Below, piece by piece: positions 1-64,000 of a stretch of DNA of 64,000 nt (position 1 is its first letter; the number at the start of each line of letters is the position of its first letter). Position numbers and translations under genes: made by a program. This stretch comes from Balamuthia mandrillaris (taxonomy: Eukaryota), in contig JAVKOQ020000019.1 in assembly GCA_031835245.2 (NCBI GenBank), positions 62,001 to 126,000 on the forward strand. Direction: 5' to 3'. Below the pieces are notes generated by a model. The model ran no database searches. It saw only the letters and a list, made by a program, of their open reading frames with translations, and was not told the origin of the DNA.

Positions 1-575
1 ACAGTATGACCGTATCCGACAGCGCCCTTCCTCGCTTGCTGTGCGGCACCGAAGGAATAAATGTCGACACGTAACAAACAACATGACGACACGGATGACA
101 AACCCATGTCGACGCGGTTATGCAATAAAAATGTTGAGGAGTCGACAGCTGAATTTTTCCTTTGCCTATTTTTTTTGGTGGTGGAAGAACGGTGGGCGGT
201 GCGGAGTGACCCGGCAAAACGGAACGAGAGAGAGAGAGAGAGAGCACGAGTTTGTCTTCTCCGCGTTTGCTCCTCCAAGCATACTGCACAAACGGACCCG
301 TGGTGCAGTGAGTGATCTTCTTTGATCGTCAGACAGGTGCACGATCTTTTTCCCGATTTTTTTTTTTTTTTTTTTTTTACATAGTGGAGAAAGAAGACTT
401 TTGTCCTCATTTTTTTTTAATTCTTTATGCACAGCAGGTAAAAACAAAACTCGACCCAACGTTCTCCCTTTTCTTCTGTTTCCAAACGATTCGTTCTAGT
501 CCCACAAAAAAAAACCTCAGAAGAGGAAGAGATAGACGTCCCTCGAAAAGGAGAACAAGAGATTAACAAACTCGA

Positions 576-3500
576 ATGCAAAAGATGAAAATGAACAAAT
601 TGGGCTTAGGCAACGCGCACTACTTTGAGGCCTCCAACCCCAAGTTTGAGGAGATCAAGCAGCTCCTCGAGCACGACAACCTCAAGGAAAAGCTGGAGGG
701 AATGAAGCGGCTGGTGGCCCTCATGTCCAAGGGCAAGGACGTCTCGCTGCTCTACCCCAGCGTGGTCAAGAACGTCTTTTGCAAGAACATGCAGATCAAG
801 AAGCTGGTCTACATGTACCTCGTGCACTATGCGGAGCTGGAGCCCGACCCCGCCCTGCTCGCCATCAACAACTTCCAGAGGGACATGGCCAGCGACAACC
901 CGCTGATGAGGGCGTTGGGCCTGAGGGTCCTCTCCAGCATTCGGTTGAAGGTGATCGTGCAGGTAGTCGTGCTTTCCTGTAAGAAGGCCGCCAAGGACAC
1001 CTCGGCTTACGTTCGAAAAGCTGCTGCCCAAGCTCTTCCTAAAGTTTACAGGTTTCTTTCTTTCTCTTCTCTTCTCTTTTCTGCTTCTCGTCCTCGTTCT
1101 CGCTCTCGTTCTCGTTCTCGTTCTCGTTCTCGCTCACCTTCTCATATTCTGTGGCTAAAACTTTTGCTCTTGTTGACAACTTTATCTCAAAGTTTGGAAC
1201 CAGAAATGTTGCCGGACCTTATCGACATTCTGCAACTTTTGTTGAAAGATACGTCCACGATGGTCATCGGCAGCGCTATGGCAGCGTTCAACCATCTCTG
1301 TCCGACTCGGTTCGATATGTTGCACCCTCACTTCCGAAAGATTTGTCACATGTTGGCTGATGTGGATGAGTGGGGACAGACCGCCATCTTGGACGCCCTT
1401 ACAAAGTATGGCCGTACCCAGTTTCTGGATCCTAATCTGAGAGACGTATGATTCTTTCTTTTTTCCGTTCTGTATTCTCGTATATTTTATCATCTGACTC
1501 ACTTTGAATTTATAGTCATACCAAAAGCAAAAGAAGAAAAAGAAGCAAGCCAAAAAGGGTTCTGATGAGGAAGATGAGGAAAGTTCCAGCAGTGATTCTT
1601 CTTCTGATGAAGGAGAAAACCCATACGATGACGCTATGTATGACATGGATCCTGACCATCGCCTTCTGTTGAACGCTGCTGCTATGCTCTTACGCAGCCG
1701 CAATGCTGCTGTACGTTTATCAGCATTATAACTCACTCTCTCTCTCTCTCATTTTTTCTTGCTCTCTCTTCTCTCCTACTTTTGATGTTGTGCTCTCGCT
1801 TCTCTTTCTATTGTTCTATTCTCTCTTCTTTTTCTCAGTAACATAAACTTTAACTCATTTAACAACAGGTGGTAATGAGTGTAGCATCATTGTTGTATTA
1901 CCTTGCTCCGAACGAGGAAGCTGTTAAAGTGGGTAGACCGCTCACTCGTATGCTTCGTGGCACTCGCGAGCTGCAATACGCCATTCTTTCCAACATCGCC
2001 TCAATGGCTGTTACTCGCCCTGTACATCACTTCTTTTCTTTATTCTTTTTCTGTTACCATTTTGTTTCTTATTCTCAAATTTTCTTCACAATAGGCTATG
2101 TTTCAACCATTTTTATTGGAGTTCTTTGTAGCTTCAACCGACCCAATCTTTATTCGTAATCTAAAGCTCGAAATTCTCACTTGCATTGCCAATGAGTCAA
2201 ACATTCACAACATTCTTGAGGAGCTCAACGTACGTGTTCATACTTCGCTGAGACTTTTTCTTGTTTGATAATTCTTAGTGATATGCTTAAATGAAAAAAA
2301 TGTGCAGACTTATGTGTATCAAGAGGACAAAGAGTTGGTAACCGCAGCCATTCAAGCTATCGGTCGGTGCGCTTCTCGTATTAAAGACGTTGCCGAAACT
2401 TGCATGCGCACTTTAATGCAGCTCATTTCCAACAGTTCTGGTTTGAATTTACTTTTAATTACTGTTCCTAGTTCTATTTGCAATAACTCTGATCTGTTCT
2501 CCTTTTTCTTTTCTCTTTCCTTCTCCTCTCTCGGTTTTTCTATTTTCTCTCCAATAGAGGCTGTTGTGGCCGAAAGTGTTGTAGTCATTAAGAAATTGTT
2601 GCAAATGGGTGCCAAGAGCGACTTCCCCCTCGACAAAGTTGTGGCTCACTTGGCTCGCTTGTTGGACGACGTCACTGTTCCCAAGGCCAGAGCAAGCACA
2701 ATTTGGGTAATCGGGGAGTACAGATCACACATCCCTCTGTTGGCTCCTGATATTTTGCGGAAGCTTGCTAAGAATTTCGTCCAAGAGGTATGTTTCCTTC
2801 TTCTTTCTTTTTCTCATCTTTATTTTCTCTTCCATTTTATACAACAAATTAAACGTTAAAACAAAAGGATGACTCAGTGAAGCTTCAAATTTTGAATCTG
2901 GGCAGCAAATTAGTTCTAGACAACCCCTCTCAAACGGCAGTCCTGTTCAAGTATATTTTGGATCTTGCTAAGTACGATCTCAACTACGATGTGAGAGACA
3001 GAGGACGGCTTTTGCGAAGCATCCTACTCGGCACGGATACTCCTAACCTCAAGGAACATGCTGCTCGTCTGTTCACGGCCGAAAAGCCTACTCCTGTTTC
3101 CCTTGCGGAACAAGATGGTTCGTCTTTGTGATGTTCTTATTTTTTTTCCTCTTATATCTCTTTAGTTATATTTCTTAGTACTAACACGTTATTTTATTTA
3201 TTTTTTTCTTAGCGGAGGAAGAGAGATATCATTTGGGCTCACTATCCCATTTGGTGGATCACATGGCGGTTGGCTACACCCCCATTCCTGATTGGCCCGA
3301 AGAGGCTCCCGACACGGACCGAACACCTGAGGTATATTCTCAGATTCACTTCCACTTATCACCATTAATCTCACTTTCTCTTTTCCTGTTTGTTTTATTT
3401 TGTTATACTCCCTTTCGATTCTGCTTTTTGTTCCCTTTTTCAACACTACAAGGGAGCACTACCAGCGGTGGGCGGAGAGCAACGTTTGGAGGATGCAAAC

Positions 3501-4043
3501 ACGAGCGGATCCTCCTTCTACTCTCACAGCAGCGACGACGAGGACTTTTGGGGTAGCGACTCTTCCTATTCCTCTGGTTCTCGCTCTCGCTCTGGTTCTT
3601 CTGCCTCTTCTTACAGCAGCAGTAGAAGTGGATCGGATACGGAGGAGGGCAGCCAAAGCTTCTCCGATGATGAGTCGTATTCTTCCTATTCTGATGAGTC
3701 TTCTGGGTTCGTTTTTTTTTTTTTCAATGTGCTTTCATTAATGTTTTATGTCTCACACAACCCCTCCGATAGAGATGAAAAAGAATCTACAAACACGAAA
3801 CAACAAAAGAGTGGTAAGTGCTCTCTCGCTTTCTCTCCTCTTCACTTCCTTTTCCCTATTCTAAACAAAGTCGACCAAAACAAAATAAAATCAGCAGCGG
3901 TGTCCTTTGGTGATTCCAACGGCACATTACAGCAGCAACAGCCAACGACCACGTCTTCACAAAAAGAAGTTGCAGATGCTGCCACAACAACAGCCACCAT
4001 CATCACAGAGGGCGAAGACCAAGAAACCTCTGAAGAAGACTAA
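576..4043 (+). CDS. AP3B: AP-3 adaptor complex beta subunit (multi-exon)
   Basis: Adaptin-N motifs: KLEGMKRLVALMSKGKDVS, IKKLVYMYLVHYAE, DNPLMRALGLRVLS, DVDEWGQ, MDPDHRLLL, LAKYDLNYDVRDRGR, GSLSHLVDHMAVGYTPIPDWPEEAPD, then a Ser/Asp-rich hinge. GT-AG introns, e.g. 1052-1192. Confidence 0.93.
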
Positions 4044-4139
4044 AAACCCTTTCTGCCTCCTTTCCCTCTTCTTCTCTCTTTCTTTAAGTTGTGCTTCTTT
4101 GGCATCTAAAACAAAACGAAAAACTTTTCTTTTTTCAGA

Positions 4140-4458
4140 CTAAGGCCGCATCTCATCTTCGTGCACCTCTGCAGAATCCAACAGAGGCTGTTTCATCGAG
4201 TCGAAACTTCTCGTGTCAAGACGAGTGTACTTCTCCACAGCCACTATTCCAGGATCCTCCAACAAGTCCTCTTCCTCCTCTTCTGGTGGGGTCAGATCGC
4301 TTTCTGCCCATTCGTGATACCACGCCAGCATCAACAGGAAGGCGCTCACAAAGAAGAGCACATCCCCGTGCGAAGCGACCAGGCGGATGCTTTTCACCTC
4401 TGCCGATCCGTAGAGCTCTTGCAACGTATGATAGCATTTCTGTGCACTATTGGGAGGG

Positions 4459-4501
<43 letters not shown>

Positions 4502-5313
4502 TAAGAACGGAGCATTGAAATAGATAAAAACAAAAGCAGAAAACAGTACTCAGCAGGGTCATGACCACCGCAAGCACCCTTCAAGTCGAAGTAAATGTCA
4601 AGACCCACGATGGTGGCCGCCAGGTAAGCAAAGCTGCCCAAAATGTTTGTCAGGTTCGTCCAAAAGTAGATGTCCGCTGTCTCTTTGCTCAAGTTCAGAG
4701 CGTAGTACCAACGCCACCTCCTTACCAACAATCGGCTGCGGGACTTGGGATAGAAAGTTTCTCCTTCTTGTCCATTTCCTGTTCATTTAAGAAATAAGCG
4801 AAACGAAAGAAAGAATGAATGAAAGTTAAAGAAAGACGAGCCACAAAGTAGAGGAACATGAAAACAAAAAAAAAAAAAATAGGTACCAGGACAATACTTC
4901 ATCAGCAAGGCATGAAGATAATAGAGCAAGCTGTCCACCACGAACACGACCATACTTATCAGCTGGTAGACCTGAATGCGCTGCCAGGCATCCAACCCGG
5001 TGCTCTGATAGGGAATCACGGCGGCCACGACGTACCCGATGCTCCCCACCACGTTCAACGCCTCGGCTGAGCGGCCCACCCAGGAGATGGGGTGCAGGCG
5101 AGGGTAGTCCTGCTCCGGCAGGGAGAGCTCAAAGGCCCACCAGTAGAAGAGGCTGTCCACCAGGAACAGAAGCGCGAGGGTCAGGTAGAGGGCGGAGCTT
5201 TCGTCCTCGTCCAAGGCGGCGTAGACGCCCAGGATGTCGACCAGAAGGTACCCCAAGGAGGGTATCACGTTGAAAAGGTTGCCCAAGAAGTAGGCAAAGC
5301 TCAGCAGGTTCAT
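4140..5313 (-). CDS. Multi-pass membrane protein with repeated N-x-x-G-S-x-x-Y helical hairpins (YrhK-like), about 3 exons
   Basis: ORFs 4783-5313, 4447-4731 and 4140-4577 join via introns. Repeated hydrophobic segments (GNLFNVIPSLGY, ALNVVGSIGY, LTNILGSFAY) and an acidic C-terminal tail. Confidence 0.6.
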
Positions 5314-5522
5314 TTTTTTGTTGTTTTTTTATATTTATGTAAAGAAATTTTCATCCAATTTCATAGTTGTCGGAAGGGTCGGCAGATATGACTAAAAATA
5401 GTAATATTAATTACGATCGGCGTTTAAATTATTGGTCACAGTTTTTCCTTTTTTTGTTCAAATCTCCGACACAAGTGTTTTATGTCGACTTGTCGACACA
5501 AAGATAAAGCAGAAAGATAGAA

Positions 5523-6593
5523 ATGAAAGGGCGGTTCTTCGTGACCGGCGGAAGCTGTTCTTGGCGGTGGTGGCACGCCTCTTCCTCTGTCGCTCGAAAG
5601 ACCACCAACCCGCGCTGTGGGTTGTGCAAAACTCGGCAACAAGCATCCTCTTCACCCCTCCTTCCCACAAGATACAAGAACACCTCCACAAAAAAGCAAT
5701 CCAAAAATGAGAAAGAAGCACTGGAGAACTACGAAACGGACGGCGACGCTTTGAACTCGCCCCACGTCCCTGTTCTGCTTCACGAGTGCCTCAGGGCTCT
5801 GCACATCCGTGAGGGGGGCCTCTACGTGGACGCCACATTTGGTCGTGGCGGCCACACCCAGGCCATCCTGGAAAGCAACGACACCTGTCGCGTCATCGCC
5901 GTTGACTGCGATGCCACCGCCTTTCAACAGGAGGGTCCTCGCCAGCTCTTCCAAAGGTTCGAGGGGCGAGTGACCCCCATTCACGGGCGTTTTGGGGAGC
6001 TGCACGCCCTCCTGCAGAGCGCGCAGGTGAGCCGAGTGGACGGCATTTTGTTCGACCTTGGCGTGAGCTCCCCACAGCTGGACACTCCCTCCCGTGGCTT
6101 TTCCTTTCGCCCTCACCTCTCCGGCCCTCTCGACATGCGCATGGATCAAACCTCTTCTGCTTCTTCGTCTGTTGTGTCAGCCAAGGAGGTGGTCAATCAG
6201 ATGGGCGAGGAGGAGCTGGCGGACATCCTCTGGCGATATGGCGAAGAGCGAAACTCGAGAAAGATCGCCAGGAACATCGTCAGGTACAGACAAACGGCCG
6301 CCATCGAGTCCACTGCTCAACTGGCGAACATCGTGAGAAGAGCGCAACAGCAGCCGAGAGCAGGAAAAGGAGGGGCAGGTGGGGAGAAGAAAGGCATTGA
6401 CCCTGCCACGAGAACGTTTCAGGCACTTCGTATCTTTGTGAATGACGAGGTTCGTTCTCGTTTCTCCTTTGCTTTTTTATTTGCACTAACGGTTTTCTTT
6501 TAATGCAGTTGGGACAGTTGGAAAAGGGACTTGTAGCTGCAGAAAGCCTGCTTGCAGAAGGTGGGCACCTCGCAGGTTAGTTTTCTCTCTCCC

Positions 6594-6638
<45 letters not shown>

Positions 6639-7080
6639 TTCAAGTTCTCTCCACCATTCTTCTCCTCACTGTTTGGCTCTCTCTCTCTCCCCACGTAAGG
6701 TTCTCGCTTCTCTTCTCTTCTCGTTCTCCCCACAAACGTAACATATTAAGTTTTCATTTCTTATCACAGTAATATCATTCCATTCGTTGGAGGACAGAAT
6801 TGTAAAAAACTTTCTAAATTATTGCAGCGGCAAAAAGACCGACTCTCTCTTCTCCACAACGACGTCGACAACGTCAATGACTTCAACTTCGCATCTTCAA
6901 CCAACGTCACAACTCGGCATCTTTCGTCCATCCTTTTACGTGAGAGAAGGACTGATACTTCCTTCCGAGGAGGAGACCCAGTCCAACCCTCGCGCACGCT
7001 CCGCCAAGCTTCGCACCGCAGAGCGTTCCTCTTATCCACCTTTATTCTCGCCTGCTTCTTCCTCTGCTTCTTCTGCTTAG
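5523..7080 (+). CDS. METTL15: rRNA m4C methyltransferase RsmH/MraW family, probably mitochondrial (3 exons)
   Basis: HVPVLLHE, YVDATFGRGGHT, DLGVSSPQLD..RGFSF, GPLDMRMD, YGEER, PATRTFQALRIFVNDE, FHSLEDRIVK, NPRARSAKLR. Arg/Ser-rich N-terminal extension resembles a transit peptide. Confidence 0.95.
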
Positions 7081-7373
7081 TCAAAGTATTTTCCAGAGCG
7101 GAGATAATAATAGACTAAAACAAAGAAGCAGAAAGAAGGCAACAACGCGATGGCAACAAGAAGAAAGGTGAAGCGAGTGACGATCGTGACTATGGACTCG
7201 GTCTCTTCCTTCTCATAGTGGAAGTTGCTGTTTTTGTGGTTGTTGTTGTTGGATGCAGAAAACGGATAAAAGTAAGAAGACGTTGGCGGCGTGGATCGTT
7301 GTCTATCATCGGGAAACAATTTTCTGTCTTCTTCATCGTACATGCGCTGCGGGAGAGGCGGAAGAGTCCTCAT
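7077..7373 (-). CDS. Small hypothetical protein with a C-terminal transmembrane segment (~98 aa)
   Basis: ATG at 7373 (MRTLPPLPQRMY...), hydrophobic FTFLLVAIALLPSFCFFVLVYYYL. Its stop overlaps the METTL15 stop. Confidence 0.45.
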   Translation of the reverse strand: MRTLPPLPQRMYDEEDRKLFPDDRQRSTPPTSSYFYPFSASNNNNHKNSNFHYEKEETESIVTIVTRFTFLLVAIALLPSFCFFVLVYYYLRSGKYFD

Positions 7374-7698
7374 GGTGGGTGTTGTTACGTTCACAAGTAG
7401 TAGTAGCAGCGCGGTGGTAGTTGTTAGTGTTTCTTTTTTTCGTTTTTTGAAAGTCACTGGCGGTTGTACTCAACGAAACCTCCTGCTTCTTCTCCTTCGT
7501 TTTTTTCTTTTTCCAAAATAACCTTTCTACGAACTGCTTTCCGATTTCCTACCGATTTCACACCAAGTTTATACCAATTTTCTGCATGTAAATGACTATC
7601 CTTAACATTTAAGGTATCCTTAAACTTAAGGAGGTAATCTGAGATCTACTTTTGATCTTGTAAAACAAAAATTTTCATTTGTAAAGAAGAAAAGTGTA

Positions 7699-9390
7699 AT
7701 GGAAGGAGGACCTCTTTCCACTTCACACTCTGCTTCTGCTTCTTCCTCGTCCACCTCCGCTACCGCCGCCAGACCCAGCCAAGCCAGGTTCGATGCACTC
7801 TTTCAACGCTATAATGTGCCCCTCCGCCTCCATCATAGCAAAGCAAAGGGAAGATTTGCGGTAGCCACGAGGGACATTCTCCCAGGGGAGGTCCTCCTCC
7901 AGGAGAAGGCCTGGTGCAGCGCCTGCCCCACCACCCTGAGAGAGCGAGTGTGCGCGCAGTGCTACAGGTTGGCGGAGGCCAGCCGGCCGTATAAGCTGAA
8001 ATGTGGCAAGTGCAAGGAGGTGGCCTGGTGCTCCGCCGAGTGTCAAATGCTCAGCCAACAATTTGGGAAAGGTGGTTTTAGTTCTTGTTCTTGTTCTTCT
8101 TCTTGTCCTTGTTCTTCTTCTTCTTCTTCTTCTTCTTCTTCTTCTTCTTTCTTTTTCTCCTTCTCTGTCTTCTTCTTGATGTAATGTTTTTTTCACGCAT
8201 GATATACCTACATAGGATACCACTATCATTGTGTGGAAGAGTGTCTAACGTTGTCAAGGTTGCATGGCACCCGCACCAAGTTCAGTGCCGACGAACTTAC
8301 TCAACTCCGCTTGCTGATTCAAATTGTTTGCCAGCGTTACCACGAACGTGTTGCCAAGAAAGCTGCAGACCAGTCGTGCGTTTTTTCTCTCTTTCTCCCA
8401 CACATTCGACTCATTTTTATCGTGTATAGTTCACCAAAGGCGCATATAGATGAGCCACCAAGCCAACAACACCCTATTTTGTTCTCCACATTTGAGGAGT
8501 TCAACGCTCTCGTCTCAAACTGGGAATTTTTATCCTCCGAGGTGGCTCACGCCATTCGTCTCCGGGCTGACCATGTGTTGAACATAATGCAACGTACGTT
8601 CTCAACGATGCTCTTGATACTTTTTCTTTCTATTGGTTTTCTCGTCCGTTGTTTAAAAACAATTTCTTACAGAAAAAGGAACACGCCATTGTGTGCGAGG
8701 ATTGGACCTGGATAAACTCGTTCGTTATATCTGCAAGTTGGAAAATAATTCCCACAATCTTTCCACAAAAGGCAAAAAGAAAGCCAACAGCTATGGCCAT
8801 GTCGTCTTTAACTGCAGCGCCATGTTCAACCACTCTTGTCTTCCTAACCTCGTTCGCAAGTTCGATGGCGATATCTTGGTAGATTTCCTCTCACATTTTC
8901 TCTCTTCTCCCTTCTCTTAACCGCTCATTTTTATTTTCGGTCAAACCAGACGTTGAGAGCACTATTACCGATTAAAGAAGGAGAAGAAGCGACTTTAACA
9001 TACGTTCCGATTTACGACAGCATGGAAGAACGACAAGACAACCTCTATCGCGAGTATCACTTTGAGTGCAGCTGTATGCGATGCACCTTTATCAACAATA
9101 GCAGAAAAAAGGAGCACTCGAACGTGATGGAAGACTTTGTTGAAAGTTGGATCCGTTGCACTAACCCAAAAAAAATTGAGTGTGATGGAATGATGGTCGC
9201 CAGGATAATAACAAACGAGGAAAGGAGGGAACAGGAAGATGAAAACGAAGCCAAAACGAAAGATAACGAGCATGATAAAGAAGTTTTGCAGACATGTTCG
9301 TTGTGTGAATACACAAGAAAGATAAGACGCAACCAAATGGAAGAAGAATGGGCAAAAGTGCTTCAAGCCAGCAAAGCTTTGATGGAATAA
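7699..9390 (+). CDS. SET and MYND domain lysine methyltransferase (SMYD family), multi-exon
   Basis: KGRFAVATRDILPGEVLLQE, MYND cysteines (CAQC..CGKCKEVAWCSAECQ), AMFNHSCLPN, IKEGEEATLTY, YHFECSCMRC post-SET. Confidence 0.9.
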
Positions 9391-9396
9391 ACAAGT

Positions 9397-10585
9397 TCAG
9401 GAAGAAAGGAAAGGAAAGAGAACAGGAGTGTTCTTCTTGTAATGCTGATAAGCTGCTTGTTGTCCCCATTTCTTGTCGTTTGCTTTCTCGATAAGAGGAA
9501 CTCCGCTCACTTTTGTCAGGAGGAACATCACGAAGCAAGGACTGAAGAGACAAAGCGCTCGCCATGTTGTGGAAGGCAGAGAGGAGAAGCTAAGGAGAAA
9601 GATGCCCCACCACAGAACTATCTCGCCGGCGTAGTTTGGATGTCGGCTGTAGCGCCACAGTCCTGTTCGGATAAAGTGGCTCTGGTTCCTTGGGTCTGCT
9701 CGGAAGATAAACTTTTGGTAATCTGTTTTGGGTGGAAGACAACAGCATTGAGGAGGCGGAGCGAGGGCAGTAGATATGGAAAGCAAAGAAGAAGAAGAAG
9801 AAGAAGAAGAAGAAGAAGAAGAAGAAGAAGAACAAGAAGAAGAACAAGAACAAGAAGAACAAGAAGAAGAAGAAGAAGAACAAGAAGAAGAAGAAGAAGA
9901 AGAAAAACAAAAACAAGAACAAGAACCAGGAGAAGAAGAAGCAGCAGCAGCAGAACAAGAACAAGAACAAGAACAACAGAATAAGAACTACAAGAACACA
10001 AACAAGAAGAATGAAGAAGATGGAGAAGAACAAAAAACCAAAAAGAAGAAAGAACAAGAAGAAACTGGAAGAAAAGCAAAGAAGGTGAAAGTGCTTACCA
10101 GCGATGGACTCCACAAGAAAGCCAACCAGCCACATCGCTACGCCCAACCAGTCCAACCAACCCAACGCCTGCTCCTCCTTTGCTCCATCAGCAGCAGCGA
10201 TGTTCACCACATACACGGGCAACGCGGTGAGCAGCACCCAAACGGCCTGAATGGTCCAGAACAAGAGGAAGAGCAACGGCTGGGTCTTGGCCCGATCGAA
10301 GCGTCGATCCTTGCCCTCCTTCAACACTCGAACGAACAAGAAAGACCCCAATCGCACAGCCCAAAGGACAACCAGCGAGCTCAGCAAAAGTTGGCGAGCG
10401 GTGAAGGAGGAAGAAGAAGAAGCAGTGGTGAAGAAGAGGGTGAAGAGAACGAGGACGAGAAAAGTGGAAGAGCCGGTGAGGTCGTAGAGCTTTTCGGTCT
10501 GCAGGAGGATGGAGGCCCCGCCGACGGTCCACTGGATGGCCAGGTCGAGCAGCGCGGCCTGGCCCAACGTCGTCAGTACGGACAT
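9397..10585 (-). CDS. DUF1295 / steroid 5-alpha-reductase C-terminal-like membrane protein (2 exons)
   Basis: TEKLYDLTGS, WAVRLGSFLFVRVLKEGKDRRFD, ESIA|DYQKFIF, GLWRYSRHPNYAGE, VSGVPLIEK. One microsatellite intron at about 9722-10098. Confidence 0.9.
9786..10075. repeat. (GAA/CAA)n intronic microsatellite
   Basis: Visible tandem triplets within the DUF1295 intron. Confidence 0.9.
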
Positions 10586-10862
10586 GTCTGCTGTTCTTGT
10601 TTGCTGTTGTGGCGCGCGTGTGGTTGCTAATGCGGAAAAGAAACCCCCTCCTCCTCCTCCTCCTCCCCTGCCAAGGAACAACCACCCTGGGAAAGCAAAA
10701 CCCCCGTTTCGGCCCACGTCCGACGGAAACATAACGTCATCACAACTCCTTAGGCAGTACTCCGTACGTGGTGGAGAGGGAGCGTCATGAGATATTAACA
10801 AAACTCAAACTCCTCTTCTCTCTCTCTCTCTCTCTCTCTTGCTTGGTGAGGCACCCTGTTCC

Positions 10863-10893
<31 letters not shown>

Positions 10894-10978
10894 ACTCTCT
10901 TGTGCTTATTTTTTTTGTTCCTGAAAGAAGAAAGAAGAAACTAGGAGAGAACAAAACTACGAGACAAGAGGGAGGGCA

Positions 10979-12430
10979 ATGCATAACAAGAGGAAGCACA
11001 AGAAAGACAAAGACGGAGCACAAAAGTCACGCCTGCCACCGTCGCCTCACAAGAAGCGACGACGCCAAACAAAGCGGCGCTCGCGCTCTTCTTCCTCTGG
11101 TGCCTTGGAGGAGGCTTCTGCCCTCGGAGAGGAACAACCGGTGACCTTCGCCCAAAAGCGTTGTTGGATAGAAGAGCTGCTCCCAGAGGAACTTCTCTGC
11201 CACATCTTCAACTTCCTGCCCGAAGATGCAGCCGCAGTAGCTGCGAGGACCTGCCGCCGATGGTTTCGCTGCTGCCCAGAAGCACTTCGCCACGTAGTGC
11301 CTCACTACACTCTCTTCCGCCATCTTCCCCTCTTGAAGTGGGCCGTTGGGAGCGACGGCTACACTTTGTTGAAAGACTATCCCTTGGCTTACACCATCCA
11401 CGCCGCGGCAGCTGAGGGCAGCATCGAAGTGGTGGAGTGGTTAGTCTTGAAGAAAAGCGTTCGACGGAACAATGGGCAGTGGGAGTGGGTCGCTGCCGCT
11501 GCTTCAGCTGGTCGCCTGGATGTCTTGCGGTGGTTGCACGGACAAGGCTTTGCACTCAGCGACGAAACGGCGTGTGTGAACGCTGCAAAGAAAGGCCATC
11601 TGGACGCTTTGAAATGGTTGCACGTGCATGGCTGCCCTTGGGGCGCTGACACCTGTGAGGCAGCAGCTTTTGGTGGCCGCTTGGCTGTGTTGGACTGGTT
11701 GTTGGCGACCAAACCTGGTGCTTGGAGAAACGTATCCATAAGTGAACTTGTGATGGGACAAGCAAATGCCGAGACGTTGCAGTGGCTTTGCGACAAGTGC
11801 CTCTTGACGGTGGAGCGTTTGCAGCACCTGGGTTCCGCTGCAGCAAGAGTAGGAAACCTGGAGGCACTCAAGTGGGGCACCATGCATGGCTGCTTAAAAC
11901 AAAGCAGCGCAACGTGGTGGGCTGCTACGAGAGGTGATGTAGAAATGCTTCAATGGGCTCATGCAAACGGCTATCCCTGGGACGCAAACACGTGCAGCTG
12001 CGCGGCCATGGCGGGACATTTGGAAGTGCTGAAATGGCTCAGAGGGAACGGTTGTCCTTGGGACGCAACAACCTCTGCCAGCGCTGCGTTGAGTGGACAT
12101 TTGGAGGTGCTCAAGTGGCTCAGAGCGAACGGTTGCCCTTGGGATGAGATCAGCTGCACCAACGCAGCAGGGGCCGGAAAGTTGGAGACGGTGATGTGGC
12201 TGCACGAACAAGGATGTCCTTGGGGGAACGCTACATGCTTTGCAGCGGTGTTGGGTGGCCGCTGGGAGGTCGTCACATGGATCATCAAGCACGGCTGCCC
12301 GCTGCTGCAAGAACAACAAACCAGCATGCTCAGCAACCCGGCCAAGCAGCAATACCAAGAACTTCGTTCGCGCATTGGAGCGGGAACCTTGTTTATTTGT
12401 AAGGACGACACGACACAACTTAGATTATAA
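10979..12430 (+). CDS. Intronless F-box plus ankyrin-like repeat protein
   Basis: Basic NLS-like N-terminus, F-box LPEELLCHIFNFL..ARTCRRW, and repeated AAxxGHLEVLKWLRxNGCPWD units. Confidence 0.88.
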   Translation: MHNKRKHKKDKDGAQKSRLPPSPHKKRRRQTKRRSRSSSSGALEEASALGEEQPVTFAQKRCWIEELLPEELLCHIFNFLPEDAAAVAARTCRRWFRCCPEALRHVVPHYTLFRHLPLLKWAVGSDGYTLLKDYPLAYTIHAAAAEGSIEVVEWLVLKKSVRRNNGQWEWVAAAASAGRLDVLRWLHGQGFALSDETACVNAAKKGHLDALKWLHVHGCPWGADTCEAAAFGGRLAVLDWLLATKPGAWRNVSISELVMGQANAETLQWLCDKCLLTVERLQHLGSAAARVGNLEALKWGTMHGCLKQSSATWWAATRGDVEMLQWAHANGYPWDANTCSCAAMAGHLEVLKWLRGNGCPWDATTSASAALSGHLEVLKWLRANGCPWDEISCTNAAGAGKLETVMWLHEQGCPWGNATCFAAVLGGRWEVVTWIIKHGCPLLQEQQTSMLSNPAKQQYQELRSRIGAGTLFICKDDTTQLRL

Positions 12431-12529
12431 TCTTCCGATCGGAAAATTAGCGAAATTCCGTTGATTTTTTAAATTAATTAATTATTGAGGGGTCATTAAT
12501 TTTAGTTAGAAAAAACAAACAGAACGAAG

Positions 12530-13138
12530 ATGCCTGCCGCTGCGGCCGACAGGAAGCTGGGGCTGTCCCTCTTGGCCGTGTTCCTCGTGATCCTTCTGGT
12601 TTATACCTCCCAGTCGTCTGTGCCCACGGATGAGGTGGAGGAGGTGAAGCACAGGCTCGCTGTGTTGCAAGAAAAGGTTGCGTCGCTCAAAAGCTCACCT
12701 ACCTTTCTGTCCTCCTCTGCTCTCTCCGAAGTGGTATGTTCCTGCCCCCGTTCTTCTTCCTCTTCTTCTTTCTTCTTCCTTTTGTTTTTACTTTCTCGAA
12801 CGCAAAACAAAAAAACAGGGTTTACGCTGCTCCATCAGCAATTATCCGCTGTACTCTGATACCTCGTTTTATCAAAGAAACTATCTGGACAACGATGCCG
12901 TCACCGCCAACTTTCCGCGGCAGCTGGTGATGGTGCTTGGCGCGGAAGGCAACATCCCAGAGGGCATCGTGGAGGCCATCGCGAACGCGCTGGGCACACG
13001 AGCTCGAGTGCTTGCTGGCGACAGCCCGCTTGCGGCAGGTTTTGAGGCTTTGTGGGGCAGTGGTTCGTTTGGCGTTTTTCTTTCTTTCTTGTCGTTTCTT
13101 TTTCTTTCTTTCTTTCTTGCTTTCTTTCTTTCTTTCTT

Positions 13139-13175
<37 letters not shown>

Positions 13176-14150
13176 ATTTCCTTCTCTTTTGCTTTGCTTA
13201 TCTAATTGTTGAACCAAAGGCCCGCTCGATGTGTACAAGTCTGCTAAGCAACAACTACCACAACAAATCACCAAAGAGTTTATGACCTTTGGGACAACCC
13301 CCTCTCCGGTTTTATTCCACAACTTCTCGCTGGACTATCAATACGACTTGAGGCATTATCCTGACTTGTCGGATCAAGTGTTTCACTTGTTGGCGGAGGC
13401 GCAAACTCTGTTTAAGCCTATCATCTTCTATCGCACCCCAAAAGGTTCCTTTATGCTTCTATATTATTTTAACCATTCTGTTATTGACTCTCTTTTTGTT
13501 TCTGTTTATGTTCATTCACTTACATACATTAGAGGCTGCACCACGAGTTTATCAACGGAAGCAAGATATCACCTTAGCATTAAGGCAAATGGAACGCTCT
13601 TTGACGTTGCTCAATCAACAGCTACAAACGTTATCGCCTGATGACTACCTGGTGATTCACTATGATGCTGACGTACGTTCCTATTCTCCTTCTATATTTA
13701 TGTCTTGTCCTTTCTTTCAAATAGTTTTTGTATTTTCTTTCCTTCTATCTTGCCGTTCCGTTCTTGTTTTTTCTTGTCGATTCTTTGTTTCTTGTAGTTA
13801 TTGTGTGATGCTCATTGTTGTTCCAACAGCCAATCCAAGTTGCGAAGCAACTGACACAATTTCTGGACCTCACACTGACAGAGCACACCGCTCTTACCAC
13901 GGAGCTATACGCTCACAAGCTGCAACTTACCAACGCAGCCGCAAAGCCGTTCATCGGCGCAGATGCGGAGGGCGAGGGCATTCACGGAGCGGTCACAGCG
14001 AATGCCTTCAGTCTGGGCCACCTGGCTGCTGTGAACCAACACATGTCCGCACAAAGAGCTTGGCAGTGGAAGTTCCTGGAGGATGCCGCCACAGCCTCCA
14101 AATCCTCAGAAGGCAAAGAGGAGAAAGAACGGAAGAAGGGTTGGCGCTGA
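12530..14150 (+). CDS. Type II membrane protein with a divergent sulfotransferase-like (P-loop fold) luminal domain, multi-exon
   Basis: N-terminal TM plus coiled stem. Motifs LVMVLGAEG, KPIIFYRTPK, YLVIHYDA and PIQVAKQLTQFLDL resemble sulfotransferase strands and helices. Confidence 0.5.
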
Positions 14151-14397
14151 ACGAACGCCTCTCTCTCTCTCTCTCGGAGAGGAGCCGTTCTCTTGTGAAT
14201 AATATTTGTAGACACCACATCATCGTATGACGTGTCGCTTGATTTTGTCGACGTGGTCGATCAAAACGATCAGTACCCAAATTTTGATTTTTGATTGGCG
14301 TATTCGCTGCCACGTCAAAAAAAGTGACCAAAACGAAAAAAGAAAAAGAAGAAAAAGAAAGAAAAGACAAAAACCCCAACACACATACACACACACA

Positions 14398-15386
14398 ATG
14401 GCACAAATGATGAAGAGCTTGATGATCCTGCCCGCTATTTTTGTGATGCAAAAAATAGACTTTGAAGACCCCACCAACGTGTTCTACCTTCGGGCAGGCT
14501 TCATCGCCACCCAGGTCGCTCAGCTCTTGGTCGCTACTCTGCTCTACTTCCTCATCACCAGCCGGAAGCAACAGGACAAGGTCACTGTTCCTCCTGCTGC
14601 TCTACCCTGGGGCGCTCCCACTCCTGACACGTACGTTTTTCTTTCTCACTACTCATTTTGTCGCATTGGCACTGCTGACTCCCAATAAAATATTCATCAT
14701 TTTTGTTGTGCAAACACAACAACAGGCCCGCAGAACCGAAGGAAATGACGGTGGAACAATACGACCTGTCAGAGCTGCGCAAGTTTGTGCAACAGGTGCT
14801 GATCGTCTCCGCCATTTGCGGCTTCATCCACTACAAGTGGGCGCTCTGCCCCCCTCTCTTCATTCAGGCGGTGTTGGCCCCGATGGCCGTCTACAACCTG
14901 CCCCTGTTCCAGCTGTACCTCCTGGGAGCGGTTCCAGAGGGACCTCTCCAACGCCCATTTGCTCCTGAACCTAGTCCGTTTGCTGCGTACGTACAGCTCT
15001 TGCTTTCTTTTGTGCTTCTTGTTCTTGTTTCTCCTCTTTTCGTCTTTTGTTCTTCTTGTTTGTTGTTGTTGTTGTTCTTCTTCTTCTTCTTCTTCTTCTT
15101 CCTTTTTCTTCTTTCTTCCTTGTTCTTCTTCTACTTCTACTTCTTGTTCTTCTTTTTCTCCTTCTTCTCGTTCTCTTTCTTCTTCTCGATTCGTCATTCT
15201 TCATTCATTTTTCTGTTCTTCTTTCTGTTAACGTTTATTTTCTTCTTCAGTCTTTTCCAGCAACAACAAGAAGAACAGCCACAAGAACAACCCGCTTCCG
15301 CAACCGATGAGCAAGAAGAGACTTCTCCAGCTGCCCCATCGGACTCTGACAGCAAGAAGAAGAAGGAAACCAAAAAGAGCCAGTGA
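14398..15386 (+). CDS. PHO88: Pho88/SND3 family ER membrane protein (3 exons)
   Basis: KIDFEDPTNVFYLR, EMTVEQYDLSEL, FIHYKW..PPLFIQ, LYLLG...GPLQRPF; ends KKETKKSQ. Confidence 0.88.
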
Positions 15387-15759
15387 AAACATTTATCTTT
15401 TTCTTTTAGGGAGCTCACTCCTTGTTGTTGGTCCCATGATGCGGAAGCCTTTCCTATTATTTATTATGATGAAACAAAGCAGCCCGAGCTCAATACTTGC
15501 AAGATGTCTGCCTTGCACATTTCGTCCATTTTTTTCCACGAAGAAAAACCATTACATACATACATACAGGTCAACACTCACAGACCATTACACAACACGC
15601 ACCTTTGCACACAGCTTTGAAAGAGACAAGCAGAGCAGCAACACCGGAAGCAGTTCAAGAGGAGGAATGGAGCCAGGAAGGACATATCAGAACCACAGAG
15701 TGCCCAAGCCCTCCGATGGGGTCATGCACTCTACGGGAGAGTGATCGAAGCCAACAAGA

Positions 15760-15832
15760 GCCGGGCTAGCTCAGTCGGTAGAGCGCAAGACTCTTAATCT
15801 TGTGGTCGTGGGTTCGAGCCCCACGCCTGGCG
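15760..15832 (+). tRNA. tRNA-Lys (anticodon CTT)
   Basis: Cloverleaf: GCCGGGC acceptor, CAAGA-CT-CTT-AA-TCTTG anticodon arm, GGTTCGAGCC T-loop. Followed by an oligo-T Pol III terminator. Confidence 0.97.
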
Positions 15833-15870
15833 ATCCTTTTTTTGTTCGTTGTTTTTTTTATTCATTCGTT

Positions 15871-18258
15871 TCACGAAGAGAGAGAAAAGCCTTGGGGCAG
15901 CTTCTCCTCCTTTTGCAGCTTTCTGATGTGAAGCATAACGTTGGCGGCGGCAGGTTTCCACAGAGCTGGTGATATGTCTTTATACACAGCTGCAACCACG
16001 TCTTCCACGTTCCTTGCCCCGGCCTTCATCATCCGAAGTACACAAGCAGCCAACGGTTAAACGGAGAAAAAACGAAAAAGAAAGAGCGCATGAGAGAGAG
16101 AGAGAGAGAGAGAACTTCACGAGAGAAATTGAAAGAAAAAGTGACGAGAGAACGAGGAGTGTAAAAGTCAAACCTGAATGCTGGACACTATAGCATCTTC
16201 CCTGGCTTGGCGATGCCGCAAGTATTCCTTCAACAATGCGACGCATCGATAGGAAGGCGGCCCATGGGCCGGAACTGCCAGCCTCGGCGCCAGGGACATC
16301 AAAAACCGCGTCGTGGCGAGGTATTGAGCCATGTCGCCACCGCCCACTGCGTCCAGGCTGGCTGAGCCTTGCCCCACGATATGATCTCCGGCTATGAGAG
16401 TTCGTCCTTTGCTCTCCCACAGCACCAAGTGACCGTCCGTATGTCCTTCCGCTTGTAGAATGTCCAACACCAGCCCTTGTCCGTCCTCTTGAGAAGATGA
16501 GGGAGATAAAACAATTTGATCGTTGGAGGTGATGGAAACGAGTTTCCACTTTTGGGAGTTAGTGAATAAGTCGAGAGCTTGTGCTCCCTCTAGGGAGGGC
16601 AGCAGCCTTTCTAATCGTTGGAATGTCTTTGTGTGGGCATATACAGTAAATCGTTGGTTTGACGGAGAGGAAGAAGAGTCCAATTGTGACAAGGCTACTA
16701 AACCTTCCCAATGATCTTTGTGGTGGTGGGTAAGGAAGATGTGCAGCGTTCGCGGTGGTAAAGAAGAGGAAGTATTGAACACAAACTCGTCCAACAGCCG
16801 CAAAAAGTGAGGAGCGCCTGCAGAGAGCGAAGCTCCAGGATCAACTATCAGGCACTCGGTTTTTGTTAGAAACATCACCTGCCATTTGAAGCAGAACAGA
16901 TAAGTCCAAATTGTCCTTCGAGACTATATGAAGAATGAACAGAAAAGGAGAGAAAGGAAGAACAGAGGATGGCAAAGGAAGATACCAAGTTGGTGGAATC
17001 AAAAGGCGGGAGAGTGTTTGAAAGAATGGGGACAACGAGCATGTTGGGCGCGTACTCCAGCTCCATTTGCACGCCAACCAACATGCGCTCATTTACATCG
17101 TTCAGCAGATTGCTTCGCTCCAAACAATGCTTCACGAAGCCTCCAAAGTCATCTGCAAACAACAAGGTTTGTCAGAAGATACGAAGAAAGAGAACAAGAC
17201 AAAAAGAGAAGGAAGACATAAAAACAGCAAAAAGACAGAACAACGAGAAGACATGAAGAAGCAGAAGGAGAAGAAAAGAAGACCACAAAGGGATGAAAAA
17301 AGAAAGAACGAAGAGGAGACATGATGAAGCAGAAGAAGAAGAAGAAGAAGAAGAAGAAGAAGAAGAAGAAGAAGAAGAAGAAGAAGAAGAACAAGAAGAA
17401 GAAGAAGAAGAGAAGAAGAAGAAGAAGAAGAAGAAGAAGAAGAACAAGAAGAAGAAGAAGAAGAAGAAGGAGAAGAAGAAGAAGAACAAGAACAAGAAGA
17501 AGAACAAGAACAAGAACAAGAACAAGAACAAGAACAAGAACAACGAAGAGATGAAAAAGAAGAAAATGAAGAAATAAAGAATGAAGAAGAAAAAGAACCA
17601 CACGGAAGCGAAAACAGAGAAACGAGAAGGAACGAACCCGAGCTAGAGAATTGCTGCAACCAGCGAAGAAGCTGCAAACTCAACGGACAAAGCAACACCC
17701 GATGCTCCTCGAAGCGTTGAATAAGCTGCTCCACCTCAGTCCAACGCAGCGAAGAAGATGAAGAAGACGAAGCACTCGTTTGCAAATAGGAAGAAGGGAA
17801 CGGGCGAAGCATATAAAAAGTAGCTTTCGATGCATGTTGGTTCCTGGCCACATGCATGGGGCAAAGATTAGAACTGCTTTAAAGAAAAAGAGTGTTCAAA
17901 AAAAAAAAACAACAAACTTGAGAAATGGCGGGCGAAGGAAAGAGCCAAGAAGCAAAGTGCTTTCAGCCAGTTCCAATCGTTTGCTTTCCTCCAGATGGGA
18001 AAAGAGCGAGGCAAGCAGGGCACCGGGAGCAAGCCTGGTGGTGGCGGCAGCATCCTCATCCCCCTGCCTGGCCGCGGTTGTTTCTGCTCCCACAACCACA
18101 TCTGGCAGCTTTGCGAAGGGCAGGACACTAGCGTCGTTCTCCTCCTCTCCCTCTTCCACCCCACAACAACCGGGGTCCGCCCAGTCCATCAACACCTCCC
18201 CGTTCGGCGTTACGCACAACAAGCTGGCGCTGTCTCCTCCCATCTTTTGTTTCATCAT
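15871..18258 (-). CDS. Metallo-beta-lactamase fold hydrolase (LACTB2-like) with N-terminal extension and C-terminal winged helix, multi-exon
   Basis: TLPPFDSTNL, LIVDPG, HIFLTHHHKDHWEG, GHTDGH, IAGDHI, VPAHGP, YLRHRQARE, VYKDISPALWKPAAANVMLHIRKL. Confidence 0.85.
17325..17600. repeat. (GAA/CAAGAA)n intronic microsatellite
   Basis: Within a metallo-beta-lactamase intron. Confidence 0.9.
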
Positions 18259-18339
18259 TTTTAAGACGCAAAATCGTTTTCCGTGTCGTCGCGAGGCCAG
18301 AACCTCTTGCTGTCGCTCGTTCTTTGCTTCTCTGCTTCT

Positions 18340-18421
18340 CTCCTTCTCCTTCTCCTTCTCCTTCTCCTTCTCCTTCTCCTTCTCCTTCTCCTTCTCCTTC
18401 TCCTTCTCCTTCTCCTTCTCC
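18340..18421. repeat. (TTCTCC)n hexamer microsatellite
   Basis: Tandem ccttct units directly visible. Confidence 0.9.
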
Positions 18422-18451
18422 GGAGTGTTTACTCTCCTGTCCCCTCAGTCG

Positions 18452-18590
18452 TGTCCAACAAAGCAGCAGGGACTCGACCGATGGCCGGGAAGGTAACGCC
18501 CTGCTGTAACGCGAGGTTGTTCCACCACGCGTTGTTGGTCTGATGTTGGTCCGTGTCACACGACATATAACTTTCTTGGAAAAGTTTGCT
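18452..18590 (-). pseudogene. Displaced fragment of the PhyH-family gene at 53.3-54.8 kb
   Basis: 18452-18540 closely matches 54252-54341 (NNAWWNNLALQQGVTFPAIGRVPAALLDTTE vs NNAWWNNLALRQVVTSPAIGRVAAALLETTE). CTTTCTTGGAAAAGTTTGC at ~18571 matches the sequence upstream of PhyH at ~54817. Confidence 0.85.
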
Positions 18591-20021
18591 CATGGATAAT
18601 AAATTCACCAGCAAAAAAGTGGGTGTTAAAAAAATAAAAAAAAAAGCGAAAAGGAGACAACATGAGTGAAGAATCCGACCAGGAAAGACTGAAAGAGGTG
18701 GTTGTTGAAAACAGCGTAGCTACCACCTGGAGCGAGGCTAAAAGAGAGTGGACACTAGAGACCATCTTTGACGAGAAGAATAGATGCATTTGCGGCCATC
18801 GCATCATTGAAAACTGTGTCATACAAAACAAAGAAAATGGGAATCGGCTTACAGTTGGAAACGTTTGCATCAACCACTTTGGGGAAAAGGATCTAACAGT
18901 GAAGCCTAAGTGCCGCCAGGCCTTAAGAAAGCTTACGGAAGATCCTCTACACCGCAACACCACAAAACCACTCAGGGAAAAAATAATTCGTGGAAAAAAG
19001 GCCTAAAACAGGGCAAAATCCTGTTCTAGGCCTGTTTTTGCTAACAGGGCTAAAAAAGAAAGGGAGAAGAACAGTGTGTGCTGTTTTACGCCTTTTCCGA
19101 AGGGGGCAGAAAAGGAAAGCAAAAAAGGGGGTAAAAAAAAAGGGGCGAAAACAGGGCAGGCCTGTTTTCGCCCCTTTTTCCATGGCACTTTGGTAAGTGA
19201 GAATCATACCGAGTTTTGAAAGAAAAAAGAGGAACAGGGAGTTAAAAAGTGTTTTGTTTATTTGAAGAATCAGGCAGTTTTGTCAAGTGATGCATGACAA
19301 TAAAATGCACCACGAGCAAACACCTTATTCACCCCAGGGCCAGTAAGATGAGAGGGCCAGAAAAGAGAAGAGAACAATGAAGAGAATGATGAAGAGAAGA
19401 GAAGAGAACAACAAAGAGAACGAGCAAACACCTTATTCACCCCAGGGCCAGTAAGATGAGAGGGCCAGAAAAGAGAAGAGAATGACGAAGAGAATGATGA
19501 AGAGAATGACAAAGAGGAGAGAATGATGAAAAGAAGAGAATAGAATAGAATAAAGAGAAAAAGTGAATAAAAAAAGAAAAAGAACGATAGTAAGAGTACC
19601 TTGTAGGCATGCTTTGCTTTTGTCCAAGGCTATGAGCCTTGAAAAGAGGTGATGGTTGCTGCAACGCTCCCATGAATGCTGCCACCCTCAACGGACGGCT
19701 CAAGTCTGGAAGTGAAGGAGAAGAGAGAGACAGAATCCAGGAAAGAAGAAGTACAAGATATTAGTAAAGAAAGAGGAACAAGGGGGATGGAGAGAGAGAA
19801 CCATTGTAGTGTAGCAGAGGGCAAAGTTGGTTACAACAAAGAAAAAGGAATCGAAATAAAAACTTCTTCGAATATTTTCATGAAAATACTAAATTAATTG
19901 GTCTTTAATTTATTCCGCGTTAACAAGTTGCCCTTTTTTTTTTTCATTTTTTTTTTGTCTGAAGAGAAAAAAGGGGAAAGACTAAAACGCGGGAGAGGCA
20001 GCACAAGGAACTTGATTTTGT

Positions 20022-20648
20022 GTGGCGTGCTGGGTCTTCATCTTCAACGAGTTGATATGCGAAGAAGGTACCTGTAATGTTGGTCAATATTTTTTTATCT
20101 TCAATTCTAATCTATTCCTTGTCTCACGGCTCAACACGGCGCACTTCTGCCCGAAAGCAAAAAAGTCGATTATCATCTACCAACTACGCTCATGCCTTCT
20201 CCAAAGAAGACGCGGCCCCATTCTCTGTTCGGTTTGTAACGTTGTACTTCCTCAACAAAGAAGTCGACACTTTCGAAGCAAAACACATCAACATAACGTT
20301 CAACTGAAAAAACAAAAAGAAGCGCAGGACAAAGGAAAAGAAAAAGAGCAACAGAACATTGAGGAAGATCAACAAGACCAATCGCAGGCGATGCTCGGGG
20401 GTGGATCCATGGAGTTTTTTTGGTGTGATGGAGAACAATCTCAACAGCCCCTGCTCAATCCAACTTCCAGCGCTGATGGGACCACAGGCTATCCCTCTTT
20501 CTTTCAAGCATGCCGTCTGGTCTCTGTGGTGCCATCATATGATCACCCAAATCGGTACCTTTACAATTCTGATATCAGGCATGAGATATCTTTGTTACCA
20601 GCCGAGGAAGAGTGTATGTACTATTTGTTTTTGTTTCTTTTTCTTTAA
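20022..20648 (+). CDS. Element-borne ORF remnant with a C2H2 (U1/matrin-like) zinc finger
   Basis: CSVCNVVLPQQRSRHFRSKTHQHNV followed by a K/E/Q-rich stretch. True start and exon structure unclear. Confidence 0.4.
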   Translation: MACWVFIFNELICEEGTCNVGQYFFIFNSNLFLVSRLNTAHFCPKAKKSIIIYQLRSCLLQRRRGPILCSVCNVVLPQQRSRHFRSKTHQHNVQLKKQKEAQDKGKEKEQQNIEEDQQDQSQAMLGGGSMEFFWCDGEQSQQPLLNPTSSADGTTGYPSFFQACRLVSVVPSYDHPNRYLYNSDIRHEISLLPAEEECMYYLFLFLFL

Positions 20649-20784
20649 TTCATTCTTTCTTTCTTTCTTTCTTCGTAGCCATCATCATCGTCTTTGTTGT
20701 CATTGTTGTCATCTGTCATCATTATCTTTGGTTGTGGTCGTTGGTTAGGTTATTGGTTGGTTGCTGTTAGTTATTGTTGTAGTT

Positions 20785-21060
20785 CTAGTTCTTGTTCTTG
20801 TTCTTGTTCTTGTTCTTGTTCTTGTTCTTGTTCTTGTTCTTGTTCTTGTTCTTGTTCTTGTTCTTGTTGTATTCTTTGTTCTTGCTATTGTTCTTATTTC
20901 TTGTTCTTGTTCTTGTTCTTCTTCTTGTTCTTGTTCTTCTTATTTCTTCTTAACTACTTGTTCTTTGTTCTTGTTCTTGTTCTTGTTCTTGTTCTTGTTC
21001 TTGTTCTTCTTCTTGTTCTTGTTCTTGTTCTTGTTCTTCTTGTCCTTGTCCTTGTCCTTG
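20785..21060. repeat. (TTCTTG)n microsatellite inside the TIR element
   Basis: Visible hexamer tandem. Confidence 0.9.
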
Positions 21061-22297
21061 CTGTTTCTTTGATGCTTTTGTTTAACTTAAGTCTTCCACA
21101 TGCAGATGCCTCATAACAGGGGCTTTAAGCAATAATGTGTATGTACTCTCTCTCGCTCTCTCCCTCTTGCTTCTGCTGTTTTTCTCTGTTTTTTCTTCTC
21201 ACTTATTGAGGTTACATTTTCTTGGCAATAGGGATGGTGATGGAAGCAGCAATGGCGATGGCGATGGCGATGGCGATGGACGCAGTGGCAGTGGTGACAG
21301 CGACAGCGATGGTAACGACGGGCTGAAAACGACGGCAACGGCAACAGCAATCTGGGGAAGGATGGCATATTGGGTGACGTAAGGCCACGTAAGCTGCAGA
21401 AGCTCCCTGTAATGCACCTGTTTCAACAGACCCAAAAAAGATTGTGACCCTTTTTTAAGCCCTTTTTTCCTTGCAAAAACCGTGCCGATAGCCCCCCACC
21501 TACTTTTCCGCAACCCTTAGAAACAGGCACAGAACAGGCCAAAAAAAAGGCGTAAAAAAGGCACAGCCTTGCCTGTTTTAGCCCTGTTATTTTCTGCGAA
21601 TTATTTTTTCCTGTGGCTCACCAAACTTGCCAAGCGGTTGGGGATCCTCTCTAGGAACGAGGCAGACCACTACCTTGAAATTTGCTTTGGTGAACACTCG
21701 CGGGTGCGATTTCAAGAGAATCACAGCGACTTTTCGCAAGCTGCCTTCGATTTTAGAAAGAAAGCAAACTGTTTGATCGTGCTGGGGTTCCACAAGGATC
21801 GCCCAAAATGCGCCTGTGAAGAGTACATGAAGCCTCGCATGAATGGCCAAAATGGTACTTTCTTCTACGGCTGCAGGCACTACCCGAATGGATGTGGGCA
21901 AACAGTTTCTGCCACGAGTAATATATAAGGTTTTATATCCCTCCCTTTTGCCATTTATTTCTTCCCTAATTTCTTGCTTTTCAGTGTTGCCTTCTGGTGA
22001 AACGTGTCACCCACGATTTGTTTTTCCTTTTTTTTAACCCACCAATGGTGATTTTCTGGGAGGGACCGGTACATTTTTATCTCTTACACCAACTTTGAAA
22101 AAAAAACCACATTTATCAACCCCCTACTGCTGATTCTTCTTTTCTTCGTCGTTATCGTGGTGACGCGCCTCAGGGCAAGCAAGGGCTAGTCCAACGGGCT
22201 ACCAAAACAAAAAATAAATTCCGCTTCAGACGACATTCCACGTCTGACAGACTCTGGTCCTCAAAAGAAAAAAAAGTCAAAATGCAACAAAAAGAAA

Positions 22298-22369
22298 TTC
22301 CGCTGCCGGGAATCGAACCCGGGGCGGGTGGGTGAGAGCCACCAATGTTGCCAACTACACCACAGCGGA
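22298..22369 (-). tRNA. tRNA-Glu (anticodon CTC)
   Basis: Reverse complement reads TCCGCTGTGGTGTAGTTGGCAACATT-GGTGG-CT-CTC-AC-CCACC-CGCCCCGGGTTCGATTCCCGG-CAGCGGA-A, with T-rich sequence downstream. Confidence 0.95.
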
Positions 22370-22880
22370 TTTTATGGAGTTTGAGCTCTTTTTATGCAGT
22401 GGCAAGGACGTTCATGTGATTGTTTCTTCCTTTTTTTTGGGAATATTCTGTTAGCTTCTTCGTTTTTTTCCTTATCTTCTTCTGATTTTTCTCCTTTTTT
22501 CTGTTCTTTGGCTACCTTCTGTTCTTTGTTCTTGTTATGTTTTGCAGTTTCTTTGTGTAACTTTGCTTGTTTTATCTCTAGTTTTCTTGTTCATCCTATG
22601 GACTATTATTTATTATGTTTTTTTGTTGTTTACTTGTTATACTCCTCTTCTGTTCTGAGTAAAAGAAAAGTGCCACAGCAAAGGCAACTGAGGAAAAAGG
22701 TGCTGAAAACAGAAGTGTAAGGCAAAAATGGCAATAATGGTTGCATTCCTTTCACAATTGCTTCATTGGTTTTTGCAGCTATAATAATTTTATTTCCTCG
22801 AAAAAATATGAGATTTACACGTCAAATGCTGCACGATTGTTGCTCCTTTACAGCAGTTGGGTTGTGCGGAGAAAGAGGAG

Positions 22881-24692
<1,812 letters not shown>

Positions 24693-24810
24693 CCTTCCCA
24701 ATACAATTACGAACTGGAGTTTTTGCATCCCACTATTTTAGTTGGTGTTTTTTTTTTTTTTTTTTTGGTACTTTCTCTTCCTCTCTTCCAGCTGCTTTTC
24801 TCATCCACAG

Positions 24811-26072
24811 AAAAGGCCGAGTGCCCATGCTACAGCCTCTCGACTCCACACCTCAGGGATTATCAAAGATATCTGCTTGTTGCACTATGGCTGTTGGAAG
24901 GAAAGGTGACGGCCCGAGACATCTTCGACGATAGGATCGTTTCTCAGTTTGTCAACGATATTTTGCTTTGATTTTTCTTTGTGTTTTCTCGCTTTCTTGT
25001 TTTCAAAAAAAACTAATCTACTCACCCAAACTTCTCTCTCCCGTCTTTTAGCTTCTTTCTCATCTTTGGACCTTCTACCTCCTCTTTCTGTGGACCCGTT
25101 TCTTCGCATTCCTTTGCAACCAACCCATTCCCAACAACAAGCTCCTCTTCTTCCTTCGTCCTCTCATTATCGGTAGCTTCTCGTGGTACAACGGATGTCG
25201 TCCTGCCGAATCCATTCGCGGAGCGGACTTCAGCAACTACACTTCCCTTCAAGACTTTTTCCTTCGAGAGATCAAGCCGCGACCCATAGAGCCAGAAGCC
25301 AGAGTGGTGGCTCCTTTTGATGGCATCGTTATCAATGCTTCTCTGTTGAATGAGAGTAACGGATTCATGGGTCGACAGGTCAAAGGCATCGACTATCCTT
25401 TGGAAGAGGTTCTAGCCCTCAACAACGAGGAGAAAGAACCGGAAAGCCATGGAGAACACGCAAAGGAAAGTCAAACAGACCGAAAACAAAGACCACAACA
25501 AAGCAAAAGGAGAACATGGAAAGGAATGGAAGAAGCAAAGCGAAGGAGCATACAAATAACACGACGAAAACTTAGCAGAAGGAGAGAAGACGCAAAACAG
25601 AACAAGAGGGAAAGCGATATTCTTCACTCATGCGTATTGTTGCTGCCATTGAGTGAATGCCACCGATTGAGAGCGCCAGCGGACTTGGTCGTGCTAAAGA
25701 GGAAACACGTCTGTTGAAAAAAAAACCAAGACTCTTAACACGGACAAAGCCTCCGAGTCAAAGGCATTACTGTTACGATTCATCCAAAGCACACCTATCA
25801 AGAACGTTTAAAGATGATAGCCGGTGGAGCAACCTATGCCGGACGTCCATGTGCGCACTTTTGATGGCGTCTCTCTGAAAAGGGAGAAGAGGCTGGGAGG
25901 TTCGAGTGCGGAAGCGGGTGCGTGCTTGTTTGCGAGACTGCCGATCCGAACTTTAAGTTTCGAGTGCCACCCAAACAGTTCCTTTACTATGGCTCTGCTC
26001 TGGATTGAAGAAACAGAAAAAAAACGAACAACAAAAAAAAAGGAAATGTTTGATTTTTCATTGCATGTTTGA
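24811..26072 (+). pseudogene. Highly degenerate phosphatidylserine decarboxylase-like sequence
   Basis: NYTSLQDFFLREIKPRPI..VVAPFDG, QVKGIDYPLEEVL, LPLSECHRLRAPAD, MIAGGATYAG, GVSLKREKRLG. No LGST autocleavage motif; the 3' part appears to change frame. Boundaries approximate. Confidence 0.55.
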
Positions 26073-26114
26073 AATTAACCTTTGATATTTTATTGGACGT
26101 TTGATAAGTCATCT

Positions 26115-26990
26115 ATGTCAGATCACCAAACGGAGAATTTAACAACAATAAAAATATCTGCAAGAAAAGAAGCAAACGAAAAGGAGTGCAGGAGCACCCC
26201 AAACACGTTTGAGCACCTTCCTGCCATAGCTTGGCCATCCATGGAACAACGGAACCAGCCGGAAGAGGTTGTGCCGGAACAAACACCCCTCCAAGAAATG
26301 GATAAAGAAGGCGAAGCCGAAGAAGAAACATCAGAACAAAACACTTCAAAAGAAGAGGAAGAAAATGAAGAAGAAGAAGAAGAAGAAAACAAACAGACTT
26401 CGCCACTACAAAAGCTCAAACCTCTTCGTGGCAGTGGCCGTCGCACCAAAATAAGCAGAGGTGGGGCGGTCAAGTACAAAGGCTACTGCGAGAATTGCTT
26501 CTGCCTGGAGACGGCTCGCTGGCGGAAGGGCCGCCGGGGGGAGACCTTTTGCGACAAGTGCGGCTGGGCGGAGAGGGAGCACAAGTACGTGCTGATGGGC
26601 AACATGCGGAAGCAAGGCATGACCAGCGTCATCCTGGACATGCTGCACAACTCTGCCATCACCTTTGTGCTTCCTGCTCTCATGGGGGATGGGGAGACGC
26701 AAAGGGCAGAAAGTGGTGCAACGATGTCTTCTTCTTCTTCTTCTTCCTCGTCAAGTGTAAAGGAAAGTAGTATGAGAGTGGAACACAAAGAGAAGAGAAA
26801 TGAGGGAGAGGAAGAAGAGGAAGAGAATGACAGAGCAGACGAACTCCGGCCTCTGAGGAAGAAACGGAAGGAAGACAATGCATCTGGAAAAGAGGACAAA
26901 GAAGAAGAAGACATAAAAGACGAAAGTAAAGATGCATCACAGGAGCATTCATCATTGGCTGTTGCAACACCAACGACATCACCACAATGA
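26115..26990 (+). CDS. GATA-type zinc-finger protein, acidic and low complexity (start may be 26241)
   Basis: CENC-x17-CDKC (CENCFCLETARWRKGRRGETFCDKCG). Confidence 0.8.
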   Translation: MSDHQTENLTTIKISARKEANEKECRSTPNTFEHLPAIAWPSMEQRNQPEEVVPEQTPLQEMDKEGEAEEETSEQNTSKEEEENEEEEEEENKQTSPLQKLKPLRGSGRRTKISRGGAVKYKGYCENCFCLETARWRKGRRGETFCDKCGWAEREHKYVLMGNMRKQGMTSVILDMLHNSAITFVLPALMGDGETQRAESGATMSSSSSSSSSSVKESSMRVEHKEKRNEGEEEEEENDRADELRPLRKKRKEDNASGKEDKEEEDIKDESKDASQEHSSLAVATPTTSPQ

Positions 26991-27585
26991 CTTATTTCAT
27001 CATATGAAAATGAAAAAAAGCGTGATGGATGCAACTGCGAAGAGGCGGCGCGGGACCGCCGGTAATGCCCCCACCCAAACGTGTGTCAAAGAATCCTTTT
27101 GTGCTTTGCTCTCTCTCTTCTGCCTTCTCTCGTTTCTGCTGTCCTCTCTCTTCTCCTCTCTCTGTCCTCTCCCTTATCCTCTCTCATGTCATCTCTCCTG
27201 TCCTCTCCCATCTCCTCTCTCCTGTCCTCGATCTCCGCGTCGATCGTGAGCGATCAATAACCAACGTGGCAAATAACGATTGGCTGATTTTTTCGGTTCA
27301 TTAATTTCTGGATAAATGTGACTTGTCGACAGACAACAAAATATTAAATCAAAGAAAAAAGTGGTTCTACAATAGAAAGACGTCGAAGCAGAGAGAGAGA
27401 GAAGCGAGAAAAGGTGACCTTCCTTGGATTGCCTATCCGGAACAAAGGCGCTTGTTACAACGGTTCTTTGTTGTTTTTCAGCTACTACGCTTTTTTTTTT
27501 TTTTTGAAGGTATTTTTTTTGATTTTTTTCTTTTTCGGGAAACTAATGGATTTTATATCATCTTTGCCTTTTAAGATTGGAAGAA

Positions 27586-30500
27586 ATGTCGCTACGTCGC
27601 AAAAAGAACAACAACAAGGGGAATAATAAGCCTTCCATCCTTCCCCACGCTCACGACCCTTTTGCCTCTTCTTCTGCTTCTTCCTCTCCTTCCTCAAGCG
27701 GCACGAACATTGTTCACTTTCCTCCTTCGTCTGCCTCTTCTGCCTCTTCTTCTTCTTCTTCTTCTTCTTCTTCTTCTGCTCAGCAACCACAGCAACAACG
27801 AAGCAGAGCACCGAGCGCCCCAGCGCCTGCTGTCCGTGGCCCTTCTCGCGTGCGTAAAATCAAGCCCAAGGCCTCCGTCATCGCCTCCGCTACTGCAACA
27901 AACGACCACGGCGAAGAGATAATTGTAGGCCAAGAGACCGCCATTGCTACTGATTCGGACGCTCAAAGCACAGAAAATGAGGCAGCGGGAGAGGAGGGCG
28001 AGCAAACCAAACTAAAACAGAAAGCGGAAGACCTTGCCTCTGCTGCTGCTTCTTCTTCTTCATCTGTTGAAAGCGGAGAAGCAGCAAAAGAAGAAGAAGA
28101 GGGACCCCAACTACGAGAACAAGCACCACAAGAAGCAAAGGCGTCGTCGCCAAGGAATCCTCCTCCAAAGGTGCCGCCGCGAGAACGGACCACAAAAGCG
28201 ACAGAGTATCACAAACAAACCAAAAATAATGCTCCCTCCACGCTATCTATGCCATCGCTCTCTGCTGCGCCCAATGAAGTGAGAGAAGAAGCACTTCAGC
28301 GGGATGCTCTTACTGCTCGTGATAGCGATAGGAATTCTGTTGTGGATAAAGATGAGTGGCTGCAGCAGTTGCTGCGGCTACCTGAAAACGCTGTTTGTGC
28401 TGAATGCTCCCGTTCAGGTTTGTTTCATTCGTGGTGTCACAATTGTGTTCATTTTTTCAGTTTTGCATTTAGCTCTTTCGCCTGTTCATTTCCTCTTTGT
28501 CTTTGTCTTTGTCTTTCTCTTTCTCTTTCTCTTTCTCATTCTCATTCTCTTTCTTTTCTGTCTTTTCGTTTTCATATCTTATTTTACTGCTCTTAAACAG
28601 ATCCGCGATGGATATCTTTTGGGGACAACTTTGCTGTTACTATTTGCATAGGTTGTGCTGGTCACCACAGAAGCCTCGGCACCCACATCGCTCGCATTCG
28701 TTCCATCGATCTTGATAAGTGGGATGAAGAACAGCTCAGCGTAAGCATTCTCTTGTTTCTGTATTTTTTAACGTTTCTTTTCTTTTGTTCTAAGTTGTTC
28801 TAAAACGGTGCTCATTTTCAGCTGTTGGCAATTGGAGGCAACAAGAATGCAAATGCGTTTTATGAAGCCTTTATCCCTCCTGAACATACCAAACCTACTC
28901 CTTCCTCCACTCCAGAGTACGTCCTTGTTCTTCTTCGTTATCATCTTCATGCTCTTTTTCTCTCTTGCATGCGTGCGCGCTCGCACAGCTTGTTCAAAAA
29001 AATTTAAGCATCCGTACTAATAGCAAGAGTTGAGCGCACATAAACCATCGATTGTTTATTGTGCTATTCAATGAAACTCTTGTTTCAACTCGGATAAAAG
29101 CACAAAAGCAGCATATTCCTATCGCAGATGAGCTTTTTTCCTGAACTGCTCTTTTGTTCATTTTTTCTTGCTGTAACATCCTTTCTCGTTCTAAACCTCA
29201 ATTTTTGTTTATTAGTTGTGTTTGTGTATGTGTTCTTTTTTTCAGTCAGTGACGAACTAATCTCATCATCGCTTGCAGAGAATGTAAACAATGGGTAGAA
29301 TGGAAGTATCGTGACAAAATGTTCATGGCAGATTTGCCCGTTCTTTCTCTTCCATTACCTCCTCCTCCACCTGGCGTCCCGGACTCAGATTCTGCCTCTC
29401 CTTCTTCAACATCTACTACTTCATTTGAAAAAGGAGAAGTCTGCCAAGTGTACTTGGAACAAGAAGCCCGTTGGTGCGAAGCTGTTATTCGTTATGTCAC
29501 AAGGGATGGTAAATACGTGTTACGTCTTCAATCCGAAACTGGTGGTGCTTTGATTCAAGCGATACCTCAGCATCTTCAAAAACTTGAATCCGCCGCTTCT
29601 CCTGCTTCTCCTTCTTTGGATGCAGAAAACAAAGTAAAGAAACCTGCTTTGTTACCAAAACCAGCTCGATACGTATCTCCACCTCACTCTAGGACTTCTT
29701 CGATGGACGAAGGAAATTCTTTCCCTGCTCTGGCTTCTCCCTCTGGTTCATTCTCTTCTTTGCCGTCCTCTCCTTCATCCTCTTCTCCCTCTTTGACGAC
29801 GATACCTCCACTGGGGGGAATGGGATCATTGGAGCTGGATGCTGTGGGTCCGTATGAGCCTCATCCAGTGGCAGTCGGTGCTGTCACTCCACCAATGTCT
29901 CCTCGTACTAGCGCTCAATTTCTTATTCGTAATACTTTCCTTCTCGCTCAACCTCTCTCATAATATGTAATGCTCCCATTCCTTACACTCAATCCCTTTC
30001 TTTTTGTATGCAGAGAGTAATACCAAAGATGGAGAAGGAACTCTTTCTCGGCTCTCCCCGCCAAGAAATGCAACAATAGAAGAAACTCTTCATTCTGCTT
30101 TTAGTCATGAAGACGTGCCTCGACGCAACACAGCCCTCGGTGGTAGTTTGATTGGTTAGTTGTTTAATTTTTGTTTTCTCATTCTCGTTCTAAGTTATTC
30201 TTTCTTCTTCTCATTTCAGAGAAAGGAGTGAGCACACCTCCAGCAGGATCAGGAATGCACGGCAGTCGCAACGTCTTTGCTCCTCTTCCAGCAGGAACTG
30301 CCAAGTCCATGTCTTCCGTCGCAAAGGACATGCGTCCTCCTCTTCCTCCTAAGCCTGCCGAGCTCCGCAACGAAACAATTGGTTCATCAGTCGTTGCACC
30401 ACCAGGAAGACCCACAAGACCCTCTGCCGCGAGAAGACCAGCTGGAAGTGGGGTTGGCGGTGGAAAATATTCCACGATGAGACTTCCAAGTCGTTCTGCC

Positions 30501-31823
30501 GAGGCGTCATCTTCTTCAGAACAGGTAATTTTTCCTATCCTCTCTTTGGTTCGAATTTTGCTGTTTAACATGGTGTTTTTTTTTGTTGTTGTTGTTGTGC
30601 TACAGTTAATGATGCACCAGAAAAAAACGCAAGAAGAGATGGAAGAAATTCTTCTTGCCACATTTTCCAAACGAAAGGCTTCCCCTTCTTCTGATTCTCC
30701 TTCTCCCTCTTCTCCCGCTTCCTCCTCCATATCTTCTCCTCCTCCTCTTCCCACATCCAAATCTCCTACTTCTTCCCCTTCTTCTTCCCAGGTTCGCCCT
30801 TCTCTCCCAACACGTGGTTCTGCTTCTTCTGCCAGAGCTTCCACTCTTCGACCCTCCAGACAGAACAAAAGCTCTCCTTCTTCATTGATGATGGATCTTG
30901 ATCCTTCATATCGCTCTCGTTTTGCTACTGATGCCCCTCCAGCAATGCTTCACCAGAACAACAATCTGCATGATAGCAGCGGAGGGAGCTCTTCTTCGGA
31001 GGAAGGATCAGCCATTAAACCTGAGTTTCACAGCGCAGAGGATGAGTTGGCATTCCTCAAGATGAGAATGGCGGAACTGCAAAAGAAGATAGATGAGAAG
31101 AAGAGCAAGAGAAAGAAAGGAGGAAGATTGAACAAACTGAGAAAGAAGAAAGGAAGTACAAATGAAGAACAACATCAGAGTGAAGCTGGTGAAGGAGAAG
31201 AATCTTCATCAGTGGAAGGTGGTGCAACAACGAATAAGGAGAAAGAGAAGAACAACTTGAACAAAGCGGCGTTGAATAAGACGTTCAAGAAAGTGGGAGA
31301 ATTTACGGGAATGAGAAAGCATTTGACGGAGGAGGAGAAGCAAAAGAGAGAGAAGAAGAAAGAGGAGAAGAAGAGGGTCAAGAAACAACTCCTAGAAGAC
31401 AAGAAAGAGAAGAAAGCCAAGCAGCTCTCCGAATCTTCTCCTTTCCCACAATCGAATTCCGTGGAAGACGCCAACAACAAAGAGAAACCTTACTTTGGCA
31501 AACAGCTCAGCAGGACCACCTCTCTGCTCTTCCAACGGACCAAACAGACCACCAAAAAGATGGGCAAGAAGAAGCAGAGCAGCCAAAGCGACGACGAGGC
31601 CGAAAGCAGTCGACGAGTGAAGAAAGTGCCAAGAGAGAGCAAGCAAGGCTCCTCGTCTTCTTCTTCTTCGGTGGCTGTGGCTGCCGCCGCGGCGACTGTT
31701 GGCGCCGTGACTGCTGCCGTGGAGAAGGAGAGCGAAGAGACAGAGAGAGAGGCGGTCATCGAACAAGAAGAAGAAACGGAGCAAGCCGACTCGAACGAAG
31801 CTGAAGGCCTTGTTGTTGTATAA
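27586..31823 (+). CDS. ArfGAP-domain protein with a Tudor/SH3-like barrel and long Pro/Ser- and Lys-rich regions, multi-exon
   Basis: LLRLPENAVCAECS, PRWISF...ICIGCAGHHRSLGTHIARIRSIDLDKW, IGGNKNANAFYE; FEKGEVCQVY....RWCEAVI....DGKYVL. Linkage of the 3' exons is inferred. Confidence 0.8.
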
Positions 31824-32148
31824 AAATAACACTAATGAAAACTTTCCGCAGGGAAAATTGGTGTCGACAAGGACTGCTTCAAACCCTAGGCCACCGCATA
31901 ATATGTTGTACACATCTATTAGATAACATCCAAACCGACCTTCATCCAATGATCATATTAGAGTGGGGGTAGCCCGTTTCAAGGGTCGATCCGACGGAAA
32001 ACTATTATCTAAGCCCTCCTTTTTACCTACGAGAAAATGACGTCACGCCCCAATCATTATTTTATTATTTTTGATTTCAGCGCAAAGAAAAAAAAAATAA
32101 TAAAAAAAGGCAAAGCTTAGCAAGCCGAAAAAGGGGGAGGAAAAAAAA

Positions 32149-32476
32149 ATGTACACGGACAGCAGGCCGGTCGTGCGTGGGGGTGGCGGCAGGGACAGCG
32201 GCCCAAGAGGAGGGGGCGGGGGACCCTCCTACCACAGAAACCTCACGGGCCTCTATGGGCTCAACAGGAACACCCAACGACGATTTCCCATGGCCCTGGG
32301 CAGCGTGGCGATTCGCGCCCGCGTCTTGGACCTCTTTGGGCGCGTGCAGGTGGAGCAGGTCTACACCAACAACGACGAGCACCCCGTTGACGCTACGTAA
32401 GTCTCGCTCCTCTTCTTCGTTTTTTTTTTTGTCTTTTGCAAACACCACCAATCTTTTCACTCATCTTTTGTCATCT

Positions 32477-32515
<39 letters not shown>

Positions 32516-34983
32516 GTTTTTGTGATTTTGTGTGATGTTTCAAAAGCTATTTTTTCACAGTGCCATTGAACTCGGCTGTGACCTCTTTTAACGCTGAGAT
32601 TGAGGGCGGCAGACAGGTCTCCATCAAGGTGATGGAGAACGAGGAAGCCCTTACGGCCTACCAACTCGAGGACGCGCTCCACAACAGCGCCATCTATAAT
32701 GCCCCACCTGGCGAGGAGGCTAGACCAAATGTCTTCACCGCTTGTATTGGCAGCATTCCTTCTGGTTCCTCCTCTTCTTCTTCTTCCATCTCTTCTTTTC
32801 TTCAACCCAGTCGCTTACTCAACTTCCACTCCTTTTGCTTTGCTTGCTTGTTTACGTATTTTTTTTTGGACGGTCACCAAAATAGGACACAAAGCAACGA
32901 TCAAGCTGACCTATATCACCGAACTCGCCTTTGAAAAAAGAGAGCGCAAAGGTGCTCGTCAACCGGCCGTTCCTCACAACGTTGCCCCCAATTCTGGTCG
33001 TCGCATCAAGTTCAGCCTTCCCTCTCGCCTTGCCCCCAAGCCCAAGAAACCAAGTTCTTCCTCCTCTTCTTCCAGTTTCTACGACAAAGGCCGCACGCCT
33101 TCTCTGAAGCTCTTTGTGGATGTTCAGTTGGAAATGTCGGAGCGCATTCAAGGAGTTGCGGCCAATCAGCCCATTTCGTTGGGGCTTAAGAGCGAGAAAA
33201 CAGGGAGAGTGACTGTTGGAGGAGGCTCCTTGGTAAAAGGCTTCAAGCACGATTTTGGGCTGTACATCTCTTTGACCAAGCAGCAAAGCAATCGTTGCTA
33301 TGCTCTATTGGAAGCGCCCCAAGAAGAGGGAGGAGCCTATACTGCTGTGCTTGTGGTATACCCAAAGGCCTTGATGCGCACTGCCGGTCCCTCTTCTGCT
33401 GAAAAAGACAATAAGAGGAAAGAAGACAAAGAGGGAGGAGAAGAAGAGGATAAAAAGAAAACGACAGCGGAGAAAGAAGAAAATAAAGGAGAAGGAGAGG
33501 ATGAAGACGAGGAAGAGGAAGGAGGTGAGGAAGGGGAGGAGGATGGAGAGGGTGAAGAAGGAGAAGGAGAGGAAGGCGAGGAACACGGCGAAGCTGAAAA
33601 GTGGCGAGATGAGAAGCAAAGTGGAGGTGGAGCAGATCAAAGTGCCACCAATACTAGACAACCAAAACCAGCTCTGACCGATCTGCATTTGGAGTGGACC
33701 ACCAATGACGGCAGCCCGCTTTCCGCTTCCATCAAAGAGAAGATCAAGCATAGCTTCATCCCAACTTCTGTTATCCTCAATCGACCCGTTTTGTTGGTCC
33801 ACTGCTCGTTGCCATTTGAAGCGTTTGGCCAATCCTCGAAAAACGACGAAGATAAGATGCTGAAAGTGACCATTGCGGGCGACTCCACTCGTGGAGGAGG
33901 CAAAGTATCGCTGGACCTGGAGTTAAAGGCCAGTGACGCCCTTCGTAGCGAAAAATACGACGCTCTCTTGCATCAACTCTTTGCCAGGTCACTGGTGAGA
34001 GGCTTGGAAAGGTCTCTGGAGGACGGCAAGGCAGAGTGGGAGCTCAAGAAGGAGATCATCGAGTTGGGCATGAGGTACGGCCTCTCCTCTCGCTTCACCA
34101 CATTTGTGGGAGTGGAACGGCAACAGCCTCCTGCTGCGGAAGAGGAGACCACCACTCCTGCTACTGTTGTGGAGAAGATAGTTCCTTTGAATGGACCAGC
34201 TTTTACCGAGGCCAGGAGATATCACGACTCTAGAGCTAGAGCTGGCAGAAGTGGAGGAGGAAGAGGAGGAAGGGGAGGATACGGTGGTGGCAGAGGAAGC
34301 GGCAGAGACAGTCGACGATTCGATGACCGTGGAGCATCAACACCCGGTAATGAGCAGCAGTACAACAGAGACACTGACTCTTATAGAGGAAGAGGAGGAG
34401 GTGGAAGAGGAGGCAGCGGCCGAGGAGGAAGAGGTGGAGGTAGAGATTTTGGTAGACGTGGAGGAGGTTATTCTTCTTCTTCTTGGGATCAAGGCAGAAG
34501 AGGAACTAGAGGAGAGGAAGCTGCTTCTCCTCCTCCACCGAAAGAGCTCAAGGTCAGTGCTGCTACTGTCGAGGCTCTAATAGCGTTGAAGCCACAGCAG
34601 GATGTTCCCTATTGGAAGCTGGCGTCGCCGCTGGCAGCTGCCTTTGGGCTAAGCATCACTGACCTCACGGATGGCCTTATTGGTCTTCCTCTCAGCGACT
34701 TTGTGAGCAACATTTGGGCTACCGCTTTGGTATTGATCGCCTTTTGCGCTTTATCTCTCTCTGTCTCTGTTTCTCTCTCTCCCGCTGACACGCAAAACAT
34801 TTCTTTACACAGGTGTTGGCAGCCACACGCACCCTGAGCGAAGAGGAGAAAGCCAAATGGGCACAAGTCACCGAACCCGCCGAGCAGTGGCTGAGCGCCG
34901 AGGCCGAAAAGAACGTCCTGCACGACCTCAACCACTGGCTGACCAAAGCCAATGCCTTCCTCACCAAACGTCTGCGCCAGTGA
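32149..34983 (+). CDS. VIT-domain protein (vWA5A-like) with an acidic linker and RGG region, multi-exon
   Basis: VAIRARVLDLFGRVQVEQVYTN..PVDA, NVFTACIGSIP, IKLTYITEL, LHQLFARSLVR, IIELGMRYGLSSRFTTFVGVE, WATAL|VLAA...W....EQWL. Confidence 0.8.
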
Positions 34984-35167
34984 AGGCTTAAAAATTTAAT
35001 TTTTTTAAAGGTGGTTTAGATTGATATTCGATTTGGTGGTCTCCATTTTTGATTATTCATTGGTGCTTTGAAAATTTGATCTGCGCTTCATTTTGATCCA
35101 AATGAACATCAATCTCATCACGCGTCCGTCCCATCTTTGGAAATGTTCCGTAAGGTCAATCTCCCTA

Positions 35168-35326
35168 AAGCGGAGCAATGAATTTTTGTCGACGTGAAAG
35201 ATCTCTGCTAGAGATGAGACAAAGAAAAAGACAACAGAAATGGCCTTTTTATGGTAAGATAAAGCCTCGTTTTGATTTTTGATTGGTGGTTTGAAACTTT
35301 CAGTAACCGATCAAAGCATTGAGCCC
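35168..35326 (+). repeat. Dispersed ~150-bp intergenic repeat, copy 1
   Basis: Matches the reverse complement of ~55795-55935 (TTTTTGTCGACGTG.AAGATCTCTGCT; GCCTTTTTATGGTAAG; TTTTGATTTTTGATTGGTGGTTTGAAACTTTCAG). Confidence 0.85.
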
Positions 35327-35718
35327 CTTACCCCACAAATAAGGCAATGAGAGAACAAAACCCCCCCTTTTTTTTTTTCTGGGAAAGCCAACCGCCGCAA
35401 ATACAAACAACGACGTTTGTTGGACCCAACAAAGGAAAGACAGACAAGCGCTTTTTGTTTCTACCAGTTGGTTCGGTGGGGAGACGGGGAGAGGGTGGGG
35501 GTCGAGTAGGGTCGCTGCTACGCAAAAAATATAACGTTAAGCAGGTTCGTGTGCCATGCGTCGTTTCAGCTCTTGCGTTTAACTCAAACAATTAAACAGT
35601 TAGAGGCAGTTACGAGGTCGTCGAGCAACACCGTTGGAAGGAAAAAAAAAGGAGGCACTCAGTTTAACAAGCCACTTGGAACACGTACACAGCGCACACC
35701 TTAAAAAACAACAGCAAC

Positions 35719-37680
35719 ATGATGTGGTTCTCCAGCCACACCACGCCCACGAGGGCCGCCAAGAAGAGAGAGAAAAGCGAAGGCGGTGGCACCATGCCTA
35801 AAATCAAGGCGCATAGAAGTTACTCCATGCCGTACCCTCAAGACAAAATGCGCAGCCGAAGCGGCAGCGGCAGCAGTGGCAGCAACAGCGGCAGCAATCA
35901 CGAGACGGTCTCGCCACCACCGATGGGAGAGGAGAGCAGCCTCACCGCTTTGGGAAGGACGGCTAACATAATCAAGAGAAGAAGTCGCAGAGGGACGGCC
36001 ACGGGAGAGATGAGATGCTCAAAAGGTAGTCAGAAGGATAGCGATCAACTGCAACGACCTCAAAAGCATGCGCGCATTGAGCGAGCCACGCAAAGCAGCG
36101 ATCGAGTCCGAACGCTGCCTCCCAAGCCCGTTTCGTCCAGCCCTGCTGCCTCCTCTCCCTCCGTGATGGTAAGTGTACATAAGAAGAAGAAAGAACCTAA
36201 ACAACGACCACAAACAAAGGCGACAAAGCTGAAGAAGAAAGAGAGAAGGGCCTCCACACCCCGTGTAAGGCTCGTGCATGATGATGAGGAATTGGACTAT
36301 CGGAAATGGCTAACCAGCACACTCTCTTGCCAAGACCTCATTCCTCCTTGGAAAGGTGCTGGAGGCGTCAAGAACAAACTGAAGAACCGAACGAATCGGT
36401 TTCAAACCGAAGAGAAAAAGGAGCAACAACACATGGCTGACCGGTATCAGCATCCATTAGTGGAGTTTCTTCGTAGCTGGCATTTGGCCAGCTTTCAGGG
36501 CGTTTGTTGCATTCTTTTGCTAACTCTAATGGCTCTGTTTCTTCGAACGGTGTTGCTACGATGGCACACCTCGTCTCCGAGTTTTGTTGACACCGCCACC
36601 ATTGCAGCTACCGAACTTCTGTCTTTACTCTACTCTGCTCCTTCTTCTCCTCTCATTAATTCCACTTCATCTACGAATTACTATTTGCCATCTACATGTT
36701 CGTGTATTCAACAGCACGTGGAGCGGCAAGAGCCAGACGACGAACACTTGTGGTTCGTTCCTACTCCTCTTTTTATCTTCGAGATGCATATGCTATTGGG
36801 CTTTTTGGCTGCTTGGATTGGACGGCGAACCGCGTTTGAGGATGATAAGCAAGAAGACGTGGCCAAAGAGAATACCAAGAGCGAGGAGAGAAAGAAGCAG
36901 AACAAGAAGAAGAAGAAAAAAATGTCGAACACGCCGGCGCCGGCTGACTTGTCGATGGCGTTGACGGAAGCATTGCTTCAAAAGCAGATCGAGAGGCAGT
37001 GGAAGAAGAAAGTCAGGAAGTTGGAAAAAAGAGTGGCAGCATTGGAGTTGGAATTATCATGGAGAGAGCTCACATCGAGAGTAGGGGCACCATCTGCTCC
37101 AATACAAGAAAGCAGCGGCAGCAAAGACGGTAGAGCCGTCCTGGAAGAGAAAGCGAGACTTCCTTTGTCGAGGTCTTGGGATAACGTGTCAAAATCAGCG
37201 AAGAACTCTCCTCTTGAGACGAATGACCGGCTAACAAGGGAAAAGTGTGTACCATCACCGCAAAACGCTACGAAAGAGGACAGAGAGAAGAAAAAGGAAG
37301 AGAGGAGTAAAGAGAAACGAGAAAACAAAGAACGGAGAAAGGAAGAGAAACAACGAGAAAAAGAAGAAAAGGGAAAAAGGAAGGAAGAGAAGCAACGAGA
37401 AAAAGAAGATAAACAACGAGAGAAGGGAGAGAAAGAAAAGCGAAAGGATAAGGAGAAGAAAAACAAAGACAAAGAAGCAAAAGAAAAGGAAAAGGAGAAG
37501 GATTTGGAGAAGCGGAGAACGAGAAGTTCTACAGACCGAGATGCCGCCAAGAAGGTCAAGATCTTCAGCATAAGGGCTCAGAGGAGCGCCTCCGTGGGAG
37601 AACGAGAAATTATGTTGCTCCGGGAAGAGCGAGCCAAAGAGGCTCAACTCGACGAGGTTATAAAGAAAGAATGGGGATAG
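35719..37680 (+). CDS. Hypothetical 653-aa protein with two hydrophobic segments and a K/E-rich coiled-coil C-terminus
   Basis: Long open frame with ATG; hydrophobic GVCCILLLTLMALFL and LFIFEMHMLLGFLAAWI. No family recognised. Confidence 0.65.
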   Translation: MMWFSSHTTPTRAAKKREKSEGGGTMPKIKAHRSYSMPYPQDKMRSRSGSGSSGSNSGSNHETVSPPPMGEESSLTALGRTANIIKRRSRRGTATGEMRCSKGSQKDSDQLQRPQKHARIERATQSSDRVRTLPPKPVSSSPAASSPSVMVSVHKKKKEPKQRPQTKATKLKKKERRASTPRVRLVHDDEELDYRKWLTSTLSCQDLIPPWKGAGGVKNKLKNRTNRFQTEEKKEQQHMADRYQHPLVEFLRSWHLASFQGVCCILLLTLMALFLRTVLLRWHTSSPSFVDTATIAATELLSLLYSAPSSPLINSTSSTNYYLPSTCSCIQQHVERQEPDDEHLWFVPTPLFIFEMHMLLGFLAAWIGRRTAFEDDKQEDVAKENTKSEERKKQNKKKKKKMSNTPAPADLSMALTEALLQKQIERQWKKKVRKLEKRVAALELELSWRELTSRVGAPSAPIQESSGSKDGRAVLEEKARLPLSRSWDNVSKSAKNSPLETNDRLTREKCVPSPQNATKEDREKKKEERSKEKRENKERRKEEKQREKEEKGKRKEEKQREKEDKQREKGEKEKRKDKEKKNKDKEAKEKEKEKDLEKRRTRSSTDRDAAKKVKIFSIRAQRSASVGEREIMLLREERAKEAQLDEVIKKEWG

Positions 37681-37954
37681 ACAGAGCAACAGAAATGCCT
37701 GGAAAAATGCCGACCCTTGAAATAACGTGCGTTTTTTTTTTGAGCAATTGGGCCGAAAAGACGTTCCATTCAAGTTTCCTCTTTTCGTCAACTTTTCTCA
37801 TTCTTCTCCTTAAAAACACAGTTTATCTGGTTGCTCGAATTACTGGGTGGTTATGTTAATTATGTTCTTAATTAAGAGCGTTTCAGGTCTCCTCATTAAC
37901 GCTTTGCAACACGGCAAGAACAAACACACTAAAAAAAAAGCAAAGACCAGCAAG

Positions 37955-39841
37955 ATGAAAGTTGTGGCAACAGTCATACTGTTGGTGCTACTGGTGATTG
38001 TGTCTTTTGGAGGCGAAAATGGGGCTTTTATAGCGATGGTGGAGGCAGGTCAGGAGGACATGAGCGAGCCGCAAGGACCAGGAGCGCGATGCGTTCATAT
38101 TGACGACTTTACGGTGGCCGAGAGAGGGCAATGCAAGGACTACCTCACCTACGAAATGATATACAGCGACGAGAACACACCCTATAGACTTCGATCGCTG
38201 CAGTAAGTCTTTTTTTTTCTCTGCCTATTTATTGTGGAGTACGTTATACGCTAATATTTTTATCATTGTTGTCTTTTAAGGATCTGGTCGACAATACAAG
38301 GCTTGCTTCCTTCGACTTGTCTTGATAGTGGATGGCGAAGCCTGTGTGCTGGAATGTTTAGGTTGGCTCTCGTCTTTTTGTTTCGTTAATTGGTTTCGTT
38401 TTATTATGCCTAATGTATTCGCTGTCATCAGAGAATGTTTGCACATAAATGATACCTCTCCTCCCAATATTACGAACGAGGCAGGGACGAAAGTGGCGAT
38501 CGTTGGGCGGTTTCCCTGCAAGTCCTTGTGCTACGAGACACAGAGACTGTGTCAGGCAGCAGCTGCTAAGTTACTCGCGGAGATGATCAATTCCACCGCC
38601 GGCCTCAGTGCCCTGGACTGTACAAAGGCCTTCCCGCTGATGTGGGGCGTTCCCACATATGAGATCTTTCCCACAGGCCCCAACTACACCGTTCCCGTTA
38701 CTGCAGACGATGGCCAGACCTACTTCAATGCTACCATTCCTTGCTACGATGACAATTTTAATGTTACTGCCGGTTAGTGATGATCTTTTCTTCTTATTGT
38801 TGATGGTATCTTGGTCTTGGTGGTGTTGTCCTTTCTTCTTCTTGTTCTTTTTCTATTGCTGGGGTTCGGTTTCTTCTCAACATTCCTGAACTCTTGTCTT
38901 ACAACAGGAGGTGATATAAAATGTCCAACTGGACTTCATTCTACCGGCATTCCAGGGGAGTGTGCTTTCGACTGCCCTCAACCACTTATCACCGACAACG
39001 AATACCAAGCGGTGGAGGTCATGATGTCTGTCATGGCATGGATCTCCTTGGCCGCCACAGCCTTTGTGGCAGGGTCTTACCTGCTGGTGGCCTCCAAGAG
39101 GAAGTTTCCAGCGAACCTGCCATTGTTCTTCGTGGTGGCGGTGGGGGGTCGCACTTTGGCATTCTGTGTGGGAAGCATGGTGGGTCACGAGGAGGTGTGG
39201 TGTGATGGAGACAAACACTTCAACTCTTTTGGCGATGCTGCTTGCACCATTCAAGGTTTGTTGCCATGCTCGTTTTCTTTGGACTGCTGCACGTTCATCT
39301 CAAGCTCAAACTAAACCAAAAGGAATACTGTTCGTGTACTTCACATGGGCAGGGGCATTGTGGTGGCTGACCATCACTCTCAACCTCTTCTTCACTCTCG
39401 TTCTCTCCTGGCAGCCTAGTCAACACTTTCTCTTTACTCTTCCTTGCCTCAGCACTACATCCTACGAACAGCAGCAACAGCCACAAAAGAAGCATAAGGA
39501 CACCAAAAAAGGGCAAGTGTCGTTGGTGGAAGTGGTGTTCCACGCATGTTGTTGGGGAGTTCCTTTCATTCCTCTGATCATCGCGTTGAGCGGGCAACAA
39601 CTGGGCTATGCTGGATCTAGCTTCTGGTGCACCATCCATTCCGGCGATGGTGGCGTCGTGTTTGAAGGAAGCGCAGAAGGAACCACTCACTCGGGCTCGG
39701 AAGAGCACAACCTGTGGAACCTCATGCTGCTGACAGTTCCCATTTTGGTGTTGGTCTTCATCGGTGTGGTCCTGTTGATCATCGCTGCAGTAGTTGGTTA
39801 CAAGGTGATTATCACGTCCTTTTTATTTGCTCGTATTCTTG

Positions 39842-39873
<32 letters not shown>

Positions 39874-40473
39874 CTCATTGTGTTTTTCTTTGCTTGAATG
39901 CACGAACAGCGATCAAGAGAAGGATGGCAGTTTCTCATCCGGCAATGGCGGCTGTTCGCCTTCCTGCTGCTCTACGTGTGGATCTACACCTTCGTCTTCA
40001 GCTTCCAGATCCATTTCAACTACGTGCAGGAGGCCCAGTACGAAGCCTACGACGACTACATCAACTGCCTCTTCATCTCCAACGTTCAAGACCTGGTAAT
40101 CAATCCTGTCGAGGACGATATCCATTGCGAGTTGAGGCAGGAAGTCAGCTATGCTTTGTGGTTTGTAGTGACATTCAACGAGGTCAGTCAGGGCTTGTTC
40201 GTCTTTCTCATCTTTGGCACCTCCGGGGAGATTTGGAGCAAATGGCGTTTGGCCTTGTGGCAGTGCAGATGGAGGGCTGCTCTTGCTTCGGATGGTTCCA
40301 CTTCGTTGGGAGGAGGTGGGAGAGGCCGCCCTTCCTCTTCCAATTCTTCGGGGCAGCACAAGGAAGTGGTGGTGGTGGAGGGTGTGACCATGAAAGAGTT
40401 TACTTCCGAAGAGACAACAGAAGAGGAGGATGAGTACAGCAGCATGGAGGATGAGGAGGACGAAAGTGCGTAA
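37955..40473 (+). CDS. Frizzled/Smoothened-like GPCR, copy 1
   Basis: Signal peptide, cysteine-rich domain (C..YLTY, LCAGMFREC, RFPCKSLC), CAFDCPQP linker, 7TM (KRKFPANLP, CTIQGILFVYF..A..LWW, FWC, RQWRLFAF, QGLFVFLIFGTS). Confidence 0.88.
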
Positions 40474-40898
40474 CTTTTTTGGGGTGCGAAAATGTACAAA
40501 AAAAAATTAAAAATATCGATAAATATGAAATCAATATCAGATAAAGGAAATACTATCGATAATCAGTGAAATATTCTTCAGCACGGCAAATAAAGCAAAC
40601 AAAATCAATGATTTCTTCATAAAGGAAATACTATCGATTATCAGTGAAAATATCTTCTGCAGGGTAAATAAATCGAAGATTTTTTTTTAATATCTTAATG
40701 ACGGTAACGCAGACGAATGGACTCGCGCTGGTCCTGCTGTCTTCTGGGATACATTACATAAACGCGCAGATCTGAAGAGCCAAAAAAAAACCTAAGCATA
40801 ATGCAAAGTTTCTTGTTTTTTTTTATTTTGGCTCAGCAGACAACGTGGTTCCTTTTCGCAACGGAACCAAGGTTGACAGGGATCCAGGGCGCAAAGGC

Positions 40899-43412
40899 AT
40901 GAAGGCACCCACCGCTGCGGCAGTCGTGGCGGTACTGCTGCTGGTTGTGAGCGGAACAGCGGAGGGGGGTAAGGAGGAGGTGAGCGAGCCGCAAGGACCC
41001 GGCGCGCGGTGTGTCCATATCGACAACTTCACGACGGCGGAGCGAGGGCCTTGCAAGGACTACCTCACCTACCAGCTGATCTACACCGACGACAACGCAG
41101 CGTTTCGTTTTGCCGCTGTACAGTTCGTATTATTTTTAGTTTTTTTGAGTTTGTGCTATTTTTCCGCTTCAACTCGGTGTAACTGTCTTCCATGGACAAA
41201 AGGTTGTGGACGAGGTTGCAAGGCTTTGTGGCAGAGCCCTGTCTGGGCAGTTCGTGGCAGAAGTTATGTGCCGGAATGTTTCGGTGCGTCGTTCAATGTT
41301 GTGCGTCTTCCAGTTCCTTCTCCCTTAGCCCTTTTCTCTCTTCTTTCTTTTTCTTCTCTCTTCTCTCTTCTCTCTTCTCTTTTCTCTCCTCTCTTCTCTC
41401 TCCGCTCTCATCTTTCCTTCTCTGTTTCTCTCACGCTCTTTCTCTCTCGCTCCTCTCCTCTTGCTCTCTAGTCATCTTTCCTTTGCTTCTTACGTAGTGT
41501 TTTTTATCGGCCTTTTTCTGTATGTTTATTACAGAGAGTGCATGCGCATTCCTGATCCATCAGCACCATCCAACGTGGCCATCGTTGGGCGTTATCAATG
41601 TAGAAGCGTTTGCGTGCAGAACCAAGGTTTCTGCCAAGAAGCAGTTAAGGAGATCATTAAGCTGACTGGCAACATCACAACCGTGGATGAGCTGCTTGAC
41701 TGCAAGGTGCCTTCAGAGTTGACTTGGGGAGCTCCTTCTTACGACATCTTTCCTGACGGAAACTATACAGTGGGGGTATCAGCAGATGAAGGGCTTAGCT
41801 TTTTCAACACCACCATTCCATGTTATGAAGATAACCTCAACCTCACTGCTGGTTCGTAGCCGTCGCTTGTTCTTGTTCTTCGTCTCCTTCTCCTTCTTCT
41901 TCTTTGTCTTCTTATTCCTCCTCTTCTTCCGTTGTAGTGCCATCTGTAGAGTGTCCAGATGGGCTACATCCAACAGGGGAGCCAGGAGCTTGCGCCTTTG
42001 ACTGTCCTCAACCGGTCATCACCAACAACGAATACCAGGCGGTGGAGGTCATGATGTCCGTCATGGCATGGATCTCCTTGGCCGCCACAGCCTTTGTGGC
42101 AGGGTCTTACCTGCTGGTGGCTTCCAAGAGGAAGTTTCCAGCGAACCTGCCATTGTTCTTCGTGGTGGCGGTGGGGGGTCGCACCTTGGCATTCTGTGTG
42201 GGAAGCATGGTGGGTCATGAGGAGGTGTGGTGTGATGGAGACAAACACTTCAACTCTTTTGGCGATGCTGCTTGCACCATTCAAGGTTTGTTGCCTGCCA
42301 TTGCTCGTTTTCTTTGGACTGCTTCACGTTCATCTTATCCTTAAAGTAAACCAAAAGGAATACTGTTCGTGTACTTCACATGGGCAGGAGCATTGTGGTG
42401 GCTGACCATCACTCTCAACCTCTTCTTCACTCTCGTTCTCTCCTGGCAACATGATCACCTCCGACTCTATTCTCTTCCTTTCCTTCGTCGTTCTTCCCTT
42501 CAACAACAGCAAACTAGAAAAAAAGGAGTGTCGTTGGTGGAAGTGGTGTTCCACGCATGTTGTTGGGGGATTCCTCTCATTCCTCTGATCATCGCGTTGA
42601 GCGGACAACAATTGGGCTATGCTGGAGCCAGCTTCTGGTGCACCATCCATTCCGGCCAAGGCGAAGTGGTGTTTGAAGGAAGCGCAGAAGGCACCACTCA
42701 CTCGGGCTCGGACGAAGACAACCTGTGGAATCTTATGTTGTTGACGGTGCCAATATTGGTATTTGTCTTTGTGGGTGTTGTTTTGTTGCTTACCACCGCC
42801 GTCTTTGGATACAAGGTGAGAGAACCTTATCTCTTTCTCCATGTAATGCTTTGTTATTCATTCTTTTCATAGAAATCACAAGAAGGGTGGCAGTTCCTCA
42901 TCCGACAATGGCGGCTGTTCGCCTTCCTGCTGCTCTACGTGTGGATCTACACCTTCGTCTTCAGCTTCCAGATCCACTTCAACTACGTGCAGGAGGCCCA
43001 ATACGAAGCCTACGACGACTACATCAACTGCCTCTACATACAAGCCGTTCAGAAGATCACCAATCCATCACAACCGCTGACTTGCGAGTTGAGCCAAGAA
43101 GTCAACTTTGGGTTGTGGTTCGTGGTGACGTTCAACGAGGTCAGTCAGGGCTTGTTCGTCTTTCTCATCTTTGGCACCTCCGCTGGGGTGTTCCAGGCAT
43201 GGCGTTCCGCATTGTTGGAGTGTCGATGGAGCGCAGGCGAGGACATAGACCCTTCCAGAGGGTCATCAAGTGGCAAACATTCCTCTTCGGGGGTGGTGGT
43301 AGTTGTGGAGGGAGTAAACATGAAGGAGTTCTCGGAGGAGACGTCCAAGGAAGAGGAAAGCTCCGACACAGAAGAAGAGGAAGACGAGGATGCTTCTGAA
43401 GAACTGTATTGA
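40899..43412 (+). CDS. Frizzled/Smoothened-like GPCR, copy 2
   Basis: Same architecture and intron positions as copy 1. Confidence 0.88.
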
Positions 43413-43870
43413 TGGTTTTATTAATGCTTGGACATATTGTCAATGGAAGAAAAAAAAAAGAGAACCTCTTCTGGGAGCACCGGTAGTGTCCTCGCATTCT
43501 GTTCTTGTTCTTCTAGTGGTTCAAGGCTGCTCGCCAAGCATAATTATCAAGAGGGAAGAACAAGAAAATGCACTATGACCAGAATAACAAGAACACTGCT
43601 GGAGAAGAAAAGGTGAAGGGGAAGAGTCCGGCCAGTTGCAACAGCACGCGAAAGCGAGAGATGCAATGGTGCAGAGTTGTTAGGCGACATATTGGACAAC
43701 CGAAGAAAATGGAAAGACATCTATAACGGTATTATACGATTAATTACGGACCATATATCCGGTCGATGAGATCTTGGCGAGTGTTTCAAGAAAGAAAGGG
43801 TCGGCCTGTGCTGTTTGTTTCTATCCTGTGCAAGAAGACGCGGAGAAGAGGGCGAACGAATACATTGGCG

Positions 43871-46498
43871 ATGGCGATAACGCCAAGGACAACGAGCCCG
43901 CGGGTGGTTTGTTTGTGCGTTTTGTTGCTGTTCGAGCTGGAGTTGGCAGCGGCGCAGGTTCAATATATCAGCGAGCCGCAGGGACCGGGAGCGAGCTGCG
44001 TTCATGTGGACAACGTCACAGCGGAGCTGGGCGTGTGCAGGAACTACATTACCTACGAGTACATCTACAGCGATGACCATATGTCTTCACGGTTTGACGT
44101 GCTACGGTGAGTTTAACTTCTCCTTTGGTCTTGAACTTGTTGTTGTAACATTTTGTAAAAAAAACAAGATTGTTTGTACAAACACAGGGAGTTGTTGCTG
44201 AACCTTGTTTGAGCACAAGTTTTCGCAAGATCTGCGCCGGTCTCTTTAGGTTTGTGTTGCTTCTTGTGCATTCACAAAAAGAAATATATGTAGTCCTCCT
44301 GACCATTACGTTCAATAGAGAATGCCTGGCGCTTCCTTCTTCAACGGCCGACCAAGTTGCTGTGGTGGGGCGTTATCCCTGCCGAAGCCTCTGCAAAGAC
44401 TCTGAAGTCGCCTGCATAGAAGTCCTCTCCAAGCTGTTAATCGGGGTGGGCCTCACGGCAGAGACTGTACTCGACTGTGATGTCCCTTGGTCGGTCATGT
44501 GGGGCACACCTTCTCACGACATCTTTCCAGAAGGAAACTACACTGTGGAGGTGTCTCCGAACGTGCTAGAGATTCACGACCTGGTGAATGTCACCATTTC
44601 GTGTTATGATGGCAATCGCAACCTTACTGTTGGTAATGCTCGCTTTCTTTGCGTCTATCTTCTCTCTTCTTTCTTCTATCATCTTTCCTCTCATGCTTTC
44701 TTCTCCTGCCTTCGCTCGTATTAGCGCTCATCCCTTTGTTATCTTATTTCTTCTTACTCGCTCTCTCTCTCTCTCTCTCTCTCTTTTCTGGCGTCTTTCT
44801 TCTCTCTTTTGTCTTTTTGTTGTTTGACTCGTTTGTCTCTTTCTCACCTTTGCATGTAGAGCCACTAGTGGAGTGTCCAGATGGGCTACATCCAACAGGG
44901 GAGCCAGGAGCTTGCGCCTTTGACTGTCCTCAACCGGTCATCACCAACAACGAATACCAGGCGGTGGAGGTCATGATGTCCGTCATGGCATGGATCTCCT
45001 TGGCTGCCACGGCCTTGGTGATTGGCTCTTACATCTTGGTTGCTGGCAAGAGGAAGTTCCCAGCGAACCTGCCATTGTTCTTCGTGGTGGCGGTGGGAGG
45101 TCGCACCTTGGCATTCTGTGTGGGAAGCATGGTGGGTCATGAGGAGGTGTGGTGCGATGGAGACAAACACTTCAACTCTTTTGGCGATGCTGCTTGCACC
45201 ATTCAAGGTTTGTTGCCTGCCATTCGTTCTTTTTCTTTCTTTTCGTTAATGCTTTCTGCTTCTGGTGCGATAAACCAAAAGGAATACTGTTCGTGTACTT
45301 CACATGGGCAGGAGCATTGTGGTGGCTGACCATCACTCTCAACCTCTTCTTCACCATCGTTCTTTCCTGGAAGCTCGACCGCTACTGCATTCTCCCTCTT
45401 CTTTCCCCACGCCTCGCCCCTACCAATGTGGAGGAGGACGGCAGGGCCAAACGAAGGAAGAGTGGCGGAGTGTCGTTGGTGGAAGTGGTGTTCCAAACGC
45501 TTTGTTGGGGCCTTCCTTTCATCCCTCTGATCATCGCGTTGAGCGGACAACAACTGGGCTATGCTGGAGCCAGCTTCTGGTGCACCATCCATTCTGGTGA
45601 CGGCGAGGTGATTTTTCAGGGCAGCAGCGAAGGAACCACTCACTCGGGCTCGGAAGAGCACAACCTGTGGAACCTCATGTTGCTGACGGTCCCAATTCTT
45701 GTGTTGGTCTTCATCGGCGTCGTTCTATTGATCGTCACTGCTATAGTCGGTTACAAGGTGAGTAAACCTTGTTTGTCTTTCTTTTCATTGTGCTTCTCCG
45801 TCTTCTTCTTCTTCTCCCTTCTGTGCCTTTCAGGAGAGTGTTACTTATGGCGTTGTCTATGTTCTCCATAGAAATCGAGAGAAGGGTGGCAGTTCCTTAT
45901 CCGGCAATGGCGGCTGTTCGCCTTCCTGCTGCTCTACGTGTGGATCTACACCTTTGTCTTCAGCTTCCAGATCCACTTCAACTACGTGCAGGAGGCTCAG
46001 TACAAGGCCTACAACGACTATATCGACTGCCTCTACACCCATTCGGTGAGGGACCTGGTGTCCTCGCTGGCGGAGGGGATAGAGGAGTGCTCCCTGCGGC
46101 AGGAGGTCAATTTTGGGTTGTGGTTGGTGGTGACCTTCAACGAGGTCAGTCAGGGCTTGTTCGTCTTTCTCATCTTTGGCACCTCCGCTGGGGTGTTCCA
46201 GGCCTGGCGGTCGGCCTTGTGGCATTGTCGGTGGAGGGCGGCCTCGGGGAGCTCGAGCTCTGGAGGCACGCCGTCCTCGGGGCAGACGAAGGAGGTCATG
46301 GTAGTGGTGGAGGGGGTGACGATGAAAGAGTTCACGGAGGATGGCGGGACGGAGGCAGAGGCCAGCGAGGCAGAAGACGAAGAGGAGTACAGCCAAGAGG
46401 AGGAAGAGGAGCGAATGTGGATAATATATGTAAAGAAAATTGTAAATTATTTATTTTTTGATTTTTCATTGGATAGTTTTTCAAAAAGAGATCGATAA
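43871..46498 (+). CDS. Frizzled/Smoothened-like GPCR, copy 3 (3' end uncertain)
   Basis: Same architecture and intron positions as copies 1 and 2. Confidence 0.86.
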
Positions 46499-46696
46499 CT
46501 TGAGGAGTCTTATAATATTGAAAGTTCAATTTTTACTTTTTAAGGTGATGTGAAAACGTTATTAAAAAGGTAAAAGTTAAACACAAAATTTTATACGTAA
46601 AGCGAAAAAGAAAGCGAACCGCAGAGTTGCCGCACGCACAACGCTTTGATTTTTTTTTAACACTTGCCGAAAAGATAAAGTGGTTGAACACACACC

Positions 46697-47013
46697 ATGA
46701 GCTCTGTGCCCCCGCATCTGCGCATTACCATCAGGGAGAACTTCCGCCCCATCATGGTTCGATTCATGATCCCCTTCCTCTTGTTCCCGTTGCTCCCTGC
46801 CTTCCCTGGCAGCTCTGCCGTAGCGGTGCGTGTTTGTTTTATTTTATTTTTTTTAAAAAAAAAACATGGCTTCTCTCTTCTTTCCCTCGCAGCTCACATT
46901 CCTCTCTCTCCCTTTACTTCTCCAATGATTCACCACTACTCCAGAAGGACATCATGCAACAGGCAAAGAAGCAAAAGGAGTTGGCCGCCTCTTCTTCGTC
47001 CGCCTCTCACTGA
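46697..47013 (+). CDS. Small two-exon protein (~65 aa) with one hydrophobic segment
   Basis: MSSVPPHLRITIRENFRPIMVRFMIPFLLFPLLPAFPGSSAVA joins KDIMQQAKKQKELAASSSSASH* through a phase-0 intron (GCG|gtgcgt...ctccag|AAG). Confidence 0.55.
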
Positions 47014-47223
47014 ATCCACCCCTCCCGACCACTCACTTCGGCCCAGCCAAACCGCGACCAACCCCTCCCCCATTTTAAACTGCCTGTGTACCTAGGAGTT
47101 AAAAAAAACCCTCCCTCTTTCAGCAGCACATACGTTGCGTGTACAAGGGCTTTCTTATTATGATTATGTTGTTGTTGTTTACAGGTGTTAGTATTACATT
47201 TGTGCCAGAGAAGCAATCCTTTC

Positions 47224-50200
47224 TCACTCGGAGATTATCATCGAGTCCTCGCGTTGCGCTGCGGCACCGCCTCTCGTTTCGTTCTCCCTCTCCTTTTCTT
47301 TCTCCCTCTCCCTTTCCTTCTCCCTCTCCTTTTCTCTTGCTCGCGGAGAGACAACTTCATTGTTGTTCCCACTCTCTTCCCCTTCTTGTTGTTGCCATTC
47401 GTTTGCTTCTCCTTGCTGTTGCTCTTCCTCCACCGATGCTTGATTGTTGTTAGTGTCCTTGTTGTGTTTGCTGCTTCCTCCTCCTTTCTTTTGTTGTTTC
47501 ACGCTGTGCTGCTTTGCTGTTGTGCGTTGGGCAGCAGAAGAAGGATGATGATGACCAGGATGATCCAACGAGGAAGAAGAAAGCGAGGTAGACGGAGTGG
47601 ACTGACTCCGGCGTATACTGAGGAAGCTTCTTTCTTTATCTTTGCCTTCTTTTTCTCCTTTCTCTCGTTCTCTTTCTTTGCCCTCTCGTTCTCCCTTTTC
47701 TCTTTCCCTTTCTCCTTTTTCTCTTTCTCTTTCCGCTTTCTCCCTTTCCCTTTCTCCTTTCTCTCTTTCCAAACTTTTGGGATTGTTGTTGCTGTTGCTG
47801 CTGTTGCTATCAGCGGAAGCTGAACTGCTTATAAAGCCAGGAAGCTGAGAAGCCGCTTCGGAGCGACAGAGGGCCACCGCTAGGTCAAAGTAGTCGTAGA
47901 TCTTGTTGCCTTGGAGGTCCTTATCGCTCAGCTCTGGCCGTTGACGCAGCCAATCTGCCCATATGAACTCGGAGAAGGGCGTGTGCGTCTTTCGAAAGCC
48001 TTTTGTTTTGCCTATTTCCATACAGGGTTAGGAAGAGAGAGCGAGAAAAGGAAGAGGCGAGGACTGTAAACCTCGCAAAGCCCAAGCCAAGGAGCGGAAG
48101 GGGTCATCCACCATGTCCGCGACGCTCAATGGTAGGTCTTCGGGGGACAATGGACCTTCCCCGTTGCGCATCAGGTACACCCAATTGCGTTTCTTCATCT
48201 CCTCCCAGAACTGAGGCACGGGCAAATGAGATAAGTCCGCCACCACTTTGAAGTATACGCTCTTTTCTCTGTTCAGCAAATAAGTTAAAAAAAACAAGAC
48301 TGGGAGAGAGGAGAGAAGAGGGAAGAGAGAAGAGACCGACAAAGCAACGACGAAAAGAAGAAAGCGTACTTACTTGAGAGGTAATTTAGATTCCCATACA
48401 GCACGTGCGATGTGATGATGGTCAATCATGTGCAAAACAGGTTGCTGCGATGGTATTTCCTCCGTGTTCTCATCTCGTTCCGTCATCGTTCCTCCTGATT
48501 GTTGCTGTTGGCCGTCCTCTGTCTGTTCATCCGTTTCGGAAGCAGACGAAGGATAATAAACAGAAGGCGAAATAGTAATGACGGTATTAACAGGGTTCTG
48601 AATGAGGTCCGAAGAAAGAGAAACCGGTGAAGCACAAGCAGCAGCAAAGACTTGATGGCGCGTGAGAGAAGGTGAGGAAGGGACAGTAGCTGCAGCGGCG
48701 GCTGCCGCCGCGGAGGATGATGGCGATATAACCATCGTAGAGGGAAGAGGGAAGTTCAAGTGCTTAGGTCGAACGATAGAGTTGGGGGGTCCCAACACTA
48801 CAGGTATTCTCTTCCGTTGGAGATGTGCTTCCACTTTGGCTTGGTTGCCTACTACTTTGTTGACTGCTTGTTTCTTTGATTCTACCGGAACTGACCCTAT
48901 TGTACACTGAAAAAAGCGTGAGGAGTTAAAAATGGAAGGGAAGAAAAAGAAGTGGGAAGAGAAAAGGAAGAAAGAAAGGAAGAAGAAGAGGAAGGAAGAA
49001 GTAGAAAAAGTACAAACCTGTCCAGGTTGTAAGGCAAGCACATGAATCTTCTGCCCTAAAAGAATATGTTGCCTAATTCGCTTGTCCTCGTTCTCCTCAT
49101 ACACAACAGTTGCATCGTTAGGAGCTGCTCCTCCTTCTTGTTGTTGATCAATCTCCTCCGCACCTACGTTTTGTTCCCCATAATTGCTCTCACCATTTTC
49201 TAAAGCCTGCCTTTGTCCTGCTGTTGCTTTCTTTGCTCGCTTCACTTTCTTCTTCGGTTGACTAGAAAGCAGTCGAAACAAATGGTTGTCGTTGAGACGT
49301 TCCACTTCGCTGTCCATCGTGTATTCGTTGTCTGTTGTTGAGGTTGTAGTTGGCGGTGTTGAAGTTGATGTTGAGGTTGTCGCTGCTGATGCTGCTGACA
49401 GCTGAACAGGAACGAGAAAAGGAGTAGCAGAGGATGAAGGAGAACTAGAAGAAGCAGCAGAGGAGGACGCAGAAACACCGGGAATGGAAGAGGCAGAAGC
49501 AAAGGAAGAAGTTATTGACGGAGAGGAAAGCAACGTTGCCACTGCTGAAAGGTGGTGTCGAGGAGATAAAGTTTGTCTTTGTGGCGATGAGTGCATCATC
49601 TCCGAAGGAGCGGCAGTCGTGGTGGAGTTTGTTCCATCTAGCGACCCCACCGAGCCATCTGCTACACCACAATCTTGTTGTTGAATGTTATAGAAAGGCA
49701 GCAACGGAGGTAGTGTCTCAAACGAAGAAGAGGTGGAGGCAGAAGGATTTGCTGCTCCACTTCCGCCACTTCCTCCTCCACCGCTCTTTTTCGGAATGAG
49801 CAGCACTTCTATTCTATCCATTCGTCGAAGGCGTTGCAAGTGGCGGTCCCGCAAGAGAACGACGTGGTTGGGCAGTTTGACGAGCTTGTAAATGCGTTCC
49901 TCCGGGATCTCAAACTCGTTGGCGATGAGCTTCTTGAAACGAGCGAGAGAGCTCCTGTCCTTCTCTTTGTTGACTACCAGTTCGCTATAGTAATTGCCCC
50001 ATTCCCTAAGCTGAGGACATTTCACCAGGAGAACGAAGCTCTCTCTTTCCCTTTCTCTTTCTGCTCTGCCATCTCTCTGCCCTCTGTCCTGGGTCTTATC
50101 CTTTGTTGTTGCGGCAACGTTCTCTCGTTGTTCGTTGTCTCGTTCTTTTGTGTGTTGGTTTTGTTGATGATCTTTGTCTCTTTCTTTGTGAGTGTCGCCT

Positions 50201-50958
50201 TTCTCTTTCTCTCTATCGCCTTTGTTGTGGTCTTTGTCCGACGCTGTGGTTTCTTTGACTTTCTTGAAGAACCAGAAGGAGCTTCCTTCCTTGGCGTTGT
50301 TTTCTTTGCCACCACCTCCGCCTTCTTTACTTGTTTCTTCTTGTTGTTCCTGTTCTTCTACCGTTGCTGTGGTGCCGGCATTAAAAGCACCGTCCTCTGT
50401 CTTTTCCTTCTTTCTCTTTCGCTTGTCTCTTCCTCCGCCTCCGCCACCACTCTCTTTACCAACGCTTCCGGCTGCTCCTCCTCTCTTTGTGGTTGTTGTT
50501 TGCGGTTGTTGCTGCTGTTGTTGGAGTTGGTGATGATGAGGCTCCGTTGATTGAAATATTCTATTGTTGTTATAGTGAGGAAGAATAAACGACACTTCGA
50601 TTCCATCAACGCTTTGTGTTTGGAGATTTTCGTTATCAGTAAACTAAAGTACTAAGAAAAGAGAGGAGAGAAGAGAGAAAAAAGGCTACCCATGAGGCCG
50701 AACATAGAAAGTAAATCCTCTACTGGGTTCTCCTCCTTCTCCTCCAGAGAACTGCTGCACGTGGCAACAAGGACAAGGCGGCTGTTGCTGCTGGCCTCCG
50801 GAGGACATCATCATCGGAAAGGAGTTCACGTGGGCTCCTCCGCCCCCGTGCCAACGTTGTTGTTGCGTTTGCTGCTGCTGCTGTTTGGTGTGGTGCGTAT
50901 TGAGGCAGTTGCTACCCGCTCCTCCGCCTCCTCCTGCTCCGCCGCTTTCACCTTCCAT
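47224..50958 (-). CDS. Large low-complexity protein with a ParB-like nuclease (ParBc_2-type) domain and a ubiquitin-like domain, multi-exon
   Basis: LQPGQ|CTIG..V..K, IPVVLGP, MIDHHHIARA, VVADLSHL...FWEEM...NWVYL, LPLSVADMVDDPFRSLAW, PFSEFIWADWLR, ASQLPGF. First exon assignment is inferred. Confidence 0.78.
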
Positions 50959-51991
50959 GTGCTGGCTTCTTCTTCTTCTTCTTTATGTGTGTGCGTGTGT
51001 GTGAGTGGATTGGGGGTGTTGCCTCTATCAGCGCCACCACACTACCGGCTAGCTGCTTACCCCTTGGGTTTTCGCTACGTTTTTTTTTTTTGGTGTGTTT
51101 GTCAAAGCTGCCTTGCCGCTACGCTTTGTTGAGGGGTCGTTTTTGGGAAGGAGAAGCGTGGGTGGCTGACGGATGATGGGCTTGTCGTTTTTGTCACAAA
51201 AAATTGTGTGTGTTTTTTTGAAGGTGAAGTGAAGGGAAAAAGTATGAGGTGGAGGCTTGAGAGTGGAGCCTCAACAGCTACAAACAAACGGAATAATCTT
51301 GCTCGTCTCTTCCTTTCCTTCGTTCCTCTCCGCTGTTCCTTACTTTTTTTTTGTTGCCCACCCATTCCTCAGATGTGCAGCCTTGGTGCAGAGATATTTG
51401 TCCATCTGTGAACGAATCGAGCACCATTCTTCGTCTTCGGTTCGAATCCCATCGGATACCATGAACTTTTCTTTGGTCCACACAAAAAAAAACCTCTCTC
51501 TCGTAGCTTACATAACCTATTAGGATGACGTCAGCAGTGATCGCTTGAAAATGTTTCGTTGGGATTTCAACCCGCCTTACACCGAAATTTCAATAGTTAA
51601 CCGACAGCAAAACCGAAGCAGACTTCTCTCTCTTTTTTTTTGTTTTGGGTTTTGTGCTACTCTCTCCTTTCTCCCTTATTTTTCCAGCAGGAAAACAAGG
51701 AAAAGAGAGAGAAGAAGGAAACACAAAAAGAAGAACAGTTTTTTTTTTCCTTTTGCTTTTTTTTTAACTACAGTTTTTTTGTTCAAAACAACAAAAAGGT
51801 ATTTTTTTTTAAGGGGGGGGGGACGCTTTTTCACACACAAGGAACTTATTTTTTTGTGTTGTGTGTGTTTGGCCAGACAGACGAGACATAGACAAGTTTG
51901 TCAATCTTCACCCATTTCAAACGAGAGACAGAAGCAGAACAAGAAGAACAAAGAGTAGAGGGAATTTTTTGAAGATTAGAGAACACAGACA

Positions 51992-52220
51992 ATGCCAGGA
52001 ATAATCTACGCGGCGGTGGCTGAGGGGGACTCCACTGTGGCGGACCATGGCACGGACCAGGCCACTGGCAAGGTGAAGAGCTTGGTGGACGTTATCCTGG
52101 ACCGTATTTCCACCGGATCTGACCACAAGAAGTCGTACCACCATGAAGGGTAAGCTTCTTTGCTTGGCTTGTCCCTCTGTCCCTCCTATTATTTCCTTCG
52201 TTTTTCTTCCCCTGTTTTGT

Positions 52221-52267
<47 letters not shown>

Positions 52268-53055
52268 GCTCTTCTTTTCTTCGTGTCTGCGTTCTGACAA
52301 ACTCTCGCTCTTCTCTCTGCGCCATCATGCAAAAATCAGATATTCTTTCAACTACATTGTGGAGAACGAAGTGGTGTACCTTTGTGTGGCTGACGTGAGC
52401 TTCCAGACAAGGATTGCATTTGCTTTTCTCACCAAGATCAAGCAGAGATATGACGGTGGAGACGACTTTGGCGAGGTTATTGCAGAGGAAATGGTTTGAC
52501 TCTCTGCAATTATTTCGTTTGGGACTTGGTCCTGTTGCTAATACGCTCTCTCCTCTTTGTGGCAACAGGCTTTCTATAACAACAATCCTTCGGCTGATAA
52601 GATTAAGAATATCCAAGCTAGCGTAGACAAGGTTCAGGACATCATGATGGAAAACATAGGTATTTCTTTCTTTTCCTTTCTTCCTTTCTTCCTTCTTCTT
52701 TTTCCTTCTTCCAGCGTGGTCATTCCTTACTTAATGTACTTCCATTTTATCAGAGAATGTATTAAGACGTGGAGAGAAGATCGAGGACGTATTGGATAGG
52801 ACAGACCGAATGCAAGTAGAGGCTGGAACCTTCCGAAAGGGAGCTGTTAAGCTGAAGAAGAAACTGTGGTGGAAGAACGTGAAGCTCAACATTTGCATCC
52901 TTGTCATCCTCATCGTACGCATTTTCCTCCCTCCTTGTTACTACTACCATATTCCTGTGCGCTCTTTTCTCACTTTTCTCCCTTCTTTTTAGATCTTGAT
53001 CTTCTTCATTGTTGTTTTGGCTTGCGGTGGATTTACCTTTGAGGACTGCAAGTAA
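51992..53055 (+). CDS. VAMP7: Longin-domain R-SNARE (VAMP7-like), 5 exons
   Basis: IIYAAVA..., YLCVAD..F.TRIAFAFL..IK, DKVQDIMMENI|ENVLRRGEKIE, FRKGAVKLKKKLWWKNVK plus a C-terminal TM. Confidence 0.92.
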
Positions 53056-53279
53056 TCGTGGTCAATAGCCATTCGACACGAACTGACAAACTCCAAACAG
53101 GACCAAAGCCTTTTGTCTCCTTTCTTCTTTTGTTTTTATTTTTTTGCTTCTGGTTGTCTCTCCCCTTTTAGATTGTTAAGCTCTCGATTTGAACTTTGCT
53201 GTAAACAGTTGTTGTTCTTTTTAAACAACATTTCTTTCTCTCTCCTCCCTTGCCTCTCTCTCTTTTTCACGTCGAAAGC

Positions 53280-53719
53280 TTATTTTTCAGCAGTGGCATA
53301 AAGCAGAGGAAAACGAGCTCCTTCAAAGGGATCTCCATCCTTGACAAACGGTCCCATGTCCACCGCGTTGTGATGCCACCCAAATCCAGAGCGATAGCAA
53401 CAGCCCTTCCCCATCATGTGCACCGCTATGGCCAGCCTGGGCTCGTTGCGAAGGTTTGCGCCACTCCCATGGAAAGTGAGCGAGTGATGAAAAGCAACCT
53501 AAAGATTGTCGTTTTGCCAGTGGAATGAATGAGAGAAGAAAGGTAAACAAAGGAGGATGAGGAACGAACCTGGCCAGCTTTCATGATGCAAGGCTCGTCC
53601 TGCCATTCATCTCCGAAACGAGCAAAGTTTTCCTTTAGCTTGTCCATATCTTTCTCAAAGAAGGTTGCCGAGTCGGGCACAAGACCCCATTTGTGCGACC
53701 TGCAAGGGAGAGGCACAGA

Positions 53720-53751
<32 letters not shown>

Positions 53752-54743
53752 TGAGCATGGAGAGGAAAGGACGAAGTGAAGACGAGAGTAGCAAAGCCAG
53801 AGGCACTGAGAAGGAGATAAAACAGAAAAGAGAGAAAGAGGAGACGAAAGAAGAGCCCAGAGGACAGAGGAAAGGGGGAGGAGAAGTACCCAGCGATGGT
53901 TCTCAGGCCGCCGTTGGACAGGTCTGTGTCCTGGAGAGCGATCCATGCGGTGCACATGTTGGTGCTGTCCGATATTTGCCAAAAAGCATAATCCTGGTGC
54001 CATCCTATGTTTCCAGCTGTAGAGGCAGCGCTCTCACCTTCCCCTTCGCGAACGCCAGGTTTCCATATCGCCTTTTTCAGACTATGAGTGAATTGATGCG
54101 TACCTTCCCTTGAGCCTCTTCTTCGTTTCTCTTCTATTTGTCCTCTTCACTCATCCTCTCTCATTCCTCCCTATTCACTCTTCTCTCGCTTCTCTGCTTC
54201 GCTTTTTCTGTCTTTAAACTTACTTGATCATGCCAAAGGCGCACCTCAGTCGTTTCCAACAAAGCAGCAGCCACTCGACCGATGGCCGGGGAGGTAACGA
54301 CCTGCCGTAACGCGAGGTTGTTCCACCACGCGTTGTTGATCTTTCGAACATCAGGCGAGTCCTCCTTGTGTTTGCGCACCGAGCGCAGCCAGTACTGGTA
54401 TTCATAGGGAGGGGCGGCCGTATCCAGCTCGCCATGAAAGACGCGGTCGACCTCTTGACGAAGGCAGGCTATGTCCTGGTCCTCCAGCATCTTTGGCCCG
54501 ACCCAGTATCCTCTTTCTTTAAAGGTAGCCACATCTTCGGCAGTTGCTTTTTGTTGTTTGACGAAGAGACACCCTGAGTTACTTCTACTTAAAACGTTAT
54601 GCAGAAAAGAGAGAAAGAAAGGGGATACGTGTAACGTCAATGAGCCGTATGACGGGTCGCGATCCCTCGTTTGAGAAGGAAGGCTTGGGCAAAGGGGACC
54701 AGGTGGCGGACCACCCTGCCTCTGGGGTCCTGCTCTGCTCCAT
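53280..54743 (-). CDS. Phytanoyl-CoA dioxygenase (PhyH) family 2OG-Fe(II) oxygenase, multi-exon
   Basis: EDVATFKERGYW, EVRLWHDQ, GWHQDYAFW, MCTAWIALQDTDLSNGGL..I.GSHKWG, MKAGQ, H.LTFHGS..N.....R. Spliced start ATG at 54743 (MEQSRTPE...). Confidence 0.88.
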
Positions 54744-54905
54744 TTGGCTATGTGGGGAAGTGGTGGTGTTGGCTGCTGCTGTCGACGTAAAAAGCAGTTG
54801 CCCATCCCCCGGAAAACTTTCTTGGAAAAGTTTGCAACAGTGCACTCTCACAGCCCATTCTCCCTTTGTGGAGAGCAAGAGAGTTAAGAGAGCCTCAAAG
54901 AGAAG

Positions 54906-55739
54906 ATGCAACAAACCCAAATAACTGCCTTTATCTCTCGCTCTCCCACCAAAAGAAGGAAAGAGCAAGAGGAGAGCGATGAAGCACAAGCCTCGGAGCA
55001 GAAGAGGCCCAAGAACAAGGAGGAGGCGGTGAAGCGCAGTTCCACCAAGAGCCGTCGCAAAGGCAAAGAAATAGTTTCAGAGGAAGTGGAAGAAGAAACC
55101 GAAAACGAACCGTCACAGACTTCCTCCTCTTCCACCACCGCCAATGCCATAAAACCAACCTTTCAACGCAAAGAAATAAGCGAGGGCTGCTTTGTTAGCT
55201 TCTGCCCTAACTACCTCAACCCCTCCGAGGCCTCGGAGCTCTTTCAAGAGCTCCTCCAGCTGCCCAACTTCATCCAGGGGCAGTTCAAGATGTTTGGCAA
55301 ACCCGTCAAGACGCCCCGCATGCAGTCCTGGATGTCCGACCCCGAGCTGACCGCCAGCCTCTACCAGCGGCAACCCGCCCTGCCATGGTCCCCCCGGCTG
55401 GCCAAGCTGAGGGATGAAATGGGGGCGCTCTGCGGAGGGTGTCACTTTGACTACGTGCTCATCAACCTGTACCGAGACGGAAGGGACTACATCGGCTTTC
55501 ATGCGGACAAGGAGGCCATCCCGGAGGGGAAGAACAAGATAGCCTCGCTGTCCCTGGGAGAGCCACGGCGGTTCCTGATGCGGCGGTACAAGGAGAAGAA
55601 GGCCTCCCTGGAGTACCTGTTGACCCCAGGCAGCGTTATTTTGATGGAGGGCGAGACGCAGCGCCACTGGAAGCACAGCGTGCCGAAAGAGCCCAAGCGC
55701 ACGCGGCCTCGCATTAACCTCACCTTTCGCATCGCGTAG
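54906..55739 (+). CDS. AlkB-family 2OG-Fe(II) dioxygenase (ALKBH2/3-like DNA repair demethylase), intronless
   Basis: KMFGK...PRMQSW, VLINLYRDGRDYIGFHADKE, IASLSLGEPRRF, GSVILMEGETQRHWKHSVPK, RINLTFR. Confidence 0.93.
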   Translation: MQQTQITAFISRSPTKRRKEQEESDEAQASEQKRPKNKEEAVKRSSTKSRRKGKEIVSEEVEEETENEPSQTSSSSTTANAIKPTFQRKEISEGCFVSFCPNYLNPSEASELFQELLQLPNFIQGQFKMFGKPVKTPRMQSWMSDPELTASLYQRQPALPWSPRLAKLRDEMGALCGGCHFDYVLINLYRDGRDYIGFHADKEAIPEGKNKIASLSLGEPRRFLMRRYKEKKASLEYLLTPGSVILMEGETQRHWKHSVPKEPKRTRPRINLTFRIA

Positions 55740-55794
55740 GGACAGAGCGAATGTACAGCAATAAAATGGGTCTGCCCTAACCAAGTACAGCAGA

Positions 55795-55935
55795 GCTCAG
55801 AGCTGTGATCTCTATCTGAAAGTTTCAAACCACCAATCAAAAATCAAAACATAGGCTGAACTTACCATAAAAAGGCTATGCTATATTTGTCTCAAGCAGA
55901 GATCTTCCACGTCGACAAAAATGTATTGCTCCTCT
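55795..55935 (-). repeat. Dispersed ~140-bp intergenic repeat, copy 2 (inverted relative to copy 1)
   Basis: Reverse complement of 35168-35326, with small indels. Confidence 0.85.
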
Positions 55936-56675
55936 TTGTCGGAAAGAAAAAAAAAACGTACGAACAAGCAAGAGCGAAAAGAAAAGGCCCTCTTTGTGGT
56001 TGCTATTTTTTGTTTCTTTCTTGTTCTTATTGTCTTTCCGTAGCACCAAAAGCGCTCATTGCGAGGGGAAGGGTGGGTGTGTGAAGGGGCAGGAGCGTTG
56101 ATGGACAGTTAAGCCTTTAAGGTTTTACATATCCGGTTTTCGCTTTTAATTTGCTTTGGGCCTCTCTGCGTTTCGCCACCATGACAACACGCGCGTAAGC
56201 TTCCTTCCCCTTTGGTCTCTTTTTTATAAGCTTCGTTCATCTTTTTTTTTTTGGCCACAACGCCGCAGGGAGGGTCTGCCGTATCGTCATGGTCTGAGTG
56301 CACTATGTCGACAAAATTTCCAAAAAGCGAATGCTTGGTGTCCGTTGGTGGAACAGAGCAACTCCGCACAAAGCAAAAAAAAAAAAGGGTTTTTGTTTTT
56401 CGGCCCATTTGATTGGTGGAACGGATGGGATTAACCAACCGCAGCAAAGCTCAGGTTCGCTTGTCAGCTTTTTTTTTTTTTTGGTGCAGAGCAGATCATT
56501 TCACGTCTATAAAAGGGATCCTTGTTTTTTTTTTTTCTTTGGGGCTCTTCGGCAAAGATAACTAAATTCGTGTCTGTGCAGGCACTACGGTTTGGTTGGT
56601 TTTCATTTTTTTTTTTCAGAGGGGCTTTTTGCGAGCAAGTGCTTCACCTTGTACACACAAAACACGCGCCTACCA

Positions 56676-59600
56676 ATGAACGCGTCGTCGTTTTTGTTGT
56701 CCTTGCTGTTTTCGCTAGTGGTCGGCGGCTGTTTGGCAGCGACGCCGGCGTGCAGGTTCACTCCCGAGGCGGATGACTTTGTGATATATCACCAAGAAAG
56801 TGATTCGGAGACCCTTCGCTTGACCCACAACGGCACGCTCTATGCCTGTGGAGCGCGTGACCTGTGCGAGCTCTTCGAGGACCCTGTCATCTGGTTGTTG
56901 GAGGGCACCGCCGGAGTGTATCGCCCCCACAACGGTTCGCTGTTGGTGCCGGCTTCGTTTGATAACCTCAACAACGACTTTGATGGGCTGACTCACGTGG
57001 CTCCCGCTGAAGGACCTGGTGCTTCACCTCCTCCCCCTTCCTTTGTTGTTGTTTTCCGCCACGCTTACCAACTCGAAACAAAAGGAGCACGCTTGGTGTT
57101 TTGGGGCAGCAGAGCAGCGTTCAGAGCGGGTGTGGTGAGCGGCGAGCAATGGAACGCTGACAATGTGGGAGAGGGCTCCGCGGCCTTCGGCTTGGACACC
57201 ACTGCCTTTGGCAGCGGGTCTCTCGCCTATGGCGTTTGTAAGTCCATTGCTTCTCTCTTATTATGTTGATGATTAACCCTTCTTTCTTTATTGTTGCTCG
57301 ATGCAAGCCTCGGAGTCAAATATAACCTCTTATGGAGGCGGATCCCTGGCTGGCGGTTTCGGTTTGTCATTCTCTTTCTCGCTCGCTCTCTTGCTTTCAA
57401 CTTTCAAGTTAACCTCTCTGCTGCCAATTGTGAAAACAGTGCTAACAGGGGCTAGCATCTCCGCCTCAGGGGCGGGTTCTTTCGCTCATGGTCAAGGTTG
57501 TTTTTTTTTCTTTGCTTTTTTCTGCCTTTAGCTGAATCCCTTTTTTTATTTTGCTTCCTCGTTCCTTATTCTTTGTCTTGTTCTGCTGTGACTGTTTACA
57601 TAGGCGACTCCTTGGGCAGCGTTGAAGCCGTGGGTGTCGGCTCAACAGCTGTTGGCCATGGTATTCCTCTCTTCATTTTCTTGTTTGTTTTAGTTCTGTT
57701 CTAATGCTGAAGCTTGTGTCTTACCTGCAGTCTCTGGAGGAGATATACACGCTATTGCCCCTGGGTCACTTGTTGGTGGATCTGGTAAGTTCGCGCCTCC
57801 TCTTCTCCCACTCCATTGCTTCTATAACCAAACCTCCCTTGAATTGTTACCATTTTGAACTAACAATACAAAAACAACAATAAACAGCCAGCGGCAGTTC
57901 CCGCGTATCAACCACTGGCCCAGGTTCCATTGCCTATGGCGAAGGTTTGTGTTCTCCCTCCAACTTATCTGCTTTTTTTGTGCCAACCGTTGGTGTGGTT
58001 CTTTAGCACACACCGGGGGATCAATCAGCGCTAAGAGTCCTGGCGCAGTTGCATTTGGACAAGGTACCTTATTCCAACCGTACAACGCTCTATAAAAGCC
58101 ATTTGCACGCGTTGTATTAATTTTCTGCTGTTTCATAGCCTCCAACTCAAACATTACAGCGGAGGGTTCTGGTGCTTTCGCAATCGGAGCAGGTTTCAAT
58201 CTCTCTCTCCTCCTTTGACATGTTTATCTTTTCTTGTTTATCTCTCTCTCTCTCTCTCTCTCTCTCCCGCTCTCCCTCTTCCTCATTTAACTTTCGACTG
58301 ATGATGACACATGCAGCAATTGAGGGAGAGATCAGGGCGGTAGCATCGGGTGCAATGGCAGGAGGTTATGGTAAGCAGCCTTGTCCCTTCTTTCTCTTCG
58401 GAACATCGAATGCATAGTCTTTACAATCTTTGTTCCTGCTTCTCTTCCACTTTGGTAGCTCAAGGTAATACAAGCGAGATCATGGCTAGTGGTTCTGGTG
58501 CCATTGCGTTTGGTTATGGTGCTTACTCCTCTTATTCCTTCTTCTCCTTCGCCTCTTCCACCTTGTACTTTGGCTGATGATGACATTCAGCGAATGAGGG
58601 AGCTATCAGTGCACTTTCAGCGGGTACACTGGCCGGAGGTTATGGTAAGCAGCTCTGCCCTTCCTCTTCTTTCTCTTCGGAGCATCACATGCACGGTTTT
58701 ACAATCTTTGTTCCTGCTTCTCTTCCACTTTTGCAGCTCAAGGTGACAGCGAGATCACGACTAGTAGTTCTGGTTCCATTGCTTTTGGTTATGGTGTTTA
58801 GCCCTCTCCCTGTTCAACTTATCTTATTTACTCCTCTACCTCCTCCCTGTCCTCCTTGTGCTTTGACTGATGATGCGCATTCAGCGAATGATGGAGATAT
58901 CATGGCGGTTGCACCAGGTGCACTGGTGGGAGGATTAGGTAAGCAGCCTTGTCCCTTCTTCCTCTTCGGAACATCACATGCACGGTCCTTTACACTCTTT
59001 CTTCCTGCTTCTCTTCCACTTTTACAGCTGAAGCTGGCAGCACGATCTTTGGTGCTGGTGCAGGAGCTATTGCATTTGGTTATGGTGCTTACTCAACTTC
59101 CTCCCCTCGTTTTTCTACTCCTCTTGTTCCGCCTTCCCTTCTTCCTCTTGCAACTTTTGGCTGATGATGACACATGCAGCAAATAATGGAGATATCATGG
59201 CGGTTGCATCAGGTGCACTGGTAGGAGGTTATGGTAAGCAGCCTTGTCCCTTCTTCCTCTTCGGAACATCACATGCACGGTCTTTTACACTCTTTCTTCC
59301 TGCTTCTCTTCCACTTTGGCAGCTCAAAGTGACGGCGAGATCATGGCTTCTAATTCCGGTGCCATTGCGTTTGGTTATGGTGCTTGCCCCTCTTCCTCCT
59401 CTCTTTTTTTTTTGCTGCTCCTCTTGGAATATTAAATGCACACCCCTCTTCAATCTTTGTTCCCACTCTTGCAGCTGAAGGTAACACAGGCCAAATCACG
59501 GCTGCTGGCGCAGGTTCCAGTGTGTTTGGTTATGGTGCTTACTCCTCTTCCTCCCCTCTTTTTTCTGCCTTCTTATTCCTTCTGCTGCATCTCCTTTTGA

Positions 59601-62600
59601 CTGATGATGTCACATGCAGCGTATGAGGGAGCTATCAGGGCGGTTTCATCAGGTGCACTGGCAGGAGGTTATGGTAAGCAGCCTTGTCCCTTCTCCCTCT
59701 TCGGAACATCACATGCACAGTCTTTTACACTCTGTGTTCCTGCTTCTCTTCCACTTTTGCAGCTCAAGGTGACAGCGAGATCTCGGCTAGTGGTTCTGGC
59801 GCCAGTGCATTTGGTTATGGTGCTTACTCCTCTCCCTCCTCTCCTTTTTGTTGTGCTCCTCTTGGAATCATAAACTCACCCTCCTTTTCAATCTTTGTTC
59901 CCACCCACTCTTGCAGCTCAAGGTAGTACTGGCGAGATCCTGGCTTCTGGTACAGGTGCCAGTGCGTTTGGTTATGGTGCTTACTCCTCTCTTATTTCTG
60001 CTCCTTTTGTTCCTTCTGCTCCTCTCCCTCTGCTTCCGTCACATTTTGGCTGATGATGACACATGCAGCAAGTGATGGAGCTATCAGGGCGGTTTCATCG
60101 GGTGCAATGACAGGAGGTTATGGTAAGCAGCCTTGTCCCTTCTTCCTCTTCGGAACATCACATGCACGGTCTTTTACACTCTGTGTTCCTGCTTCTCTTC
60201 CACTTTTGCAGCTCAAGGTGACAGCGAGATCACAGCTAGTGGTTCTGGCGCCATCGCGTTTGGTTATGGTGCTTGCTCCTCCCCACTTCAACTTTGCTTA
60301 TCTGCTTCTCTTTCTCCTCCCTCTCCTCCTCTGTCACATTTTGGCTGATGAAGACATATGCAGCAAATGATGGAGATATCACGGCAGTTTCATCGGGTGC
60401 ACTGGCAGGAGGTTATGGTAAGCAGCCTTGCCCCTTCTTCCTCTTTGGAACATCACATGCACAGTCTTTTACACTCTGTGTTCCTGCTTCTCTTCCACTT
60501 TTGCAGCTCAAGGTGACAGCGAGATCTCGGCTAGTGGTTCTGGCGCCAGTGCATTTGGTTATGGTGCTTACTCCTCTCCCTCCTCTCCTTTTTGTTGTGC
60601 TCCTCTTGGAATCATAAACTCACCCTCCTTTTCAATCTTTGTTCCCACCCACTCTTGCAGCTCAAGGTAGTACTGGCGAGATCCTGGCTTCTGGTACAGG
60701 TGCCAGTGCGTTTGGTTATGGTGCTTACTCCTCTCTTATTTCTGCTCCTTTTGTTCCTTCCTGCTCCTCCTCCTCTTCTTCCGTCACCTTTTGGCTGATG
60801 AAGACATGCAGCGAATGAGGGAGCTATCAGGGCGGTTTCATCGGGTGCACTGGCAGGAGGTTATGGTAAGCAGCCTTGTCCCTTCTTTCTCTTCGGAACA
60901 TCGCATGCACGGTCTTTTACAATCTTTCTTCCTGCTTCTCTTCCACTTTTGCAGCTCAAGGTGACAGCGAGATCTCGGCTAGTGGTTCTGGCGCCAGTGC
61001 GTTTGGTTTTGGTGCTTACTCCTCTTCCTCTCCTCTCTTTTTGTTGTGCTTCTCCTCTTGGAATCATAAACTCACCCTCCTTTTCAATCTTTGTTCCCAC
61101 TCTTGCAGCTCAAGGTAGTACTGGCGAGATCCTGGCTGCTGGTACAGGTGCCAGTGCGTTTGGTTTTGGTGCTTACTCCCCTTCCTCCTCTCCTTTTTTA
61201 TGCTCCTCTCCTACCCTTCTTCCTCCGTCACCTTTTGGCTGATGACACATGCAGCGAATGATGGACCTATCAGGGCGGTTTCATCGGGTGCACTGGCAGG
61301 AGGTTATGGTAAGCAGCCTTGTCCCTTCTTCCTCTTTGGAGCATCACATGCACGGTCTTTTACACTCTTTCTTCCTGCTTCTCTTCCACTTTGGCAGCTC
61401 TAGGTAATACAAGCGAGATCATAGCTTCTGGTGCAGGTGCCAGTGCGTTTGGTTTTGGTGCTTACTCCTCTTCCTCCTCTCCTCTTCACTTCAACTTATT
61501 TTGTTTACTCCTCTACCTCCTTCCTCTCTTCCTCCTTCACCTTTTGACTGATGATGACACATGCAGCGAATGAGGGCGAGATCAGGGCGGTTTCATCGGG
61601 TGCACTAGCAGGAGGTTTAGGTAAGCAGCCTTGTCCCTTCTTCCTCTTCGGAACATCACATGCACGGTCCTTTACACTCTTTGTTTCTGCTTCTCTCCCA
61701 CTTTGGCAGCTCAAGGTGACAGCGAGATCATGGCTAGTGGTTCTGGCGCCAGTGCGTTTGGTTTTGGTGCTTACTCCTCTTCCTCTCCTCTCTTTTTGCT
61801 GTGCTTCTCCTCTTGGAATCATAAACTCACCTCCTTTTCAATCTTTGTTCCCACTCTTGCAGCTCAAGGTAGTACTGGCGAGATCCTGGCTGCTGGTACA
61901 GGTGCCAGTGCGTTTGGTTTTGGTGCTTACTCCGCTTCCTCTTCCCTCTTTTTTATGCTCCTCTTCCTCCTCCCTCTCTTTCTCATTCACCTTTTGGCTG
62001 ATGATGACACATGCAGCGAATGACGGCGAGATCATGGCGGTTTCATCAGGTGCACTGGCAGGAGGTTATGGTAAGCAGCCTTGTCCCTTCTTCCTCTTTG
62101 GAGCATCACATGCACGGTCTCTTACAATCTTTGTTCTTGATACTCTTCCACTTTGGCAGCCCAAGGTAATACTGGCGAGATCCTTGCTGCTGGTACAGGT
62201 GCCAGTGCGTTTGGCTATGGTGCTTACTCCTCTTCCCCTTCTCCTTTTCTGCTCCTCTTCCTCTTCCCCCTCTTTCTCCCTCACCTTTTGGCTGATGACA
62301 CATGCAGCAAATGATGGAGCTATCACGGCAGTTGCAACAGGTACACTGGCCGGAGGTTATGGTAAGCAGCCCAGTCATTCCCTTTATCCTTTCGATCATC
62401 GAATGCACGGTCTTTTACACTCTGTGTTCCTGCTTCTCTTCCACTCTTGCAGCCCAAGGTAATACAAGCGAGATCATGGCTTCTGGTGCAGGTGCCAGTG
62501 CATTTGGTTTTGGTGCTTACTCCATTTCCTCCTCTCCTCTTCCTCCTCCCCCTCTTTCTCCCTCACCCTTTTGGCTGATGATGACACATGCAGCGAATGA

Positions 62601-64000
62601 GGGCGATATCAGGGCGGTTTCATCAGGTGCACTGGCAGGAGGTTATGGTAAGCAGCCTTGTTCCTTCTCCCTCTTTGGAACATCACATGCACGGTCTTTT
62701 ACAATCTTTGTTCCTGCTTCTCTTCCACTTTTGCAGCCCAAGGTGACAGCGAGATCATAGCTGCTGGTGCAGGTGCCAGTGCGTTTGGTTTTGGTGCTTA
62801 CTCCTCTTCACTTCAACTTTTTTTGTTTGCTCCTCTTCCTCGCCCCCTCTTCCTCCACCACCTTTTGGCTGATGATGACACATGCAGCGAATGATGGCGA
62901 GATCAGTGCGGTAGCATCGGGTGCAACGGCAGGAGGTCATGGTAAGCAGCCTTGTCCCATCTTCCTCTTCGGAACATCACATGCACGCGGTCTTTTACAC
63001 TCTTTCTTCCTGCTTCTCTTCCACTTTTGCAGCCCAAGGTAATACAAGCGAGATCATAGCTTCTGGTGCAGGTGCCAGTGCATTTGGTTTTGGTGCTTAC
63101 TCCTCTTCACTTCAACTTATTTTGTTTACTCCTCTACCTCCCTCTCTTCCTCCTTCACATTTTGGCTGATGATAACACATGCAGCGAATGAGGGTGAGAT
63201 CAGGGCGGTTTCACCGGGTGCACTGGCAGGAGGTTATGGTAAGCAGCCTTGTCCCTTCTTCCTCTTTGGAACATCACATGCACAGTCTTTTACAATCTTT
63301 CTTCCTGCTTCTCTTCCACTTTGGCAGCTCAAGGTGATACAAGCGAGATTCTAGCTGCTGGTGCAGGTGCCAGTGCGTTTGGTTTTGGTGCTTACTCCTC
63401 TCCCTCCTCCCTCTTTTTTATGCTCCTCTTCTTCCTCGCTCTCTTCCTCCTTCACATTTTGGCTGATGATGACACATGCAGCGAATGAGGGTGAGATCAG
63501 GGCGGTTTCACCGGGTGCACTGGCAGGAGGTTATGGTAAGCAGCCTTGTCCCTTCTTCCTCTTTGGAGCATTACATGCACGGTCGTTTACAATCTTTGTT
63601 CCTGCTTCTCTTCCACTTTTGCAGCTCAAGCTGACAGCGAGATCATAGCCAGTAGTTCTGGTGCCAGTGCATTTGGTTATGGTGCTTACTCCTCTTCCTT
63701 CTCTTTTTGTTGTGCTGCTCCTCTTGGAATATTCAATGCGCCCTCCTTTTCAATCTTTGTTCCCACTCTTGCAGCTCAAGGTAACACAAGCGAGATCCTG
63801 GCTGCTGGTACAGGTGCCAGTGCGTTTGGTTATGGTGCTTACTCCTCTCTTATTTCTGCTTCTCTTGTTCCTTCCTGCTCCTCCTCCTCTTCTTCCGTCA
63901 CCTTTTGGCTGATGAAGACATGCAGCGAATGAGGGAGCTATCAGGGCGGTTTCGCCGGGTGCACTGGCAAGAGGTTATGGTAAGCATTTTTTTCCGTTTG
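56676..64000 (+). CDS. Secreted YadA/tail-fibre-head-like repeat protein encoded by a micro-exon array (3' end outside window)
   Basis: Signal peptide MNASSFLLSLLFSLVVGGCLA. Exon 1 (56676-57237) ends GARLVFWGSRAAFRAGVVSGEQWNADNVGEGSAAFGLDTTAFGSGSLAYG. About 46 phase-1 exons of 54/57/60 nt follow (e.g. 57308-57361, 57440-57496, 57604-57660, 57731-57784, 58317-58370), each one Gly/Ala-rich repeat. Confidence 0.82.
58300..63985 (+). repeat. Tandem exon-intron repeat array (units of ~145-155 bp grouped in pairs or triplets)
   Basis: Recurring blocks gatgacacatgcag, gtaagcagccttgtcccttc, ccacttttgcagctcaagg and gtgcttactcc. Confidence 0.95.

Follow-up and report, generated by a model that had tools for sequence, protein, structure and literature searches.

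The 64,000-nt stretch of Balamuthia mandrillaris DNA analysed here (the window) carries, on its plus strand from position 56,676 to beyond its end, a gene composed of one long exon followed by a tract of very short, repeat-encoding exons. The adjacent gene, AlkB, shares 96% identity with a protein of B. mandrillaris. The principal features of the locus are as follows.

56676..57237, plus strand: exon 1 (562 nt; 187 codons plus 1 nt, from ATG), ending in phase 1, with donor GTAAGT at 57238
56676..56738, plus strand: putative signal peptide, about aa 1-21, based on hydropathy and a predicted helix
57081..57236, plus strand: neck domain and first YadA-type turns, aa 136-187
57308-57361, 57440-57496, 57604-57660, 57731-57784, 57888-57944, 58007-58063 and 58139-58192, plus strand: seven older, divergent micro-exons
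Starts 58317, 58591, 58885, 59180, 59620, 60069, 60364, 60812, 61255, 61567, 62017, 62308, 62594, 62888, 63185, 63482 and 63926, plus strand: 17 class A exons of 54 nt (region 58317..63979)
Starts 58737, 59028, 59323, 59763, 60212, 60507, 60955, 61710, 62737 and 63625, plus strand: 10 class B exons of 57 nt (region 58737..63681)
Starts 58459, 59475, 59917, 60661, 61109, 61398, 61863, 62160, 62453, 63033, 63328 and 63775, plus strand: 12 class C exons of 60 nt (region 58459..63834)
60866..60954, plus strand: representative of the intron following A (donor GTAAGC; 16 copies of 88-92 nt)
61012..61108, plus strand: example of the B-to-C intron (6 copies), removed by splicing in RNA reads
59703..60760, plus strand: latest duplication or conversion; a 314-nt stretch at 59703 recurs unchanged at 60447

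Between 57308 and 63979, 46 micro-exons follow exon 1 (20 of 54 nt, 14 of 57 nt and 12 of 60 nt). All are symmetric (phase 1-1), all are preceded by AG (41 CAG, 4 TAG, 1 AAG), and GT stands at 47 of 47 donors. The original prediction of one 18-20 aa repeat per AG/GT-flanked, phase-1 exon thus held over all 46, as did its statement that no exon contains a stop or frameshift: the joined frame runs for 1053 aa, of which 866 lie in symmetric 54-60 nt exons. Because the gene extends past the window end at 64000, the number of micro-exons is a lower bound (at least 46). The stop-free state is by itself weak evidence (P about 0.06), and the pattern of an open, framework-bearing exon between AG and GT has no further instance in the window, either on the plus or on the minus strand. 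At 62-124 nt, the introns are short and typical of the species, for which a preprint gives a mean of 113 nt (bioRxiv 10.1101/2025.02.25.640156). All introns occupy the same position within the encoded turn. The predicted protein is acidic (pI 4.05), with a Gly/Ala/Ser-rich tract that lacks Cys.

Exons 2-8 are older and divergent relative to the later array. From 58317, the three classes proposed earlier were recovered in the expected AB, AC and ABC groupings (AC AB AB ABC ABC AB ABC ABC AC ABC AC AC AB AC AC ABC A), but B and C are better treated as one structural class, differing by a single residue and sharing a Phe core (10/10 B exons and 12/12 C exons), whereas the core position of class A is Gly in 16/17. 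Gly-core and Phe-core rungs alternate, with neither AA nor a run of three B/C exons. No exon order free of both arose in 200,000 shuffles; this result is not counted as evidence of selection, because the units were duplicated as blocks. The claim that any exon can be removed or duplicated without loss of frame stands as far as the frame is concerned, but losing an exon is probably not neutral for the fold, given the Gly/Phe alternation.

Class A exons end at GTAAGC donors and B/C exons at GTGCTT, and the intron joining B to C is a chimera: its 5' part resembles the intron before A (score 47.8) and its 3' part the intron after A (38.8), with shuffles scoring near 19-24. It is likely the scar of an in-frame A-exon deletion. 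The array units are mosaic, and 22 of 27 intron gap patterns are not multiples of 3, compared with none in exons. Variability at the DNA level is therefore backed by mosaic units and a chimeric intron, as signs of unit duplication and in-frame deletion. The introns of the older exons match the later intron classes at shuffle level or slightly above, the exception being the intron after exon 8. Repeated tandem duplication of an exon together with its intron is the likely mode of growth of the array, and duplicating one such unit would automatically make all exons symmetric.

Exon 1 encodes, in order, a hydrophobic N-terminus, a partial connector domain shared with the B. mandrillaris paralog KAL6069532.1 (QOT17_007556; P0002), the neck domain and two short YadA-type turns. 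With a Kyte-Doolittle 11-residue maximum of 2.85 at residue 6 and a helix at residues 4-15 in a low-confidence model, the protein is likely secreted. Searches with exon 1 returned 907 proteins at E<=0.001, the best stretch being nearly always aa 136-186, and neck identity to bacterial proteins reached 62% over 50 aa among the matches listed. Among 20 homologues scanned (of 150 listed and 907 found), YadA_head exceeded the Pfam cut-off in 18, and Peptidase_S74 matched in 10. Exon 1 itself scored below the YadA_head cut-off (E 0.25; 12.2 bits vs 25), and in the ESM Atlas its region matched YadA_head clusters with a score of 0.96. By sequence similarity, exon 1 is homologous to bacterial neck-plus-YadA-head proteins. 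A GTDB scan for the neck recovered 5 loci in scattered taxa (47-64% identity), and a scan of viral contigs yielded 0/48 candidates. A neck tree (60/148 rows, 50 columns) did not resolve the branching and indicated no donor. Neither exon 1 nor an in-frame B-intron-C stretch had a word-index match among proteins of up to 2000 aa, a scope that makes this weak evidence, and a metagenome scan for the exon-intron junction of the repeat found none.

Each micro-exon corresponds to one lengthened YadA-type turn, carrying the invariant Gly at position 8 in 46/46 exons and Ala at position 6 in 41/46. The turns measure 18-20 aa, not the 14 residues of the YadA period; short turns occur only in exon 1. No Pfam YadA_head match was obtained for five single C exons or for P0002, and neither the exon profile nor P0002 nor exon 1 had a meaningful sequence match in the PDB. 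AlphaFold2 monomers were of low confidence (pLDDT 46 and 55). In a structural search, ranks 2-12 were trimeric autotransporter heads or fragments, at middling Z scores of 4.0-4.9 from a poor input model, and Foldseek matched nothing within the limit of E<=0.001, a YadA-like domain at E 2.1 heading its list. P0002, 27-31% identical, spaces its turns at 18-20 aa in 45/46 cases. When its residues 2560-2880 were modelled as three copies, the score was 0.96 vs 0.00 for the best control, with pLDDT >=91 and agreement between runs in >=90% of contacts; in benchmarks, the trimer mark was reached by 21/30 microbial solved pairs and 0/23 single chains, and by 17/29 eukaryotic pairs and 0/30 single chains. 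The model, which predicts a P0002 homotrimer, puts an interface strip on the G-A-x-A-x-G-Y strand of every turn, although its score may reflect memory of solved YadA-like trimers, and it represents the paralog rather than the window's own tract. Together, the neck/YadA homology, the paralog model and the structural search support a likely secreted protein of adhesin-type fold, in line with the surface adhesin proposed at the outset; adhesion is its putative function, as judged from that fold.

The paralog shares with the window gene its neck signature (as sole carrier among 150 listed matches), the 18-20 aa turns and a hydrophobic N-terminus. It differs in consisting of about ten neck-turns-connector units with short turn runs, whereas the window gene has one neck and at least 48 turns, and it lacks the Gly/Phe alternation. 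Its C-terminal tail is coiled-coil-like, with no Pfam anchor, beta-barrel or S74 match.

YadA-like heads share an x-A-x-G inner strand and include the three-layer expansion of BpaC and acidic BpaC-type heads (PMC9543794). The micro-exon repeats resemble such left-handed parallel beta-roll heads (YadA, BpaC, UspA1, AtaA; PF05658) in this strand, with its invariant Gly at position 8 and Ala at position 6, and in their acidity; they may also be trimeric, as predicted for the paralog, and their two- and three-rung higher-order units recall the BpaC expansion. Unlike those heads, they have turns of 18-20 aa rather than 14, with the extra residues after Gly8-Tyr9 and a Gly at position 3, and they are encoded by a spliced eukaryotic gene with no beta-barrel anchor in its visible part, none being expected in an amoeba. 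Bacterial fibre proteins with neck, YadA_head and Peptidase_S74 likewise place YadA-type turns after a neck, but their turns are mostly of 14 aa (771/1058 spacings, counted with another pattern than that used for P0002), and Peptidase_S74 is absent from P0002. Giant-virus islands show an enrichment of YadA and S74 proteins (PMC13620141).

Fibrillar collagens, with their 54-nt exons, and intron-rich LRR genes are one-repeat-per-exon genes grown by exon duplication. The window gene is like them in that exon boundaries match the structural repeat and exons were duplicated; unlike these native eukaryotic families, it has another fold and likely represents an imported fibre. Schistosoma micro-exon genes have a coding region made up largely of short symmetric exons, mostly of 15 bp, with introns of up to 5 kb, secreted products and documented skip isoforms (PMC4350168, PMC10526429). 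The analogy with them holds for exon symmetry (866/1053 aa) but not for exon size or intron length, the window exons being 54-60 nt repeats that are homologous to one another and separated by introns of about 90 nt; nor is the non-synonymous rate elevated among copies, and no skip joint appeared among 20 RNA reads. The proposal of an undescribed system was too strong. In a single sentence, a preprint already mentions a Balamuthia gene, T2T133g112675, with 63 introns and repeating exons likened to prokaryotic ice-nucleation repeats (bioRxiv 10.1101/2025.02.25.640156). It has the repeating exons in common with the window gene, of which it is probably either the same gene or a paralog; that sentence gives no fold, phase or mechanism.

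Transcription and splicing, as expected of a functional gene, are documented by RNA run X16 (16 reads), in which the B-C joint was seen in 6 reads from 2 starts, the C-A joint in 2 reads, and the end of A immediately before the start of B in 8 reads. Reads of this run also fell on exon 1. Three RNA reads lay within an intron, and junctions 1-8, including those of the seven older exons, were without reads. The reads are 80-95% like the window's copy and derive from another copy or strain and from a handful of molecules. A-A, B-B, C-C and C-B joints were absent from the listing (threshold, 3 reads from 2 starts), but the 20 RNA reads aligned are too few for a test. RNA depth was low.

With the gene structure, the three spliced joint types, the unit mosaicism, the chimeric intron and the exon 1 homology directly observed, we favour, at a probability of about two in three, a spliced B. 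mandrillaris gene whose at least 46 phase-1 micro-exons each encode one predicted rung of a YadA-type beta-roll fibre, likely secreted and trimeric, with an array likely grown by tandem exon-plus-intron copying. Framework zero-fold sites show a pi of 0.041 vs 0.223 at four-fold sites, in keeping with this reading, though the contrast is partly circular, the framework sites having been chosen from the same alignment. A neck-plus-beta-roll gene would have been acquired from bacteria or a virus, its 14-residue turn would have lengthened to 18-20 residues, as in P0002, and one phase-1 intron may then have become fixed directly behind the G-x of a turn. Amplification of the AB, AC and ABC units, and a single in-frame loss of an A exon, would be due to unequal crossover and conversion. 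Constitutive splicing would yield an acidic rod at least about 22 nm long (46 x 4.8 A), probably serving as an attachment or coat fibre, and its length would be expected to differ chiefly from allele to allele and strain to strain.

Regulated skipping of symmetric exons, as in schistosome micro-exon genes, would instead generate many fibre lengths or surfaces from one locus. We regard it as unlikely, as we do its fuller form: a horizontally acquired adhesin fibre, in an amoeba pathogenic to humans, with separately spliceable rungs, whose length and surface pattern the cell tunes by skipping AB/AC/ABC blocks, in addition to recombination (a splicing-programmable beta-solenoid). Skipping is suggested by the symmetry of all 46 exons, by modular rungs and a tolerated in-frame genomic deletion, by donor strength differing between classes and by in-frame alternative AG acceptors, of which B/C exons hold 22 and A exons 10. 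Diversity is also lower in the intron following A (pi 0.092) than at the four-fold sites of class A exons (0.203; permutation p 0.019), but CpG-touching sites account for part of the exons' excess over the intron. Symmetry is what unit duplication produces automatically, the introns are short and species-typical, rungs alternate strictly, and every joint seen in RNA (A-B, B-C, C-A) is an existing genomic neighbour pair. Moreover, non-framework sites (0.187) are near, not above, four-fold sites (0.223), and diversifying or positive selection among copies is accordingly not supported. A structural coat or cyst-wall fibre or spacer of the same fold, rather than an adhesin, appears less likely still: the likely secreted, rigid, acidic, Cys-free tract, the exposed positions that drift neutrally and the paralog's tail would suit it, but the closest solved folds are adhesin heads.

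It is improbable that the array is a tandem repeat of little function, either decaying or being amplified neutrally. The pN/pS among copies (0.69-0.85), the low RNA depth and, as weak evidence, the lack of annotated proteins of 126-2000 aa with these repeats point that way, but 0/46 exons carry a frameshift while introns carry many, two glycines are invariant in 46/46 exons, and all splice sites are intact, with spliced reads present. Bacterial ice-nucleation repeats are 16-residue units with GYGS and TxT motifs. The ice-nucleation or ice-binding reading, which follows the preprint's annotation, is the least probable of all; it agrees with the weak ranking of two ice-binding proteins in the structural search (Z 3.9 and 3.8) and with one Atlas cluster, 19% of whose members carry LbR_Ice_bind. 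Against it, the 866-aa tract has a period of 18-20 aa, 1 TxT, 0 GYGS and 0 AGYGS, has no Pfam ice-nucleation match at E up to 10, and stands behind a neck of the kind preceding YadA heads.

The locus offers a case of a likely imported prokaryote- or virus-type fibre gene turned intron-rich and modular, in which one intron, fixed at a structural boundary, was multiplied with its exon and left datable layers and a deletion scar. If block skipping were true, it would represent a splicing-tuned adhesin in a protist. For a gene that may be the most intron-rich of Balamuthia, hitherto mentioned only in passing as ice-nucleation-like, the analysis proposes a concrete fold and a candidate secreted product, and makes the locus a testable surface marker and a candidate for strain typing.

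A script parse of the window placed exon 1 of the micro-exon gene (562 nt) between an ATG at 56676 and position 57237, followed by 46 micro-exons spanning 57308-63979, 20 of them 54 nt, 14 of them 57 nt and 12 of them 60 nt long. Every acceptor is AG and every donor GT, the introns measure 62-124 nt, and the intron site within the turn is identical for all of them, the first included. The original prediction of symmetric, stop-free exons of these lengths was borne out: the joined frame of exon 1 and the 46 micro-exons comprises 1053 aa with no stop. The feature is real and unusual, and no second occurrence of the pattern was found on either strand of the window. Downstream of the older, divergent exons 2-8, class A (54 nt), B (57 nt) and C (60 nt) exons run from 58317 in the order AC AB AB ABC ABC AB ABC ABC AC ABC AC AC AB AC AC ABC A. 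The gene and its neighbors are as follows.

567-1451, gene with an Adaptin N-terminal domain (Pfam), ordinary
5508-6503, MraW/RsmH methyltransferase gene (Pfam), ordinary
10925-12430, intronless ORF with F-box and ankyrin repeats (Pfam)
32633-34837, open frame of 734 aa with a Gly/Arg-rich part, no match in a Pfam scan
37814-46498, tandem group of three or four paralogs, Cys-rich in the N-terminal part, with several hydrophobic segments
54888-55739, intronless AlkB-like 2OG-Fe(II) dioxygenase gene, whose Balamuthia relatives are 96, 80 and 59% identical
55818-55860, probably a dispersed repeat, with a summed contig depth of 134 in its bin against ~8 nearby and many loose ends
56676-63979, forward strand, micro-exon gene running off the window end

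F-box and ankyrin-repeat ORFs are common in amoebal giant viruses. The tandem paralogs look like Frizzled-type seven-membrane receptors, although a Pfam scan of a single exon gave no match. The contig carrying the 96%-identical AlkB relative is 353,505 nt long, and thus the micro-exon gene can extend beyond the window. In the last visible A exon (63926-63979), the core position holds Arg rather than the Gly of the 16 other A exons and the donor context is altered; the array may end there. Alternative AG acceptors that keep the frame are also present over 58317-63979: 21 B/C exons have one at 6 nt from the exon start, one C exon at 15 nt, and 10 A exons at 12 nt. Their use could trim loop residues. 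The RNA reads seen use the upstream CAG, not the alternative AG.

One ABC unit (60770-61235) was compared with three RNA runs (X16, X17 and X18, with 3-5% of each sampled) and one DNA run (X2). Spliced transcripts, on which the original gene model depended, are present: among 16 X16 reads on this unit, six, with two starts, join the end of B to the start of C, two join the end of C to the start of A, and eight carry the A-end letters immediately before the start of B. Intronic reads number three in the intron after A and two in that after B. X17 contributed four reads, every one exonic, and X18 none on this unit. Over 54000-58420, exon 1 is represented among the X16 reads and exons 2-8 are not. 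The RNA reads are only 80-95% alike to the compared copy and just one of five variant sets fully matches a window copy; therefore, they derive from another strain, haplotype or copy. From X2, 286 contigs pile up on the single unit with many variants and go-back joints, which suggests copies or alleles beyond those in the window, in a number that the pile-up does not quantify.

Alternative splicing had been proposed as one source of variability, by analogy with schistosome micro-exon genes (MEGs). Symmetric exons are indeed common to both; however, MEG exons are mostly 15 bp, unlike the 54-60-nt exons here, their introns are long and their isoforms are documented, and classification as a MEG was rejected. 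No joint foreign to genome order was listed among the 16 X16 and four X17 reads, a depth too low to test skipping. We regard exon skipping as unlikely. The gene works like known one-repeat-per-exon genes. As far as visible, it is not an autotransporter, and it is not a Pfam-level member of the YadA_head family. According to a preprint (bioRxiv 10.1101/2025.02.25.640156), splicing in Balamuthia is most extensive in the transcript T2T133g112675, with 63 introns and a repeating exon structure likened to ice-nucleation repeats. This transcript probably belongs to the present gene or to a paralog. No other paper containing both Balamuthia and ice nucleation was found in the literature search. PMC10471605 holds nothing on YadA, adhesins or introns, and a literature search with subscription journals mostly outside its coverage found no description of a YadA-like fiber gene in an amoeba.

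The end of exon 1 (residues 136-187), which holds the neck domain and the first YadA-type turns, has matches in 907 representative proteins. Of 20 matches scanned, YadA_head exceeds the Pfam cut-off in 18 and Peptidase_S74 is found in 10, and the ESM Atlas places this part of exon 1 beside YadA_head clusters (0.96). Aligned from their ends, the 46 micro-exons yield the consensus I-x-A-x-x-x-G-A-x-A-x-G-Y, both glycines being invariant (46/46). This consensus maps onto the YadA turn, given in PMC9543794 as GxNSVAIGAxSxAx with a conserved G@8, with 4-6 additional residues behind G@8-Y@9. When exon 1 is taken in full together with the repeats, the closest relative is P0002 (KAL6069532.1, QOT17_007556), a Balamuthia mandrillaris paralog of 2919 aa and the only one of the 150 matches listed to share the neck signature. 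Its turns are spaced 18-20 aa apart in 45 of 46 cases, whereas a spacing of 14 prevails in the other 149 listed matches (771/1058), the turns having been counted with a different pattern in each set. P0002 comprises about ten neck-turns-connector units, several near-identical over ~259 aa, and a coiled-coil-like tail; Pfam returned spurious-looking matches only. Since YadA and S74 proteins are enriched in giant-virus islands, as reported in PMC13620141, the neck/fiber gene may equally have had a viral or a bacterial donor, and the neck tree gives no decision between them.

Trimer prediction with three copies of P0002 residues 2560-2880 reached 0.96 against 0.00 for the best control, with pLDDT of at least 91 and at least 90% of contacts agreeing between runs. 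In calibration, the mark was reached by 21/30 solved microbial pairs and 0/23 single chains, and by 17/29 pairs and 0/30 single chains from eukaryotes. This result may reflect the predictor's prior exposure to solved YadA-like trimers, and it concerns the paralog, not the window tract. Each turn contributes the predicted interface once, through its G-A-x-A-x-G-Y strand, leaving the I-x-A-x strand outside. There, Gly at position 3 would pack against the next chain's residue after G@8, which fits the window micro-exons (Gly at position 3 in 46/46, Tyr/Phe after G@8 in 37/46). The AlphaFold2 monomer was poor and Foldseek gave no significant match. In a broader structural comparison, ranks 2-12 were all heads of trimeric autotransporters or fragments of them, at middling Z (4.0-4.9). 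The correspondence of one micro-exon to one rung therefore stays a prediction. At the 4.8 A layer rise given in PMC9543794, 46 rungs would extend ~22 nm. The fold is probably a YadA head with lengthened turns.

Across copies, pi is 0.041 at framework zero-fold sites, which were defined from the same alignment and agree with the YadA motif, compared with 0.187 at other zero-fold sites and 0.223 at four-fold sites. Gap patterns off multiples of three make up 22/27 in introns and none in exons, in agreement with the predicted freedom from frameshifts; absence of stops alone has P of about 0.06. The frame and scaffold are under purifying selection, other sites drift almost neutrally, and nothing indicates positive selection. 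The core position is Gly in 16/17 A exons and Phe in 22/22 B/C exons, and neither AA order nor runs of three B/C occur in the array. We infer complementary packing of Gly-core and Phe-core rungs; block duplication alone could preserve this order.

Exons and introns of the array were copied together. The B-to-C intron combines a 5' part from the before-A intron with a 3' part from the after-A intron, the chimeric scar expected if one A exon were lost in frame. One 314-nt block occurs twice in identical form, 151 of 276 informative site pairs show incompatibility, and distances between exons are not mirrored by distances between the introns that follow them (rho 0.17, p 0.20). Repeated CpG-site mutation could contribute; nevertheless, these results point to an array shaped by conversion and by the unequal crossover that the original prediction had proposed.

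What the first reader, a model, noticed from the sequence alone, without database searches (positions are those of the whole stretch)
57080..57237. Bacterial trimeric adhesin / tail-fibre head motif in an intron-rich amoeba gene
Seen: KGARLVFWGSRAAFRAGVVSGEQWNADNVGEGSAAFGLDTTAFGSGSLAYG behind a eukaryotic signal peptide. From recalled family knowledge, G-x-R-h-h-W-x-x-x-K/R-AAFRAG...QW...N-h-G-x-x-S-x-A-x-G introduces YadA-like (Hep_Hag) beta-roll head repeats in bacterial proteins, often with a C-terminal Peptidase S74 chaperone. Inference: horizontal acquisition from prey bacteria or phage, then intron gain at repeat boundaries and lengthening of the ~14-aa turn to 18-20 aa.
Basis: partly seen in the sequence, partly recalled or inferred. 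Interest (0 to 1): 0.78.

Follow-up and report, generated by a model that had tools for sequence, protein, structure and literature searches.

The report
Bacterial-type fibre gene in predatory amoeba
An amoeba, likely Balamuthia, has a spliced gene of 48 or more exons, one small exon per protein turn, whose start matches a fibre module found in many bacteria and some viruses, so the gene was likely borrowed and is predicted to make a long secreted fibre that would help the amoeba grip the cells it feeds on.

Summary
The motif is real. The gene has at least 48 exons, 46 of them 54-60 nt, each one repeat turn, and runs off the window. RNA data support the splicing. Exon 2 is the N-terminal cap of a prokaryote/virus fibre family: 907 hits; of 30 scanned, 30 carry YadA_head, 17 Peptidase_S74, none an autotransporter anchor. 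The only named hits that look like genuine eukaryote genes are two Balamuthia mandrillaris proteins; one shares a private leader and signature with this gene, which points to one acquisition. Corrections: the 18-20-aa turn already exists in prokaryote-type and phage-like proteins; 38 of 47 introns are copies made by exon+intron duplication; the donor is unresolved (bacteria favoured, giant viruses not rejected). A paralog folds as a confident two-stranded beta-solenoid, but with the hand opposite to a bacterial control. No trimer model could be run, and the C-terminus is unseen. Best reading: a borrowed, likely trimeric surface fibre, analogous to Bdellovibrio MAT fibres. It is not a trimeric autotransporter.

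The parts
56676..56738 (+). Predicted signal peptide (21 aa)
   Evidence: Sequence inspection and hydropathy peak 2.85; both Balamuthia paralogs start the same way; cleavage site inferred
56676..57018 (+). Exon 1: signal peptide plus a leader (about aa 46-106) shared with the Balamuthia paralog's inter-module linker
   Evidence: Leader profile from P0002 hits only this exon, 19.3 bits, E 5e-4 among 15,362 targets; next best E 1.1; BLASTP
57019..57084 (+). Intron 1, 66 nt, in frame, phase 1, GT-AG
   Evidence: RNA depth arithmetic for two reads
57085..57237 (+). Exon 2: fibre cap motif plus one 14-aa YadA-type turn (the finding)
   Evidence: Pfam YadA_head 15.3 bits, E 0.028, below the 25-bit cut-off
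57308..58192 (+). Exons 3-9: seven diverged microexons (54-57 nt), one 18-19-aa turn each, with old, mutually unrelated introns
   Evidence: introns 1-9 have best mutual identity 0.56-0.67; no RNA read was laid on these exons; their turns match long-turn environmental proteins at up to 42.6 bits versus at most 14.7 in 10 shuffles
58317..63979 (+). Exons 10-48: 39 microexons of three types (54, 57, 60 nt) amplified together with their introns in about 295- and 449-bp units
   Evidence: RNA contigs and reads run from one exon type into the next at the predicted splice sites
63980..64000 (+). Start of a further intron; the gene is open at the window end, so neck, coiled coil or anchor are unseen

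Best explanation
This is a spliced amoeba gene (likely Balamuthia mandrillaris) whose exon 2 is homologous to the cap of a prokaryote/virus fibre family; it was likely acquired once by horizontal transfer and is predicted to encode a long secreted beta-roll fibre, likely trimeric, that would act as a contact or adhesion fibre on the cell surface. Shown: gene structure, splicing, homology of the cap and of the long turns, kinship with a Balamuthia paralog. Predicted: each 18-20-aa exon adds one two-stranded turn, so 46 or more turns stack into a rod; the cap closes its N-terminal end. Inferred: after transfer the gene took a eukaryotic signal peptide and phase-1 introns at one position of the turn; because every microexon is a multiple of three and phase 1, unequal crossing-over of exon+intron units lengthens the rod without breaking the frame, which explains the recent amplification. 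Inferred by analogy only: trimerisation (S74-bearing relatives; coiled coil at the paralog's end) and a role in gripping prey or host cells, as Bdellovibrio MAT fibres do. My odds by step: homology 0.97, horizontal origin 0.85, beta-solenoid rod 0.9, trimer 0.7, adhesion to cells as main role 0.5.
For: Gene: 48 exons, 47 of 47 introns GT-AG and phase 1, 62-124 nt, 1,031 codons without stop; the exon pattern was found once elsewhere on the + strand and never on the - strand. DNA contigs of run X2 overlap across cap and introns (may be the source data). RNA: joint with GT..AG ends from 58370 to 58737 and exon-to-exon loose ends in X6, X3 and X4. Homology: 907 hits at E<=0.001, all 150 listed match through exon 2; best single copy 44.7 bits; 30 of 30 scanned have YadA_head, 17 of 30 S74; 38 of 87 pattern matches in bacterial genomes confirmed, from Bacteroidota, Acidobacteriota, Gemmatimonadota, Bdellovibrionota and others. 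One origin in the amoeba: G-S-R signature in 9 of 9 Balamuthia-type caps and 0 of 615 others; private leader; best ML tree holds them together among bacterial-type caps. Fold: paralog model pLDDT 85-98 per block over residues 91-290, two strands per turn, C-terminal helix 363-409; bacterial control with the same cap matches BpaC, CbpF, UspA1, YadA (Z 16-20). Long turns plus S74 occur together in P0046, P0181, P0178 and P0163; S74 ensures trimerisation (PMC10769870, passage). Exons 1-2 have GC3 0.70, like the neighbouring gene's 0.75, so the transfer is not recent.
Against: The paralog model superposes well on tailspikes and MpAFP (rmsd 2.7-3.3 A) and badly on UspA1, BpaC and CbpF (7.2-8.6 A), the mirror of the control (CbpF 2.6 A, MpAFP 9.2 A): its hand looks opposite to YadA heads (hands of these entries recalled). 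Foldseek found no PDB match at E<=0.001 for it. Pfam sees neither YadA_head nor S74 in either Balamuthia paralog. The neck match is weak: 6 of 11 necks at 9-13 bits. The first 93-row quick tree and the 41-row quick tree did not join the window cap to the paralog's caps; 52 columns resolve little. Only 30 of 186 proteins were looked up for a source name and 757 of the 907 hits were not listed, so other eukaryote members may exist. RNA reads on the repeats are mostly under 95% alike and may come from other copies or paralogs; exons 3-9 had no reads. pN/pS among recent exon copies is 0.71-0.84, weak constraint. No membrane anchor is visible in the window or at the paralog's end. No functional data exist.
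Confidence: 0.6

Rival explanations
1. Same protein, different route: the module came from a giant virus of protists rather than from a bacterium, through infection and integration.
For: Two contigs labelled GVMAG encode collagen + cap + beta-roll proteins (L047, L060). The best viral fold matches of the paralog model are a Fadolivirus protein (E 1e-4) and collagen-like proteins of Mimivirus, Moumouvirus, Megavirus and Klosneuvirus (E 1e-3 to 6e-2). Trees joining Balamuthia with these caps are not rejected (p-AU 0.33 and 0.24). B. mandrillaris is reported not to feed on Gram-negative bacteria (PMC4326988).
Against: Nearest caps by identity are prokaryote-type (up to 62%); the GVMAG caps carry insertions and lack the W/Y before the signature, and their turns are of another type; the best tree is 4-7 log-likelihood units better without them.
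Confidence: 0.25
2. The fibre is a structural part of the cyst wall or extracellular coat, not a prey or host adhesin: an acidic, glycosylated rod that spaces or cross-links wall layers.
For: The model is acidic (83 D/E versus 20 K/R) with 10 N-glycosylation sequons, has no visible anchor, and its turns are near-identical copies, which suits a spacer more than a set of binding sites. Cysts are resistant to denaturing conditions (PMC4326988).
Against: No stage-specific expression data; characterised relatives with such heads are adhesins or receptor-binding fibres; outward-looking positions vary between copies while core positions are fixed (assignment of faces inferred).
Confidence: 0.2
3. The long-turn roll has changed hand and lost the trimer: it is a monomeric right-handed beta-solenoid, like MpAFP or autotransporter passengers, and only the cap is a relic of the trimeric ancestor.
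For: Mirror-image rmsd pattern between paralog model and control; viral models of similar repeats superpose on it; no S74 in the paralog.
Against: Cap, one 14-aa turn and long turns run on in one chain in the window gene and in S74-bearing P0046 and P0181, which should force one hand; the cap has pLDDT about 55 in the paralog model (16 sequences) but 86-91 in the control, as expected if the paralog model took the wrong hand.
Confidence: 0.15
4. The family is an old eukaryote inheritance, hidden in other lineages because microexon genes are mis-annotated.
For: The window's own protein did not appear in any protein search, showing that such genes can be missed; two EukProt entries (Mallomonas, Dinobryon) carry the cap.
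Against: Those two entries fall in one 90%-identity cluster across two genera, have 14-aa turns, S74 and an N-terminus like the Bacteroidota members, so they are likely bacterial contaminants (inferred). The module is spread over many prokaryote phyla and viruses.
Confidence: 0.08

Closest known systems
Unnamed Balamuthia mandrillaris proteins KAL6069532.1 (P0002, 2,919 aa) and KAL6056007.1 (P0156, 309 aa), both 'hypothetical protein'
   Same: Signal-like N-terminus and 18-20-aa turns (both); leader, cap and G-S-R signature (P0002).
   Different: P0002 is ten short modules (cap, a few turns, neck) ending in a predicted coiled coil; the window gene has one cap and one uninterrupted run of 46+ turns. 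P0156 has turns only.
Prokaryote 'tail fiber domain-containing' proteins with YadA_head (PF05658) and Peptidase_S74 (PF13884), e.g. MCB9988796.1 (P0007), P0166, and the long-turn members P0046, P0181
   Same: Cap motif, first 14-aa turn, in some members long turns, weakly the neck; N-terminal secretion signals.
   Different: No introns; most have 14-aa turns (1,059 of 1,349 spacings); many end in S74, which the complete Balamuthia paralog lacks. Their function is not tested in anything I read.
Trimeric autotransporter adhesin heads (YadA, UspA1, BpaC, CbpF, BoaA)
   Same: Two-stranded beta-roll built from small-x-A-x-G repeats; the bacterial control model matches them at Z 16-20; highest sequence identity among fold matches of the paralog model (15-19%).
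   Different: No beta-barrel anchor family in 30 of 30 relatives scanned or in the paralog; longer turn; predicted hand of the paralog model is opposite; eukaryotic secretion.
Bdellovibrio MAT fibres (Caulton et al. 2024, PMC10769870; abstract, outline and passages read)
   Same: A predator using secreted, phage-fibre-like trimers, with and without S74, at its surface; cap-bearing relatives occur in Bdellovibrionota MAGs. Analogy of function.
   Different: MATs are intertwined trimeric beta-helices with a conserved 130-aa N-terminal domain and varied tips; the paper does not mention YadA. Homology to MATs was not tested.
Giant-virus collagen-like fibre proteins (Mimivirus collagen-like 6/7 and relatives; GVMAG proteins in L047, L060)
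   Same: Best viral fold matches; cap motif in the two GVMAG proteins.
   Different: Collagen stalk, other turn sequence in the GVMAG proteins, no signal peptide; sequence homology of the Mimiviridae entries to this gene was not tested.

Membership tests
Trimeric autotransporter adhesin (type Vc) | C-terminal outer-membrane beta-barrel anchor (YadA_anchor) | tested here: not met
   No such Pfam hit in the complete paralog P0002 or in 30 of 30 prokaryote-type relatives; the window gene's own end is outside the window
Trimeric autotransporter adhesin (type Vc) | YadA-like head repeats (PF05658 above cut-off) | tested here: inconclusive
   Exon 2: 15.3 bits, below 25; paralogs: no hit; relatives: 28 of 30 above cut-off
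Trimeric autotransporter adhesin (type Vc) | Left-handed beta-roll | tested here: inconclusive
   Control with the same cap superposes on TAA heads; paralog model is a beta-solenoid of apparently opposite hand, cap poorly modelled
Trimeric autotransporter adhesin (type Vc) | Homotrimer | not tested
   The complex predictor was not available
Cap + beta-roll + neck (+S74) fibre family of prokaryotes and viruses | Cap motif before the first turn | tested here: met
   63.5 bits on a profile built without amoeba sequences
Cap + beta-roll + neck (+S74) fibre family of prokaryotes and viruses | Small-x-A-x-G repeats following the cap | tested here: met
   One 14-aa turn, then 46 turns of 18-20 aa; top 20 matches of exons 3-9 are long-turn proteins
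Cap + beta-roll + neck (+S74) fibre family of prokaryotes and viruses | Neck after the roll | tested here: inconclusive
   Not in the window; 6 of 11 paralog necks score 9-13 bits on a profile of 192 prokaryote-type necks
S74-chaperoned fibres (phage tail fibres, S74-type MATs) | C-terminal Peptidase_S74 | tested here: inconclusive
   Absent from complete paralog P0002; C-terminus of the window gene unseen
Bdellovibrio MAT superfamily | Conserved about 130-aa beta-rich domain after the signal peptide; intertwined beta-helix | not tested
   No MAT sequence was fetched; no MAT entry was among the 50 rows shown or 115
Horizontally acquired eukaryote gene | Physically in the eukaryote genome, with spliceosomal introns, transcribed | tested here: met
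   eukaryote-type neighbours
Horizontally acquired eukaryote gene | Nested with support among donor-group sequences; absent from related eukaryotes | tested here: inconclusive
   Nested in the best tree but 52 columns give little support; other amoeba genomes could not be searched

The most novel reading that the evidence does not exclude
A cell-eating amoeba captured a prey-gripping fibre module of the kind used by predatory bacteria and viruses, freed it from its S74 chaperone, and rebuilt it as an exon-per-turn rod whose length and surface are tuned by duplicating (and perhaps alternatively splicing) single-turn exons: the first eukaryotic family of YadA-like trimeric adhesive fibres, used for prey or host-cell contact.
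Probability: 0.3. Interest if true: 0.8.

Novelty: new variant of a known kind. Interest (0 to 1): 0.6.

Why it matters
YadA-type beta-roll fibres are known from bacteria and viruses. A spliced, expanded family in an amoeba would extend them to eukaryote genomes and give a clear case of a borrowed repeat protein being rewired so that one exon equals one structural turn. For Balamuthia, whose surface molecules are poorly defined (the review passages I read name only an inferred galactose-binding protein; PMC4326988), it offers concrete candidates for surface fibres and lineage-specific antigens for diagnosis. It also flags an unnamed long-turn (18-20 aa) beta-roll that Pfam misses and for which no close solved structure was found.

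Tried and rejected
Contamination or chimeric assembly: rejected; cap exon is joined to intron-rich DNA in overlapping contigs and is spliced. Whole genome: none held, so paralogs and the gene's end could not be searched. PHROGs and NCBIfam: 0 of 3 queries matched. PDB by sequence: nothing under E 1. tblastn of exon 2 against phages and plasmids: no match. Word-based search with exon 2: 0 of 47 candidates. Trimer prediction: not available, nothing was folded; this says nothing on binding. ESM Atlas: not answered. Run search: no RNA holder listed; three raw RNA runs were read at 3-5% only, so depth gives no expression level. First lay at 92% likeness listed no joint in the gene. Viral-contig scans with P0165 and P0166 found no relative; with P0154, 7 of 8 loci matched only its C-terminal domain, and in the eighth (L001, a terminase-portal-capsid module) the relative's repeats are more diverged. 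YadA and close heads were absent from the Foldseek PDB rows of the paralog model. In one search, 4 of the 9 non-Balamuthia 'long-turn' rows (P0177, P0184, P0150, P0007) are artefacts of my anchor pattern and were dropped, leaving 5 cap copies in 3 proteins. The Sigma54, IML1 and SMPDase Pfam rows for P0002 have no passing stretch and were dismissed. The careful 93-row tree did not finish and one tree script timed out. Paper searches (listings only) showed no title or abstract describing such a family in an amoeba; none of the 40 rows holds 'Balamuthia'; PMC10471605 has no 'adhes', 'YadA', 'tail fiber' or 'intron' in its main text (supplements not seen). The library lacks most subscription papers. 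Earlier scan notes: nothing relevant.

Full report
Observation. The peptide is present on the + strand, in frame from 57081. It belongs to a gene starting at ATG 56676 with a hydrophobic signal-like N-terminus. Three lines support this intron: the paralog has a gap there; the spliced junction scores 62.8 bits against the paralog versus 39.1 unspliced; and RNA depth in run X3 adds up to two 150-nt reads that must skip about 66 nt.

Gene anatomy. Downstream are 46 microexons of 54 (20), 57 (14) or 60 (12) nt. All 47 introns are GT-AG, phase 1 and 62-124 nt, and the 1,031 codons have no stop (47 exons came from the scan, one at 60069-60122 was added by hand and checked). Each microexon codes one 18-20-aa repeat with fixed I-x-A and G-x-x-x-x-G positions. 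Introns 1-9 are unrelated to each other (best identity 0.56-0.67), whereas introns 10-47 have near-copies (0.73-1.00), in 295- and 449-bp tandem units. So most introns were multiplied with their exon, not gained one by one. The gene runs off the window. RNA support for the microexons: an X6 contig joins 58370 to 58737 with GT..AG ends, and loose ends in X6, X3 (6 reads) and X4 (3 and 4 reads) continue from one exon type directly into the next. These records are mostly under 95% alike, so they come from other copies, alleles or paralogs; X6 is RNA by guess only; exons 3-9 had no reads.

What exon 2 is. phmmer over 1.84 billion representatives gave 907 hits; all 150 listed match through exon 2. 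Whole-protein E-values are inflated by repeated copies; the best single copy scores 44.7 bits. Of 30 hits scanned, 30 have YadA_head (28 above cut-off), 17 Peptidase_S74, none an autotransporter anchor. One is named 'tail fiber domain-containing protein' of a Rhodospirillales MAG, one comes from a Thermoplasmatota MAG. In bacterial genomes 38 of 87 pattern matches were confirmed, across many phyla including Bdellovibrionota, mostly in proteins whose N-termini look like secretion signals (by eye). In viral contigs 28 of 36 pattern loci hold the cap at 35 bits or more (viral nature not checked one by one), and two contigs labelled as giant-virus MAGs encode collagen + cap + beta-roll proteins. 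A model of a bacterial-type member (P0166) folds the cap with pLDDT 86-91 and matches BpaC, CbpF, UspA1 and YadA heads. The motif is therefore the cap of an anchor-less, often S74-ended beta-roll fibre family.

Eukaryote relatives. The second hit, P0002, is B. mandrillaris KAL6069532.1, ten cap-turns-neck modules and a final predicted coiled coil; P0156 (KAL6056007.1) has the turns only. The window cap and 8 distinct P0002 caps share a G-S-R signature found in 0 of 615 others, and a profile of P0002's leaders finds only window exon 1 among 15,362 targets. With window GC 0.475 against 46.4-46.8% for B. mandrillaris assemblies (PMC10471605, part 2 of 5 read), the window is likely Balamuthia; this is inferred, not shown. 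Two EukProt entries from chrysophytes carry the cap but share one 90% cluster and look like Bacteroidota proteins: likely contaminants. Only 30 of 186 proteins were looked up by name.

The long turn is not an amoebal invention. Most prokaryote-type members have 14-aa turns, but P0046, P0181 and P0003 have cap, a 14-aa turn, then 17-22-aa turns, and P0046 and P0181 end in S74. Cap-less environmental proteins with long turns exist as well, some with neck and S74 (P0163, P0178). The window's exons 3-9 match these best (up to 42.6 bits; at most 14.7 in 10 shuffles).

Origin. On 52 columns, quick trees split the window cap from the paralog's, but the best of three deeper free searches equals the tree with them held together and places them among bacterial-type caps. 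Fold matches in the viral library are led by Mimiviridae proteins. B. mandrillaris is reported to grow on eukaryotic cells and not on Gram-negative bacteria (PMC4326988, passages). Transfer is likely; the donor is open.

Fold. It superposes on tailspikes and MpAFP at 2.7-3.3 A but on TAA heads at 7-9 A; the control shows the reverse. The two models thus have opposite hands. Since cap, 14-aa turn and long turns are continuous in one chain, I think the paralog model more likely took the wrong hand, but this is unresolved. The window's own spliced protein was not folded and no trimer model could be obtained.

Mechanism. Most likely a secreted rod of 46 or more turns, capped at its N-terminus, trimeric like its S74-bearing relatives, held at or released from the cell surface, and used for contact with prey or host cells. 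The nearest working analogy is the Bdellovibrio MAT fibres, surface trimers with and without S74, one of which binds prey glycans (PMC10769870; abstract, outline, passages). Function rests on analogy alone; a cyst-wall or coat role is a real rival.

Verdict. Real, expressed, likely horizontally acquired; works like a YadA-head or tail-fibre rod but is not a trimeric autotransporter. I found no description of it in the searched library. New variant of a known kind; interest 0.6.

Noticed in passing
window 58317-63979: The 54-nt exon copies differ more from each other (mean identity 0.85) than the intron that follows them (0.90); variation sits at a few positions while core residues are fixed. 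Could be surface diversification or a conserved intron element.
   Followed up: partly
window 58644 (run X6): A 449-nt RNA-type contig continues for 255 or more letters with a repeat type not found in the window: either the unseen 3' part of this gene or a further paralog.
   Followed up: no
window 55818-55849: A short stretch behind the upstream gene is matched by many unrelated contigs (summed depth about 400): likely a dispersed repeat element.
   Followed up: no
window 54888-55739: AlkB-like 2OG-Fe(II) oxygenase gene directly upstream (Pfam PF13532).
   Followed up: partly
window 38280-46500: At least three tandem paralogs with a cysteine-rich N-terminus and several hydrophobic segments; resemblance to Frizzled/Smoothened-like receptors is recalled, not tested.
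   Followed up: no
window 10925-12430: Single-frame F-box plus ankyrin-repeat gene.
   Followed up: partly
window 5508-6503: MraW/RsmH-type methyltransferase (PF01795) with a long N-terminal extension, likely organellar.
   Followed up: partly
L066 and L075 (one 181-kb viral contig): Tandem array of seven or more collagen + beta-roll fibre genes, most with a diverged cap, one with an S74 hit; virus type not determined.
   Followed up: partly
P0177, P0184: EukProt entries for Mallomonas annulata and Dinobryon divergens share one 90% cluster and look like Bacteroidota proteins: likely contamination in that data set.
   Followed up: partly
P0001, P0003, P0046, P0180, P0181; L026: Giant (2,300-5,100 aa) multi-cap fibre proteins, several with a shared pilin-like hydrophobic N-terminal segment (resemblance recalled); one such locus is an alphaproteobacterial MAG. 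An unstudied fibre group, perhaps of Micavibrio-like predators.
   Followed up: no
L001:3176-4489: Beta-roll-like fibre gene placed right after terminase and portal in a phage head module, not in a tail cluster.
   Followed up: partly
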